In this document: piece after piece, positions 1 through 64,000 of the stretch
Layout: the number at the start of each line of letters is the position of its first letter
How positions within the stretch are numbered: position 1 is the first letter of the stretch
NCBI GenBank assembly: GCA_026770705.1
Contig: JANJGN010000059.1
Coordinates: forward strand, 2,170,001 to 2,234,000
Origin: Isurus oxyrinchus
Taxonomy: Eukaryota
Direction of reading: 5' to 3'
DNA length: 64,000 bases
Notes under the pieces: generated by a model
Seen by the model: the letters and a program-made list of their open reading frames with translations, nothing else
Database searches by the model: none
What the model was told of the DNA's origin: nothing
Position numbers and translations under genes: made by a program

Positions 1-429
1 ATCTAAAAAGACATGTTTACTCACAGTCAAATAGGCACATGCACAAACAACCTAACCTTCAGCAATTTCCCTCGGCTGGGGCCTGTCTTGACCGCGCACA
101 CAAACACACACACAAACAGATATACAATAAATAATTAAGATAAATTATACACTCTAGCATAAATTGACATTTAGTTGCCAAGTGGGGCTTCATACCCTAT
201 GCAGAGGAATACAACTGTACGTGTTTCTTTTATTTGATATAATGACTGACCCACAGGGTATAATGTTCGATCTGACTTGTAAAAATTAACTTGACAGCCA
301 ACACACAGATGGGTAAATTTAGCGTTAATTGTGAATTGGTCATGATAACTAATATACAAGATTTAAAGTAAAGCTAATTCTTGTATTTGTCTTGAAAACA
401 TTACATGGGGAGAAAAAAATGGTACCTGA

Positions 430-1867
430 TAAGCAATGAAATCAGAAGTTTTCTGAACTATGAGGAGGATAGTATGTAATTTCAAAAGGACATGGACAAG
501 TTAGTGGAATGGGTAGGCACTTGGTAGATAAAGTTGAATGCAAATAGATGCGAAATGCTTCATTTTTGTAGTGAGAACATGAGGAGAAGCAACATAAAAT
601 GAAGGAGACATCTCTGAAGGGAGTATGAGCAAAAGGACAATTCATTAAAGGTGGCAGTATATTTTGAGTAATTAGTAACTAAAGCAAAGCTGTATTTATT
701 GTAAAATAGAGGATAAGTGCAAGGAAGTTAGTTCATTTGTACAAATCACTAGTTTGGAATCCAGTTGAAGTATTACATAGAGCTCTGGGCAAGGAATGTG
801 AAGTTACCCTGTAGAGGACAGATAAGCTTCACGAGAATGTTTCCAGGTTTGAGCTTGGAGAAGTTGAAGGGATTGATGTTGGGTCCCTTGCTGTTTGTGG
901 AATATATAAACGATTCAGAATTGAATGTAGGAGGGTTGATCAGTAAGTTTGCGAATAACACAAATATTGGTGGGGTGGTAAATAGTGACTAGAATAGCTG
1001 TAGATTAGAGAATATAGATGCGCTGGTCAGATGGGCTGATCAGTGTCAAATGGAATATAACCCAGATAAGTGTGAGTTGTTTCACTTGTGCAGGACAAGC
1101 AAGGCACGGGAATGCACAATGAATTGTAGCTGGGAAGTATTGAGGATCAGAGGGACATGGGTGTGCATCTCCACCGGTCCCTTAATATAGCGAGGCATGT
1201 TGATAAGGTGGTTAAGAAGATAAAAGGGATACTTGCCGATATTAGATGAGGCATAGAATAAAAGAGCAGGGAGCTTATGCTTGAACAATATAAAACACTG
1301 GCTAGTCCACAGCTAGAGTATTGCGTGCAGTTCTGGATTCCTCAATTTGGGAAGGATGTGATTCCACTAGACAGAGTGCAGAGGGGATTTACCAGAAGTT
1401 GCCTGGGCTGGAGACCTTTAGTTATGAAGAGAGATTAGATAGATTGTTTTTTTTTCCCCTGGAGGAGAGGACATTGAAGGGGGAAATGACTGTTGTGTAT
1501 ATAATTATGAGGTGCATAGATGGGGTAGACAGGAAGGACTTTATCCCCCTTGGTGGAGGGATCCATAACCAGTGGGCATAGCTTTAAGGTAAGGTGCAGG
1601 AAGGTTTAGAGGGGATGTGAGGAAGAATTTTTTCACCAAGGGGGTTGTGGGAATCTGGAACTCACTGCCTGAAACTGTGGTGGAGACAGAAACACTCATA
1701 TCATTTAAGAAGTGTTTGGATATGCACTTGCGATGCCATGGCACACAAGGTGATGGGACCAGTGCTGGAAAGTGGGATTAGAATAGTTAGGTACTTGTTT
1801 GACTGGCACAGATCCGATGGACTGGAAAGGGTTATTTTCTGTGGTGAAGACCCCTATGACTCTATGA
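430..1867 (+). mobile_element. Decayed CR1 LINE ORF2/3' end fragments
   Basis: RT C-terminal peptides (LGPLLFVEYINDSE, ISKFANN ~ [23 protein letters not shown]) and 3' microsatellite tail 'ctatgactctatga' at ~1854-1867. Confidence 0.88.
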
Positions 1868-1869
1868 GT

Positions 1870-2391
1870 GTAAGTTAGGATTGTTGTCCTTGAAGAAGGG
1901 AAAGCTGAGAGGATATTTGATATGGCTATTTAGAATCATGAGTAATCCTTATTAAACAAGGGGAAATGGTGCCTTTTCGTGAAAGCACTCAGGGTCAGGA
2001 AGCTCAGTACTAAAAAAAAAAACTGCGGATGCTGGAAATCCAAAACAAAAACAGAATTACCTGGAAAAACTCAGCGGGTCTGGCAGCATCGACCCTTCAA
2101 CAGAACACAGTATTAAGGTCATCAAGAAAAGAAACACTGATAACATTAAATATTATGTTTTCTCACAGCGAGTGGTTTGAATCTGTAAAACAGTGACTGA
2201 GAGCTGGTGGAGGCAGGTTGAAATGAAGCATTCATTCGGGAATTAGACTGTTATCTGAAAATGAAGAAAGTGCAGGTTACGGGGAGAAGGCTGGAGAATA
2301 GAATTTGGTGAGTTGCTCATTGAGAGAGTCAGTGCAGACAAAATGGGCCAAATGGCCGCCTTCAACTTGGTAACAGTACTGTGATTCTGTT
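1870..2391 (+). mobile_element. Old CR1-type 3' end fragment
   Basis: 'aagctgagaggatatttga', 'ttctcacagcgagtggtt', tail 'ctgtgattctgt'; uninterrupted copy at ~52245-52650. Confidence 0.7.
2012..2107 (-). mobile_element. Short Penelope pLTR-derived insertion (internally deleted)
   Basis: Reverse complement of the pLTR tail (gcggatgctggaaatccaaaacaaaaacagaattacctgg); flanked by cagtact/cagtatt; absent from the paralogous site at 52371. Confidence 0.88.
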
Positions 2392-2610
2392 ACTTAACTT
2401 GATCCTTCCTTTTCCCTGTGTCCCTCCTATTTCAATCTCTGAATTTCTGCCTTTCGGTTCCAGCTTTAATTAGAATCAGTGAGAAAAAGTTACACTGGCG
2501 TAATTCCCAGTGCCGCCCGGCTTTAAGGATCATTGACCAACCTCCAGCCAGGGTCGCGCGTCATGACGTCACAACGGAGGGTAGGTGGTGACCCTTCCCG
2601 AATCTTTCGA

Positions 2611-2725
2611 TTCTCCCCGTAACCTGCACTTTCTTCATTTTCAGATAACAGTCTAATTCTCGAATGAATGCTTCATTTCAACCTGCCTCCACCAGCTCTC
2701 AGTCACTGTTTTATAGATTCAAACC
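2611..2725 (-). repeat. Templated inverted copy of 2173-2288 flanked by 9-bp direct repeat atctttcga
   Basis: Near-exact reverse complement of 2173-2288; atctttcga at 2602-2610 and 2726-2734; absent from the paralog at ~52865. Confidence 0.9.
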
Positions 2726-2780
2726 ATCTTTCGAAAGAATAGGACCAGAGTTCAATTGGCCAATGATCTGCGAGCAACTC

Positions 2781-4320
2781 CCGGTAGAGCGATCGTCTCA
2801 GCTTGCTCCTGCCCCACAGAACTCATTTCTCGTTATCTTGACTCCCTTCTCTCTCCCCTTGTCCAGTCCCTTCCCACCTACATCCGTGATTCCTCTGACA
2901 CCTTACGTCACATCAACAATTTCCAGTTCCCTGGCCCCAACCGCTTCCTCTTCACCATGGACGTCCAATCCCTCTACACCTCCATCCCCCACCAGGATGG
3001 TCTGAGGGCCCTTAGCTTCTTCCTCGAACAGAGGCCCGAACAATCCCCATCTACCACTACTCTCCTCCGTCTGGCTGAACTTGTTCTCACGCTGAACAAT
3101 TTCTCCTTCAACTCCTCTCACTTCCTCCAAATAAAAGGTGTGGCTATGGGTACCCGCATGGGCCCCAGCTATGCCTGTCTCTTTGTGGGGTATGTGGAAC
3201 ATTCCTTGTTGCAGTCCTACTCCGGCCCCCTTCCACAACTCTTTCTCCGGTACATCGATGATTACTTCGGTGCCGCTTCATGCTCTCGTCGGGACTTGGA
3301 AAAATTTATTAATTTTGCTTCCAATCTCCACCCCTCCATCATTTTCACGTGGTCCATCTCTGACACTTCCCTTCCCTTCCTTGACCTCTCTGTCTCAATC
3401 TCTGGTGATAGACTGTCCACCAATATCCATTACAAACCCACCGACTCCCACAGCTACCTCGACTACAGCTCCTCACACCCCGCTTCCTGTAAGGACTCCA
3501 TCCCATTCTCCCAGTTCCTTCGCCTTCGTCGCATCTGTTCCGATGATGCTACCTTCAAAAACGGTTCCTCTGACATGTCCTCCTTCTTCCTTAACCGAGG
3601 TTTTCCACCGACGGTCGTTGACAGGGCCCTCAACCGTGTCCGGCCCATCTCCCGTGCATCTGCCCTCACACCTTCTCCTCCCTCCCAGAAACATGATAGG
3701 GTCCCCCTTGTCCTCACTTATCACCCCACCAGCCTCCGCATTCAAAGGATCATCCTCCGCCATTTCCGCCAACTCCAGCATGATGCCACCACCAAACACA
3801 TCTTCCCTTCACCCCCCTTATCGGCATTCCATAGGGATCGCTCCCTCCGGGACACCCTGGTCCACTCCTCCATCACCCCCTACTCCTCAACCCCCTCCTA
3901 TGGCACCATCCCATGCCCACGCAAAAGATGTAACACCTGCCCCTTCACTTCCTCTCTCCTCACCGTCCAAGGGCCCAAACACTCCTTTCAAGTGAAGCAG
4001 CATTTCACTTGCATTTCCCCCAACTTAGTCTACTGCATTCGTTGCTCCCAATGTGGTCTCCTCTACATTGGAGAGACCAAACGTAAACTGGGCGACCGCT
4101 TTGCAGAACACCTGCGGTCTGTCTGCAAGAATGACCCAAACCTCCCTGTCGCTTGCCATTTTAACACTCCACCCTGCTCTCTTGCCCACATGTCTGTCCT
4201 TGGCTTACTGCATTGTTCCAGTGAAGACAACGCAAACTGGAGGAACAACACCTCATCTTCCGACTAGGCACCTTACAGCCTTCCGGTCTGAATATTGAAT
4301 TCAACAACTTTAGGTCGTGA
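2781..4320 (+). pseudogene. PLE RT/GIY-YIG ORF, 5'-truncated copy 1
   Basis: ORF 2756..4267 (first ~8 codons are flank); 1-bp deletion near 4228 shifts RKLEEQHLIFRLGTLQPSGLNIEFNNFRS* out of frame. Confidence 0.92.
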
Positions 4321-4711
4321 GCTCCCTCCCCCATCCCCACCCCCTTTCTGTTTCCCCTTTTTCCCTTTTTTTTTCCCTATAAATTATATAGATTTTTCTT
4401 TTCCCACCTATTTCCATTATTTTTAAATATTTTAAAATCTTTTATGCTCCCCCCACCCCCACTAGAGCTGTACCTTGAGTGCCCTACCATCCATTCTTAA
4501 TTAGCACATTCGTTTAGATAATATCACCAACTTCAACTTTAACACCTATGTGTTCTTTTGTACCATTGTCGCTGACATCTTTTGATGATCTGCTTCTATC
4601 ACTGCTTGTTTGTCTACACAACCACCTCTCTCTCTCTCTCTATCTCTCCGCCCCCCCACACACACACCTTAAACCAGCTTATATTTCAACTCTTTCTTGG
4701 ACTCGAAATCA

Positions 4712-4750
4712 AGTTCTGTCGAAGGGTCATGAGGACTCGAAATGTCAACT
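4712..4750 (+). ncRNA. Minimal type I hammerhead-like motif in pLTR (CUGUCGA variant core)
   Basis: AGTT-CTGTCGA-A-GGGTC/atgag/GACTC-GAAA-TGTC-AACT: stem I, stem II, GAAA and GUC in hammerhead order. Confidence 0.75.
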
Positions 4751-4885
4751 CTTTTCTTCTCCGCCGATGCTGCCAGACCTGCTGAGTTTTTCCAGGTAAT
4801 TCTGTTTTTGTTTTGGATTTCCAGCATCCGCAGTTTTCTTTGTTTTTATCTCTGTGTTTAATTGACTGCCACTGCTCTTCAAGAA

Positions 4886-7640
4886 ATGCCTACCTCCTTG
4901 AAGAAGTTCTGTTCCTCTCTGCGACAAGACTTCCGTATCTCTCTGTTGCCTTGTTCACCTTCTTTGCTTTCCATTTTCCTCCTGGTGTTTGACAAGGTGT
5001 TTACTAAAACCCGCTTTCACAGCCATATCTCCTTTCTCAGTGACTGTCTCCGTCTCCGACTTACCCCACGTGGATTTCAACTGAAATTCCACCCCTCATC
5101 TTTCGAACCCACCCAGGATTACCGGTATCTCCGGGACATAAAACGTTTCTCAGACTGCTGTTCCCGTCACATTCTGAAATCCACACTCAGTGCCATGCGC
5201 CGCCATATGAACACACTCGACCTCTCCCTCCAGCAGCACCGCCGTACCCTTTTTCAAAGCTGCACATGCCCCCAGTTTCATTTTATCCTTTGGCTCATCC
5301 GACGCCTCAACAAGAAAGTTTTTCTCTTTCTCTCAAGTGCTAAGGAACGCAAGCTCCAACAACTCATTGACACCAACACCCATCTAGGACCCTCCACCCC
5401 AGCCTGTCCCTCCGTCCCCACCCCATCTTCCAATCCCAGCCCCAGCCGGGTATTCACTATACCCCCTGACCTTCCCCTCTCCGATGCTGAACGTTCAGTG
5501 CTCAGCAAAGGACTTAGTTTCATACCCTTACGCCCTCACCTCAATGAATTTCGGGCTCGGCATGATACTGAACTCCTCTTTCGCCGTCTTCGTCTCCGGG
5601 CTCACTTCTTTGGGCAGGAGTCCTCTCCCAGTTCAATGGATCCTTTTACCCATCTCCAATATTCTCCCTCCACCTGGACCCCTCCCTCTGGATTCTTACC
5701 TTCTCTTGATCTTTTCATTGAGAACTGTCGGCGCGACATTAGTCGTCTCAATTTCTCTGCTCCTCTCACCCATTCTAACCTGTCTCTCTCTGAACTTACT
5801 GCACTCCATTCTCTCAGGTCCAACCCTGACATTGTCATCAAACCCACTGACAAGGGTGGTGCTGTTGTTGTCGGGCGCACTGACCTCTACATCGCGGAGG
5901 CTGAGCGTCAACTCGCAGACACTTCCTCCTACCTCTCCCTGGACCATGACCCCACCACTGAACATCAAGCCATTGTTTCCAGGACTGTCACTGACCTCAT
6001 CTCCTCTGGGGATCTCCCTCCCACAGCTTCCAACCTGATAGTCGCCCAACCTCGGTCGGCCCGCTTCTATCTCCTACCCAAAATCCACAAACAGAACTGC
6101 CCCGGTAGACCGATCGTCTCAGCTTGCTCCTGCCCCACAGAACTCATTTCTCGTTATCTTGACTCCCTTCTCTCTCCCCTTGTCCAGTCCCTTCCCACCT
6201 ACATCCGTGATTCCTCTGACACCTTACGTCACATCAACAATTTCCAGTTCCCTGCTCCAACCGCTTCCTCTTCACCATGGACGTCCAATCTCTCTACACC
6301 TCCATCCCCCACCAGGATGGTCTGAGGGCCCTTAGCTTCTTCCTCGAACAGAGGCCCGAACAATCACCATCCCCCACTACTCTCCTCCGTCTGGCTGAAC
6401 TTGTTCTCACGTTGTACAATTTCTCCTTCAACTCCTCTCACTTTCTCCAAATAAAAGGTGTGGCTATGGGTACCCGCATGGGCCCCAGCTATGCCTGTCT
6501 CTTTATGGGGTATGTGGAACATTCCTTGTTGCAGTCCTACTCCGGCCCCCTTCCACAACTTTTTCTCCGGTACATCGATGATTACTTCGGTGCCGCTTCA
6601 TGCTCTCGTCGGGACTTGGAAAAATGTATTAATTTTGCTTCCAATCTCCACCCCTCCATCATTTTCACGTGGTCCATCTCTGACACTTCCCTTCCCTTCC
6701 TTGACCTCTCTGTCTCAATTTCTGGTGATAGACTGTCCACCAATATGCATTACAAACCCACCGACTCCCACAGCTACCTCGACTACAGCTCCTCACACCC
6801 CGCTTCCTGTAAGGACTCCATCCCATTCTCCCAGTTCCTTCGCCTTCGTCGCATCTGTTCCGATGATGCTACCTTCAAAAACGGTTCCTCTGACATGTCC
6901 TCCTTCTTCCTTAACCGAGGTTTTCCACCCACGGTCGTTGACAGGGCCCTCAACCGTGTCCGGCCCATCTCCCGTGCATCTGCCCTCACACCTTCTCCTC
7001 CCTCCCAGAAACATGATAGGGTCCCCCTTGTCCTCACTTATCACCCCACCAGCCTCCGCATTCAAAGGATCATCCTCCGCCATTTCCGCCAACTCCAGCA
7101 TGATGCCACCACCAAACACAACTTCCCTTCACCCCCCTTATCGGCATTCCATAGGGATCGCTCCCTCCGGGACACCCTGGTCCACTCCTCCATCACCCCC
7201 TACTCCTCAACCCCCTCCTATGGCACCATCCCATGCCCACGCAAAAGATGTAACACCTGCCCCTTCACTTCCTCTTTCCTCACCGTCCAAGGGCCCAAAC
7301 ACTCCTTTCAAGTGAAGCAGCATTTCACTTGCATTTCCCCCAACTTAGTCTACTGCATTCGTTGCTCCCAATGTGGTCTCCTCTACATTGGAGAGACCAA
7401 ACGTAAACTGGGCGACCGCTTTGCAGAACACCTGCGGTCTGTCTGCAAGAATGACCCAAACCTCCCTGTCGCTTGCCATTTTAACACTCCACCCTGCTCT
7501 CTTGCCCACATGTCTGTCCTTGGCTTACTGCATTGTTCCAGTGAAGACAACGCAAACTGGAGGAACAACACCTCATCTTCCGACTAGGCACCTTACAGCC
7601 TTCCGGTCTGAATATTGAATTCAACAACTTTAGGTCGTGA
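4886..7640 (+). pseudogene. PLE RT/GIY-YIG ORF, full-length copy 2 with two frameshifts
   Basis: ORFs 4862..6325 and 6277..7587 join across a 1-bp deletion near 6254 (cctgctcc vs cctggcccc in copy 1); second frameshift near 7548 shared with copy 1; first ATG at 4886. Confidence 0.92.
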
Positions 7641-8029
7641 GCTCCCTCCCCCATCCCCACCCCCTTTCTGTTTCCCCTTTTTCCCTTTTTTTTTCCCTAT
7701 AAATTATATAGATTTTTCTTTTCCCACCTATTTCCATTATTTTTAAATATTTTAAAATCTTTTATGCTCCCCCCACCCCCACTAGAGCTGTACCTTGAGT
7801 GCCCTACCATCCATTCTTAATTAGCACATTCGTTTAGATAATATCACCAACTTTAACTTTAACACCTATGTGTTCTATTGTACCATTGTCGCTGACATCT
7901 TTTGATGATCTGCTTCTATCACTGCTTGTTTGTCTACACAACCACCTCTCTCTCTCTCTATCTCTCCGCCCCCCCACACACACACCTTAAACCAGCTTAT
8001 ATTTCAACTCTTTCTTGGACTCGAAATCA

Positions 8030-8068
8030 AGTTCTGTCGAAGGGTCATGAGGACTCGAAACATCAACT
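8030..8068 (+). ncRNA. Minimal hammerhead-like motif in terminal pLTR
   Basis: Same motif with GAAA-CATC (CpG-decayed CGTC). Confidence 0.72.
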
Positions 8069-8294
8069 CTTTTCTTCTCCGCCGATGCTGCCAGACCTGC
8101 TGAGTTTTTCCAGGTAATTCTGTTTTTGTTTTGGATTTCCAGCATCCGCAATTTTCTTTGTTTTTATGGCCTATTTATGTTCCCTGGCATGAGCACTCCT
8201 ACAGGTTTGCAGAACTTGTTGATTCTAGTAAGGCTTTGACATGACTGAATTAGCCATTATTCTTTGCATTCTGATCCAACAGTGCTGTACTTTT

Positions 8295-8461
8295 CATTCC
8301 TTTTGTGGGATGTTAACGTCACTAGCTGGACCAACATTTATTGCACGTCGCTAATGTCTTTGAGAAGGTTGTGGTGAGCTGTTTTATTGAAGCGTTGCAG
8401 TCCCTGTGATGTAGGTAAACACACAGTGCTGTTCGGGAGAGTGTTGCAGCATTTTGACCCA
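8295..8461 (-). mobile_element. LINE (CR1-like) 3' end fragment truncated by the LTR element
   Basis: 'gtgggatgt..gtcactagctggaccaacatttattgc..ttgagaaggttgtggtgagctg' resembles a common shark LINE 3' end; recognised by eye. Confidence 0.55.
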
Positions 8462-9326
8462 TGTTATGACCTGGAAGGTGATGTGCGCCATGTGGGCTAG
8501 AACACCCGGGGAACTTGGTTGCTCCGTCAAAACTTGTTTGCAGTTTATTTATTATGAGTAAGTGTGTACACTCATTTCAGAACTAATAAGCCCACCAAGA
8601 TCATTAGAGATTTTTAAAAATGAAATTAAAGTATCTATTAACAACATTAATGATTTCAAACACATACATGAGGCTACAATTACTATTATAATAACCCCTA
8701 GCAGTTCTAATTAAATTGACCGCCAGTTACACCCCCTTTAAGGCAACAGTAAAAAATAGGTTTTAGTGTAAAAACAGAACCAGCAAGTTAACAAAATACC
8801 AACTTAACAGTGGAATTCCAAAGCTGCTTTTCCCCAACTTCAGCATCGTTACATAGCAGCCTTATGAACAAATGTCTGGCGGATTCATTATGGCTATTTG
8901 ACAAACTCCAGACAGCTCTCACATGCCTTTCTTAAATATCCTTTGTACATGTTTCTCTCTTTTTGATATGCAAATCCTAATGTTCCATTTTTCTTTGAAA
9001 CTGTACCTTCCTCAAAATAAGAAAACAACAATCATGCTGCCAACATTGTCAGGAAACTTTGGGAAAAATAAACATCCTCCATAGCCTTGCTTAGCTGTGC
9101 AGTTGTGAACAGACTGAGATCCATTTGAAATTCAATAAACCCTTTGCACATTCTATGCTAAGCCAGAATCCATGTTTACTCAATAACAGGTCAAGCGCCT
9201 CGCTTCATTTGATGCCTTGCTTGCATTTTACCTGACACCAAATATAATTAAGTCACGCATACAGACACAACTCTACCTGCCAAAATAAACCAGATAAATT
9301 TCATGAAAATTCTTAACCCTTCATCA
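8462..9326 (-). repeat. 3' LTR of the Gypsy element
   Basis: Bounded by TG (8462) and CA (9325-9326); a polypurine tract (minus: aagggtggaggag, 9327-9339) abuts it on the pol side. Confidence 0.65.
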
Positions 9327-11029
9327 CTCCTCCACCCTTATGGTAAAAGCGAACTTCATACTGTAAAAAGGAACTTTTCCTTTTCTGAACCCATCTTACA
9401 CTACCTACAATACTTATCTAGTTATCCAAATTATTCTATTGTCTAGATTTTATATGTCCATTTTTGCTTTTAGTTTAAGCTCTCGAGAATGGGCCTCGAA
9501 TTAAATTTCCTTAAGCAGCCGCATGACTAATCTGTAAATCAAATGGTTGCATTAAAAAAACTACAGCATTTGAACAGCATTGCAATTTGGTCTCAAAAAC
9601 TATCAGAAATTTTAATGATTGTGGCCTGTATAAACAATTGTCTCTGATGAATTGTTTGCATCATTAAGCTCGATGTACTGCAACACTAACACCAGACCCA
9701 ATTTCTCCTTTTAGATCATTGAATACGTTGTTGTACATCCAATTTCAGTGAAAATAACCTGTCGGTTTCTCAATTCCAGTTTCATCTTCTTGACACAGTA
9801 CAGCCCTGATGAGCACATCTTTTGCGTCAACGGCCAACTTCAATTGTTTGGAAAATGGAATACTGCCAAAACTGTTTGCATAGACAACAGAGGTTTTTGT
9901 TATTTTCGAAAATGACCAACGACTTCTGGCACTTCTCTGTGCATTGAACATTCTTGTTCTTTATTTAATAGTTCAGTCCGTGGAGTAACCGAACTGCTGA
10001 AATTTGGTACACATTTCCCATAAAATTCAGTCATGACCAGCAATCTCAAAACTTCTCGTTTTGTTGTAGGGAAGGGGAACTGCATGATGGCTTTCACTTT
10101 CAAATATCTTGGAGTCACTTTACCATGCCTGACACCACAGGCTGGAAATGCAACTTGCACTTTTTCAAACTCACATTTAGCAAAGTGCATCGCCAAATTA
10201 GCTTCTTGCAGATGATTTAATAATTCTTCGTGATAATGTTAATTTTTGTTCCACATTTAACTGAAAACTATCAAGTCATCAATATAAACAGCCCAATTGA
10301 TCAGTCCTGAAATTGCATTGTTTTTCACTGCTTGAAATTTTAGAGGTACATTTTTCAGACAAAACGGCATGACTGAAATGGATAAAATACATCTGGCATT
10401 ACAAAATATGATATCTCTTTAGCACACTCTGATAATGGCAATTGCTAATATCCTCTCCCAGCAATTCAATCTTTGGTATAAATTTCAGATTTTACCACTT
10501 TCTTTGCGCAATCATCCAACAGTGGTATAGGATATGAATCTGTGTTTGACATTGCATTCACCTTTCCAGAGTCCACAAACACATTTTGTGTTCCTCCACT
10601 TTCAGTTCCATCACAACAGTCAAAGTCCAGTCAGTGCAACTAAACCTAACGGTGTAATTTTTAAGGATGAAGTAGATTTCCTTCTGCGCTTGTGATAACT
10701 TTGATACACTTGATTGATAAAGATCTTCCATTTTGAAAATGAATCTCCGACACTTACAACAGTTGTTGCTAAAGTCGATCTCCCCAGCTTATTCTCACAA
10801 GCAGTTCTGTGTGACTGCAATAGCTTCTTAAAACCATTTCACAATTGTCTGGAAGTTAACTCAATGTTACATTTAAAACTTTAAGTACTCTTTCATTATC
10901 CAGTTTGATTAGAGGAAATTGAACTTCAGAGTCCCTCATTTTTCCAGCACGAATACCTCAATTTGGCCCTCTTCCTGCCAAAGCACTGTTTTAAGCATAT
11001 TTACATGATTAATCTTTTAGAACCCTCCC

Positions 11030-11295
11030 GAGAACAAAAAGTGGAATTCAGTACTTGTTGGTTGTAATGGATGTGTCCAAATATTTCCAGATGCAATAAC
11101 TTTGCTAAATATTACAAGGTGCGTTGCAGATGAGTTGACTAAATCTTTTACATGATATGGTTTACCAAAATAAATAATATCATATCTGAGTTGAAATTTC
11201 ACGTCACCGCTGCTTAATTAAGTAATAAATAGTTTAGGAACAAAGCAGTTTAAATCAACAGTTTATCATCCTGAATCACAAGGGGCTTTGGAAAT
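11030..11295 (+). mobile_element. Inverted integrase-core fragment inside the Gypsy relic
   Basis: Plus strand reads KSGIQYLLVVMDVSKYF...KQFKSTVYHPESQGALE, a diverged inverted counterpart of ~11550-11815. Confidence 0.8.
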
Positions 11296-13334
11296 ATGTA
11301 TTCAATCTCATTCTGAAGTTCATCACATAACCAAGGAGAGAGGTTTCCAACTTTCGACCCACCAATTCCTCATGAATCGATTTTAGTTTCAAACCTCGTG
11401 ATTATAGGCTAATTCAAAAGGAATACACCCAGCAGATGCATTAAGAGCAAATCGAATAGAAAATAACAAGAATACAATGCACCTATCCCCATCCTGTGTA
11501 TATGCTCGACTACAAGTCCTCATAATAGTCTTCAAACTTTTACCTCATCTTTCCAAAGCCCCTTGTGATTCAGGATGGTAAACTATTGATTTAAACTGTT
11601 TCATCCACAAAAAAAATGCTTCATTAAATAGCGGTGAGGAGAAATTTCAACCCCAATGTGTTTTATTTCTTTTGGCAAACCATATTTTGTAATAAATTTA
11701 GCCATCTCCTCCACAATTCTCCTTATGTAATATTTAGCAATGATATTGCATCTGGAAACCTTTAGAAACACCCATTACTGCCATCGTGTGATGATTTCCA
11801 CTTTTATTCCAAAAGAGAGGCCCCACAGGATCAATCATGGCCCTGGTAAAATGTTCCTCAAATGCCTGAATTGGAATTCAAGGTGCCTAATTAATCATTT
11901 CTTGTGGTTTCTGTTTCACCTCACATGTGTGGCATGTTCTACAGAATTTGACTCCTTTGCTTATGCCATCCAGGCCCATAAAAATGCTGTTGTATTTTTA
12001 CCTGTCTCCCTAACTCCGAAACATCCCCCATTGAAATGTTCAGAGCTATTCTGAGTATTTCAGTTTTCTATCCAGATAGTGTAAGAATCTGATGCACTTC
12101 CATTCATTTTTCATCCGTTGAAACTGGATAGGGTCTCCAATTCCATATTAATACCTTACCTTTAAGCTAATAACATTGTAGAAACCATTCTGCCTTTGTT
12201 GTCTGAGCAAGCTTTCTGATATAGCTGCTTTATTCGTGTATCCTTTTATTGTAGCTCTACCATCTGAACTGAACAAAACACATCGGTTTCATTCTCTACT
12301 TTCTTGCTCCCTGAACAATTCATCAAATATAGCATCAACTAATTGAACTTCAACAACTTTCCCAAGTGTTTAACTTCCTCTTCTTCCTCTTTCAACCTGT
12401 AAACTTGTGGCTTTTTAGCTGGACAATCTGAAAACAATCCTGGATGGTCTTTTTGCAACACCTCTGTTGAATTCACATCCACAGGCTGCTCGACTACCTT
12501 AGACATCACCCACACGTGTTAACCGCCTATATCATAATCTAATTAAATTTGAAACCTTATAATGAAGATTTTCCACTCTCCAACAATCACATCACTACTT
12601 CCCAGTTGCTTTTTATATTTACCTACAACAATGGAATAGTTTTAGCCTCTCCATTGACCACAGCTCGTATTGCTGCATTTGAATTTTTAATTTACAGGAA
12701 ATTCTGTTTTGTATATATTCTTTTAAAAAATACAGAACTGAAGGGGGTAAAACTTTCCATCTCAGAAAACATTAATTGAAATCTTGGAAAGAAGGAGAAT
12801 TTATCCCACATTTCTCCCCTATTCATAACACATCCATCACGTCTGTCTCCTGTCAGCGCAGGTTCCCCCCACGTGTGACTTCACCCATGACCCCGGTTTC
12901 CTCTGTTACCCCTTGGATCCACCGTCACTTCTGTTTAGCCCCATCACCTCTTTCACTCCTGTCATTCCTGCCTCGCCTCTCTCCGACCTGCAGTTTTTGT
13001 TATTTAATCTCTAATTCCTTTCATTGTATCCAAGGTCATCCCTTTAGTTATTTCAGGTCTATTTATATAAATACACCACTGGATGCCGTTCTATATCTCA
13101 CTAACTCCTGATGATTACCTTGCCACCAGCCTCATTAATAATGCATTGCTTGTTTCCCTTCCTGCAGTGAACTCAGTTATGATTTTGGATTTCCAACATC
13201 CACAGTTTTTTGTTTTTATCAGTTATGATTGTAGTTTTCAAGTGCAAAAATTGAGGGTTCTCCAAATGTTTTACTTGACAACTAGTGGCCATGGCAGTGG
13301 TGTATCTACTAGCCATTTTATTGCATCTGCTATG

Positions 13335-14167
13335 GCAGAGAGAGAGAGAGGATGTGATGAGATCCAGACTGAGGAAGACGCAAAGAGAGATTTAGAGAGA
13401 CAGAGAGAGAGAAACAGTGACAGAGAGAAAGATAGTACTATACTGACAAACACACACATACTTGGAAACACACACACAAAGAGAGAAAGGGAGAGAGAAA
13501 AATAGAGGGAGGTGGGAATGAATGAAATGGAGAGAGGCAAAGTAGAAGGGAGATAGAGAAAGAGAAGGAGGAAGTGCCAAAAACAGCAACGAGAGAGAGA
13601 GAGAGGGAGAAATACATAGAGAGAGAAAGAAATAGAGAGAAAGAGAGAGAGAGATGGAGGGGCGGGAGGAGAGAGAGTTCAAAAAGGGTGAGAGCGAAAT
13701 AGATTCCTGGAGAGAGAGAATGTGCGAGAGATCGAGACACACACGTATTCATAAATGCGCAGAATCACACAAACACAGAGAGAGTGAAAGAGAGAAAGAC
13801 AGAGGCAGAGGCAGCCATAGAGATAGAGAGTGAAAGAGTGGGGGAGGAAGAGAGACAGAGAGAGACACATAGAGAAATACAGAGATAGAAAGAGCAATAA
13901 AGAGGCAGAAAGGCAGAGTGAGAGAGAGAGAGAGACAGAGAAGAGAGGGATAGAGAGAGGTGAGATGGAAAGGGGAGAGAGTTGGAGAGTAATAAAGGTA
14001 GAAAGAAAGATAAAGGGACAATGAGAGAGAGAGAGAGAGAAAGAGATAGAGAGACAGTGAGAGTGAGAGAGAGAGAGAGACAGAGCCAGGGAGAAATAAC
14101 CAATACGAATTTTAATGAGATAGGGAGGCACAGAGACAGAAAAAAGCACAGATATACACATAGACAT

Positions 14168-14242
<75 letters not shown>

Positions 14243-16720
14243 CAGAGAAGGTGAGAAAGCAAGAGAGCCGAAGAGACTCAGAGACTGTCTCAGAGACAAA
14301 GTGTTAGTGAACAAGAGAGGCAGAGAGAAAAGGGCGGATAAAGTAGGCAGAGAGATGGACAAAGACAGAGAGGGACGGGGCTGTCATAGACATACGCATA
14401 GGGAAACACACAGGGAGAGGCAGGGTTAAGAAATATAGTCAGAGGCACAGATAAAGTGAGATAGATGAAGAGAGTGAGGGAGATCGACAGAGTGAGAGGG
14501 GAATAGACAAAGAGAAGTGGACAGAGATAGGAAGGCAAACAAAGAAAGAGTGTGAAAGAGATAGAGAGAGAAGTAGTGAGAAAGTGAGAGAAAGAAAAAG
14601 GGAGATAGGGAGAAATTGAAATAGGCAGGGTGAATGAGTGAGATGGAGAGAGACAGGTGGGGGAAGAGAGATAGAGATAGAGGGAGAGGAGGACAGAGAG
14701 AGAGAGAGGCAGAGAGAGAGAGAGAAAGTTGAAGAGACAGGGAGAATGAGTGGATGGAGAGAGGGACAGATGGACACAGGGAGAAAGCAAAATGGGGAGA
14801 GGAAAGGCAAGAGTCACAGAGAGAGAGAAAACGACAGAGGTGGACAGAAAGCAAAAATCAGCTAGAGAGGGAGAGAGAGTTAGAGAGAAAGACAGAGCAA
14901 GGGACAGAAATGAAGGGATGGAGGAGGTGAGAGACAAAGAGACAGAGGGAGAGAAGAGAAAATGAGGCAGAGGCAGAGGAAGCGACAGAGAGGGAGAGAG
15001 AGAGAGAGAGAAATGAAGAGAGACCAAGAGAGGCAAATGGAGGCTGAGAGAAAGAGAGAAAGAGATGCAGAGAGGGGAAGAGAGAGATAGAGGAATGGAA
15101 AGCGAAGAAGAAGAGAGAAAAAGGCAGAGAGAGAGAGACAGAGAATGCGAAATAGGAGGGGTGATGAAGAATGAAAGGGAAAGGGAGGCAGATAGATATA
15201 TAGAGTAGATAGAGAGATAGAGCGATACATAGATAGGTAGATTGGTAGGTAGTTAGATTGATAAATGGATAGATAGATAGATAGATAGATGGTTAGATAG
15301 ATAGAGCGATACATAGATAGATGGATAGATAGACAGGCAGACAATAAAATAGGGGGAGAGAGAGAGAAAGAGGCAGAGACATTGCAAGAAATAGAGAGGG
15401 AGATCGAATGAGATGGAGAGAAGCTCCAGTTGGAGACAGAAAGAGAGAGACAGCTGGACAGAGAGAGATCGAGGCAGGGGACGAGAGAGAGAGCAAGAGA
15501 AGGAGATAGAAAGAGAAAGGGAGAGATAGAGAGATAGAGATAGAAAGGAAGAGAAAGAAAGTTGAAGAGGCACACAGGGAGAGTAAGTGGAATGGATAGA
15601 GAGAGACAGAAGAAGATAGTGGGAGAACGAGAAGTAGGAAAGGGAGAGACAGACAGACACAGAGATAAAAAGAGACAGAGGGAGACAGAGGGCATCAATC
15701 AGCGAGAGAGAGTGAGTGAGAAGGAGATAGAGAGATAGATGGGTGGAGAGAGTAAGAAAGAAACAGAGGGAAAAAGGGACAGAGAGAGTGAGAGCAAGGT
15801 TTACGCAGAGACATAGAGGGACACTCTGAGAGACAATGGGACACAGAGAGAAGGCGAGAGGGGGATAGAGAGAGGCAGAGACTCAAAATCGGAAAAGATT
15901 AGGAGACAGGGAGAAAAGGGGGACTGTGCAAGAGAGACAAAGAGAATACAGCAGAGAGTGTCTGTGTGTGTGTGTGAGAGAGAGATTGAGAGACACAGAC
16001 AGAGGGAGGAAGACAAAAAGTGGGAGTGAACGAGATAGATAAATTGAGTTAATGTGTGTGGGAGAGGGGATGAGAGTGAATGGAAGAGAGGAAACGATAC
16101 AAAGTGAGAGACAGACAGTGAATTAGACAAAGGGGGACTTATTGAGTGAGATAACGAGGCAGAGAGATGAAGAGAGATGGACAGATTTAGAAATGGAGGG
16201 AGGCAGAAAGTGAGAGTGATGGAGGTAGATAAATTGAGTGAGTGTGTGAGAATGAAAGAGAAAGAGAGTGAAAGGGATGGCGAGAGAGAAAGAGAAATTT
16301 ATGCACAGTGAGAGTCAAGCAGTGAATTGAACAAAGGATGACTTATTGAGCGAGACGAGGAAAGACAGAAATAGAGAGATTTATAGAGAAAGAGAGAGAG
16401 AGTGAAAGAAGGGGCAGGGGAGAGATAGCTTGGAGGGAGAGAGAAAGCAAGACAGAAAGAGACAGAGTGAGAGAGGAGAGAGAGAGAGAAAGGGAGATAT
16501 AGATTGAAAGGGTAAGGGAGATAGATCGATAGATAGATTGGTAAATATATGGATTTATATATATATATATATATATTGTATATATATATATTGAGAGAGA
16601 GAGAGAGAGTGGACGGGAGAAGAAGAGAATGAGAGGGAAGCAAACAAGTTCGGTTGAAGAATAATGGAGAGGGAGCGAATGCGTGAGATGGAGAGAGATA
16701 CAGAGAGCAAGAGACAGTCG
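13335..16720. repeat. ~3.4-kb GA-rich polypurine low-complexity tract with (CA)n, (GATA)n and (AT)n islands
   Basis: Visible composition; (CA)n ~14170-14238, (GATA)n ~15190-15330, (AT)n ~16555-16590. Confidence 0.95.
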
Positions 16721-17197
16721 CATTTGATTCAGGTGTGGAATAATGTTTTGGGGCAGTTTAAAAAGTGCCTGACATTTTATTCATTATTTTTTGTGATGAA
16801 TTGCCAGCCCTCATCCATTTTAATCGGATAACTGAATGTTTAGAGTTAAAGAGGGCAGTAACTTCCCAAAGAAGCATTAAACAGAGTGGAGGAAGGCACT
16901 CTAACATTTGGAATTTCATGAATGAGTGGTAGCCCTCAAGTCAGTAAAACCACTAAAACAACATGATGCTGAGAGATGGGACTGATGGTATATTCCCTGT
17001 TTGATTACAGCTGCTGTTTTTATTAGTTAATTAATGTGATCAGTAGAAACATGTATTTGTAACATGGCAGCTCCATCTAAAAATCAACATATTCTTTCAC
17101 TGAAATCAAAATCATAATTTGTTTCTTCATATTTAAAGAAATAATAATAATTTGAACAATGTTGCAATTACAACATCCCTGAGGTGATCCCACAGGG

Positions 17198-17203
17198 TAT
17201 AAA
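17198..17203 (+). promoter_or_regulatory. Putative TATA box of GPCR gene A
   Basis: TATAAA ~90 bp upstream of the ATG in 'tcccacagggtataaattaaaggctttgggaatgtatcacctca', identical in gene C. Confidence 0.7.
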
Positions 17204-17289
17204 TTAAAGGCTTTGGGAATGTATCACCTCAATATTTAAGACAGAGGGATTGCCAGCAGCTCAAAGGGACACATCACTTCACACTGAAA

Positions 17290-17356
17290 ATGCATCGTCC
17301 AATTTACATGGTTCAAAAAATTTTCTACCCAGTCCTTGCTGTTATTGGTGTTCCTG
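17290..17356 (+). CDS. GPR139/GPR142-like GPCR gene A, exon 1
   Basis: MHRPIYMVQKIFYPVLAVIGVP+g followed by a GTAAGT donor (phase 1); joins exon 2 in frame to complete TM1 (GVP-VNLLGIVIL); homologous exon in gene C. Confidence 0.9.
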
Positions 17357-17659
17357 GTAAGTGACTATAACCATTGAATATGTGGAAATCAGTGCGTGAG
17401 CGGCTCTTTCATTTTAAACTGTGACCGAAAATATTATGTGCTGATCTAGTGCTCACTGTTATAGGTTAATTAATTAGGTTAATTAAAAAGTCTTGAAATA
17501 TCTCTGTAGCATTATTTTACTCTTAAATGAAAATCAACCTTTGTGTGTAACTCACAGGTTCTCTGATGAATTAAATCCTGGTATTGAGTGGTATATCGTG
17601 TAAGGTTAAATTAGACCTCAGTGCAGGCAAACTCTCTGAAGGAAGCTTTTGGGTGTGAA

Positions 17660-18110
17660 AGGGGAAACTCACACTGAGTGTGGGACACCAACCAGGGTGT
17701 GATACCTTTTCCCAATGACAATATATTTTTGGGTGCATATGTTAGTGTAGAATTTTACTCAGTGTGGGTCACTAAACAGAGTTGAGTCCAGTCAACATGT
17801 ATTACTGGGAATACCTCTGAATTGGGAATTGTACTGAGTGAGGGTCACTAATCAGAGTCGAGTACCTGGCCCCAGACACCACTTTTTACTGAGAGTACCT
17901 GTCAGTGCCAAGCTGTACTAAGTGTGGGCCAGTCACCTGATTGGAATAATGATCAATCACCATTTATTACTGGGTATATCTTTCAGTGCAGAATTGTATT
18001 GAATGAAGGTCACAGAGCAGAATGGAATGCCTGATCCAAAAGATAATGTATTACTGGGGGTATTTGTCAGTGTAGAATTGCACTGACTGTGGGTCAGTAA
18101 GTGGAATAAA
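17660..18110 (+). repeat. Degenerate ~84-bp tandem repeat (6 units) in intron 1 of gene A
   Basis: 'gaattgtactgagtgtgggtcac'-like cores at ~17678, 17762, 17838, 17922, 18003, 18087. Confidence 0.75.
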
Positions 18111-18399
18111 ATAAATTGGTTCTATTTGGGAATCATGTGTGATTTTATTGGTGAGTGATATCGCCATCCCATGGAGGGGTATCTGTGTTTTACCATTTGT
18201 AGAGTTTAACAACAGGAAGCGTCTTTTTGTTGCTGGAAGACACTTGGAAATGAGTTTATGAAGTTCAATTAATGAATGTCACTCCACTTCTATTGAATTG
18301 CTGCAAGAAAAATAGATGCCAACTGGTTTCTGCCATTTAAGCAATCCGAAAGCACTCTTACATGGTTCCAAACCTCATTGTGTTGTTTCATTTTAATAA

Positions 18400-21300
18400 G
18401 ACAATAATACGTAGAAGCAGAAGTAGGTAATTACACACATGGAGCCCGCTGCACCATTCAATGAGATCATGGCTGATCTGATAATCCTCAACTCCACTTT
18501 CCTGCCTTTTCCCCATAACCCTTCATTCCTTACTGATTAAAATTCTGTCTATATCAGCCCCAAAGAGACGTAACGACCAAGACCCTACAGCCCTCAAAGT
18601 GAAATAATTCCACAGATTCACTCCCCTCTGAGAGAAGAAATTCCTCCTCATCTCAGCATTAAACAGGCGGCCCTTTTACTCTGAAATAATGCTGTATGGC
18701 CTTGGGCTCACCGAGAAGTGGAAACAACCTCTCAGCATGTATGCTATTAATCCCCCTAAAACATAAGGAAGTAAGAACTAGGAGCAGGAGTAAGCAATTC
18801 AGCCCCTTGAACCTGCCCCGCTGTTCATTACCATGATGGCTGATCTCAGTTCGGCCTCAAATCCAATTTCCCTCCCTCTCCCCATAACCTTTCAGCCCAT
18901 TACTAAATAAATATCTGTCTACCTCCTCCTTAAATTTATTCAGCATCCAGGCATCCACTGCAATCTAAGGTAGTGAATTCCAGATTCACTATCCTTAGAG
19001 AAAAATAATTCCTCCTCATCTCTGATTCAAATCTACCGCCCCTTTCACTAAATCTATGCCCTCTCATTCTAGAATGCCAAAGAAGGGGAAACATTCTCTC
19101 CACGACTACTTTGTGTATCCCCTTTAGCATATCATATACCTCAATTCGATCTCCTCTCATCCTTCTAAATTTTGAATCTTATATGCTTCAATAAGGTCGC
19201 TTATCATTCTTCTGGAATTCAATGAGTTCAGATCCATTCTACTCAAACTCTCTTCATAAGAAAATTCCTCCATACCCAGGATTAATGAGGTGACCCTCCT
19301 GTGGACTGCCTCCAAAGCCAGTTAATCATTCCTTAAATAGGGAACCAAAATTGTTCCTGGCACTCTAATTGTGGTCTAGATAGAGCTGTGTATAAGTTTG
19401 GCCAGAGTCGAAGGGTCATGAGGACTCGAAACGTCAACTCTTTTCTTCTCTGCTGATGCTGCCAGACCTGCTGAGTTTTTCCAGGTTATTCTGTTTTTGT
19501 TTTGGATTTCCAGCATCCGCAGTTTTTTTGTTTTTTTCCCTATATTTATGCTCTCATCCTTTTGAAATGAATACCAACATTTTATTTGCCTTCCCTGTTA
19601 CTTGCTGAGCTTGTGTGCTAGCATTTTGATATTAATGTAAGTGGTCTCCCAAATCCTTTTTTGTTGCAGCTATCTGCACTCTTTCTCTATTGAATAATAT
19701 TCAGCTTCTCTTCTCTTCCTGCCAAAGTGCATAAATTCATATTTCCCCACATCGTGTGCATCTGCCAAGTATTTGCCCACTCACCTAATCATTCCACATC
19801 CCACTGTATACCTTTTGTGTCATACTCAACATTGACCATTGCAAAGATTGTTGTGTTATCCGAAAACATGGCGATGATATATTCCATTCCCCATCCACGT
19901 CATTAAAATATATTGTAAAGAAGTATGGCTGCAGCACTGATCTTTGTGGAAATCCACTAGTTACAGGTTACCACCCTGAAAATGCCTCTCTTACCCCAAC
20001 TCTCCATCTTCTATTAGGTAGCCACTCCTCTATCCAGTCTAGTACACCACCCCATCACCATGGGCTCTTATTAAATAGCCTTATGTTCGGTACCTGATCA
20101 AACACTGTTGGGAAAATGAAATATATTACTTCAACCGGTTGTTCTTTATCCATCATGCTTGCTACCATCTGAAATAATTCTAATTAAATCTCCAGGCATG
20201 AATTCCCCTTCATGAAACCATGCTGACTCTATTTGATTATATTATGCAGTGCTAATGTTCTGTTGTTACATTCTTTATTAAACATTCTTACATATTCCCA
20301 ATGACAGGTGTTTATTTAACTGGAATATAGTTACCTGATTTTTGGGTCCTGCACTTTTTGCATAAGGGTGTTTAATTTGGCAGATTTGAAATTTTCTTGG
20401 ACTTTTCCATAGCATAAATATTTTTGGAGGATCACTACCAGTGCATCCACTATTTGCTTCATGCTTCGTTTCATGCTCTAGGATGCAACTCATTCGGTCC
20501 GGGGGACATAAGCGCTATTGGCCCCAAGAATTGCATGACTACCTCGTCACCAGTGAGACTTGTATTATTTCCTCCCCCCATGTTTGCCATTGATTATTAA
20601 GTGTTTCTGGAATGCCATTAGTGTTTTCTACCGTCAAGAGAGATGCAAAGCATTTATTCAACTCCTCTGCCATTTCCTGGTTCCCATTGTTATTTCACCA
20701 ACCTCATTTTCTAACCGGCCTGTGCTCACTTCTGCCTCTCTCCTTCTTTTCATATATTTAAGTAAGCTTCTTCTGTCCGTTTTTTTCATTACTTGCGCTG
20801 TTACGCTCACTGTTTATTTTCTCCCTCTTTCTTATATTTTTGTCATATTTTGTTGGCTTTTATGACTTTCCTATTCCTCTGGCTTACCACTAATCTTTGC
20901 CATGTTGTAGCTTTTTTTTTAACTTTTAGCTTGATTCCAACCGTAACTGCCGTGGTTAACCGCAGTTTGTTTGTTCCTTCCTCGAATCCTTCTTCCTCAG
21001 TGGTATATGTCTTAGTTGCGAATCATGTACTATTTACTGAAATGTCTGCCGTTGTGCATGTCATGCCTTTTCTACGAAGCCCCTTTCCCATTCCAGTCCA
21101 GTCAACTCTGCTCTCAATCCTTTGTAATAATGTTTGATAATTTAGCACAGTTGTTTCCAACCCAAGTTCCGAATACTACTCGCTAGAGGTAAAGAGGCAT
21201 CAATTTTGACTTTGTACAATTATCTCCTTTTGACCGTATTTGCTGTATTTCCTGATGTCTGTAAGCTCTGCCTCTTCTTCTCTCACTTTGGGTATTGTGA

Positions 21301-22400
21301 CCTAAAATTCTGTCCTGCAAAGCTGCCATCTCTTTTTGCATTGGAAGCCTGTGTAACCCCTCCCCAGAACACCGCCACCTTTATTAGCTTAAAACCTTCT
21401 CGGTTATTCAATTCGCCAGGACACTGGATGCAGCATGTTTCAGGTGAAGCCATTCCCACCGGAACAGTTCCCTTCTACCCGAATGCTGTTGCCAGTGCCC
21501 CATGAACTGAAACTCATTCTTCACCCACCAGGCTGTGTGCCCGGCATTTAACTGTTTACTTGATTTATCCTATACCAGTTTGTGCCTGGCTCTGGTGGTA
21601 ATCCCAAGATTCTTACCTTAGATTGTTTTTTTAATGTGGCTTCTAACTTTTTGCATTCTTTCAGGATAACACATTTTCTAATAATGACCATATCCTTTGC
21701 ACCTATGTGGACAATGGCAATATATCCCTCCCCTCTCTTTAGATGCTTTTCTCTAGCCCTGTGGAGATGTCCTTAACCCTGGCAATGAGCACGCAACACT
21801 GCCTTCAGGGCTCACGCTCAGGGCAGAAGAGAACAGTCTGTATCCCAGTAATTATATTGTCATCTACCTCTAGTATGCTCCTAATTTCCCCCCTATCCCA
21901 CCCCACATGATTGGCAAGGTGGCATGGTCAGTTCGCTCATCCTCCCAGCAGTCCCGGCTCAACTCCACAGAGTTCGCAAGAACCTGGCAACTGTTGGACA
22001 ATTGCGGGTGTTGAGACTCTTCAGGCATTGGCTCCACATAGCTGCTTAGCCTGAGTTCACACCATCGTGTCCCTGATCACTGATCAAATTTCAATTAGTT
22101 AATCTGAGAGGCGTGACCAACTCCTTGAGCAAAATGTCCAGCTAGTCTTCTCCCTCCCTGATATGAAGCAACGTCTGCAGTTCAGGCACCAGCTCCTTCA
22201 ATCGGATCCGACGTTCCTCCAGCTGCAAGCTCTTATTACAGATGTGTGCGCTCTCAATGACCTTGGTGTCCAGCAGCAACACACCAGCCGTCCTGTACTG
22301 CTATCGTCTTTATTTAATTAATTAATTACTCTAGTATCCGTGTACAGCACAGTTGAAGAATCCCCCGCTCTTTGCACCTTTTTCTTTTTTCTTTTGCTTT
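18400..22400 (-). mobile_element. Nested, decayed CR1 LINEs (3' ends, RT region, ORF1 esterase region)
   Basis: Two 3' ends (~18405, ~18760), ORF 18936..19160 MRGDRIEVYDMLKG..RRNYFSLRIVNL, RT remnants 19600-20500, ORF1-like remnants 21400-22280. Confidence 0.8.
19407..19537 (+). mobile_element. Short Penelope pLTR-derived insertion in CR1
   Basis: gtcgaagggtcatgaggactcgaaacgtcaactc...cagcatccgcagtttt, nearly identical to 4718-4848. Confidence 0.92.
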
Positions 22401-22614
22401 ACACACCAGCATCCAACTTCTGCTTAAGAAGCTATTGTTAACGGAAAATAGAGAGAGAAGAAAGACTAAAGATCTAAACACAAGCTGAAGATATTACTTA
22501 CACTTTAAAGCTAACTGATATGCACCAATCAGCTGCCCTCCGGGCTGTTGTCCATCTCGTGTTCCTTTAAAATCTATTGCTTCTCCCTCCACGCCCTTTA
22601 ATGGCCCCTCCTTA

Positions 22615-23520
22615 AAGGAGGACACAGAATTAAGTAAGAAGACGAGTGCTGAATATGATACAAATAGTCTACAGACGGATTGAAATAGGCTCAGTGAGAG
22701 GGAAAAACTTGGCATATGGAATATAATGTGGGAAGATATGAGGTTATGCACTTTGGCAAGAAGAATAGAGGTGCTGAATATGATGTGAAGGAAGAAGAAC
22801 TGCAGAAATCTGCAGCACAGAGGAATTTGCAAGAATCCATAAGAGCTAACATACAAATGCAGTGGGTAATAGGGAAGGCAAATGGAATACTGGCCTTTAT
22901 TTCAAAAGGGATGGAGTATAAACATAGGCAAACCTTTCTAAGACTACACAAGGTATTAGTTGGACCACATCTAGGATCCTGTGAACAGTTTTGTTCCCTT
23001 TATCTAAGGAAAAATATATTGACATTGGAGGCAGCCCAGATAATGTTCACTAGGTTGATCGTAGGTATGGAGGGATTTTCTTATTTCTAGAGATGGAGTA
23101 GGTTGGGCTTGTGCCCATTGGAGTGCAGAAAGTTGGGAGGAGATCGAATTGAAGCATCAAAGATCCTTATGGAGCTTCACAGGGTGAATGCTGAGATGTT
23201 GATTCCTCTTGTGGGAGAGCCTAGGAGCAGAGTGCATGATCTCAGATTACGGAGACGTCCATTTAAGGCAGAGCTGAGGAGGAATTTCCTCCCTCAGAGG
23301 GTAGTGAATCTTTGCATTGTTGTCTTCTGAGGGGGGTAAAGGCTGGGGCGTTAAATCTATGCAATACTGAGATGGGCAGATCTTTAATCTGTAATGGAAC
23401 TGAGGTTTATGAAGACAAGGGCTGAATTTAGAGTTGAGAATTGTGAATCAGCCATGATATCATGGAATGGCGGTGCAGATCCTTCCAGCTGAATGGCCTA
23501 CTTCTGCTCATAGGTCTTAT
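22615..23520 (+). mobile_element. CR1 ORF2 3' fragment
   Basis: MEYNVGRYEVMHFGKKN, IGKANGILAFISKGMEYK, RRNFLPQRVVNL. Confidence 0.88.
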
Positions 23521-23559
23521 GGCCATTTGGTCTGATGCTCTGTCCTCTCTCTCCACTCT

Positions 23560-23800
23560 GATGAATGATCTCCTGCTTCTCTCTCCACGCTCTCTAATGG
23601 CCTCTCACTCTCGTCACAATGCCTTACCGCTAATAGCCCCGCTGCTTCTCTCGCAATCTCTCGCTTTCAGTTACACCGCTCCTCATCTCACACTCACTGT
23701 TAATGGTCCCACTATTCCTCTTGCACTCTCTCATTATTAAAGGCCCCACTGTTTCTCACCATCTTTCACCATTAATGGCCCCGCTGCTCCTTTTGCACTC
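23560..23800. repeat. Degenerate minisatellite related to the 37-bp repeat at 57470-57705
   Basis: Repeated 'taatggccccgctgctnctc' cores, the reverse complement of 'gagaagcggggccatta'. Confidence 0.65.
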
Positions 23801-26200
23801 ATAGAGTCACAGAGTCATATAGTTATCCAGCACAGATACAGGCCCTTCAGCCCATAGTTTCCACGCAGGCGATCATGCACCTATCGGCTTTTATCCAATT
23901 TTCCAAAAAATTCTCCCTTAGTCCTGTTGCTATGGCTTTTCAAGCGCTCATCAAAATTCCTCTCAAATTTTGTGAGCGTTCCTGACTCAACCATCCCCTC
24001 GGGCTGTGTACCCCCGATTTCAACTGCCGCCTGGATGAAAATAAAGTCCTCAGATCCCCTCCTATGCTCCGTGCCCTAACATATAATCTGTGAAACATGT
24101 TTATTGATGCCTCCAATAAGGGGAATCATTTCTTCTTATTTACTCTATCTATTCCCCTCGTAATTTTGCATACCTGTATCAATTTCCCCATTATCCTTCT
24201 CATCTCTATAGAAAACAACCCTGGCCTATCTTCTGGCTTAATAGCTTAAGCGCTTCAGCCCAGCCCTATCCTCATGAATCTCCTCTCCACCCTCTCCAGT
24301 GCATTCACACCCTTCAAATAAGGTGGCGAAAAGGACTGCACTGGGTACTTGATCTGTGGCCTATCGAGCGTTTATGCACTCCAACATAACCTCCCTGCTC
24401 TTATATTCTTGGCCTTGGCAATTAAAGGCAAGTATCCCATGTTTCTTCTTACCCACCTGATCTACCTGTGCATGCTGCCTTCAGATGTCTTTGGACATGT
24501 ACAGCAATGTCCCTCTGATCCCCCATACTTCCTAAGATCTCTTCCTCTTCCCTTGACGTGTTGGATCTCCCAAAATGTATCACCTCTCACATCTGAGGAT
24601 TTAGTTCCAGTTGCCATTGCACTGCCCATCCCTGCAGCCCATCTGTTTCTTCGTGTAATATAAAGCGAAAGCAATACCCCCAATTTCCATGTCATCTGCG
24701 AATTTACTGATCATACTCCCTTTTCTCACACCTAAATCATTATTATACACTACACACAGCAAATGACACAGCACCAACCCCTGTGGTACACTACTCACCA
24801 CAGGCTTCCAATCTCAAAAACAATCTTCGATCATTACACTCTGCTTTCTGCCACTTAGCCAATTTTGGATCCAATTTGCCAAATTGCCCTGGGTGCCATA
24901 GGTTCTTAAATTCTTGACCATTCTCCCAAGCGGGACCGTGTCAGAAGGCATGTTGCATCAATTGCACTGCCCTTATCTTCACAATTAGTAAACTCCTCGA
25001 AAAAAATCAATAACATTTTTTTACTCATGATCTCTGCCTGCCAAAGGCATGCTGACCATCACTGATTAATCCCTGCCTCCCCAAATGGAGATTAACACTG
25101 TCCCTCAGATTTTTTTCCCAATCATTTCCTTTCCACTTATGTCAATCTCACTGGTCTGTACTCCTCTGCTTTACCCCTTCGACCCTAACTGAATAATGGT
25201 AGAACATTCTCTGTCCTCCTGTCCTCTGCCACACCTCCTTTGGCCAGAGACAATTTGAAAACTAGTCTCAGAGCTAAGCAATCTCCTCCCTTGTCTCACA
25301 GAGCAGTCTATGTTATATCTCATCTGGGCATAAGGATTTATCCACTTTGTAGCCAGCTTAAACCGATAATACCTTTCCCTGTCAATGTTTATTTGTTCAA
25401 GTATATAAGAGCCCCTTTTACTGATATCTAAACCAACATCGCCCTTCTCAATAGTGAGCACAGGTGAATGGTACTCATTTAAAACATTAACTGCGTCCTC
25501 CAGCTCCACACGCAGTTTGGCACATTGATCCCTAATGTGCCATAATTATTCCCTGGTTATCGTCTTGCCCCTAAAATATTTATATAATGCCTTTGGAGTT
25601 TCCTTTATCTTGTCCACAAGTTTGTTTTTCATGCAAACTCCTCACTCTCCGAATTACTTATTTAAGTAGCCTTCTACATTTTCACTGGATTCACAGTGTT
25701 CTCATTTTGAATTCAATTGTATATTTTGAAAGTGTCTTTCAGCTTCACAATTCCACATTGTATATATAAATGATGAAGGATGGTGATCCCAGCGCTGATC
25801 CTTGTGGAACACCAATTTCGACCTCACACCAACCTGAATAAATCCCTTTAACACCTCCTCTCTGTGTTCTACTATTGTAGTCAGCTTGCTGTCCATTCTG
25901 CTGCATGTCCCCTAAGTGCACTTGCCCTGCCAATAGCATTGATTCTTTTCTGTTTTAACATCCCAAAGGCCTTTAGAAAATCAAAGTGATTCACATCTAT
26001 CTTATCGTATCGACGATTTATAATGTTGTTTGTAAATAATTCAGTATAATTGGTCAATAGCGACATTGGTTTTGGAATATGTGCTGCGTTTGCATGTTCT
26101 GTGTATCTAGATTTTTTTGCCATTATTGATTCTTTTTATTCCTTCCATTGACGCTGTGCTGTCTGCTCTAGTGTTCTTTGGACTTGTTTTATTTTCTGAC
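23800..26200 (-). mobile_element. Decayed CR1 fragments
   Basis: Tail 'atagagtcacagagtcat' at ~23800; VSSVPQGLVL..MISKFADD (24601..24801); GVPQGSALG (25745..25939). Confidence 0.82.
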
Positions 26201-27354
26201 ATAAAAACTTAATATGAAAGCCGCCTTTCCGGTCTTTGATGATGTTCTCATTAGTATTAATGAACAAATAATAGTATCTCTGATGTTTATATTTATTTTC
26301 ATTTAGATGTTTGGATGAAATCCAGCTAATCCAAATGTTTTGCTTCATTTTTGAACAGCTTATCAAATGCATGCATTTAATACATTGGAGTTTTTGATTT
26401 GAATTTATTCACTAATATCTGACAGTTTAATTCATTTCCTCAGAGGTCTCTCTCCCTTCTTCAGGCTCTGAATTCTCATCCACTGGCTCACTCTGCTCCC
26501 ACTGTCCCACAACACGAGTGACATCCATCCTTCTGAGCTCTGGGCTGAGGTCCATCAGCACATTTCCAGTTTTGCCCATTCATTGCTCCAAACACCAGTA
26601 AACACGAACTGCCCTTAAACTAACAGTGGGAGGGATTCCGCCTGACAGACAGCATGAGACCATTTTCCGGCCTGTTTACACCCACCACCTCCTGGTAATC
26701 AGCGGACTCCGTTTGGAAATGAATTGTTTTGTTTAATCGAAGGCAGTTAGCTCATGTACCAAACATCAACATAATGCCAAACTGAATTAGTTGGATACCT
26801 TTCAAAAACTGTTGAATAGATTATTGTGATAAATGCCAATGACTTTACTTTCCTGAGGGTAAGTTACAACAGAACAGACTCACGACAAATCACTGGGATA
26901 TTGCAGTTAGAGGACAAGCAGCAGGGTGGTCACAAAGCTGGTTTCATTCAATATGGGTTCCTGATGGATCTCCTCTCTTCCTCCACTGGCTCCGGTCTGG
27001 GAATGAAAATCTTGAGAGATTCCTCACCCTGATTCCCGTACAGGGATCCTATTGGAAGGTAAAGGTGTGTGGGCTGGGGTGTGAACATTTGGATATTCCA
27101 TACTGAATGCAGCTCGTGGTGAGAGCATGGATGTGCACTTTGTTCCAATACTGTTTAGGTTGCTGAGTAGTTGAATGATTTTGTTGGTTCCATTCTGGCA
27201 TGTTGATGACATTTTCAGCCATTTCCTTCTTTTGCTTTGGTTTGGAAAATTTGATCAAAATTTCTTCTAATTTCCACTGTCCTTTCTCTTCGCAGGGTTT
27301 GTCTCTCATACTTCCCGTTGGTCCCTGAAATGCTCTATCTCTATTTCCAAGAAC

Positions 27355-27740
27355 AGGTTATCCAACAATATCTATTAAAATTGCGTGACTCCCACAGCTC
27401 ACTTGATTGTAATTCATCCCTCCCCACTCGCCAGAAAGAATCTGTTCCAATATCCCCCCAGTTTCCCCATCTTTTGCCTTTAGTCCATCTGTTCTGACGA
27501 TGCTCCATTCCACACCAGTGCTCCTGAAATTTCTCCGCTGTTCATCAGGCCAGATTCCCCTCCATTGTGCTTTACAGGACAGTCTGCCATGTCCATCTAA
27601 TTGTACATTTTACTGCTTTTACCCCCTTCTCCTTCAGGGAGGAACGATGGTAAGGTTATCGTTTTCTCACCTTCAACCCCAGCATCCTTGACATTCAACC
27701 CGTAAGGCTCCAAATCTCTGCCACATCCAGGTTAGCTCAC
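27355..27740 (+). mobile_element. Old Penelope RT fragment (duplicated at ~33130-33515)
   Basis: Diverged match to 3410-3790 ('gactcccacagct', 'catctgttctgacgatgct'). Confidence 0.72.
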
Positions 27741-28769
27741 CAACTCCCATCGCGTTCCAGCCCACATGCTGATACAGTTGTAGATTCCTGGGAATTTTAA
27801 ACTACAATGTTGGTCCAATTAATTGAGTTGGCAACATATTTCAAAGTGTCATCTCTCAGCACATTCTAAAAAATCAAGACTGGTAAATAATCTTTGGCAT
27901 TTTAACTATTTGATTAACTTTGAATCTTCCAATCATTACATAATTGAGTGTCAACTTATCTAATTCAGTTACCAATAGTCACTTCTCTAAACATTTTCAA
28001 ATATAAGGGCCAGTATGCTTAATGAGATTGCGTTCTGTCCATCTGGAAGAAATCTTCATTTTTAATTCAGCATTAAGTAAATATGGCATCTTAACAATCT
28101 CAGCTAACTACAGTGAATATAATGCAAAATGTCACAAAATAATGTCATTGCTGAAGATACAGGGCATTCTATTAAATTCTGCTGAATGAAAAATTGCTAC
28201 TTCACCCTGGTTAAAATATTCAGTCACATCCAACATCTGCTCCTCTTCAGCTTTTGGCGTAAGTACAAGACATGTTACCACTGAACATTTATCTCTCTCT
28301 GTTCCACTTTCCAAAATCAAAAACACACTTTGCAAGTGAAAAGTGAAATGCTTGAGTTTCTCGCAAGTCAGTCAATGTGTTCGCTGCTCACAATAGACTG
28401 TGGGAGAGAGATAGATGAATAGAGAGAGAGAGAGGGATGTGATGCGATCCCAGGCTATTGATATGTAACTGAGCATTATCTCATTCCCAGACGGCGATTT
28501 GGACCACGGGGACACGGTGGGTGAGAGAAACTGACAAAATCTGGTCCCTGTTTGATGTGTGGGGTGGTGGGGGGTTGGTGGTGCCTGGTTCTGATCTTGA
28601 TAGGAATGGTCTGATTCAGAGGGGAGACCGTGTGTGTGTTTGTGAGGGGTGGGGGGGTGAAGGAGTGGGGGTGGAGGTCTGATCCAGAACGGGGTATGAT
28701 CATGAGGGAGATCTAACACTGTGGGCTGTGGTGCTTTCCTCCTTAGCGCTGTCTGACCCTTTGGGAACT

Positions 28770-29853
28770 GAAGGTGAAGGAATCCTTAGGAGGAAGTGAC
28801 CAGAATATGATAGAATTTTCCGTGCAATTTGAGAGGAAAAAGCTCGAATCAGATGTAACGATACTACAGTTGAATAAAGGCATCTACAGAGGCATGAGGG
28901 AGGAGCTGGCCAGAATTGACTGGGAGATCAGCATAGCAGGAAAGACAGTGAAACAGCAATGGCAGGAGCTTCTCGGAGTGATTTTGGAGACACAGCAAAA
29001 ATTCATCCCTAGGAACAAGAAGCATACTAAAGGGAGGATGAGGCAACCATGGCTGACAAGAGAAGTCGGGGACAGCATAAAAGCTAAAGGAAAAGCATAC
29101 AATGCGGCGAAGAGCAGTTGGAAACCAGGAGATTGGGAAGTCTACAAAGACAAACAGAGGACAACTAAAAAAGAAATAAGGAGGGAGTAAATTAAATATG
29201 AGGGTAAACTAGCCAGTAACATAAAAGAAGATTGCAAGAGATTTTTTAGTTATACGAAGGGTAAGAGAGAGGCAAAAGTGGACATTAAGCTACTGGAAAA
29301 TGACGCTGGAGAAGTAGTAGTGGGGAACAAAGGAATGGTGGAGGAACTGAATTGGTACATTGCATCAGTCTTCACGGTGGAAGAAGCGATTATCATCCCC
29401 AAAGTTCAAGAGAGTCGGGGGACAGAGGTGAGTATTGTGGTCAGTACCAAGGAGAAGGTGCTAGGAAAACTGCAAGGTCTGAAGGTGGATAAATCACCTG
29501 GACCAGATGGATTACACCCCAGAGTTCCAAAGGAGATAGCTGAAGAGATAGTGGAGGCGTTAGTGGTGATCTTTCCGGAATTACTGGAGTTAGGGAGGGT
29601 CCAAGAAACTGGAAAATCGCTAATGTAACCCCCCCCCCCACCCCGTGTAAGAAGGCAGTGAGACAAAAGGTGGGAAATTACAGGCCATTTAGCCTGACCT
29701 CAGTCGTTGGTAAGAGTTTAGAGTCCATTATTAAGGATGAGATTTCAGAATACTTGGAAGTGCTTGGTAAAATAGGGCAAAGTCAGAATGGTGTCATCAA
29801 GGGGAGTTCATGCTTGACAAATCTGTTAGAATTCTTTGAGGAGGTAACGAGTA
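28770..29853 (+). mobile_element. CR1 ORF2 internal fragment (duplicated at ~34531-35604)
   Basis: ESLGGSDQNMIEF, QPWLTREV, KSPGPDGLHPRV, GNYRPFSLTSVVGK, SCLTNLLEFFEEVT. Confidence 0.92.
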
Positions 29854-30032
29854 AATATTGCGGTTACAATTGCTGCATTCCAGTCTACAATTTTAATTTC
29901 TAACACCACCGCCCCCATCCTCCATCTCTCCTCGCACCCTTTATCGGCCCTGAAACCCTGTGCTTGTTGCCTGGATCAGGCACGGAAAAGGTCAAAACAT
30001 TAATATCCTGGATCTTCTCCTTTCTCTGACAG

Positions 30033-30985
30033 TTAATTTACTGGGAATTGTGATCCTGTGCCGTGGAAAGTGTGGACTCTCTACCTGCACCACTCGTTAC
30101 ATGGTGGCCATGGCGACGGCGGATCTCCTGGTCATTATCGCAGACCCCATACTGAACCAAATCAGTAGTTATTATTTCCCAGTGACTTTCCTGGACATCA
30201 CCCATGTGTGTCGTATACGCGCTGTCCTGCTGCTTGCAGCCACGGACTGTTCCGTCTGGTTCACCGTCAATTTCTCCTTTGATCGATTTGTGGCCATTAG
30301 TTGCCAGAAGCTGAAAAGAGAATATTGCACCGGGAAAACAGCGGCTGTGGTTCTAGCGACAACCGGTATCCTGCTCTGTTTAAAGAACGTCCCCTGGTAC
30401 TTTTCATTTGAAGCTGCAGAGATAATCGACAATATTCCGCGTTTCTGTCAGACAAAGCCAAGCATTTATACTGCTCCCGGATGGGTTGCATTTTCCTGGT
30501 TTGAGAAGGTTTTAACCCCATTGCTCCCATTCGGTTTAATTCTGCTGATCAACGCTCTGACAGTCAGACACATTTTAGTGACCAGTCGAGTCCGGAAGGG
30601 ACTGAGGGCTCAGAGTAAGGGAGAGAATCGCAGTGACCCAGAGATGGAGAGCAGGAGGAAGTCTATGATTTTACTCTTCACCATATCCGGCACCTTCATC
30701 CTCCTATGGTCGGTGTTAGTTATAAAATTCTTCTATTTGGATGTGAGAGGATTACTTTACCTCACCGTTTCTGAATATATATTACAGCAAGTCGGATTTA
30801 TGCTGCGGAGTTTAAGTTGCTGCACAAATACATTTATTTATGGGGTCACTCAGTCCAAGTTCAGAGAGCAGATCAAGAATGTGGTAATATACCCGGTTAC
30901 ATTAATGATTCAATTAATGAAGAAAATGACTGACAGCTGCCCCAGCCAATCACATATCTCCTCCCACAGGCGGACAGTTGCGTAA
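30033..30985 (+). CDS. GPR139/GPR142-like GPCR gene A, exon 2A (intact; spliced product 339 aa)
   Basis: Polypyrimidine tract + 'ctgacAG' acceptor at 30031-30032; class A motifs ATADLL (TM2), C3.25, SFDRFVAI, LLPF (TM5), NTFIY (TM7), KFR helix 8. Confidence 0.92.
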
Positions 30986-31153
30986 ACCAAAAAGGGAGCT
31001 CCGCATGATGACTGACACCAGCCTCAGCCAATCCGAGAGATCCACCCCTTACTGACAGCTGGCTTTACCAATCAGTGGATCAGTCCCATGACTGACACAC
31101 ACGTCAGCCAATGGGGCAGCTTCAGCTTTTCACCCACAGCAGCCTCAGACATT
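30927..31153 (+). promoter_or_regulatory. ~41-bp-period TGAnTGACAG-N9-CCAAT array after exon 2A (6 units, cut by the duplication junction)
   Basis: Units at ~30927, 30968, 31009, 31049, 31089, 31130. The repeat is seen directly; regulatory function is inferred. Confidence 0.6.
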
Positions 31154-31155
31154 CG

Positions 31156-31297
31156 AGATAAAAACAAAGAAAACTGCGGATGCTGGAAATCCAAAACAAA
31201 AACAGAATTACCTGGAAAAACTCAGCAGGTCTGGCAGCATCAGCGGAGAAGAAAAGAGTTGACGTTTCGAGTCCTCATGACCCTTCGACAGAACTTC
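31156..31297 (-). mobile_element. Penelope pLTR-derived element at the duplication junction
   Basis: Reverse complement of 4711-4852, including an intact hammerhead-like motif at 31257-31295. Confidence 0.93.
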
Positions 31298-31298
31298 G

Positions 31299-34200
31299 AC
31301 ATTGATCCCTAATGTGCCATAATTATTCCCTGGTTATCGTCTTGCCCCTAAAATATTTATATAATGTCTTTGGAGTTTCCTTTATCTTGTCCACAAGTTT
31401 GTTTTTCATGCAAACTCCTCACTCTCCGAATTACTTATTTAAGTAGCCTCCTACATTTCCACTGGATTCACAGTGTTCTCATTTTGAATTCAATTGTATA
31501 TTTTGAAAGTGTCTTTCAGCTTCACAATTCCACATTGTATATATAAATGATGAAGGACGGTGATCCCAGCGCTGATCCTTGTGGAACACCAATTTCGACC
31601 TCACACCAACCTGAATAAATCCCTTTAACACCTCCTCTCTGTGTTCTACTATTGTTGCCAGCTTGCTGTCCATTCTGCTGCATGTCTCCTAAGTGCACTT
31701 GCCCTGCCAATAGCGTTGATTCTTTTCTGTTTTAACATCCCAAAGGCCTTTTAAAATCAAAGTGATTCACATCTATCTTATCGTATCGACGAGTTATAAT
31801 GTTGTTTGTAAATAATTCAGTATAATTGGTCAATAATGACATTGGTTTTGGAATATGTGCTGCGTTTGTATGTTCTGTGTATCTAGATTTTTTTGCCATT
31901 ATTGATTCTTTTTATTCCTTCCATTGACACTGTGCTGTCTGCTCTAGTGTTCTTTGGACTTGTTTTATTTTCTGACATAAAAACTTAATATGAAAGCCGC
32001 CTTTCCGGTCTTTGATGATGTTCTCATTAGTATTAATGAACAAATAATAGTATCTCTGATGTTTATATTTATTTTCATTTAGATGTTTGGATGAAATCCA
32101 GCTAATCCAAATGTTTTGCTTCATTTTTGAACAGCTTATCAAATGCATGCATTTAATACATTGGAGTTTTTGATTTGAATTTATTGACTAATATCTGGCA
32201 GTTTAATTCACTTCCTCAGAGGTCTCTCTCCCTTCTTCAGGCTCTGAATTCTCATCCACTGGCTCACTCTGCTCCCACTGTCCCACAACACGAGTGACAT
32301 CCATCCTTCTGAGCTCTGGGCTGTGGTCCATCAGCACATTTCCAGTTTTGCCCATTCATTGCTCCAAACACCAGTAAACCCGAACTGCCCTTAAACTAAC
32401 AGTGGGAGGGATTCCGCCTGACAGACAGCATGAGACCATTTTCCGGCCTGTTTACACCCACCACCTCCTGGTAATCAGCGGACTCCGTTTGGAAATGAAT
32501 TGTTTTGTTTAATCGAAGGTAGTTAGCTCATGTACCAAACATCAACATAATGCCAAACTGAATTAGTTGGATACCTTTCAAAAATTGTTGAATAGATTAT
32601 TGTGATAAATGCCAATGACTTTACTTTCCTGAGGGTAAGTTACAACAGAACAGACTCACGACAAATCACTGGGATATTGCAGTTAGAGGACAAGCAGCAG
32701 GGTGGCCAGAAAGCTGGTTTCATTCAATATGGGTTCCTGATGGATCTCCTCTCTTCCTCCACTGGCTCCGGTCTGGGAATGAAAATCTTGAGAGATTCCT
32801 CACCCTGATTCCCGTACAGGGATCCTATTGGAAGGTAAAGGCGTGTGGGCTGGGGTGTGAACGTTTGGATATTGCATACTGAATGCAGCCCGTGGTGAGA
32901 GCATGGATGTGTGTTTTGTTCCAATACTGTTTAGGTTGCTGAGTATTTGAATGATTTTGTTGGTTCCATTCTGGCATGTTGATGACATTTTCAGCCATTT
33001 CCTTCTTTTGCTTTGGTTTGGAAAATTTGATCAAAATTTCTTCTAATTTCCACTGTCCTTTCTCTTCGCAGTGTTTGTCTCTCATACTTCCCGTCAGTCC
33101 CTGAAATGCTCTATCTCTATTTCTGAGAACCGGTTAGCCAACAATATCTATTAAAATTGCATGACTCCCACAGCTCACTTGATTGTAATTCATCCCTCCC
33201 CACTCGCCGGAAAGAATCTGTTCCAATATCCCCCCAGTTTCCCCATCTTTTGCCTTTAGTCCATCTGTTCTGACGATGCTCCATTCCACACCAGTGCTCC
33301 TGAAATTTCTCTGCTATTCATCAGGCCAGATTCCCCTCCATTGTGCTTTACAGGACAGTCTGCCATGTCCATCTAATTGTACATTTTACTGCTTTTACCC
33401 CCTCCTCCTTCAGAGAGGAACAATGGTAAGGTTATCGTTTTCTCACCTTCGACCCCAGCATCCTTGACATTCAACCCGTAAGGCTCCAAATCTCTGCCAC
33501 ATCCAGGTTAGCTCACCAACTCCCATCGCATTCCAGCCCACATGCTGATACAGTTGTAGATTCCTGGGAATTTTAAACTACAATTAATTGAGTTGGCAAC
33601 ATATTTCAAAGTGTCATCTCTCAGCACATTCTAAAAAATCAAGACTGGTAAATAATCTTTGGCATTTTAACTACTTGATTAACTTTGAATCTTCCAATCA
33701 TTACATAATTGAGTGTCAACTTATCTAATTCAGTTACCGATAGTCACTTCTCTAAACATTTTCAAATATAAGGGCCAGTATGCTTAATGAGATTGCGTTC
33801 TGTCCATCTGGAAGAAATCTTCATTTTTAATTCAGCATTAGGTAAATATGGCATCTTAACAATCTCAGCTAACTACAGTGAATATAATACAAAATGTCAC
33901 AAAATAATGTCATTGCTGAAGATACAGGGCATTCTATTAAATTCTGCTGAATGAAAAATTGCTACTTCATCCTGGTTAAAGTATTCAGTCACATCCAACA
34001 TCTGCTCCTCTTCAGCTTTTGGCGTAAGTACAAGACATGTTACCACTGAACATTTATCTCTCTCTGTTCCACTTTCCAAAATCAAAAACACACTTTGCAA
34101 GTGAAAAGTGAAATGCTTGAGTTTCTCGCAAGTCAGTCAATGTGTTCGCTGCTCACAATAGACTGTGGGAGAGAGAGATGAATAGAGAGAGAGAGGGATG

Positions 34201-37019
34201 TGATGCGATCCCAGGCTATTGATATGTAACTGAGTATTATCTCATTCCCAGACGGCGATTTGGACCACGGGGACACGGTGGGTGAGAGGAACTGACAAAA
34301 TCTGGTCCCCGTTTGATGTGTGGGGTGGTGGGGGGTTGGTGGTGCCTGGTTCTGATCTTGATAGGAATGGTCTGATTCAGAGGGGAGACTGTGTGTGTGT
34401 TTGTGAGGGGTGGGGGGGTGAAGGAGTGGGGGTGGAGGTCTGATCCAGAACGGGGTATGATCATGAGGGAGATCTAACACTGTGGGCTGTGGTGCTTTCC
34501 TCCTTAGCGCTGTCTGACCCTTTGGGAACTGAAGGTGAAGGAATCCTTAGGAGGAAGTGACCAGAATATGATAGAATTTTCCGTGCAATTTGAGAGGAAA
34601 AAGCTTGAATCAGATGTAACGATACTACAGTTGAATAAAGACAACTACAGAGGCATGAGGGAGGAGCTGGCCAGAATTGACTGGGAGATCAGCATAGCAG
34701 GAAAGACAGTGAAACAGCAATGGCAGGAGCTTCTCGGAGTGATTTTGGAGACACAGCAAAAATTCATCCCTAGGAACAAGAAGCATACTAAAGGGAGGAT
34801 GAGGCAACCATGGCTGACAAGAGAAGTCGGGGACATAAAAGCTAAAGGAAAAGCATACAATGCGGCAAAGAGCAGTTGGAAACCAGCAGATTGGGAAGTC
34901 TACAAAGACAAACAGAGGACAACTAAAAAAGAAATAAGGAGGGAGTAAATTAAATATGAGGGTAAACTAGCCAGTAACATAAAAGAAGATTGCAAGAGAT
35001 TTTTTAGTTATACGAAGGGTAAGAGAGAGGCAAAAGTGGACATTAAGCTACTGGAAAATGACGCTGGAGAAGTAGTAGTGGGGAACAAAGGAATGGTGGA
35101 GGAACTGAATTGGTACATTGCATCAGTCTTCACGGTGGAAGAAGCGATTATCAAGTTCAAGAGAGTCAGGGGGCAGAGATGAGTATGGTGGTCAGTACCA
35201 AGGAGAAGGTGCTAGGAAAACTGCAAGGTCTGAAGTTGGATAAATCACCTGGACCAGATGGATTACACCCCAGAGTTCCAAAGGAGATAGCTGAAGAGAT
35301 AGTGGAGGCGTTAGTGGTGATCTTTCCGGAATTACTGGAGTTAGGGAGGGTCCAAGAAACTGGAAAATCGCTAATGTAACCCCCCCCCCACCCCGTTTAA
35401 GAAGGCAGTGAGACAAAAGGTGGGAAATTACAGGCTAATTAGCCTGACCTCAGTCGTTGGTAAGAGTTTAGAGTCCATTATTAAGGATGAGATTTCAGAA
35501 TACTTGGAAGTGCTTGGTAAAATAGGGCAAAGTCAGAATGGTGTCATCAAGGGGAGTTCATGCTTGACAAATCTGTTAGAATTCTTTGAGGAGGTAACGA
35601 GTAAATGTTGCGGTTACAATTGCTGCATTCCAGCCTACAATTTTAATTTCTAACACCACCGCCCCCGTCCTCCATCTCTCCTCGCACCCTTTATCGGCCC
35701 TGAAACCCTGTGCTTGCTGCCTGGATCAGGCACGGAAAAGGTCAAAACATTAATATCCAGGATCTTCTCCTCTCTCTCTGGCAGTTAATTTACTGGGAAT
35801 TGTGATCCTGTGCCGTGGAAAGTGTGGACTCTCTACCTGCACCACTCGCTACATGGTGGCCATGGCGACGGCGGATCTCCTGGTCGTTATCGCAGACCCC
35901 ATACTGAACCAAATCATTACTTATTATTTCCCAGTGACTTTCCTGGACATCACCCATGTGTGTCGTATACGCGCTGTCCTGCTGCTTGCAGCCACGGACT
36001 GTTCCGTCTGGTTCACCGTCAATTTCTCCTTTGACCGATTTGTGGCCATTAGTTGCCAGAAGCTGAAAAGAGAATATTGCACCGGGAAAACAGCGGCTGT
36101 GGTTCTAGCGACAACCGGTATCCTGCTCTGTTTAAAGAACGTCCCCTGGTACTTCTCATTTGAAGCTACAGAGATAATCGACTATATTCCGCGTTTCTGT
36201 CAGACAAAGCCAAGCATTTATACTGCTCCCGGATGGGTTGGATTTTCCTGGTTTGAGAAGGTTTTCACCCCATTGCTCCCATTCGGTTTAATTCTGCTGA
36301 TCAACGCTCTGACAGTCAGACACATTTTAGTGACCAGTCGAGTCCGGAAGGGACTGAGGGCTCAGAGTAAGGGAGAGAATCGCAGTGACCCAGAGATGGA
36401 GAGCCGGAGGAAGTCTATGATTTTACTCTTCACCATATCCGGCACCTTCATCCTCCTATGGTCGGTGTTTGTTATAAAATTCTTCTATTTGGATGTGAGA
36501 GGATTACTTTACCTCACCGTTTCTGAATATATATTACAAGCAAGTCGGATTTATGCTGCGGAGTTTAAGTTGCTGCACAAATACATTTATTTATGGGGTC
36601 ACTCAGTCCAAGTTCAGAGAGCAGATCAAGAATGTGGTAATATACCCGGTTACGTTAATGATTCAATTAATGAAGAAAATGACTGACAGCTGCCCCAGCC
36701 AATCACATATCTCCTCCCGCTGGCGGACAGTTGCGTAAACCAAAAAGGGAGCTCCGCATGATGACTGACACCATCCTCAGCCAATCCGAGAGATCTACCC
36801 CTTACTGACAGTTGGCTTTACCAATCAGCGGATCAGCCCCATGACTGACACACACGTCAGCCAATGGGGCAGCTTCAGCTTTTCACCCACAGCAGCCTCA
36901 GACATTCGAGATAAAAACAAAGAAAACTGCGGATGCTGGAAATCCAAAACAAAAACAGAATTACCTGGAAAAACTCAGCAGGTCTGGCAGCGTCGGCGGA
37001 GAAGAAAAGAGTTGACGTT
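31299..37019 (+). repeat. Tandem segmental duplication, unit 2
   Basis: Collinear with 25522-31266, with scattered substitutions and small indels. Confidence 0.96.
35785..36738 (+). pseudogene. Duplicated GPCR exon 2B, frameshifted at the start of TM7
   Basis: Acceptor 'ctggcAG' at 35783-35784; extra A at ~36539 (ttacaagcaagtc vs ttacagcaagtc) moves NTFIY/helix 8 to another frame (ORF 36553..36738); premature stop at 36686. Confidence 0.85.
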
Positions 37020-37118
37020 CTGTCGAAGGGTCATGAGGACTCGAAACGTCAACTCTTTTCTTCTCCGCCGATGCTGCCGGACCTGCTGAGTTTTTCCAGG
37101 TAATTCTGTTTTTGTTTT
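36908..37118. mobile_element. Inverted (fold-back) Penelope pLTR insertion with 14-bp TSD
   Basis: ~74-bp inverted arms (~36946-37019 / 37045-37118) around the hammerhead core; TSD agcctcagacattc at 36894-36907 and 37119-37132. Confidence 0.92.
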
Positions 37119-37762
37119 AGCCTCAGACATTCAACTGACTGTTGCCACAGCCAATCAAAATGTCTTTTCGGCTGACTGACAGTGGCTTCATCCAATCAAG
37201 GAGCGGCAGTCTTGTGCTCACTGTTACATTGGGCACTCAGGATGTTCTTCTTCTGTTCCAACAGCCGCCGCAGTAAATCAAAGATAATCAACTGCTGACT
37301 GAGTGTTCAGCGTTTAATCTCATTACACCCGCTGGCTGTAAACAGATTCATCCAATCACGGTGCTGCAAGCAGTGACTCAGAAAGTTCAGCCAATCAGCG
37401 AGCTTCAGCCTGTGACCAACCAAGGTTTCAGCCCATCAAGGAATTGAACCCGACAGCCGCAACATCCAATCAGCAAGCTCCGACCAATGACTGACTGGAT
37501 TTCAAACAACCAACAATCCCCAGCTAATTCCCACCCTCTAGCCCAGAGTATCATCCAATCATAGCGTTCAATCTTTGACTGACAGTTCTTACAACACAAG
37601 GTGGGTCCCCAAATCATGCCGGGATCTGCCGTGTCGGATTGGAGTGTTTCAGTTTCAGACTGACAGCTATAATATCAAATCGGAGAGATGCGACTGCGCT
37701 CGAATTTACTTAAATCCGACCAAAAGCCGTGCGTATTGCTCAGCTCCGTCCAGCCTTTCGCT

Positions 37763-37893
37763 ATTTCAACTCTTTCCTGGACTCGAAATCAAGTTCTGTC
37801 GAAGGGTCATGAAGACTCGAAACGTCAACTCTTTTCTTCTCCGCCGACGCTGCCAGACCTGCTGAGTTTTTCCAGGTAATTCTGTTTTTGTTT
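37763..37893 (+). mobile_element. Penelope pLTR-derived insertion with 12-bp TSD
   Basis: TSD cagcctttcgct at 37751-37762 and 37894-37905; matches 4683-4813. Confidence 0.93.
37792..37830 (+). ncRNA. Minimal hammerhead-like motif (CUGUCGA core, intact GAAACGUC)
   Basis: AGTT-CTGTCGA-A-GGGTC/atgaa/GACTC-GAAA-CGTC-AACT. Confidence 0.75.
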
Positions 37894-38199
37894 CAGCCTT
37901 TCGCTGTTCCCTTTGTGATTGACAGCAGCATTAGCCAATCAGTGAGTTGCTTGCATATAATTCACCAAGCGAAATTATGCCGCTTTGTTCGATTTCCCCA
38001 GTGTCACCACCTTCCCAGCGACATAACGTCACCACGCTCGAACTGGCGAGAGGGCGGGCAATGATCCTCAAAGCGGTGCCGCACTGATAATTACGGCAGT
38101 GCAACTAGATTCCATTGATTGGAAATAAAGCGGGATCCAAATGGCAGAAATTTAGAGAATGAAATAGAAGGGACACAGGGAAGGTGAAGGAGGAAATTA

Positions 38200-39080
38200 A
38201 ATGACAGGATCACAGCATTCTTACAAAGGAGAAGAAGGACGATTGGCCCATCATGTCTGCACGGACTCTCTGAATGAACAACACACCTATTTCTATTCTG
38301 CAGCCTTCTGTCCATAACTCCGTCCATTCTTCATTTTCAGATAACAGCCTAATACCGGAATGAATGTTTCAATCCATCCTGCCTCCAACACACTCTCAGT
38401 CCGTTCATTTCGGACCATATAAAATCGCTGCCTGATGAAAAATGTTTGAATTATATTATAATTGCTTTTCTCCCTGACTGTTCTAAATTGAGCCCCCTGA
38501 CTTTCAACGCTTTCACGAAAATCAACAATTGCTCCATATCGAATCTAGATCACTGATGACCTTAAATACCTCTATCAAATCTCTTCTCAGCTTTCTCTTC
38601 GAAAGGAAAACAATCCTAACTTCTCTATACTCTCCTCAAAACTGAAATTTCCTAAACCCTGGGACGTTCTCGTGAATCTTATCTATATTACATACAGACA
38701 CTTCGCATTCCTGGCGAAAACACAGCGCCCAGCACTCGGCGTACTATTTCCATTGGGGGCCGAACTTGTGATTTATACAAGTTCAACGAAACCTCATTGC
38801 TCTTGCACTCTATTTTCACAATAAATATAGCCTCTGATGATGTATGATCGATTTACTGATTTCTTAATATGTCCTTCCAGCTTCAATGACTTGCCCCTCT
38901 GCTCTTGCCCCATTCAGAGATGTATCGTTTATTTTATGCTGTCTCTACTAATGTTCTTGCCGTGAAGATGAATCATTTCATATCTCTCAGCATTGAAATT
39001 CTTCTGTCACCTGCCTACTCATTCCACCAACTTCTCAATGCCCTGTTTGAAATACTATTCCTATCCTCCTTACAGTTCAT
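38200..39080 (-). mobile_element. Old CR1-type 3' fragment (inverted homolog of 1870-2391)
   Basis: 'ttcttcattttcagataacagcctaat', 'tcaaatctcttctcagcttt', 'aaacaatcctaactt' mirror 1874-2270. Confidence 0.68.
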
Positions 39081-39480
39081 TTTTCTGCTGATTTAATTGC
39101 TTAACATGACCAATACTTTATTGCCTTTATGTATCTCCCTATGTAATGTTTCAAGCACACTACAACAATTAACTCCGAGTTTATCCTGCATATTAGTTAT
39201 CATGCCCAATGCACGATTCAAAGTAAATTCACCCCTCTGTGTGCTGGCTCTCAAGTTAACGTTTACAATCAAGATCGAACGTTACATTAAAATGGCCAAT
39301 GAAGTTGTTACGGCTGCGTTATTTATATAATTGCGGAGAGTAACTTTAAACAACGGCCATATCCTATAATTGTATGAGTTATGTTTGAGATGCGGCTCTA
39401 AATTCAGGAATCAGACCACCAGTTCTCGACGTTTACACCCGAAAGCTGCTAAGTTATACCAAGCACAACTAATTACATGT

Positions 39481-40870
39481 AAATAAAAGCAAAAAAAAAA
39501 AGAACTGCGGATGCTGGAAATCCAAAAAAAAAAGAAAAATACCTGAAAAAACTCAGCAGGTCTGACAACATCTGTGGAGAGGAACAAAGTTAACGTTTCA
39601 ACCCTTCAACAGAACTAAGGAAAAATAGAAAGAGGTGAAATATAAGCTGGTTTAAGGGGGGAGAGTCCAGTAGAGCTGGATAGAGATCCAGTGATAGGTG
39701 GAATAAGCCAAAATATGTCATAGACAAAAGGACAAAAAGGTGTTGAAGGTGGTGGTATTATCAAAGCAATGTGCTAATAGATGATATTAAGGGTAGAAAG
39801 CAGAATGAGCAAGGTACAGGTAGCCCTAGTCGGGGTGGGGTGGGGGTAAGGGATCCAAATAGGCTCAAAGGGAGAGATAAAACAATGGATGGAAATACAT
39901 TTAAAAATAATGGAAATAGGTGGGAACATAAAAATCTATATAAATTATTGTTAAAAATGGGGATCGGAAAGGGTTGGGGATGGAGGAGAGAGTTAATAAT
40001 CTAAAATTGTTGAACTCAATTTTCAGTTTATAAAGCTGTAAAGTGCCTAGTCAGAAGATGAGGTGCTGTTCCTCTAATTTGCGTTGAGTTTCACTGGAAC
40101 ATTGCAGCAAGCCAAGGACGGACATGTGGGCATGACAGCAGAGTGGAGTGTTGAAATGGCATGCGACAGGGAGGTCTGGGTCATGCTTGTGGACAGAGTG
40201 AAGGTGTTCTGCAAAGCGGTCACCCAGTCTGCGTTTGGTCTCTCCAATGTACAGGAAACCACATTGCGAGCTGCAAAAGCAGTAGACTAATTTGAGGGAA
40301 GTGCAAGTGAAGTGCTGCTACACTTGAAAGGAATATTTGGACCCTTGGACGGTGAGGAGAGGGGAAGTAAAGGGGCAGGTGTTGCACATTCTGCGGTTGC
40401 ATGTGAAGGTGCCAAGGGAGGGGGTTGAGGTGTATGGGGTGATGGAAGAGTGGACCAGGGTGTCATGGAGGGAATGATCCCTGCGGAATGCCACCGGGGG
40501 GTGAAGGGAAGATGTGTTTGGTGGTGGCATCATGCTGGAGGTCGCAGAAATGGTGGAAGATGATCCTTTGAATGCGGAGGCTGGTAGGGTGATAAGCGAG
40601 GGCAAGGGAGACCCTATTATGGTTCTGGGAGTGAGTGAAGGTATGAGGGTGGATGTGCAGGAGATGGGATGGACACGGTTGAGGACCCTGTCAACCACCG
40701 AGGCTGGAAAACCTCGGTTAAGGAAGAAGGAAGACATATCAGAGGAACTGTTTTTGAAAATGGCATCATCAGAACAGATGTGACGGAGGCAATGGAACTG
40801 AGAGAATGGGATAGAGTCCTTACAGGAAGCGGGGTGTGAGGAGCTGTAGTCGAGGTAACTGTGGGAGTCA
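39481..40870 (-). mobile_element. 5'-truncated Penelope element, older subfamily
   Basis: Minus ORF MSSFFLNRGFP...CNRRMCNTCPFTS; GIY-YIG region 40020-40300; pLTR tail 39481-39616 with hammerhead stem II collapsed. Confidence 0.93.
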
Positions 40871-41959
40871 GAACGGGCAGGGTGACCTCAACAGGATCCG
40901 CAACAAATTCCTGCTCAGGGCCACATCACTAAATTATGCCTTTCATGATAAAAGCAGCAGGGTGGTTGGTTAACCAGGGCCTTGCAGATTTTAAGGAGCA
41001 ACTGGTACTGAGTCAACTGCTTGGAATTGATTTCTGTGGGCTCAGAGCTGTTGGTCTTCATCAATCCTCGGCAGGTTCCTTTCATAATTTATCCCTGCTC
41101 ATTTTGTGCTTCTAGGCTAAATCATTCAGAAGATGCCTGTACATTTATTAACAAATTTGAGCTCTCCACTTTCCCCTGCTGTATGGGAAGAATAGAAAGG
41201 GCACAGTGTGGCTGACTAGCTACAGAACCGGAGACAATCACGCCTGTTATAATTCTAGCACCTAATATAGAATCTCAGTGACCCAATGGTTGAGCCTGCT
41301 GTTCTTTCACTTTTGTAACCCCTCCCTGATATTATCCACTTGCCCACAGCTTTATAATACTCGGTCTGGTAATTCTCAAGATGCAGATTCTGCGGCAAAG
41401 CTTTTTTGAGACGACTGCATAGAGCTGTCCTGTCTGCAGATTGTAAACAGTTTCCTCTCCTTCTGGGTTAACAGGTCTCCAAGACTTGTCCCAGCTACAT
41501 TCCATTGAAAGGAGTCTGAAAAAATAAAGCTCCTCAGGAAGCTGTAAAAAAAGACATATGTCAGCTTCAGTTGAGTGTGGGATTAGATGGACAAGATGCT
41601 GACAGGCAATTCATTGCTCACATGGGAAGAGGAGTCTGCAGCAGCTCTGTTGCTTCAGTCTCGATAATTTGGTGCATGCGCTCTATTAGCTCCCCCTCCT
41701 GATGCAATTCACGTGTAAAGTCCAATTACCACGTTACTCTTGCCATGAGTTACACACTTTATTCGGCTCAGTATTAGAGTCAATTGCTGGGATCATTTTT
41801 TTATGCGCTGTCCAAGTTGGTCATTTATATGTGGCGGAATGTGGTACTTTATTGGGGATAAAACAAGGGCTGATGGGACAATGAACGTCAGTTATCCAAA
41901 GCAGAGGACGAAGCTGCCTTTAACATTGTCCTTCCGAATGTAAAATTCATACTTATGAA

Positions 41960-44055
41960 AATAAACAATATTGTATCATTCCAAAATGAATTGATTTTTG
42001 GAACCTATATTATTTCTTAGTATATTCCGTATTCGTATGATGCTACAACACTTATTACTGAATTATAACCTGTGTATCATGCACACAGTATACCATTCCG
42101 ACACACATGAGGCACTGTCAAAAAATATACGTAATGCAATCTCCAGAATGTGTGCATAAGTGATTTATTTTGGGTACTAGCAACAGCAGCATAACATGGT
42201 GGCAGCAGGTGCTGCAGATAGAACTCAAACGGTGGGAAAGATACAAATGCTGAGCCATAATTTGAAAATTACTCTGAATTGACGCCCAGAACAACTGTGA
42301 TTTGTTAAAAAATTATAGCCACCCCTGCTGCAATTAATGGACAGTTCCAAATATGATCAATTGGGAGGCCAATAATGCTGTGGCAGTGATCCAGGAACTC
42401 AAGCATCACGGAAAGTTAACATTCTGCAGTTGTCTGAAAGATATTAGCAATGGATAAAAAATCAGGTTTCGCCTTGTTATGGATATGGGGTTAAAGAATT
42501 GGATTCTTTCAATACATGGGAAATGAGTGAGGCTGACAGTGAAAACCCAGGTAAGAATTTTATTTTTTCAGAAATCCTGCTCCAATCTACAGCTTTAATT
42601 AGAAATGTGCAGCTCAGAATATCAAAGGCTATGGAGACAGCCCCCGTGTTCATGAAGGCAGGAAGAGCAAGCTGAAGCTGATGTCAGCCCACATGGCTAG
42701 ACTTCAGTTAATTCAGGTTAAAACCAAACCGAGTGGATGCGGTGAATCAGTGACTAATGAATGCAAACCAGAGAGAGAGAGAAATAAATGTGCAAAAGCA
42801 TAGCTGATCCCATTTGTTCACTGAGGTAAGGAATTGTGCCACATACATTTCAAAGTGCAGAGCTTGTAGAAATCACAATCACTGAGAAAAGATGCACAGG
42901 ACAAAGAAAGGAGACAGTGAACAAATTATCAGAGGCAGAGGAAAGGGGAAGAGAAGAAATCAAAAATTCCATTCCCTAGGAAACGGCCATGACATTGAGG
43001 AAACAAGACATCGGAACTAAACAGTTGTATGAAATGTTTGGACTTGACTTGTCCTTCAGAAAAGTAATTTATACAACTATTCAGGTCAGAGAGAAATGAG
43101 GAATACGGTCAAAAACATTAACCCAAAGCTTAATGCCAGAGCACACTGAAATATCAAACATTTCAGATAAAAACCAGAAGATATTTTCTGAAAGTTTGAA
43201 AGGGATCGCTTACTCGAAGAAGGATGCATTAAAACTCAGGAAACTTAAGCTGACAGTTTAAGGTGGAACTGACATTTGAAAGCTGGGGACAAGTAAAGTC
43301 AAAGGGACCCTAAGGAAATGACGTAAACTGAATTCTCAGTCACTGAAACAGATGGTCCTGCTATCCGGGGGTTGAGCCGTTGTGAAAATCTGCACCTGAT
43401 CCTAACAAACCAATAGATCAACGAGGCGCCACTGAGGATTCAAAATAATACATTCATTGAAAAAGCGACATCCAAGCAGAAGAAGGAAATATCTGGTCCA
43501 ATTCTACACCGAGCGTGTAGACAAGATATTTAAATACTTTGAAGATTTTGAGTATCACATGATGAGTGATCCAGGGAAGATCATTGATTCACTCCCCATG
43601 GTAGGTACCAATATAACTAAAAGGAAAGCTTGAAAGTGAGCTGCAAGAGATAGAGAGAAGAAAATAATTACCCTGACCATGGAGCCTAGAAAATCGTAAA
43701 TTCCAGTGCCATGAGAGAGAAGGCAAATGGCCAGCTAAGAATTTGCCTGGATCATAAAGAAATAAATCACACAATAAAGAGGACTCACTATATTTTCCTA
43801 ACAGTGCAAGATAGCATTCCAGAACTGGCAGGGGCCAAAACCTTCAGCAGTTCGATACCAGGTAAGGTGACGGGGACGTGAAGCTTGATGAGGAATCTTC
43901 ACTCCTGAGATCATTCAACACACCCTTTGGGCGGTTCAGATTCCATCATCAATCATTTGCCCTTAAAGTGAGCACGGATGTGTTGGAGCAGAAATCAGAT
44001 TTAAACGGGATGCCACGGAGCAGTCAGCATAACTGATATCCAGCTCTATGCGTGA
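41960..44055 (+). mobile_element. Decayed Gypsy-type LTR retrotransposon (5' part)
   Basis: 'ataaca|tggtggcagc' LTR end/PBS-like at ~42191-42206; RT N-terminal peptides GQLRICLDHKEINHTIKR, ELAGAKTFS, LDEESSLLRSFNTPFGRFRF at 43730-43945. Confidence 0.7.
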
Positions 44056-44520
44056 ATCATAGAATGGTTTCAATACAGAAGGAGGGCATTCAGCACATCC
44101 AGCCAGTGAAAGTACACTGCAGGAGCAATGTCACTACTGCCACTTGTCTATCTTTTCCCCGAAACCCAGCAAATATTTTCCCTTCAGCTTCCCATCCCAT
44201 TTCCTCTCAGAAACCATGATTAAACTTTGCTCCACCACTTTCTTGGACAGAACATTGGAGTCCCCATCTCCTCACGGTGTTAAAGGGGTTTTCCCAATGT
44301 TTTCTTTGCTTCTTTGGCAAACAAATTAACCTAATGCCATCTGATTTTCGTCCCTTCTGCCAACGTGAAGAATAACTATCTACTCTGTCTCGAACAATCA
44401 TGATTCAGGTCACATCTACCTAGTCTCACAAGCTTCTCTTCTCCAAGAGCAACGCCAGCTCCTCCAATCTATTCACTTAACAGAGGTCCCTCATCGCTGA
44501 ATCCATTCTCTTCTAATCTT
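44056..44520 (-). mobile_element. CR1-type 3' end fragment
   Basis: Tail 'atcatagaatgg..caatacagaaggaggg..attcagc' and typical reverse 3' UTR. Confidence 0.65.
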
Positions 44521-44549
44521 CTCTACTCATTTTGGTCTCCTGACATAAC

Positions 44550-45040
44550 GAGAGTAATGCTTGCATTGCAGGCAGTTCAGAGATGCTGATTCCAGTGATG
44601 AAGGTGTTGTCTTATGAACACATTTTCAGCCCTTTAAACTGGTGCATATTGGAGTTCAGAGTCGCCTTGGAACAGGTATAATTCCGAGATGCGTTGACCA
44701 GGTGGCTGCTGAGAGGATGTTTCCCTTTGTGCCGGAATCAGAACTAGTGGCACAATTTAACAATATGAGTCAGGCATTTAAGACGGAGATGATGAGGAAT
44801 TCCTTGTTTCCCTGATTCATTAATTCTCTTCCCCAGTGAGCAGTGGAATCCGGGTCATTGATCATACTCAATGCTGAGATCGGCAAAGCTTTTATCGAAA
44901 AGGGAAAGGAGGGCAATGGGGGGACGGATATGGAAATGGAGCAAAAGCTTGTAGATAAGGGCACAATCTGATCAGCGATGACCTTATTAAATGGCGGAGT
45001 TGGATCGAGGGCCCTCGTATCCTTCTCCTGCTCCTATTTC
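44550..45040 (+). mobile_element. CR1 3' end fragment
   Basis: 'gctgagaggatgtttccc', 'catttaagacggagatgatgaggaatt', 'cttctcctgctcctatttc'. Confidence 0.72.
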
Positions 45041-45379
45041 TAAAGCCATTAATCGCTTTTGATATCTGAAATCTTTCAACAGGAAACGACTTAAACTATC
45101 TCACTCCACAGTTGATGTGATAAGGGCGGATATAGTGCGGGGAATGAAGAGTAAATCTGTTGTGCAGCGTGAATGGTTCTTTTTGTTGTTGAGTTATGAA
45201 GCTGAAGGTCATATTTGAAGACATTTCCTCCTGCCTCTGCCGACTGAAGTGGGCTTTGGGAAGAGGGAGACTGCGCTTGCTGTCATTTCACCTCCTAACC
45301 TTTACGTGCCGCTCTAAGTTTCGCTTGGCCCTCCTGTGTCTCTCTGGTCCTCCCAGTGTTAACTCTTGCCCACCCGATT

Positions 45380-45720
45380 CATCGACCGCTGCTCTTTGTC
45401 GAATCCCGGCCGCAGGTCGGCAGCAATGGCCTCCTGGGTTCAGTGTGTCATTGCCGGTATTTATATTAAATCGACAAAGAGAAAGGAAGAAGCGACTCTT
45501 CAGAATGGAGAAGGAACTGGAACTCTGACCCGTCGAGGAGCTAAATAATAATAATAATAGTGATAATAATTAAATGAAAAATGAGAATCAGCTTTCTGTT
45601 GAGCAGGCAAAATTTTTGCGCAAGTGCAATCGGTTCACTCTCCCATAGTGCAGTGCGCCCTGCTCACTGATAGAGGGCTTTCCCATCCGCGGGGGATTGT
45701 GGGAACAGCGGCCGCCATTA
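45380..45720. promoter_or_regulatory. CpG-enriched promoter-like island with ZNF143/Staf-like and YY1-like motifs
   Basis: ctcccatagtgcagtgcg (~45640-45657), minus ttcccacaatcccccgc (~45688-45705), gccgccatt (~45711-45719), minus TATAAATA (45458-45465). Confidence 0.35.
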
Positions 45721-45949
45721 CACTATCACTAATTAGGACAAATATAAATCCTTAAGATGAGTAATGTTTTAAGTAATTTGGACAATGAGGAGGCCATTCC
45801 GACATTGGAGTCTGTCCGGCATCCAATAAGGTCATGGTTGAATTTCTATCTGAAAACACTCATCCTCACAGACAAAAACAGACTCACTCCCACACGCTCG
45901 GGATATTAACGTTCATAAAACATAAGCACAAACAAAAAACACATCCACA

Positions 45950-47400
45950 TAAAACACACAAACTCACACACACACACACACACATAGACAAACACAGGGT
46001 AAGATTGAGCAAATGTGTAAATTTGTGTGTGTATGTGATAGTGTGGTGCGAATATTACTTTGTATTTGAGAGCCTGTGAGAGTGCGTGTGTGGCAGAGAG
46101 CGTGCGTTGGAGAGCTTGAGTCAGTATGACTATGACTTTATGTATTTGTGATTCAGGAAGTGTGTGTCCATGTGTGTGTATGAGTGCGTTAATAGTGTGT
46201 GTGTAAGAGTGTGTCATTTTGAAATTGCGAAAGTGACTTTGTAATTGTGTGAAAGAGTGCGTGATTGAGCCAGTGCATGCCTGTGTATGGAGGGATAGCA
46301 GGGTGTGTGACATTTAGAGTGATTCAGAGAATGTGTGAATGAGAGTATTAGAGAGGGAGAGTGTTTCTGAATGTGTTTGCAGTTGCCTGTTGATGCATAT
46401 GAGTGCTTCTCTGCAAGAGTTTGTGAGTGAGTGTGATACCTGAGTGCGTACAAGTGTGAGAGCTGATAGGTTTTTGTGAGGGTGTGTGAGTAAGTATGTG
46501 AATCTGTGTGGGTGCTTGCTTGTGAGAGATAGCGAGTGAGAGTGTCAATGTGTGTGAGACATTGAGTGTATGATATTGTGACTGTGTGACAGAATCTGTG
46601 TGTGCATGTTGGGTTGTGTCTGCATGCATGTGAGCCTGAGTCTGTTGAGTGAAAGTGTGTGTGAGGGTGAAAGAGAATGTGTGGCATTGTGACAGTGTGA
46701 TACTGAATGAGTATTTGATTCTGGGAGTGTGCGTGTGTGACGGAGTGAGTGTGTGCTTGAGATTAATGTGTGAGTGCTTCTGTTAATGTGTGTGAGGGAA
46801 TGAGTGAATGTCTGTGTCTGAGAGAGAAAAAAATGTGTAATACAGAGTGTCTATGAGCGTCTGCTTGTGTGAGTGTGTGCATGTTGTGTGTGTGAGAGAG
46901 AGGGAGGGAGAGAGAGAAAGAGAGAGAGAGATGTGGACAGTGTGGGATTGTGTGAGGATGAGATTTCATGAAAATGTGTGAGAGAGAATGTGTGTGAGTG
47001 TGATTATGGGGAAAAGTGTGAGTGTATGTCAGTCTATCTTAGTGTGTGTTTGTGTGTGTGTGTGTGTTTTTGTTAGAGAGAGAATGCGTGACATTTTCAG
47101 AGTGTCAGATTAAATGAGCTTGGGATTTGAGTGCATGAGTGAAAATATGTCTGTGAGTGGGTGTGTGGGAGGGTGAGTGTATGTGGGCCAGCGTGAGTGT
47201 ATGATACTGTGACTGATTGCAGGCGAGATAATGCATATGTTTGAGAAAGTGTGTTTGACCATTTAATAGTGTGAGATTGAGTGAATATCTATGGCTGCTT
47301 GTTATTGTGAGCATGTTTGTGTATGTGTGTATGTGTGTGGATTTGTGTGTGTAATTAAGTGAGTATGTGTTTGTGTATTTGTGTGTGTGTGTGGGTTTGA
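45950..47400. repeat. TG/GA-rich degenerate microsatellite tract
   Basis: Visible composition. Confidence 0.9.
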
Positions 47401-47689
47401 GATAGAAGCCGAGATTTTCCACACAGGTCTTGAGTGTTCTCATTCCTTTTCCTATTTTTTGCTCATGAGCACACTCCCTGTATTCAAGGGGACAGCCCAG
47501 GCTGGGTCTATGCCACCCAGAAGCTTTTGCACACAGGGATGAATCAGCCTTTGCCTGAGTGCTTGTGAGCCTCGTGTGAGAAGCCTTCACTGGATGCTTG
47601 TCATTTACCCTTCACACACGCCCTGATTGCAAAGATTTACTTTAGTCAAACGACATTCTGGGGTCCATTTATGCTGTATATCGCTGGGG

Positions 47690-48005
47690 AGTTCACCTCA
47701 GCGATGTGACTGTTGCTGGAGAGTTCACCTCAGTGATGTGACTGCTGCTGGATAGTTCATCTGAGCTATGTAATTACTGCTGGAGAGACCACGCGAGAGA
47801 TGTGGCTAATGCTGGAGAGACAACCCGAGCGATTTAACTGCTGCTGGAGAGACCACCCGAGCGATGTAACTGCTGATGGAGAAACCACCCGAGCGATGTA
47901 ACTGCTGCTGGAGAAACCATCCGAGTGATGTAACTGCTGCTGGAGAGATCACCCCAGTGATATGACTGCTGCTGGAGAGACCAAACGACCGATGCGACAA
48001 CTGCT
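47690..48005. repeat. 32-bp minisatellite (~9-10 units)
   Basis: Unit 'cccgagcgatgtaactgctgctggagagacca' at 47824, 47856, 47888 etc. Confidence 0.9.
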
Positions 48006-48946
48006 GGAGGGTCCATTGGAGCGATGGCTGATATAATCGGCAGCAATGATTAATTTAAAAAATGCTGTAAAACTCCATTGATAAATATTAAATTCATACA
48101 AAGTGAAGAATTCCATACAGATTCCCTTGCTGCTGTCCACATAATTATTTCCTGTAGTTTAAATATGTCCCATGTTGAACAGTTAACTTGCAAACTACGT
48201 GTATAAATCCAGCGGCCTGCTGGTCCCAGCTGCACGGCAGCTTCAGTTGTGCCTCGAGTAGAGTTTCACACGGATTCCTTCTCTCTGTGGCACAAGATCA
48301 ATATCTACATTTTTGGATATGTAGGTTTTGAAATCCAAGAATTCGAAGTGTTTACAAGCTTTGAACGGAATATATCTTTGTAAGAATGACTTACGTTCAC
48401 AAACTTGCTTGAGAAATTCTGCTCAGTTCCACAGGACTGAGTTCTATGAATTTGGCTAAAGTTTGCTGCAAGGATAGTGATTTGCCCTCAGCATTATGTA
48501 CATCCAAAATGATAAATTTGGTAGCTTATTATTTGAGGACATCATCGATGATTTTGCTTTCCAAACATCAAGAAAGAAAACATTTGAATGTTTTTGATTC
48601 ATATGATGTGCAAACAGATTAGCTGCAGTTTGTATTACTGCTTCCTCTTAATAAGCTGCTGATTGGTCTAACAGCTTTTCTGTTTGTGTCGTCAAAAGTT
48701 TTCATTTTTACCAATTAACAAATCGTGAACATATTTTTCTTTCAAATTATTATCTAATGCAAACAGTTATTTTGTAAGATGTATTTTAGTTCCAAATTAA
48801 TGTGATATTTGTGCCTTTACTGTTGCAAATTTGCAAAGATAAAATTTGCAGTCCACTTTCTGTGACATTAGGAAACCTTTAAAGGAATTGGCCGTTTTTT
48901 AAGCTTGACATACCTCAGCGTCCCAGAATGTCTTAATCCAGTCCTG
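48000..48946 (+). mobile_element. hAT DNA transposon relic (C-terminus and right end)
   Basis: ALSIMYIQND..LLFEDIIDDFAFQTSRKKTF at ~48484-48585 resembles the hAT dimerisation-domain terminus; 'ttaatccagtcctg' at ~48933-48946 resembles a CAGGGCCGGATTAA-type TIR. Confidence 0.5.
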
Positions 48947-49237
48947 TAAGTGAGATTCATAAGACACGTCTTTGACTTCTGAAGACTTGTATTTCTATTC
49001 AAAAATCAATGAGTTTATAATTCATGTCATTGAGCTTATTTCAGAGCTGGAAAACGTTAGGCAATTAAGAGGTTTAAGACAGGCCAAAGATGGGAGGAAA
49101 TGGACACAATGAATGTCTGTGATAAATTGGAGAAAGGAGAATGGAAACTGTGTAAAACTCTAGTTTTCCAAAAAATTATATACTTTATTCATCAAGCATG
49201 TTAAGGTGCAGTACATGACTGTTACATAATGGCAAAT

Positions 49238-49460
49238 TAATGCGGGTGCTGAAAATCTGAAGCAAAAAATATATGCTTGGAAACTCAGCAGTTCTGACAA
49301 CATCTGTGGAGAGAAAGACAATATTAGTGTATGGACTCCGCATGACTCCTCTTGGGAGCTCTGAAGAAGAGTCATACGGACTCGAAACTTTAACTCAGTC
49401 TTTCTCTCCACACATTCTGTCAGACCTGTTGAGATTTTCCAGCATTTTTTTTTTGTTTTT
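49238..49460. mobile_element. Old fold-back Penelope pLTR element
   Basis: Imperfect inverted arms (ggaaactcagcagttctgacaacatctgtggagagaaagac / gtctttctctccacacattctgtcagacctgttgagattttcc) around a hammerhead motif. Confidence 0.8.
49356..49396 (+). ncRNA. Minimal hammerhead motif with canonical CUGAAGA core
   Basis: GAGCT-CTGAAGA-A-GAGTC/atacg/GACTC-GAAA-CTTT-AACTC. Confidence 0.7.
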
Positions 49461-49679
49461 TGTACATGACTGTTCCACTTTGACTAACAGTGTATTAACA
49501 TTCAATCTCTTTTGATGCAGCTGCTATTTTTAAACACACTTACAAACTGCTTAGACTTATATTCTCATTTCACAACAAGCACTGCCATGTACTATTTTTA
49601 CACAGAGATCAGATTGATGACAGAACATTAACAAGGTATTTCCTAAAGAAAAAATAGTCTCTACCGGAGCAACAATTTC

Positions 49680-49698
49680 TCTCTCTCACACTCTTTCA

Positions 49699-49732
<34 letters not shown>

Positions 49733-50200
49733 GGAAGAGGAACAGGCTGACAGACACAGGCACTGACACAAAACAGGCTCACCTTCAGTGCTCTCCCACT
49801 GTAGGATGCTGTCATGTTCACATTGCACAGAAACACACTGCAAACACGCACACATATAAAAAGACACAAACGTACATGCGGACAGAAACATATATGGATG
49901 CGTGCACTCCAATAGGCACGCACAAACACACACAAACACATATACACACGCACACAAAAATCATACATGCAGACAGCCACACACACAGGCAGACATTTCC
50001 TCAAAGACGCACCCACGGACATGTACGCACGCACGGACACATAGACGGTCAGGCACTCAAACAGAAACAGACGCACACAGCCACAGACATATGCACAAAC
50101 ACACACACACATTGCCACACACATTCGCACACACAGACGGACAGAAACTTAAAAAGACATATTTACTCACACACTCAAATACACACGTGTGTACAACCTC
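49680..50200. repeat. CA-rich degenerate microsatellite
   Basis: Visible composition. Confidence 0.85.
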
Positions 50201-50230
50201 GCCTTCAGCAATCTCCCTCGGCTGGGGTTT

Positions 50231-50523
50231 NNNNNNNNNNNNNNNNNNNNNNNNNNNNNNNNNNNNNNNNNNNNNNNNNNNNNNNNNNNNNNNNNNNNNN
50301 NNNNNNNNNNNNNNNNNNNNNNNNNNNNNNNNNNNNNNNNNNNNNNNNNNNNNNNNNNNNNNNNNNNNNNNNNNNNNNNNNNNNNNNNNNNNNNNNNNNN
50401 NNNNNNNNNNNNNNNNNNNNNNNNNNNNNNNNNNNNNNNNNNNNNNNNNNNNNNNNNNNNNNNNNNNNNNNNNNNNNNNNNNNNNNNNNNNNNNNNNNNN
50501 NNNNNNNNNNNNNNNNNNNNNNN
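50231..50523. other. Assembly gap (293 N)
   Basis: Run of N. Confidence 1.
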
Positions 50524-50799
50524 TTTGGTTGCTAAGTTGGGCTTCAGACCCTATGCAGAGGAATACAATTGTATGGGTTTCTTTTATTGGACATAATAAC
50601 TGATCCACAGGGTGTAATGTTCGATCTGACTTGGAAAAGTGAACTTGATAGCCAACACACAGACGGGTAAATTTAGTGTAAATCGTGAATTGGTCATGAT
50701 AACGAATATTAAGGATATAAAGTAAAGCTAATTGTTGTATTGGTCTTGAAAACATTACATGGGGAGAAAAGAAAGGTATATCGGTATTTCAGCTGAAAA

Positions 50800-52650
50800 G
50801 CAACTAAATCAGAACATGTTTGAACTGTGAGGAGGATAGAATAGCATTTCCAAAGGGCAAGGACAAGTTAGTGGAATGGATTGGCAGGTGGTAGATGAAG
50901 TTCAATGCAAATAGATGCAAAATGATTCATTTTAGTAGCGAGAACATGAGGAGAGACAGCCCAAATGAAGGATATATCTCTGAAGGGGGTATGAGCAGAG
51001 GGACAAGACATTGAAGGTGGCGGTATACTTTGAGAAATCAGTAACTAAAGCAAGACAGTATTTATCGTAAAATAGAGTATAAGTGCAAGGAAATTAGTCC
51101 AACTTGTACAAATCACGAGTTTGGACTCTAGTTGAAGTATTGCGTCGAGCTCTGGGCAAGGAATGTGAAGTTACTGTGTAGAGGACAGATAAGATTCAGG
51201 AGAATGTTTCCAGGTTTGAGCTTGGAGAAGTTACAGGGATTGGTGTAGGGTCCCTTGCTGTTTGTGGTATATATAAACGATTTAGAATTGAATGTAGGAT
51301 GGTTGATCATTAAGTTCGCGATGACACGACTATTGTTGGGGTGGTAAATAGTGCCAAGGATAGCCCCAGATTAAAGGAGGATATAGACGCGCTGGTCAGA
51401 TGGGCTGATCATTGGCAAATGGAATTTAACCCGGGTAAGTGTGAGGTGATTCACTTGGGCAGGACAATTAAGGCACGGGAGTACATGATGAATTGTACCT
51501 GGGAAGTGCCGAGGATCAGTGGGACCTGGGTGTGCATATCCACCGGTCCCTTAAGGTAGCGGAATATGTAGATATGATGGTTAACAAGACATATGGGATA
51601 CTTGCGATATTAGATGAGGCATAGAGTATAACAGCAGGGATGTTATGCTTGAAATATATAAAACGCTGTTCAGGCCACAGCTAGAGTATTGTGTGCAGTT
51701 CTGATATCTGCATTATGGGAAGGATGTCATTCCACTAGAGGGAGTGCAGAGGAGATTTACCAGGATGTTGCCCGGACTGGACAGCTTTAGTTATGAAGCG
51801 AGATTAGATAGACTGGGTTTTGTTTCCCTGGAAGAGAGCAGATTGAAGGGGGTGATGATTGTGTGTATAGAATTATGAGGTGCATAGATGGGGTAGACAG
51901 GAAGGAGCTCATCCCCTCGGTGGAGGGATCCATAACCAGTGGACAATGATTTAAGGTAAGGGGCAGGAGGTTTAGTGGGGATGAGAGGAATTTTTTTTCA
52001 ACCAGAGGATGTTGGGCATCTGGAACTCACTGCCTGAAAGGGTGGTTGAATCAAAAATCCTCATAACATGTAAGATATGTTTGGATGTGCACTTGTGATG
52101 CCAAGGCATACAAGGCTTTGGGCCTGGTGCTGGAAAGTGTGTTTAGAATAGTTAAGTACTTGTCTGTCTGGCACAGATTCGATGGGCCGAAAAGGGCCTT
52201 TTTCTGTGCTGTTGACACCTATGACTCTATGAATCTAAGTTAGGATTGTTTTCCTTGAAGAAGAGAAGGCTGAGAGGATATTTGATATGGCTATTTAGAA
52301 TCATGAGTGATCCTTATTAAAACAAGGGGAAACGGTTCATTTTCGTGGAAACACTCAGGGTGAGGAAGCTCAGTATTAAGGTCATCAGGAAAAGAAACAC
52401 TGATAACATTAAATATTATGTTTTCTCACAGCGAGTGGTTTTGGATCTGTAAAACAGTGACTGAGAGCTGGGGGAGGCAGGTTGAAATGAAGCATTCATT
52501 CGGGAATTAGACTGTTATCTGAAAATGAAGAAAGTGCAGGTTATGGGGGGAAGGCTGGAGAATAGAACTTGGTGAGTTGCTCATTGAGAGAGTCGGTGCA
52601 GACACGATGGGCCAAATGGCCGCCTTCAACTTGGTAACAGTTCTGTGATT
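50800..52650 (+). mobile_element. CR1 fragments paralogous to 430-2391
   Basis: LKEDIDALVRWADHWQMEFNPGKCEVIHLGR; tail 'ctatgactctatga' at ~52219-52232. Confidence 0.88.
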
Positions 52651-53290
52651 CTGATATTTAACTTGATCCTTCCATTTCCCTGTGTCCCTCCTATTTCAAT
52701 CGCTGAATTTCTGCCTTTCGGTTCCAGCTTTAATTAGAATCAGTGAAATATAGTTGCACAGCCGTAATTCCCGGGGCCGCTCTGCTTTAAGGATCATTGA
52801 CCAACCTCCAGCCAGGATCACGCATAATGATGTCATGACGGTGGGTTGTTGGTGATCCTTTCAGAATCGAAGCAATTGGGCCGAATTTCGATTGGCCAAT
52901 GATCTGCAAGCAACTCTGCGATTGACAGCAGCGTAAGCCAATGGCTAAGTGGGCAGGGATAGGTTTTGCTGAGATGTGAAAGGCGCTCAGCTAGTGGTCA
53001 GATTTTGAAGTGGGATTTTCATTACTCCAGGAAATTCCAGGGCTGTTGCATCTCTTCGATTGGATATTAGAGCTGTCACTCTCATGCTGAAACGCTCCAA
53101 TCAGGCAGGGCAGGTGTCCCTCACACCTTCGGGACTCTCCATTTGTTTGAGGAGCTATCAGTCAATTATTGAACGAATATGATTGAACAAAATTCCGTGT
53201 TAGATGGTAGGAATTGGTTTGTGGTGTCTGATTAATTGAAGTGCTGGCCGCAGCAGCCGGAATTCTCTGATTGGCTGAGGTGTCTGACAG

Positions 53291-54192
53291 TCAGGTTTTT
53301 TTCTTCATTAATTGAATAATTGATGTAACCGGATAATTCACCGCTTTCTTCATCTGCTCCCGGAACTTGGACTGAGTCACAGCGTAAATAAATGTGTTTG
53401 TGCAACAACTTAAATTCAGCAGCATCAATCCGACTTGTTGTAAGATATATTCAGGATAGGTGAGGTAAATTAACCCTCTCAGATCAATATAGAAGAATTT
53501 TATAACAAACACCGACCACAGGAGGATGAATGTGCCGGATATGGTGAAGAGTAAAATCATAGACTTCCTCCTGCTCTCCATCTCTGGGTCACTGTGATTC
53601 TCTCCCTTATTCTGAGCCCTCAGTCCCTTCCGGACTCGACTGGTCACTAAAATGTATCTGACTGTCAGAGCGTTGATCAGCAGAATTAAACCGAATGGGA
53701 GCAATGGGTTTAAAACTTTATCAAACCAGTTAAATCCAACCCATCCGGGATCAGTAAAAATGCTTGGCTTTGCCAAACAGCCCCATGGTACATCGTTGAT
53801 TATCTGTCCAGGATCCAGTGTAAAGTATTGGGGGATGTTTTTTAAACTGAGCAGGATACCGGTTGTCGCTTGAACCACAGCCGCTGTTTTCCCGGTGCAA
53901 TATTCTGTTTTCAGCTTCGGGCAACGAATGGCCACAAATCGATCAAAGGAGAAAGTGACGGTGAACCAGACAGAACAGTCCAGGGCTGCAACCTGCAGGA
54001 CAGCACGAACACGACACACAGGAGTGAGGTACAGGAAACTCAGTGGGAAATAATAATAATTGATCTTGTTCAGTATGACGTTTGTGATAATGACCAGTAG
54101 ATCCGCCGTTGCCATGGCCACCAGGTAGCGAGTGGTGCAGGTGGAGAGGCCGCACTTTCCCCGGGACAGGATCACAATTCCCAGTAAATTAA
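53291..54192 (-). CDS. GPR139/GPR142-like GPCR gene C, exon 2 (intact; spliced product 321 aa)
   Basis: Acceptor 'ctctctctgacAG' at 54194-54193; 7TM motifs ATADLL, SFDRFVAI, NPLLPF, NTFIY; clear paralog of exon 2A. Confidence 0.93.
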
Positions 54193-54469
54193 CTGTCAGA
54201 GAGAGGGGAGAAGGGCCTGGAAATTATTGATTAAACATTCTCCATGTCTGTCCCTCACAGGGAGGACAGGATTTCAGTAGTAAAACAGAGTTTGGTCACA
54301 GGAGAACAGGCAGGCGACTGGCTGGTGAGTATTTCAGCTTTTAGCTTTGTTTTTAGATTGAAATTAGCAGCTGAGTTACAATCACTTGTTGATTATTATT
54401 AACTTTAGTAATTTAATGATTGGGGGAAATTAAACAAACAATAAAGGCGAAACAACAAAAAAGAGCCAG

Positions 54470-57450
54470 ACGTGAGCGGGTGTTTAAAGAGCTGGAGTTT
54501 ACCTGTGAGGGAGCGGAGCGGCTGTATAAAGAGCAAGAGAGGAGCGGGTGCATATAGAGCAGGAGTTTACCTGTGAGGCAGTGGAGCGGCTCTATAAAGA
54601 GCGATGCGGAGTTTACCTGTGAGGGAGTGGAGCGGCTGTATAGAGAGCGATGCAGATTTTACCTGTCCGGGAGCCTGTTCTCACGCAGGCACTGGGTGGT
54701 GCTGGAATTCGAAAGGAGTGATGTCAGGACAAGGGAGAGAGCTGGTTTGTAGTTAGTGAGTAAGGTGCTTTATTTTTTCTCCATTTTAAAAATACATTAC
54801 AGTAGCTAACAGTCATTTGACTTTATTTTGCCAGAAAAAAGTTAAATCGTTTTTTCATTTGGCTTAAATTTAGGGAAACAGTTTTTTTAAATAGAAATCA
54901 AACAAAACGTATGGCAAAGGGACTCAGTCACGTGATTTGCATGGGGATTCTTCGACACGCATTGCAATGTGGATGACCACATGTGCAGGAAGTGCCACTG
55001 GATTCACCAGCTTGAGCAATGGGTTTCAGAGTGTTAGCGTCAGCTGGAGACACAACGGTGCATCCGCAAGACTGAGAGTTAGGTGGATAGAACCTTTTTA
55101 GATGTGGTCACTCAGCAGCTTGAGGAAGTGCAGGAATGGGTGACCACCAGTCAGAAGAAGGGAGACAGGCATGAAATGTGGAAAGCCACAGGTATGTAAT
55201 AAGGAAAGAACCAGGCAGGTAATGCAGAAACCCTGTTTATCTGTGTTTCAAAAGGCTAAGGGTGAATATTGCTCTGGAGAGTGCAACCAGAGTCAAATTC
55301 CAGACACTGTGGGTGTCTCAGCTGCACAAGTGGGGAGGGGTAAGATTGCAAGAGTAATAATGGTTGGAGACTAAATAGTGAGGAGTGCAGACAGGAGCTT
55401 CTCCAGCTGTAGACGTGACTCCAGGATGGTGTGTTGCCTCCTTGGTAGCAAGGTCAAGGATATCACAGAACAGTTGCAGGGCATTCTGAAGAGGGAGGGA
55501 AAACTCAGAGGTCGTAGTTCACATTGGTGCTAACGAATTAGAAAGAAGGATGAGGTCCTGCAAAATGAATTTAGGGAGCTAGGCAGCAGATTAAAAAGCA
55601 GGACCTCAAAGGTTGCAACATCTGGATGGCCCACTTGTCACATGAAAGTGAGTATAGGAATATGAGGATAGAGAAGATGAATGCGTGGCTGAAGAAATGT
55701 TGAGGGCGGGTGAGGCCTTCTGGCTCCTTGACAGGGTATGTTTCTGGTGAAGTTGGCACTTGTACACATCGGACAGGTTGCACCTGAACTGGCACAGGAG
55801 CAACATCTTTGTGGGGAGGTTTGCTAGTGATGTTGGGGTGGTGTTGTGGGTGGAGGGTAAAACTAATTTGTTATTTTTATGTAATAATGAGTGAAGGTAA
55901 AGTAGAGGGCGGTGCACAGCCTAATATAGAAGAGGAACTCAGTGAGTCTGGAAGGCAGAGCCAACGTAGACCTGTTAAGGCACAGGGGAATAATGCAAGG
56001 CTGGGTCGCTGCTATTGTAATGAAAGGAGTCTTAAAAGTAGGGCAGATGAATTGAGGGTGCTGATTAACACATGGGAATATGATATTGTTGCTGTCACAG
56101 AGACATGGTTGGTGGTGGCGCAGGACTGGCAGCTCAATGTTCCAGGGTATAGAGTGTTCAGGCATAACAGGGGCTGATGGCGACTTGGTGGTGGGAGTTT
56201 AAAATGGAAGTTGGCATTGCACGATTGATCAAGAAGTAAATTAATGCCATAAGGAGTGATGGTATTTTAGAAGGTTCCTCAAATGAGGCCATCTGTAGAG
56301 AACTTAAATACAGTCAGCAATCACTTTGCTGGGGGTGCACTAAATGCCTCCAAAGAGTCAGGGGGGCTAGAGGAGCAGATATGTAGGAAAATCTCAGAGA
56401 TTTGTACAAGGGTAATAATAGTAGGAAATTTCAATTCACCAATGTTAACTTGGATAGTCTTAGTGTGAGAGGCTTCGATATGGTGGAATTCTTAAAGTGC
56501 TTGAAAGAGAGCTTTTTGAGCCAACGCTAAAACCCTACGAGAGAAGGGGCGGCACTGGACCTAATCTTAGGGAATGAAGCCAGGAAAGTGGTATAAGTGT
56601 CAGTGGGGGAAAGCATTTTGGGGACAGAGACCATAGTTCTTGTGGTTTTAAGGTAGTTATTGAAAATGACAAAGATGGCTTGTAAATAAAGGTCCTGAAA
56701 TTGGGGAAGGCTGACTTCAATATTTTATGACAGGATGTGGCCAAAGTGGACTGGGAGCAGCTAATTGTAGGAAAGTCTCCAACAGGCCCGCGGGAGTCAT
56801 TCAGAAAGGAAATAGTGAGAGTTCAGGGCCAACATGTTCCCGTAGAGGTGAGGGGTAGGACAAACAATTCCAGGGGATATTGGTTGTCAAGGGATATAGA
56901 GGATTGGATAAGGAAAAAGAAAAGTGACTGATGGTAGATACAGGGGGGTTAACACAGCGCGGAAGCCCTGGAGAAGCATAAAAAGTGCGTGGTGGGGGAG
57001 GGGTGTGGTAGTTAACAAGTAGTTAGGAGAGCGAACAGGAGACATTACCAAACACTGGCGGGAAAGGTAAAGGAAAAACCAAGGCATTTTATAAATATAT
57101 TCAGGGCCTGAGGATAACCAGGGAAAGAGTAGGACCCATCAGGGAACAAAGTGGCAGATTGTGCTGTAACCGAAGGACGTAGGTGAGGTTATAAACGCTT
57201 ACTTTTCATCTGTGATGACTATGGAGAGGACGATGTAGGTGTTGAAATCAGGGAGGGGGACTGTGATATACTTGAACACAATAGCATTGAAAGGGTCGAG
57301 GTATTAGTGTTTTTTGCTTGAAAGTGGATAATTACACAGGCCCAGATGAGATGTATCCCAGGCTGTAATATGAGGTAAGGGAGGAGTGTGCAATGTCTCT
57401 GAAGCTTATTTTCAAATTATCTGGACATTTGAGGGGTGCCAATATACTGG
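54470..57450 (+). mobile_element. Decayed CR1 LINE with 5' UTR, ORF1 and endonuclease region, antisense in the gene C intron
   Basis: ORF1 CRKC/coiled-coil and SGNH-like VIMVGD*IVR..DSRMVCCL; EN RSLKSRADELRVLINTWEYDIVAVTETWL; GPDEMYPRL. Confidence 0.88.
54494..54670 (+). repeat. ~46-bp tandem monomers at the CR1 5' end
   Basis: 'ggagtttacctgtgagg..g.ggagcggct.tata.agagc' at 54494, 54562, 54608 and a partial at ~54654. Confidence 0.85.
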
Positions 57451-57469
57451 AGAAGAGTGAGATAGGAGA

Positions 57470-57705
57470 AGCGTGGCCATTAACAGTGAGAGAGTGAGTG
57501 AGGAGCAACGGGGCCATTAGCAGTGAGAGACTGAGAGAGGAGAAGCGGGGCCATTAGCAGTGAGAGAGTGAGAGAGGAGAAGCGGGGCCATTAGCAGTGA
57601 GAGAGTGAGAGAGGAGAAGTGGGGCCATTAGCAGTGAGAGAGTGAGAGAGGAGAAGCGGGGCCATTAGCAGTGAGAGAGTGAGAGAGGAGAAGCGGGGCC
57701 ATTAG
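57470..57705. repeat. 37-bp minisatellite (~6 units)
   Basis: Unit 'agaagcggggccattagcagtgagagagtgagagagg'; degenerate units resume at 58025-58200 after a CR1 3' end. Confidence 0.92.
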
Positions 57706-58229
57706 GAGCAAGAGACTGTAAGAGAAGCTGCAAGAGAAGCAGTGAGGCTGTTAGCAGGATTTGAGAAGCGAGAGGGAAATCACCCGGAATGATGTTGGAA
57801 TCTGCAGCACACTGCCTGAGGGGGTGGTAGAGGCAGGAACACTCACAAGATTTAAGAAGTATTTAGATGAGCACTTGAAACAGCCTCACATACAGCGTTA
57901 GGGGCCAAGTGCTGGTAAATGGGATTAGAATAGATAGGTACTTGATGCCTGGCACGGTCATGATGGGCCGAAGGGCCTGTTTCTGTGCTGTATAACTCGT
58001 ATACTCCGTGACCCTCTGACTCGATGAGTGAGAGAGGAACAGAGCAGGCACTGAGAGTGGGAGAGTGCGAGAAACAGCGGTGCCATTAACAGTGAGGGAG
58101 CAGAAGGAACAGCGGGGACATTAACAGTGAGACAGTGTGAGTTGAGTGAGCGACCATTGGAGCACATGGAGAGAGTGGCCACAGAGCATTACTGAGCAGG
58201 GGAAGAGGAGAGAGCATGAAGCCAAGAGA

Positions 58230-59210
58230 TCATTAAACCTAACAGCTGAAGTAGGCTATTCAGACAACGAATCTGTTCACCATTTAATGAGGTCATTGCT
58301 GACATGATAATCTTCAACTCCACTTTCCTTCCATTTTGCAGAACCTTTTGTTACCTTTTTGTTAAAAATCTGCCTATCTCAGCCTTGAATATAATGAGAG
58401 ACCCAGCCTTCAACACCATCAACAGTAAATAATCCACAGATTCACTACGATCTGAGTGAAGAAATTCCTCCTGGAAAAACTCAGCAAGTCTGGCAGCATT
58501 GGCGGTTCTGTTTTTGTTTTGGATTTCCAGCATCTGCAGTTTTTTTGTTTTTAAGTTCCTCCTGGTCTCTCTGTTAAATAGGCAACCCCTAACTCTGAGA
58601 TTATGCCCTCTGGTCCCCGACCCTCCGCAAGGGGAATCAACTTCTTAGCATCTACCCTGCCAAGCTCCCCAAGAATCTTATTTGTTTCAATAAAGCTGCA
58701 TCTCATTCTTCCAGACCCCAGTGAGTACAGATCTAATCTCCTCAACCTCTCCACAGAAGAAAATCCCTCCATTCCCGGCTCAATCTAGTGATATTTCTGT
58801 GGGCAGCCTCTAATGTCAGTATATACTTCCTTAGATAAGGGGCCAAAACTGTTTACGGTATTCTAGGCATGGCCTAACTTATGCTGTGCAAAGTGTTACC
58901 AAGACCACCCAATGTTTTCCTCCATTACCTTTGAATAAATGCCAACAATCCTGTCACCTTCCCTATTACCTGCTGAAATTATATGTTTGTTTTTTTTGGG
59001 GGGTATTCATGCAGACGGACTCCCAAATCCCTCTGTGCTGCAGCTTCCTGTAGTCTTTCCCCATTTAAATAATATTCAGCTCCTCTATTCTTCGTGCCAC
59101 AGTGCATAACCTCACATTTTCCCACGTTATATTCCAGCTGCCAAGTGCTTGCCCACTGACTTAACCTATCTCTACCCCTCTGTGGAAACTGTGTGTCATC
59201 TTCACCACTT
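58230..59210 (-). mobile_element. CR1 ORF2 3' fragment
   Basis: WASTWQLEYNVGKCEVMHCG..QRDLGV; MEGFSSVERLRRLDLYSL. Confidence 0.88.
58475..58555. mobile_element. Rearranged Penelope pLTR mini-insertion with 10-bp TSD
   Basis: Inverted pLTR piece + forward tail; TSD ttcctcctgg at 58465-58474 and 58556-58565. Confidence 0.82.
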
Positions 59211-59619
59211 GTGGCAAAGGTTAGTCGCAAGCCAGAATTATGATCTTTTTTAAACCAAGAAAAGGTAAACAAAAATACATTAAAGATTGGGAAAATAAAC
59301 ATGACTGCATAGGCAGAATGACCTCCATCTGCTCTGATCTCTTCTGGCTTTATAAAACAATCAAAAAGAACATTGGAACACAGTGAGAGCGATGCCGAAT
59401 TGCTAAAATATCAGGAACAGGTTGACATCTGTTTCTGTTGGAGCAGCTCAATAGGAAATGGAGCTAAATCCAGACATTTAACATCATACACTCACTACCA
59501 AATATCTTCAACCAACATCAAAACGCTTCCTGTTGTCAAACGATACATTGAGCAATAACTAGCAGGTCTTATAAAAACGTTACGTAGCAGCTGCTTTAAA
59601 TATTTTAAAAATTGAAGAG

Positions 59620-60810
59620 AGAGGCTTAAGTGAATTAATGCCTCTTAGAGAATGAGTCTGTGAAAATGAGAATGGGGAACCAGGAAATGGCAGAGGAGTT
59701 GAATTAATGCTTTGCATCAGTCTTCATGGTAGACGACACCAATCACATTCCAGAAATACTAAATAATCAGGGGAAAATGGGGGAAGGGAATAAAGAAATA
59801 ACGATCACTAGAGAAAAAGTGATCAAGAAACGAATGGAACTAAAAGCTGATAAATCCCAGATGGGTTGCATCCTAGGATATTAAAGGAAGTATCTGTGCA
59901 AATAATGGATTCATTGATAGTAATCTTCCAAGAATCGTTTGATTGTGGAAAAGACTCAGAAGATTGGAAATCTGCCAAAGTAACAACCTTATTCAAAAAG
60001 GGAGGGAGAGAAAAAGCTCAGGTAACTACAGGCCAAAGAGATTAACATGCACTATTGGGAAAACGTTAGAGTCTATTACAAGGAATCTGAAAGCAGAGCA
60101 TTTAAAATACACAATATAATCAAGCAGAGTTAGCATGGCTTGATGATGGGGAAATTGTGCCTGGCAAATTTATTAGAATTATTTGAGGAAGTAAAAAGCA
60201 GAATGGATAAAGGGGAAACAGGATATGCAATATTCTTGTATTTCCCAAAAGACATTCATTAAGGTACCAGACACACGGCTGCTTAATAAGATAAGAGCTC
60301 ATGGTCTTGGGGGTAGTACACTAGCATGGATAGAGGATTTGCTAACTAATAGAAGACAGAGAGCTGAGATAAGGGAGGCATTTTCAGAATAGTAAACTGT
60401 AAGTCGTGGAGCGCCACAGGGATCGGTGCTGGGACCACAGTTACTGACAATATATATTAATGGTTTATATGATGGAAGTGAATGTACTATCACCAAATTT
60501 CCAGTTATCACACAAATTGGTGCGAAGGCAAGTGGTGAGGAAGACTCAAAGGGCCTACAGGGGCATACAGAAATGTTAAGTGAGTTGGCAAAACATGGCA
60601 GATGCCATATATTATCAGAAACTGTGGGTTTATGCACGTTGGCAGGAAGAATAGAGGAGCTGAATATTACTTAAATGGAGAAAGACTGCAGAAAGCTGCA
60701 GCAGAGAGGGATTTGGGAGCCCACGCACATGAATATGAAAACGTTAATTTCAGCAGGTGATAGGGAAGGGAAATAAAATGTTGGCTTTAATTTCAAAGGG
60801 ATTGGATTAT
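59620..60810 (+). mobile_element. CR1 ORF2 RT fragment
   Basis: DGLHPRILKE, GNYRP, GAPQGSVLGPQLLTIYIN. Confidence 0.88.
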
Positions 60811-60814
60811 AACT

Positions 60815-61290
60815 TGGAGTAATTCTGTTCTGGTTACTGACCTACACTCAATGCCATTCAGCACTGTCAGATATAACCATAAATAATTGTTGACTGGAGT
60901 CAGTTATTCCACTCTGGTTACTAACCCACACATAGTACAATTTGACACTATCAGATACAGTAATTGAAAGATTAGTGACTGTCGTCAGGCATTGAATTGT
61001 GTTTACTAACCCACAATTAAGACAATTTGACACGAACAGATAAAGTCAGTGAATGGTTGGTGACTGGAGTCAAGGTATTCCACTCTGGTTATTGACACAC
61101 ACTTAGTACAATTTGACATTAACATATAGACTCAAAAACACATGGCCACTGGAGTGAGGTGTTCCAATCTGGTTACTAACACATACTTAGGACAATTTGA
61201 CACGTACAGGCACAGTCTGTGACAGAGTGGTGACTGTGGCCAGGTATTCCACTGATTAATGACCCACACTCAGGGTGATTTTCCTCTGAC
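60815..61290 (-). repeat. Degenerate ~84-bp tandem repeat (6 units) in intron 1 of gene C
   Basis: 'tggttactaacccacac..agtacaatttgacac' cores at ~60831, 60915, 61000, 61086, 61170, 61253. Confidence 0.8.
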
Positions 61291-61604
61291 TCCCACTAAA
61301 CATTCCTTCAGAGATTTTGCCTTCACTAAGGTCTACCTTAACATTACACAATTTTCCACTGAATACTAGGACATAATTCATCAGAGAGCTTGCGAGTAAC
61401 AATCAAAGGTTTATTTTCATTTGACAAAATTGAATAAAGCTGCAGTGACATTCAATACATTTTAATTCAGCAAATTATATCGCTGATTCAGTGTGTCTAT
61501 GACAGTGAGCACCAGATCAGCATGTAATATTTTCAGTCACAGTTTAAAATGAGAGAGCTGCTCACATACAGATTTAGACAACTTCAGTAGTTATGGTCAC
61601 TCAC

Positions 61605-61668
61605 CAGGAACACCTATAACAGCAAGGATTGTGTAGAATATTTTCTCAGCCACATCAATTGATAGCAT
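61605..61668 (-). CDS. GPCR gene C, exon 1
   Basis: MLSIDVAEKIFYTILAVIGVP+g then a GTGAGT donor; 64+902 nt = 322 codons in frame. Confidence 0.9.
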
Positions 61669-61754
61669 CGTTTCAGTGCGAAGTGATGTGCCCCTTTGTG
61701 CTGCTGGTAATCTCTGCCTTAAATGCTGAGGTGATACATTCCCAAAGCCTTTAA

Positions 61755-61760
61755 TTTATA
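61755..61760 (-). promoter_or_regulatory. Putative TATA box of gene C
   Basis: TATAAA in the same conserved block as 17198-17203. Confidence 0.7.
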
Positions 61761-62259
61761 CCCTGTGGGATCTCCTCAGGGACGTTGAAATTGCAACATT
61801 GTTCAAATTGCTTTTTAAAATATATGAACAAACAGATAATGACTTTGAGTTGAGTGAAACACAATATTTATTTTTAAATGGAGCTCCCAGGATCCAAGGA
61901 CTGGACTCTACTTATCAAAGTAATTAACTAATAAAAAAAACAAGAGCTGTGTTCAACCGAATAATATGCTGTCCACTCAATAACCATCAATCCCTCATCT
62001 AGATCTCCTATTGTTTCAGTGATATCCGTCACTTGACTGTTACCATGTATTGATTGAATTCCAAATGTTAGACTGCCTCTCTCCACGCTGTTCTATTACA
62101 CCCTGTGGTGTAACTGTCCTCTTTAACTGTGGACATTCAGTTGTGCGATTACAGTGGGTTAAGAGTGGCAGTGTATTACTAAATTCAATGAATTAAATAT
62201 CTGGAAATATTCAAAATCCCTCAAAAATTGATTCCACACCACAATCAAATGTGAAACTA

Positions 62260-64000
62260 TCTCACTATCAATCTCTCTCCCTCTCTCTCTCTCTCCCTCC
62301 CCCGGCCACCTGTCTCCCTTTTTCTCCGGGCACATCTCACTCTCTCTCTTTTGCTGAGTCTCTCCCTTTCCTCCTCTGTCGCTCTTGAACTCTTGATCCC
62401 TCTCTCTGTTTTTTACGCTCACTGTCTCTCCCATTACCTCATTCTTCCTCTCTCTTTCTCTCTCTCTGGCTCTCGCTCACCCTGTCTCTTTTTCTCCCCT
62501 CTCACTTCTGCACTCTGTTTATGTCCCACTTTCTCTCTCTCTCTCTGTCTCTCTATCCCTTTGTTTCCCTCTCCCTCGCTCTGTCTGCCTGTCTGTCTGT
62601 CTATCTATAGATCTACCTATCTATCTATCTATTTATCTATCTCTCTCTGAATTTTTGTGTCTCTCCTTCCCTCTCTCTCTTTCTGTCTCTCTCTGTCTCC
62701 GTCACTCTATATCTCTCTGCCTCTCTCCACCTATCTCACTAACTTTCTCTGCTTTTATGACTCTCTGTCTGTACCGCTCTCGCTGTGTCTCCATCTCTCA
62801 CACATCCCTTCTCGCTGTCTCTTTCTCTTCTTCTTTACTCTCTCTGTCAATCTATACACCTCTTACGCTCTATCTCTCCCTCTGCGTGTCAATCCCTGTC
62901 TCTTGCTGTGTCTCACACTCTCGTCCTCCATCTCAGTCACTGTCTCTTTGTCTCTCTGTTCTATTTCCCTCTTTCACTTTCGCCTTCTCTCTCTTCCTCG
63001 CTTGATAAACTTTCCTTTGTCTGTTTCATTGCCTCTCTCGCTCTCTCTGCCTCTTTGTTGCCTCTGCTTGTCTGTTTGTCTGTTCCTCTCTCTTTCCCTT
63101 TCTTTTTTTCTGTCACTTCCTCTCTCTCTCTCGCTCGCTATCTCTATCTCTCTCTCTCCCTCCCTCTCTTTCACTCTCTCTCTCTCTCAGACCATGTCTC
63201 ACTCTGTCTCTCTCTTTGCCTCTCTCTCTTTTATCTCCCCTTCTCTCTTTTTCAATGTCTATCTCTCTCTTTCTGTATCTCTGTTTCTCTCCCGCTATTT
63301 ATCTATCATTCTCTCCTCCTCCCTATGACACCCTCTCTTTCTCTAGACCTCCCACACTATGTAACACAATCTGTCTCTCTCCTCCTCTTACTCTCTTAAT
63401 TTATCTGCCTCTCTCTTTCTCTGCCTCACCCTCTCATTCTCTCCCATCAACTCTTTCCTTTTCTCATTTTGACCCCCCTGTCTCTCTCAGCCCTCTCTTC
63501 ACTTTCCGTGTCAGTGTCTACATGTGTGTGTGTTTGTTTCTCTGTCTCTCATGCTCGAAACTTCCCTTTGTCTCTTTCTTTCCTTCTATCTCTCTCTCCT
63601 CTCTTTCTCTATCTGTCAATCTCTTACTCTGTCTCTCTGACTCTTTTTCTCTCTGTGTCTCTCTCTCTGTCTAGCTGTCACACTTTGTGTCTAACCCTGT
63701 CTCTCTCTATGCCTCTCCCGCTCTTTTCTCTACCCCTCTTTTTCAACGTTTCTCTCTGTCTATCTATCTCTCTCCCCCTCTGTCTCTCCTCTCTCTCTCA
63801 ATCCCTCTCGCTGTGTCTCTAAATCTCACTCCCTCCATCTCCCTCTGTCTCTTCCACTCGATGAATTTACGCATCTCTCTCTATTCTCGTTATCTCACTA
63901 TCTCTATCCCTCTCAATTTCTCTCTCTCTCTCCTGCACACACACACACACTGAGTGTGCATGTGTGTCCATGTGAGTGTGTGTGTCGTTGCATCTCTCTC
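62260..64000. repeat. CT-rich polypyrimidine tract (GA-rich on the gene C strand)
   Basis: Visible composition; mirrors 13335-16720. Confidence 0.95.

Follow-up and report, generated by a model that had tools for sequence, protein, structure and literature searches.

The pLTR of a Penelope-like element (PLE) in the window, by which the whole 64-kb stretch of DNA analysed is meant, carries a hammerhead-like motif with U at core position 6 in place of A. PLE hammerheads have been proposed to cut tandem precursors, and in the available parts of two papers core mutants do not impede insertion in vitro and whole clades are without them (PMC11167929, PMC8557442). The locus raises the question of what the changed core has meant for its element: whether it still cuts, whether an upstream GGACTCGAAA gives it another fold, or whether the lineage has spread with little or no cleavage.

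The element and its surroundings

The window holds a partial tandem of the element, consisting of a 5'-truncated copy (2780..4850, +), a full but frameshifted ORF (4886..7640, +) and a second pLTR (7998..8167, +). The truncated copy is 98.8% identical to 6101-8167, and its 3' end is the pLTR bearing the motif at 4712; the remainder of this pLTR and the tail occupy 4751..4855 (+). The ORF covers RT, a CX4CxxC linker and GIY-YIG. At locus L321, an intact ORF of 918 aa is flanked on each side by U6 cores; it matched RVT_1 (E 6.9e-08), and its GIY-YIG match (E 8.9e-04, 20 bits) was under the cut-off of 22.6. The translation contains a CPRKRCNTC linker (CX2-5CxxC) and VYCIRCSQCGLLYIG (CxxC within the GIY-YIG motif), and the element shows partial tandems with the pLTR, inverted pLTRs and an optional tail. 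By its ORF and linker motifs the carrier is classed as an autonomous, EN+ PLE of the Neptune/Nematis type, the type being assigned because of the CX4CxxC linker as defined in the available text of PMC8557442.

L321 and L322 (G000:C1:12156644-12166648) are tandem arrays of near-identical full-length units with a period of ~3.3 kb, and one unit of the L321 array has the intact ORF. Just before the 5' junction at 2780, a 116-nt piece of flanking DNA is present as an inverted copy (2173-2288 / 2611-2726, 98%), which may have been made by local templated capture during insertion. Elsewhere the window has three related single-exon rhodopsin-family GPCR ORFs (29954-30985, +; 35754-36686, +; 53291-54223, -; 7tm_1 E ~1e-17), the first two within an apparent ~5.8-kb local duplication, and long CT/GA- and CA-rich simple-sequence tracts (13000-16800, 45900-47600 and 62200-64000). 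LINE-like RT fragments were seen by eye near 22700-23100, 28750-29630 and 34500-34950; a Pfam search of one such piece gave no match.

Structure of the motif and its copies

The minimal type I hammerhead-like motif lies at 4712..4750 (+) and was characterized by its sequence and by per-position and pair counts. Stem I is formed by AGUU (4712-15) and AACU (4747-50). The core CUGUCGA (4716-4722), with U6 at 4719, is followed by an extra A (4723), and stem II is formed by GGGUC (4724-28) and GACUC (4734-38), followed by GAAA (4739-42). Positions 4743-46 read CGUC in most copies and UGUC in the 4712 copy, and a hammerhead cut is predicted after 4746.

In the 64-kb window, CUGUCGA cores were also found at 8034 (8034-8040, in the downstream pLTR, whose upstream motif is at 8017-8026), 31285-31291 (-), 37020 and 37796. 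The sequence-only reading had reported U in place of A6 in the young copies of the window, and the same U6 core was found at each copy that it listed; the short young copy at 19407..19548 (+) has U6 and an incomplete core, since it begins at G5 and is without C3-U4. The remaining short young copies lie at 37762..37893 (+), which has the upstream motif and a variant loop II, and at 31155..31296 (-), beginning at stem I; an inverted pair of young pLTR pieces lies at 36908..37118, with its direct arm from 37017. The upstream GGACTCGAAA, which had been ascribed to all young copies, was present at 4699, 8017 and 37779 and absent from the 5'-truncated copies at 19407, 31257 and 37017. Related copies with CUGUUGA were recovered, as described before, at 2097-2103 (-) and 39606-39612 (-); in both, deletions extend across stem II or further. 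The second belongs to an older S1-type copy (39491..40869, -) with a stem II deletion, and it indeed lacks the upstream motif. The older family with canonical CUGAAGA was likewise found where it had been placed (core 49361-49367, in an inverted pair at 49241..49459).

The palindromic stem III attributed to such motifs was borne out by most U6 copies and not by the two largest copies of the window. Positions 15.1-16.1 are self-complementary, with CGTC in 28/43 U6 copies, and the remainder are mostly explained by CpG decay, which has hit the ACGU palindrome at 4743 (TGTC) and 8061 (CATC).

Among 49 late copies, C3 U4 G5, G8 A9, G12 A13 A14, A15.1-U16.1 and H17 were each kept in 44-49, a few G8 and G12 having been lost through CpG decay. 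Position 6 was U in 47 of the 49, so that the A6 of the minimal PLE hammerhead is lacking. The stem I and stem II pairs of U6 copies were intact, and the sole change was one-sided, from A-U to G-U. The identification of a minimal type I hammerhead of a PLE pLTR, with A6U fixed in the young family, stands. An Rfam scan of the 64-kb window gave no hammerhead match at E up to 5. The gap to MFE of dimers was 7.3-15.3 kcal/mol in A6 families and 7.9-12.4 kcal/mol in U6 families, and the families were not separated.

Abundance and age of the U6 family

Genome-wide counts were made as exact pattern matches; common words are skipped by DNA similarity search. A young 30-mer with positions 6-7 left open had 84,905 exact matches in the genome and its reversed control had 0, which shows that the A6U family is not a chance match. 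Positions 6-7 were UC in 77, UU in 22 and CU in 1 of the first 100 matches listed. The A6 version of the same 30-mer had 144 matches, about the one-base background, as A9 changed to any of the three other bases gave 380. A looser pattern for canonical CUGANGA relatives had 10,871 matches.

A sample of 189 copies with intact upstream sequence, taken from the window, from seven blocks of 200 kb and from loci selected by pattern, was divided into 11 subfamilies, with 21 unclassified. Divergence from the consensus (CpG excluded) was 11% for CUGAAGA, 8% for CUGAUGA (3% in a small side branch), 3.5% for the first CUGUUGA, 1.6-5% for later CUGUUGA and 0.9-1.2% for CUGUCGA, values biased low by the pattern-selected loci, which also bias the core counts of this set. 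From oldest to youngest, the age ladder ran CUGAAGA, CUGAUGA, CUGUUGA, CUGUCGA. A tree of the endonuclease region, which is independent of the pLTR and included the 72 copies long enough, gave the same ladder from A6 to U6, at weak support (4/67 inner branches starred). CUGUUGA as mere CpG decay of CUGUCGA was rejected for S1-S6, in which U7 is the consensus; it holds for some young copies.

In the 200-kb blocks alone, 101 of 187 hits spanned the motif. When these were classed by a marker outside the motif, U6 was found in the 47 of 49 late copies given above and A6 in 38/48 early copies, with 4 unclassified; the single late A6 copy came from a block overlapping an A6 hit that was already known. 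In the seven subfamilies that followed, A6U is fixed throughout. U6 was also the majority in contigs assembled from sequencing runs of organisms A, B and C, where A made up 14%, 13% and 9% of depth; the RNA status of these runs is uncertain, and their contigs show neither ends nor expression. At position 4719, no other base made up 5% or more in four runs. U6 therefore predates the split of the three organisms.

Several of the rare A6 copies (L064, L073, L085, L089, L090) belong to inverted pairs in which the opposite arm has U6, and so represent a change in a single arm, not a lineage. The side branch S0b (canonical A6, 3 copies; L033-L060, L231-L320) has GGGUC and GUC changes as in the U6 lineage, by parallel change or recombination; its copies were all too short for inclusion in the endonuclease tree.

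Other bases at position 6

The transitional context had 3,679 matches, and among the first 100 of them the base at position 6 was U 74 times, A 15 times, G 6 times and C 5 times. Genome-wide, 418 matches had G or C at this position, beside 6,223 with any base, and the first 100 of the 418 listed comprised 64 G and 36 C. At the control sites, all three alternatives together gave 99 matches at U4 and 98 at position 7. The downstream marker of G6 copies was of both A6-like and U6-like forms. Given the excess over both controls and the two marker forms, the G6 and C6 versions, too, were probably amplified; the excess could also stem from a local hot spot of mutation.

A tentative extension of this result, which we would not call likely, is that Penelope elements of this host group repeatedly turn their own ribozyme down, G, C and U masters having competed, U having won and the fold having been kept. 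If so, position 6 would be a selected dial at which self-cleavage is traded for copy number, and the hammerhead would be a brake on (or a parasite of) the element and not a needed processing step.

Origin of the upstream motif

A TATA-like box, TATATTTC, lies at 4680..4687 (+) and is a putative promoter element; in 11/11 subfamily consensuses it begins 28-32 nt before A4712, the start of short copies. Between the box and the motif lies a fast-evolving spacer (4688..4711, +) that holds GGACTCGAAA (4699-4708). The sequence-only reading had taken GGACTCGAAA for a duplicated half-core. Comparison of subfamilies showed instead that the spacer was built stepwise and not by one-step duplication, from GGATTCACCTAG through GGACTCACTCAAG (891 matches) and GGACTCGAACTCAAG (19,069) to GGACTCGAAATCAAG (19,588). 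GAAA is present only in the final form GGACTCGAAATCAAG, and the sister subfamily of equal size (19,069 vs 19,588) reads GAAC. No upstream GAAA motif was found in S1-S7b. In the contigs of organisms A, B and C, GAAC made up 40%, 99.8% and 88% of depth. The last four spacer changes each raised the identity with the sequence just downstream, a drift possibly copied by RT slippage.

It is very improbable that an alternative or pseudo-dimeric hammerhead is completed by GGACTCGAAA, or that GGACTCGAAA makes up a selected hairpin by which the core is turned off. The S9 10-mer does match the 3' strand of stem II together with GAAA, and the four successive changes did bring the spacer closer to the downstream sequence; however, GGACTCGAAA arose long after U6, S1-S7 are without it, the 19,069 sister copies and nearly all of the depth in B and most of that in C have GAAC, and the motif lies upstream of the probable RNA start. 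The sequence offers a single CUG-GA strand, so that U6 would stay in any fold. Spacer-core pairing beyond that of shuffled spacers was found in none of the 11 subfamilies (best 41/300), and the monomer folds were unremarkable (4683-4760, z 0.62; 37763-37840, z 0.49). An anti-core hairpin formed by the spacer was strong in one sequence window, yet within the shuffle range. The upstream GGACTCGAAA is likely promoter-spacer DNA only.

Ends of copies

The main 5' end of short copies is at 4711..4713 (+), that is, A4712 and its neighbours, a probable transcription start or RT stop. Among 71 late copies, 32 extended past -40; of the 39 truncated copies, 22 began between -8 and +5 from C3 and 2 at +28..+34, the position expected if the RNA was cut. 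Among 99 old copies, 20 extended past -40, and of the 79 others 32 began at -8..+5 and 6 at +28..+34; the arms of inverted pairs were entered separately, and some old hits come from divergent families, in which the alignment start is not the true end. Genome-wide starts were counted with patterns preceded by two letters that depart from the consensus, of which the first was set to G; there were 85 starts at the cut site, as against 644 at -4 (including some older-subfamily starts at -5), 268 at -5 and 251 at -3. In the young family no excess of starts was found at the cut site (301 vs 284 at a site 3 nt on); the old family had 236 at the cut site vs 138, figures confounded by double mutations. 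The 3' ends were 95-99 nt after C3 in 19/49 copies and 130-139 nt after C3 in 20/49. Copies start at the first bases of the motif and stop within the tail rather than at the cut site.

From the copy ends and the TATA spacing we infer a transcription start at ~A4712; fold-back junctions could also make a 5'-end pile-up. A G was found before 8/12 old copies at -4, partly at fold-back junctions. A cap-derived G at the 5' ends was considered and was not enriched in young copies at -4.

Since old A6 copies also have no clear cut-site peak, the ends point to uncut templates and not to a loss caused by A6U. Conceivably, the motif was non-cutting in vivo before A6U, and position 6 drifted, or was selected as promoter DNA directly behind the start site, and hitch-hiked with a successful master. 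The old A6 copies, which share the start site (32 vs 6 of 79), agree with this, as does a C-A mismatch in stem I of the oldest local family (14/21 A6 copies). But double-sided stem II changes were seen in 2 old A6 copies among 65 examined, which indicates that the fold was selected at some time, and drift alone does not predict three non-A bases in excess at position 6 and not at U4 or position 7. We consider this explanation improbable.

Sequence changes after A6U

Along S1-S4-S6-S7b-S8-S9, 21 changes were counted in the 24-nt spacer, 5 in the 39-nt motif, 7 in the 15 nt after the motif, 3 in the 44-nt tail and 0 in the 20 nt ending with the TATA-like box. The five motif changes were U7C, one stem II change (A-U to G-U), two changes in loop II, and U17C, by which the GUU cut triplet became GUC. 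All five were at tolerated positions and spared core and pairing (P ~0.01, post hoc and from small consensus sets), so the motif is not simply decaying.

These changes, one of which yields a GUC triplet, and the 21 changes of the adjoining spacer would fit a working but attenuated U6 core, in which slow or protein- or Mn2+-assisted dimer cutting holds the rest of the motif. Precedents appear in the available parts of two papers: the PLE hammerhead of the anole needs its protein in order to cut (PMC11167929), and a natural A6C hammerhead keeps activity, near normal in Mn2+ (PMC7151607). However, the non-ribozyme tail is equally conserved, copies do not end in excess at the cut site, and recent copies show little difference in the number of changed adenines between core (380 and 266) and loop (433 and 719), a comparison confounded by context. 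Minimal PLE hammerheads, moreover, are described in the available text as cutting poorly or very slowly already with A6, even as dimers (PMC4209133). In a deep scan of another hammerhead, as far as the available part of that paper goes, single and double mutants of CUGA, except the C3-G8 swap, had low activity and were not rescued within two mutations (PMC9901934). An attenuated core is a possibility, but rather an unlikely one.

In S4-S7 (e.g., L011), which have U6-U7, the core strand GUUGA is exactly complementary to UCAAC across the cut site. Such a helix would hide the scissile bond, and one of its pairs was later broken by U7C.

Discussion

The explanation that we favour, and hold to be probable, is a pLTR hammerhead crippled by A6U in the master lineage, with the element having kept spreading because RT likely copies uncut RNA. 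A lineage still transposing with little or no cleavage was the second option of the sequence-only reading, and it appears to be the best fit to the spread of U6 and to the copy ends. No published cleavage figure for A6U itself was found in the literature searched. By analogy, A6U likely cripples self-cleavage: besides the CUGA mutants of the deep scan, A6C costs large factors in Mg2+, according to the available parts of PMC7151607 and PMC3088659. The spread after A6U suggests that jumping does not require cutting.

Under the favoured explanation, transcription would begin at ~A4712, roughly 30 nt past the TATA-like box, and the RNA 5' end would not include the upstream GGACTCGAAA. The element protein would prime in the tail, ~95 or 135 nt past C3, and read through the motif, so that a cut in the 3' copy would take away the priming site and a cut in the 5' copy the first 35 nt with the cap. 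Cutting would bring no benefit in cis, and A6U would further lower the activity of a dimer ribozyme that is slow to begin with, which would cost the element nothing and might even profit it. The rest of the motif would likely be kept for another role (transcript start or RNP fold) or for weak residual cutting. According to the available text of PMC2377424, Penelope of D. virilis has an internal promoter without a TATA box, so the TATA reading has no precedent from that element.

The shark motif resembles the metazoan PLE minimal hammerheads of Cervera and De la Pena 2014 (PMC4209133) in its pLTR position, the absence of stem III, the short stem I, the extra base between A9 and G10.1, the G10.1-C11.1 pair, CG at 15.2-16.2 and thousands of solo copies. 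It differs in its core, which is CUGUYGA here, whereas the only core change reported in the available part of that paper is the U3-A8 swap; the descriptor given there would miss U6. The Bcep176 hammerhead (PMC3088659, PMC7151607; both available in part) is likewise naturally changed at position 6 and keeps the rest of its core. In Bcep176 the base is C, in a single phage sequence that was shown to cut slowly, whereas here it is U, fixed in a transposon family of >80,000 copies and recognized from sequence.

With the Poseidon PLE of Anolis carolinensis, as presented in the available part of PMC11167929, the shark family shares a tail with two end points, a template that appears to be unprocessed RNA and the absence of cut-site ends. 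In vitro, insertion by the anole PLE protein was unaffected by hammerhead mutants, and none of the reads stopped at the cut site. The Anolis hammerhead is canonical and protein-assisted and belongs to the Poseidon clade, while the shark family has U6 and is of the Neptune/Nematis type; the shark lineage may be viewed as the natural, in-genome counterpart of the hammerhead dispensability seen in vitro. High copy number without a canonical ribozyme is also a feature of Naiad and Chlamys PLEs; the available text of PMC8557442 describes Naiad PLEs as thriving without canonical hammerheads, and its authors consider that hammerhead loss may even help. Those are deep clades with an N-terminal EN, whereas here one base has changed in one recent lineage, with subfamilies from before and after. 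As the dispensability of PLE hammerheads has already been suggested in print, the shark family is a good natural experiment and not a new kind of system. Our literature search found no natural U6 hammerhead and no shark PLE hammerhead; published variant lists may include position-6 variants. The available text of PMC6765202, PMC6155905, PMC11014351, PMC10085705 and bioRxiv 2026.07.22.740005 gave no cause to interpret the family differently.

Tens of thousands of new copies of the element were made after A6U. The most abundant hammerhead-like family of the genome escapes searches that insist on a strict core, with 84,905 matches for one U6-family 30-mer against 10,871 for the looser canonical pattern. 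The role of PLE hammerheads is a debated question, which this shark family addresses; since natural A6, G6, C6 and U6 versions occur in one lineage with an intact ORF, that role is directly testable.

Follow-up and report, generated by a model that had tools for sequence, protein, structure and literature searches.

In a 64,000-nucleotide stretch of the Isurus oxyrinchus genome (contig JANJGN010000059.1, positions 2,170,001 to 2,234,000; here called the window), we found an old, partly decayed tandem repeat of ~41 bases directly behind the stop codon of a receptor copy, B. Each unit derives from a composite of two motifs known as a docking site for TALE proteins and NF-Y, and this site has been kept better than the DNA around it, which suggests that the array is, or once was, a putative enhancer. 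We give a probability of about 45% to the reading that it is a partly eroded homotypic TALE/NF-Y 3' enhancer.

A tandem repeat behind the receptor genes

The host receptors have two exons and a 7tm_1 domain, are 78 to 82% identical to proteins of the basking shark, Cetorhinus maximus, and have more than 1,800 relatives. The genes and their arrays lie in the window as follows.

17290..17356, plus strand: A exon 1
30033..30985, plus strand: A exon 2 (7tm_1, E 7e-18), whose frame enters the array by 59 nt
30927..31154, plus strand: A array, a duplicate of B units 1 to 6
25522..37019, plus strand: recent tandem duplication that made A and B (25522-31266 and 31299-37019, 5.7 kb, 97.8% identity)
35785..36686, plus strand: B receptor copy, a GPR139-like class A GPCR, exon 2 only, with a 1-nt frameshift near 36540
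36680..36907, plus strand: B block 1, units 1 to 6 (starts 36680, 36721, 36762, 36802, 36842 and 36883)
36908..37118, no strand: insert 1, an inverted pair of a retrotransposon 3' tail
37132..37750, plus strand: B block 2, units 7 to 21, more decayed than block 1
37763..37893, plus strand: insert 2, a retrotransposon 3' tail
37916..37941, plus strand: last B unit, a perfect DECA-CCAAT composite, inverted in place in C (52919-52944)
38024..38129, plus strand: 3' flank of B, common to C and D
52919..53293, minus strand: C array, in which unit 1 is followed, after a jump in register to the counterpart of B unit 16, by units 16 to 21 and the inverted last unit
53291..54192, minus strand: C exon 2 (7tm_1), whose stop codon also forms the first three bases of unit 1
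61605..61668, minus strand: C exon 1

The array starts, at 30927 (A), 36680 (B) and 53293 (C, minus strand), are where the initial annotation had placed them, and the C start coincides exactly with the TGA stop of C. All of the B unit starts that it listed (those of block 1, 37132, 37173 and 37916) are present. The number of units is ~22 in B, ~8 in C and 6 in A. No exon 1 belonging to B was found in the window, and the state of B, an exon-2-only frameshifted copy, counts against the enhancer reading. A second old array, of ~85 nt, sits in intron 1 of A and C.

The B array (36680-37941) consists of 22 phase-defined units, mostly of 40 to 41 nt, broken by the two inserts, which the initial annotation had missed. 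The 40- to 41-bp period that it described stood: 15 of the 19 insert-free unit intervals are 40 or 41 nt (the other four are 34, 37, 39 and 48 nt), and autocorrelation with both inserts excised peaked at lag 41 (0.353 versus a median of 0.253). Its further argument from ~4 helical turns per unit was dropped as evidence, because a 41-nt period follows from tandem duplication; the phase is also broken several times. The rest of each unit had been described as nearly unique, but pairwise identity between the spacers was 33% versus 25% in shuffles, and none of 2,000 shuffles reached 33%. Since the units are thus homologous head to tail outside the motifs as well, as expected of a minisatellite, the array is a decayed tandem repeat, although a TRF run listed no repeat in this region.

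Insert 1 is bordered by a 14-nt direct repeat (36894-36907 and 37119-37132) and coincides with the breakpoint of the A/B duplication, and insert 2 is bordered by one of 12 nt (37751-37762 and 37894-37905). Both are 97 to 98% identical to the end of a retrotransposon at 4682-4852, which we take to be Penelope-like from its reverse transcriptase reading frame and a VY..YIG motif; Pfam assigned that frame RVT_1 alone, at E 2e-6, under its cut-off. Beyond the array, the 3' flank holds what are presumably a CRE-like octamer (38024-38031, perfect in D), a GC box (38052) and a polyA-like hexamer (38124), the last aligning with an ATTAAA of C (52734) and of D (2470). The flank is CpG rich (observed/expected 0.9 to 1.0; window median, 0.40), which, together with its CRE- and GC-box-like motifs, we count in favor of the enhancer reading. 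In D it persists without an array, which we count against that reading, but the D gene was likewise not found.

The unit carries a DECA-CCAAT composite at the canonical spacing

As far as the cited sources describe it, the canonical composite bound by PBX/PREP, NF-Y and Sp2 is GAnnGAC-11 bp-CCAAT (bioRxiv 10.64898/2026.02.16.706105; PMC6023610; bioRxiv 10.1101/720102; PMC7793273). The spacing in the array equals this exactly, so that the identification of a TALE decamer with an NF-Y site held in a sharper form than first claimed, and in the array units GAnnGAC lies upstream of CCAAT on the same strand. Exact matches to GAnnGAC-11-CCAAT numbered 10 against 0.21 expected (five B units, three in A and two in C). 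The proposed check of spacing enrichment, done in B and C, gave a peak at 11 alone, with seven exact composites at that spacing and none at any spacing from 4 to 10 or from 12 to 21. When up to two mismatches were allowed, TGAnTGACAG-N9-CCAAT matched 16 times versus 1.18 expected, and 15 of the 16 lay inside the A, B and C arrays.

The initial annotation was therefore right that the decamer recurs with a CCAAT 9 nt downstream, but only in this tolerant sense: the exact TGAnTGACAG decamer occurs just five times in the whole window (four of them in B), and the core is perfect in 5 of the 22 B units. These are units 1, 3 and 5 of block 1, where unit 6 is just 25 nt long, unit 8 (37173) of block 2 and the last unit. 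At least 9 of 10 core bases are kept in 8 of the 22, and CCAAT is in phase in 11; the 17 imperfect units count against the enhancer reading. The full TGATTGACAG decamer is exact in one B unit (37916), the usual form having C at position 4, as GAnnGAC allows. Unit 19 has a reversed CCAAT (37638-37642) that is common to C. The composite of the last unit is perfect in C as well as in B despite the inversion, which we count in favor of the enhancer reading.

The core is better conserved than the spacer

Uniform divergence across unit columns would be expected of a neutrally decaying satellite. Alignment of the units instead gave a nonuniform pattern in the predicted direction, with a column identity of 0.576 in the literature-defined core versus 0.317 in the inner spacer, a contrast that is inflated because the unit starts of block 2 were partly placed by eye on the motif, with possible registration bias. 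Neutral simulations reached it in 0 of 1,500 runs with uniform rates (star or tree), 4 of 1,500 with gamma 2 and 16 of 1,500 with gamma 1, and, for the strictly phased units 1 to 10 only, the nulls did so in 5 to 48 of 1,500.

Comparison of B with C across all shared units showed identity at 57 of 70 core positions (81%) versus 97 of 148 others (66%) (p=0.011); this count supersedes a narrower one of four recognizable units (35/40 versus 45/73, p=0.003). The motif bias accrued since the B/C split is nevertheless weak. In the continuous, distal block shared by B and C, core identity was 38/50 (76%) versus 81/119 at other positions, and the flanks were retained at the same level as the core (193/259 and 461/605, ~75%), which counts against the enhancer reading. 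The A and B arrays differ at seven positions, none of them among 60 core positions (~0.12 by chance, not significant), and A, as a recent duplicate with 97.8% identity, is not an independent case. Indels fell outside the composite in all five units with recognizable motifs; at ~0.12 this too was not significant and was set aside as evidence.

The array marks one lamniform subfamily

The array had been proposed to accompany each member of the receptor family. Read-through tails of five basking shark paralogues show units 1 to 3, with six exact composite-compatible windows in these five tails (184 aa) versus none in 40,810 aa of receptor body. No such window occurred in 17 tails from outside the clade (694 aa), where an array farther downstream of the tails is possible; of the 147 proteins surveyed, another 124 had tails too short to inform and 1 lacked an anchor. 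In the informative tails, then, the array is found not across the family but in a single lamniform subfamily, which by read-through tails comprises A, B, C, the Cetorhinus cluster XP_078390300-303 and XP_078391987, in a quick, midpoint-rooted tree supported by SH-aLRT only and built on 109 of the 123 rows, the 14 others having missing anchors. A read-through tail used alone as a query, a low-power search, returned only itself among 39 candidates.

Alternative origins of the array

The main rival, which we consider rather unlikely, is that a retroelement LTR with tandem DECA-CCAAT units inserted at the stop codon and took the place of the ancestral 3' UTR. Selection on the element would then account for the motif bias, decay since would have been nearly neutral, and any enhancer-like action would be incidental. 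The U3 region of LTR12/ERV9 has 5 to 17 tandem repeats of ~41 nt, each with a conserved NF-Y CCAAT, and a copy at the globin locus has enhancer and chromatin-opening activity (PMC11853044; PMC12065363). The architecture of the shark array parallels it, and the order of ~41-nt CCAAT repeats, CRE, GC box and polyA hexamer resembles an LTR; TG opens the array, the array is restricted to one clade, and the weak bias since the B/C split would fit. Also in favor of an LTR, the 3' UTR start suggested by the tails of other paralogues is missing from the window; no displaced copy of that start was found downstream, so that no clean insertion was evident. Against an LTR, we saw neither gag/pol remnants nor, 3' of the array, a conserved TATA, and inspection of the B/C alignment revealed no CA terminus paired with a target-site duplication, although age could have erased such an end. 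There is no gene-independent copy in the 64 kb (all nhmmer matches with E <2.5 lie in A, B or C), the start of unit 1 falls exactly on the stop-codon position of the family, without a unique leader, and the spacers, only 33% alike, have diverged much further than the LTR12 subtypes, described as "closely related." Quite unlikely, in our view, is a neutral minisatellite whose seed contained the composite by chance, the column differences arising from mutation-rate variation, conversion or unit registration. The homologous spacers, the in-register deletion of ~14 units from C and the toleration of both inserts by B speak for it and contradict the initial contrast with a decaying satellite; the deletion and the inserts also count against the enhancer reading. 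The intron 1 array shows that arrays persist at these genes, and the core columns of the distal block diverge nearly as the flank does. Simulations rarely matched the observed contrast, however, even with strong rate variation, and the best-kept columns match, down to the spacing, a composite that had been published independently.

A role in RNA, in which short hairpins or recurring sites for proteins or miRNAs in the 3' UTR would set mRNA stability or translation, would suit the position of the array between the stop codon and the first shared polyA-like hexamer and the partly self-complementary unit ends, which probably also explain the inversion of the last unit. Folding gave mean z scores of only −0.14 (sense) and −0.36 (antisense), with z falling below −2 for 2 of the 21 units on either strand, there were no compensatory pair types, and Rfam at its gathering threshold had zero matches across the window; a hairpin or structured RNA family was ruled out by this absence of fold signal, covariation and Rfam match. 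The composite survives inversion in C, which fits a double-stranded DNA site, and we regard an RNA role as very improbable. Least credible of all is a coding repeat that lengthens the receptor C terminus. A and the five basking shark proteins do read into the array, but its period of 40 to 41 is not divisible by 3, the C frame already ends with the first triplet, most relatives end there too, and the read-through frame differs between paralogues, an inconsistency by which this reading is effectively refuted.

A possible homotypic 3' enhancer

That the array arose as a repeat, has the 11-bp geometry, is conserved with a bias toward the motifs and occurs in a second species is shown above. For the preferred reading, a TALE/NF-Y 3' enhancer, we infer binding, enhancer activity, a target promoter and selection acting for the host, as follows. 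A ~41-nt repeat with a DECA-CCAAT unit would have been gained at the stop codon in the ancestor of one lamniform GPR139-like subfamily, after which selection would have preserved both motifs at their 11-bp distance but let the spacers drift. Acting at the DNA level, PBX/PREP dimers may occupy the decamer and NF-Y the CCAAT, with Sp2 as a bridge, and a series of such units over the 3' end of the gene could form a homotypic enhancer or nucleosome-clearing platform directed at the gene's own promoter, 8 to 14 kb upstream, or at the cluster. At present the array would be redundant and eroding, with few intact units per gene and a unit number that shifts by in-register recombination. A bolder and decidedly doubtful extension is that the subfamily built its own 3' "super-site" by tandemly amplifying the composite, that each gene duplication carries the array along and that unit number tunes paralogue expression or choice probability. 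This would make the array a pioneer-factor enhancer naturally titrated by repeat number and retained since at least the basking shark split.

If the array is functional, the TALE/NF-Y/Sp2 geometry, which the cited sources describe in mammals and zebrafish, extends to cartilaginous fish, and a composite site has been multiplied as a minisatellite and then retained motif first, converging on the 41-nt CCAAT period of LTR12. It would also offer a first entry point into how a very large shark GPCR family, on which our literature search found no paper, is regulated. The differing array sizes of the paralogues (~6, ~8 and ~22 units), together with the single inverted unit, amount to a naturally occurring series in dosage and orientation. 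Should it instead be neutral or the relic of an LTR, the array would serve only as a clade marker.

Comparison with known systems

The host genes belong with the chondrichthyan "probable GPR139" class A GPCR expansion, a name that comes from automatic annotation. With the DECA-CCAAT element the array shares the same two motifs, their order and the 11-bp spacing counted from GAnnGAC. As far as that literature, cited above, describes them, known sites are single or few, in promoters or enhancers; in the mouse Sp2 promoter two copies are canonical and a third has a spacing of 10 bp, and five of eight composites acted as enhancers in zebrafish reporters. The shark array instead has ~20 copies, made by tandem duplication at a stop codon, and its units mostly have C rather than T at decamer position 4 and are mostly decayed. 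The TALE site of MER57, unlike that of the shark unit, lies 3' of CCAAT and ~50 bp off. The closest analogue is LTR12/ERV9, with its variable number of ~41-nt tandem units containing CCAAT; its partners are GATA-2, MZF1 and small MAFs, whereas the shark unit has an upstream TALE site, and LTR12 is a primate LTR that is dispersed and has close subtypes, whereas for the shark array we found neither LTR termini nor dispersed copies in the 64 kb.

Receptor genes and their duplication

The array lies 3' of GPR139-like receptor genes, three of which (A, B and C) are represented in the window together with the 3' flank of a fourth paralogue (D).

17290-17356, + strand, exon 1 of A
30033-30985, + strand, exon 2 ORF of A (class A GPCR, 7tm_1)
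35785-36686, + strand, exon 2 ORF of B (class A GPCR second exon)
61668-61605, − strand, exon 1 of C
54192-53291, − strand, exon 2 ORF of C (class A GPCR, 7tm_1)
170-2604, − strand, 3' flank of D (85-92% to C)

Among 1,816 matches, the nearest relatives of the receptors were "putative GPR139" proteins of Cetorhinus maximus (78-82% identity). The first exons of A and C were found, but a search of the window for that of B was negative, as were searches of the window for the gene and array of D. The B reading frame carries a 1-nt frameshift near 36540 and is either a pseudo-exon or an assembly error. A and B are contained in a tandem duplication (25522-31266 and 31299-37019, 97.8% identity) and are therefore counted here as one observation, not as the separate cases of the initial annotation. 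As a result of the duplication, the single exon 1 of A now faces two tandem exon-2 copies, and the polyA region formerly downstream of A now lies behind B.

The A and C promoters (17020-17260, +; 61940-61690, −) have in common a TATA-like box (17198; 61760), two CCC-x-GG(G) motifs resembling EBF/Olf-1 sites just upstream of it and a TAATTA homeodomain-like site ~170 nt further up, an arrangement that we take to be reminiscent of olfactory-receptor promoters and that hints at possible sensory-neuron expression of this orphan family. The D flank carries a perfect CRE-like octamer near 2571, and at its break lie a short inversion (2611-2723) and a tandem retrotransposon pair (2611-8167, 98.8% identical) with an RT ORF and a VY..YIG motif, which we take to be Penelope-like.

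Structure and origin of the array

The window held 16 TGAnTGACAG-N9-CCAAT matches with at most two mismatches (1.18 expected), although the exact decamer TGAnTGACAG occurred just 5 times. The B array comprises 22 phase-defined units interrupted by two inserts (36908-37118 and 37763-37893), without which it spans 897 nt and has an autocorrelation peak of 0.353 at lag 41 (median, 0.253); 15 of 19 insert-free intervals measure 40-41 nt. The period and recurrence reported for B held, but many units have lost part of the motif: the 10-base core was perfect in 5/22 units, at least 9 of its bases were present in 8/22, and CCAAT was in phase in 11/22. Nor are the spacers nearly unique, as had been claimed. 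Non-motif columns were 33% alike, against 25% in shuffles (0/2000 reached the observed value), and the units therefore descend from one repeat. A profile search of the window returned convincing units in A, B and C only. The A and B arrays differ at 7 positions, none in the core (not significant). In the C array, unit 1-2 is followed, with the register preserved, by unit 16, and the last unit is inverted in place with its motif intact. A reverse-orientation CCAAT near the in-phase position of unit 19 is kept in B (37638-37642) and C (53097-53101).

Both B inserts are 97-98% identical to the 3' end of the Penelope-like retrotransposon at 4682-4852 and are flanked by direct repeats of 14 nt (36894-36907) and 12 nt (37751-37762) that start (C)AGCCT, a start not seen at other inserts. 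That two insertions occurred independently within 0.9 kb may point to a preferred target or to open chromatin. The retrotransposon tail recurs near 2012, 19407, 31155, 36908, 37763, 39491 and 49357. Other repeats include another old tandem array, with a unit of ~84-85 nt, that occupies part of intron 1 in both A (17690-18110, +) and C (60820-61275, −), and TRF minisatellites at 47700-48009, 54460-54666 and 57454-57705 (periods 32, 46/68 and 37); an assembly gap of 293 N lies at 50231-50523.

Motif geometry

The TALE/NF-Y/Sp2 composite is defined as GAnnGAC-11bp-CCAAT, with modelling that explains the failure of 8-9 or 13 bp (10.64898/2026.02.16.706105, a 2026 preprint); an ENCODE analysis found the identical 11-bp bias (PMC7793273), and a review, by its own counting, names the geometry TALE-10bp-CCAAT (PMC11802806). 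The motifs occur together and are jointly bound in zebrafish (PMC6023610), where 5/8 such elements drove reporters (10.1101/720102). The exact pattern matched 10 times in the window (0.21 expected), always within the A, B or C array, and when spacings from 4 to 21 were scanned in B plus C alone, all 7 matches had spacing 11, which upholds the original identification of a TALE decamer with CCAAT. Since duplication in tandem would by itself propagate a single spacing, this peak shows that the seed unit carried the canonical geometry but is not in itself proof of selection.

Age of the motif bias

With the literature-defined core as mask and columns 11-17 as inner spacer, pairwise identity among the 22 units was 0.576 in the core and 0.317 in the spacer, in a test biased towards this result by block-2 (units 7-21) starts partly placed on the motif. 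Neutral simulations reached the contrast in 0/1500 runs with uniform rates (star or duplication tree), 4/1500 with gamma 2 (either shape) and 16/1500 with gamma 1; for units 1-10 only, whose starts keep a strict 40-41 step, the nulls reached it in 5, 14, 41, 38 and 48 of 1500. The motif-biased conservation originally proposed is thus present among units, but it is weaker between paralogues. Across all units common to B and C, 57/70 core positions (81%) and 97/148 others (66%) agreed (p=0.011), against 75-76% in the flanks, and in the continuous distal block the counts were 38/50 and 81/119. The bias towards the motif is therefore mainly an old one, and any recent constraint would lie in a few units (the first, twentieth and last).

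Distribution among shark receptors

Distribution was inferred from proteins with reading frames that extend beyond the family stop, by a back-translation that is ambiguous and reaches just the first ~100 bases beyond it. Of 147 proteins, 124 had no long tail and 1 had no anchor. Five Cetorhinus proteins (P0003, P0004, P0005, P0121 and P0123; the P0004 and P0123 tails are identical) run on into units 1-3, using two different frames, and their 184 tail residues held 6 exact composite-compatible windows and 11 with one mismatch. The 17 other tails (694 aa, some probably mis-spliced models) held 0 and 4, and 40,810 aa of receptor body held 0 and 38. A, B, C, P0003-5 and one further record formed one branch (SH-aLRT 97; quick tree, 109/123 rows). 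Several outside tails (Heterodontus, Pristiophorus, Heptranchias and Cetorhinus) have in common a different 3' UTR start, which was absent from the window. As exactly compatible tails are confined to Cetorhinus relatives of A/B/C, the back-translated tails place the array in two shark species and one subfamily; its presence in each member of the family, as first proposed, is not indicated.

Possible function and rival explanations

The array lies between the stop and a polyA-like hexamer common to B, C and D, and 3' of the array are motifs within a CpG-rich patch that we take to be CRE-like and GC-box-like. Our preferred reading, at a probability of roughly 45%, is that repeated PBX/PREP-NF-Y(-Sp2) complexes would assemble along the array DNA and serve as an enhancer at the 3' end or open chromatin, the array being now redundant and eroding; the repeat origin, the geometry, the motif bias and the presence in a second species are established by the data, and binding, enhancer activity and target are predicted. 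Neutral decay of the repeat, to which the weak B/C contrast is congenial and the among-unit contrast is not, seems to us distinctly unlikely. An RNA-level element is improbable, RNA structure being unsupported, and a coding repeat, hardly credible, fails on reading frame, as the two Cetorhinus frames illustrate.

The chief rival, itself rather unlikely, is a relic of an LTR U3 enhancer. LTR12 has 5-17 repeats of ~41 nt with a conserved CCAAT and demonstrated enhancer activity (PMC11853044); however, neither LTR ends nor dispersed copies were found within the 64-kb window. Searches of open-access literature found neither a tandem array of the composite nor a study of this receptor family. In MER57, the TALE site is 3' of CCAAT and distant (PMC12065363), unlike in the array, and LTR12 matches the array in repeat period but differs in partner factors. 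Each of the two elements, the composite and an enhancer array of 41-nt CCAAT repeats, is already known on its own.
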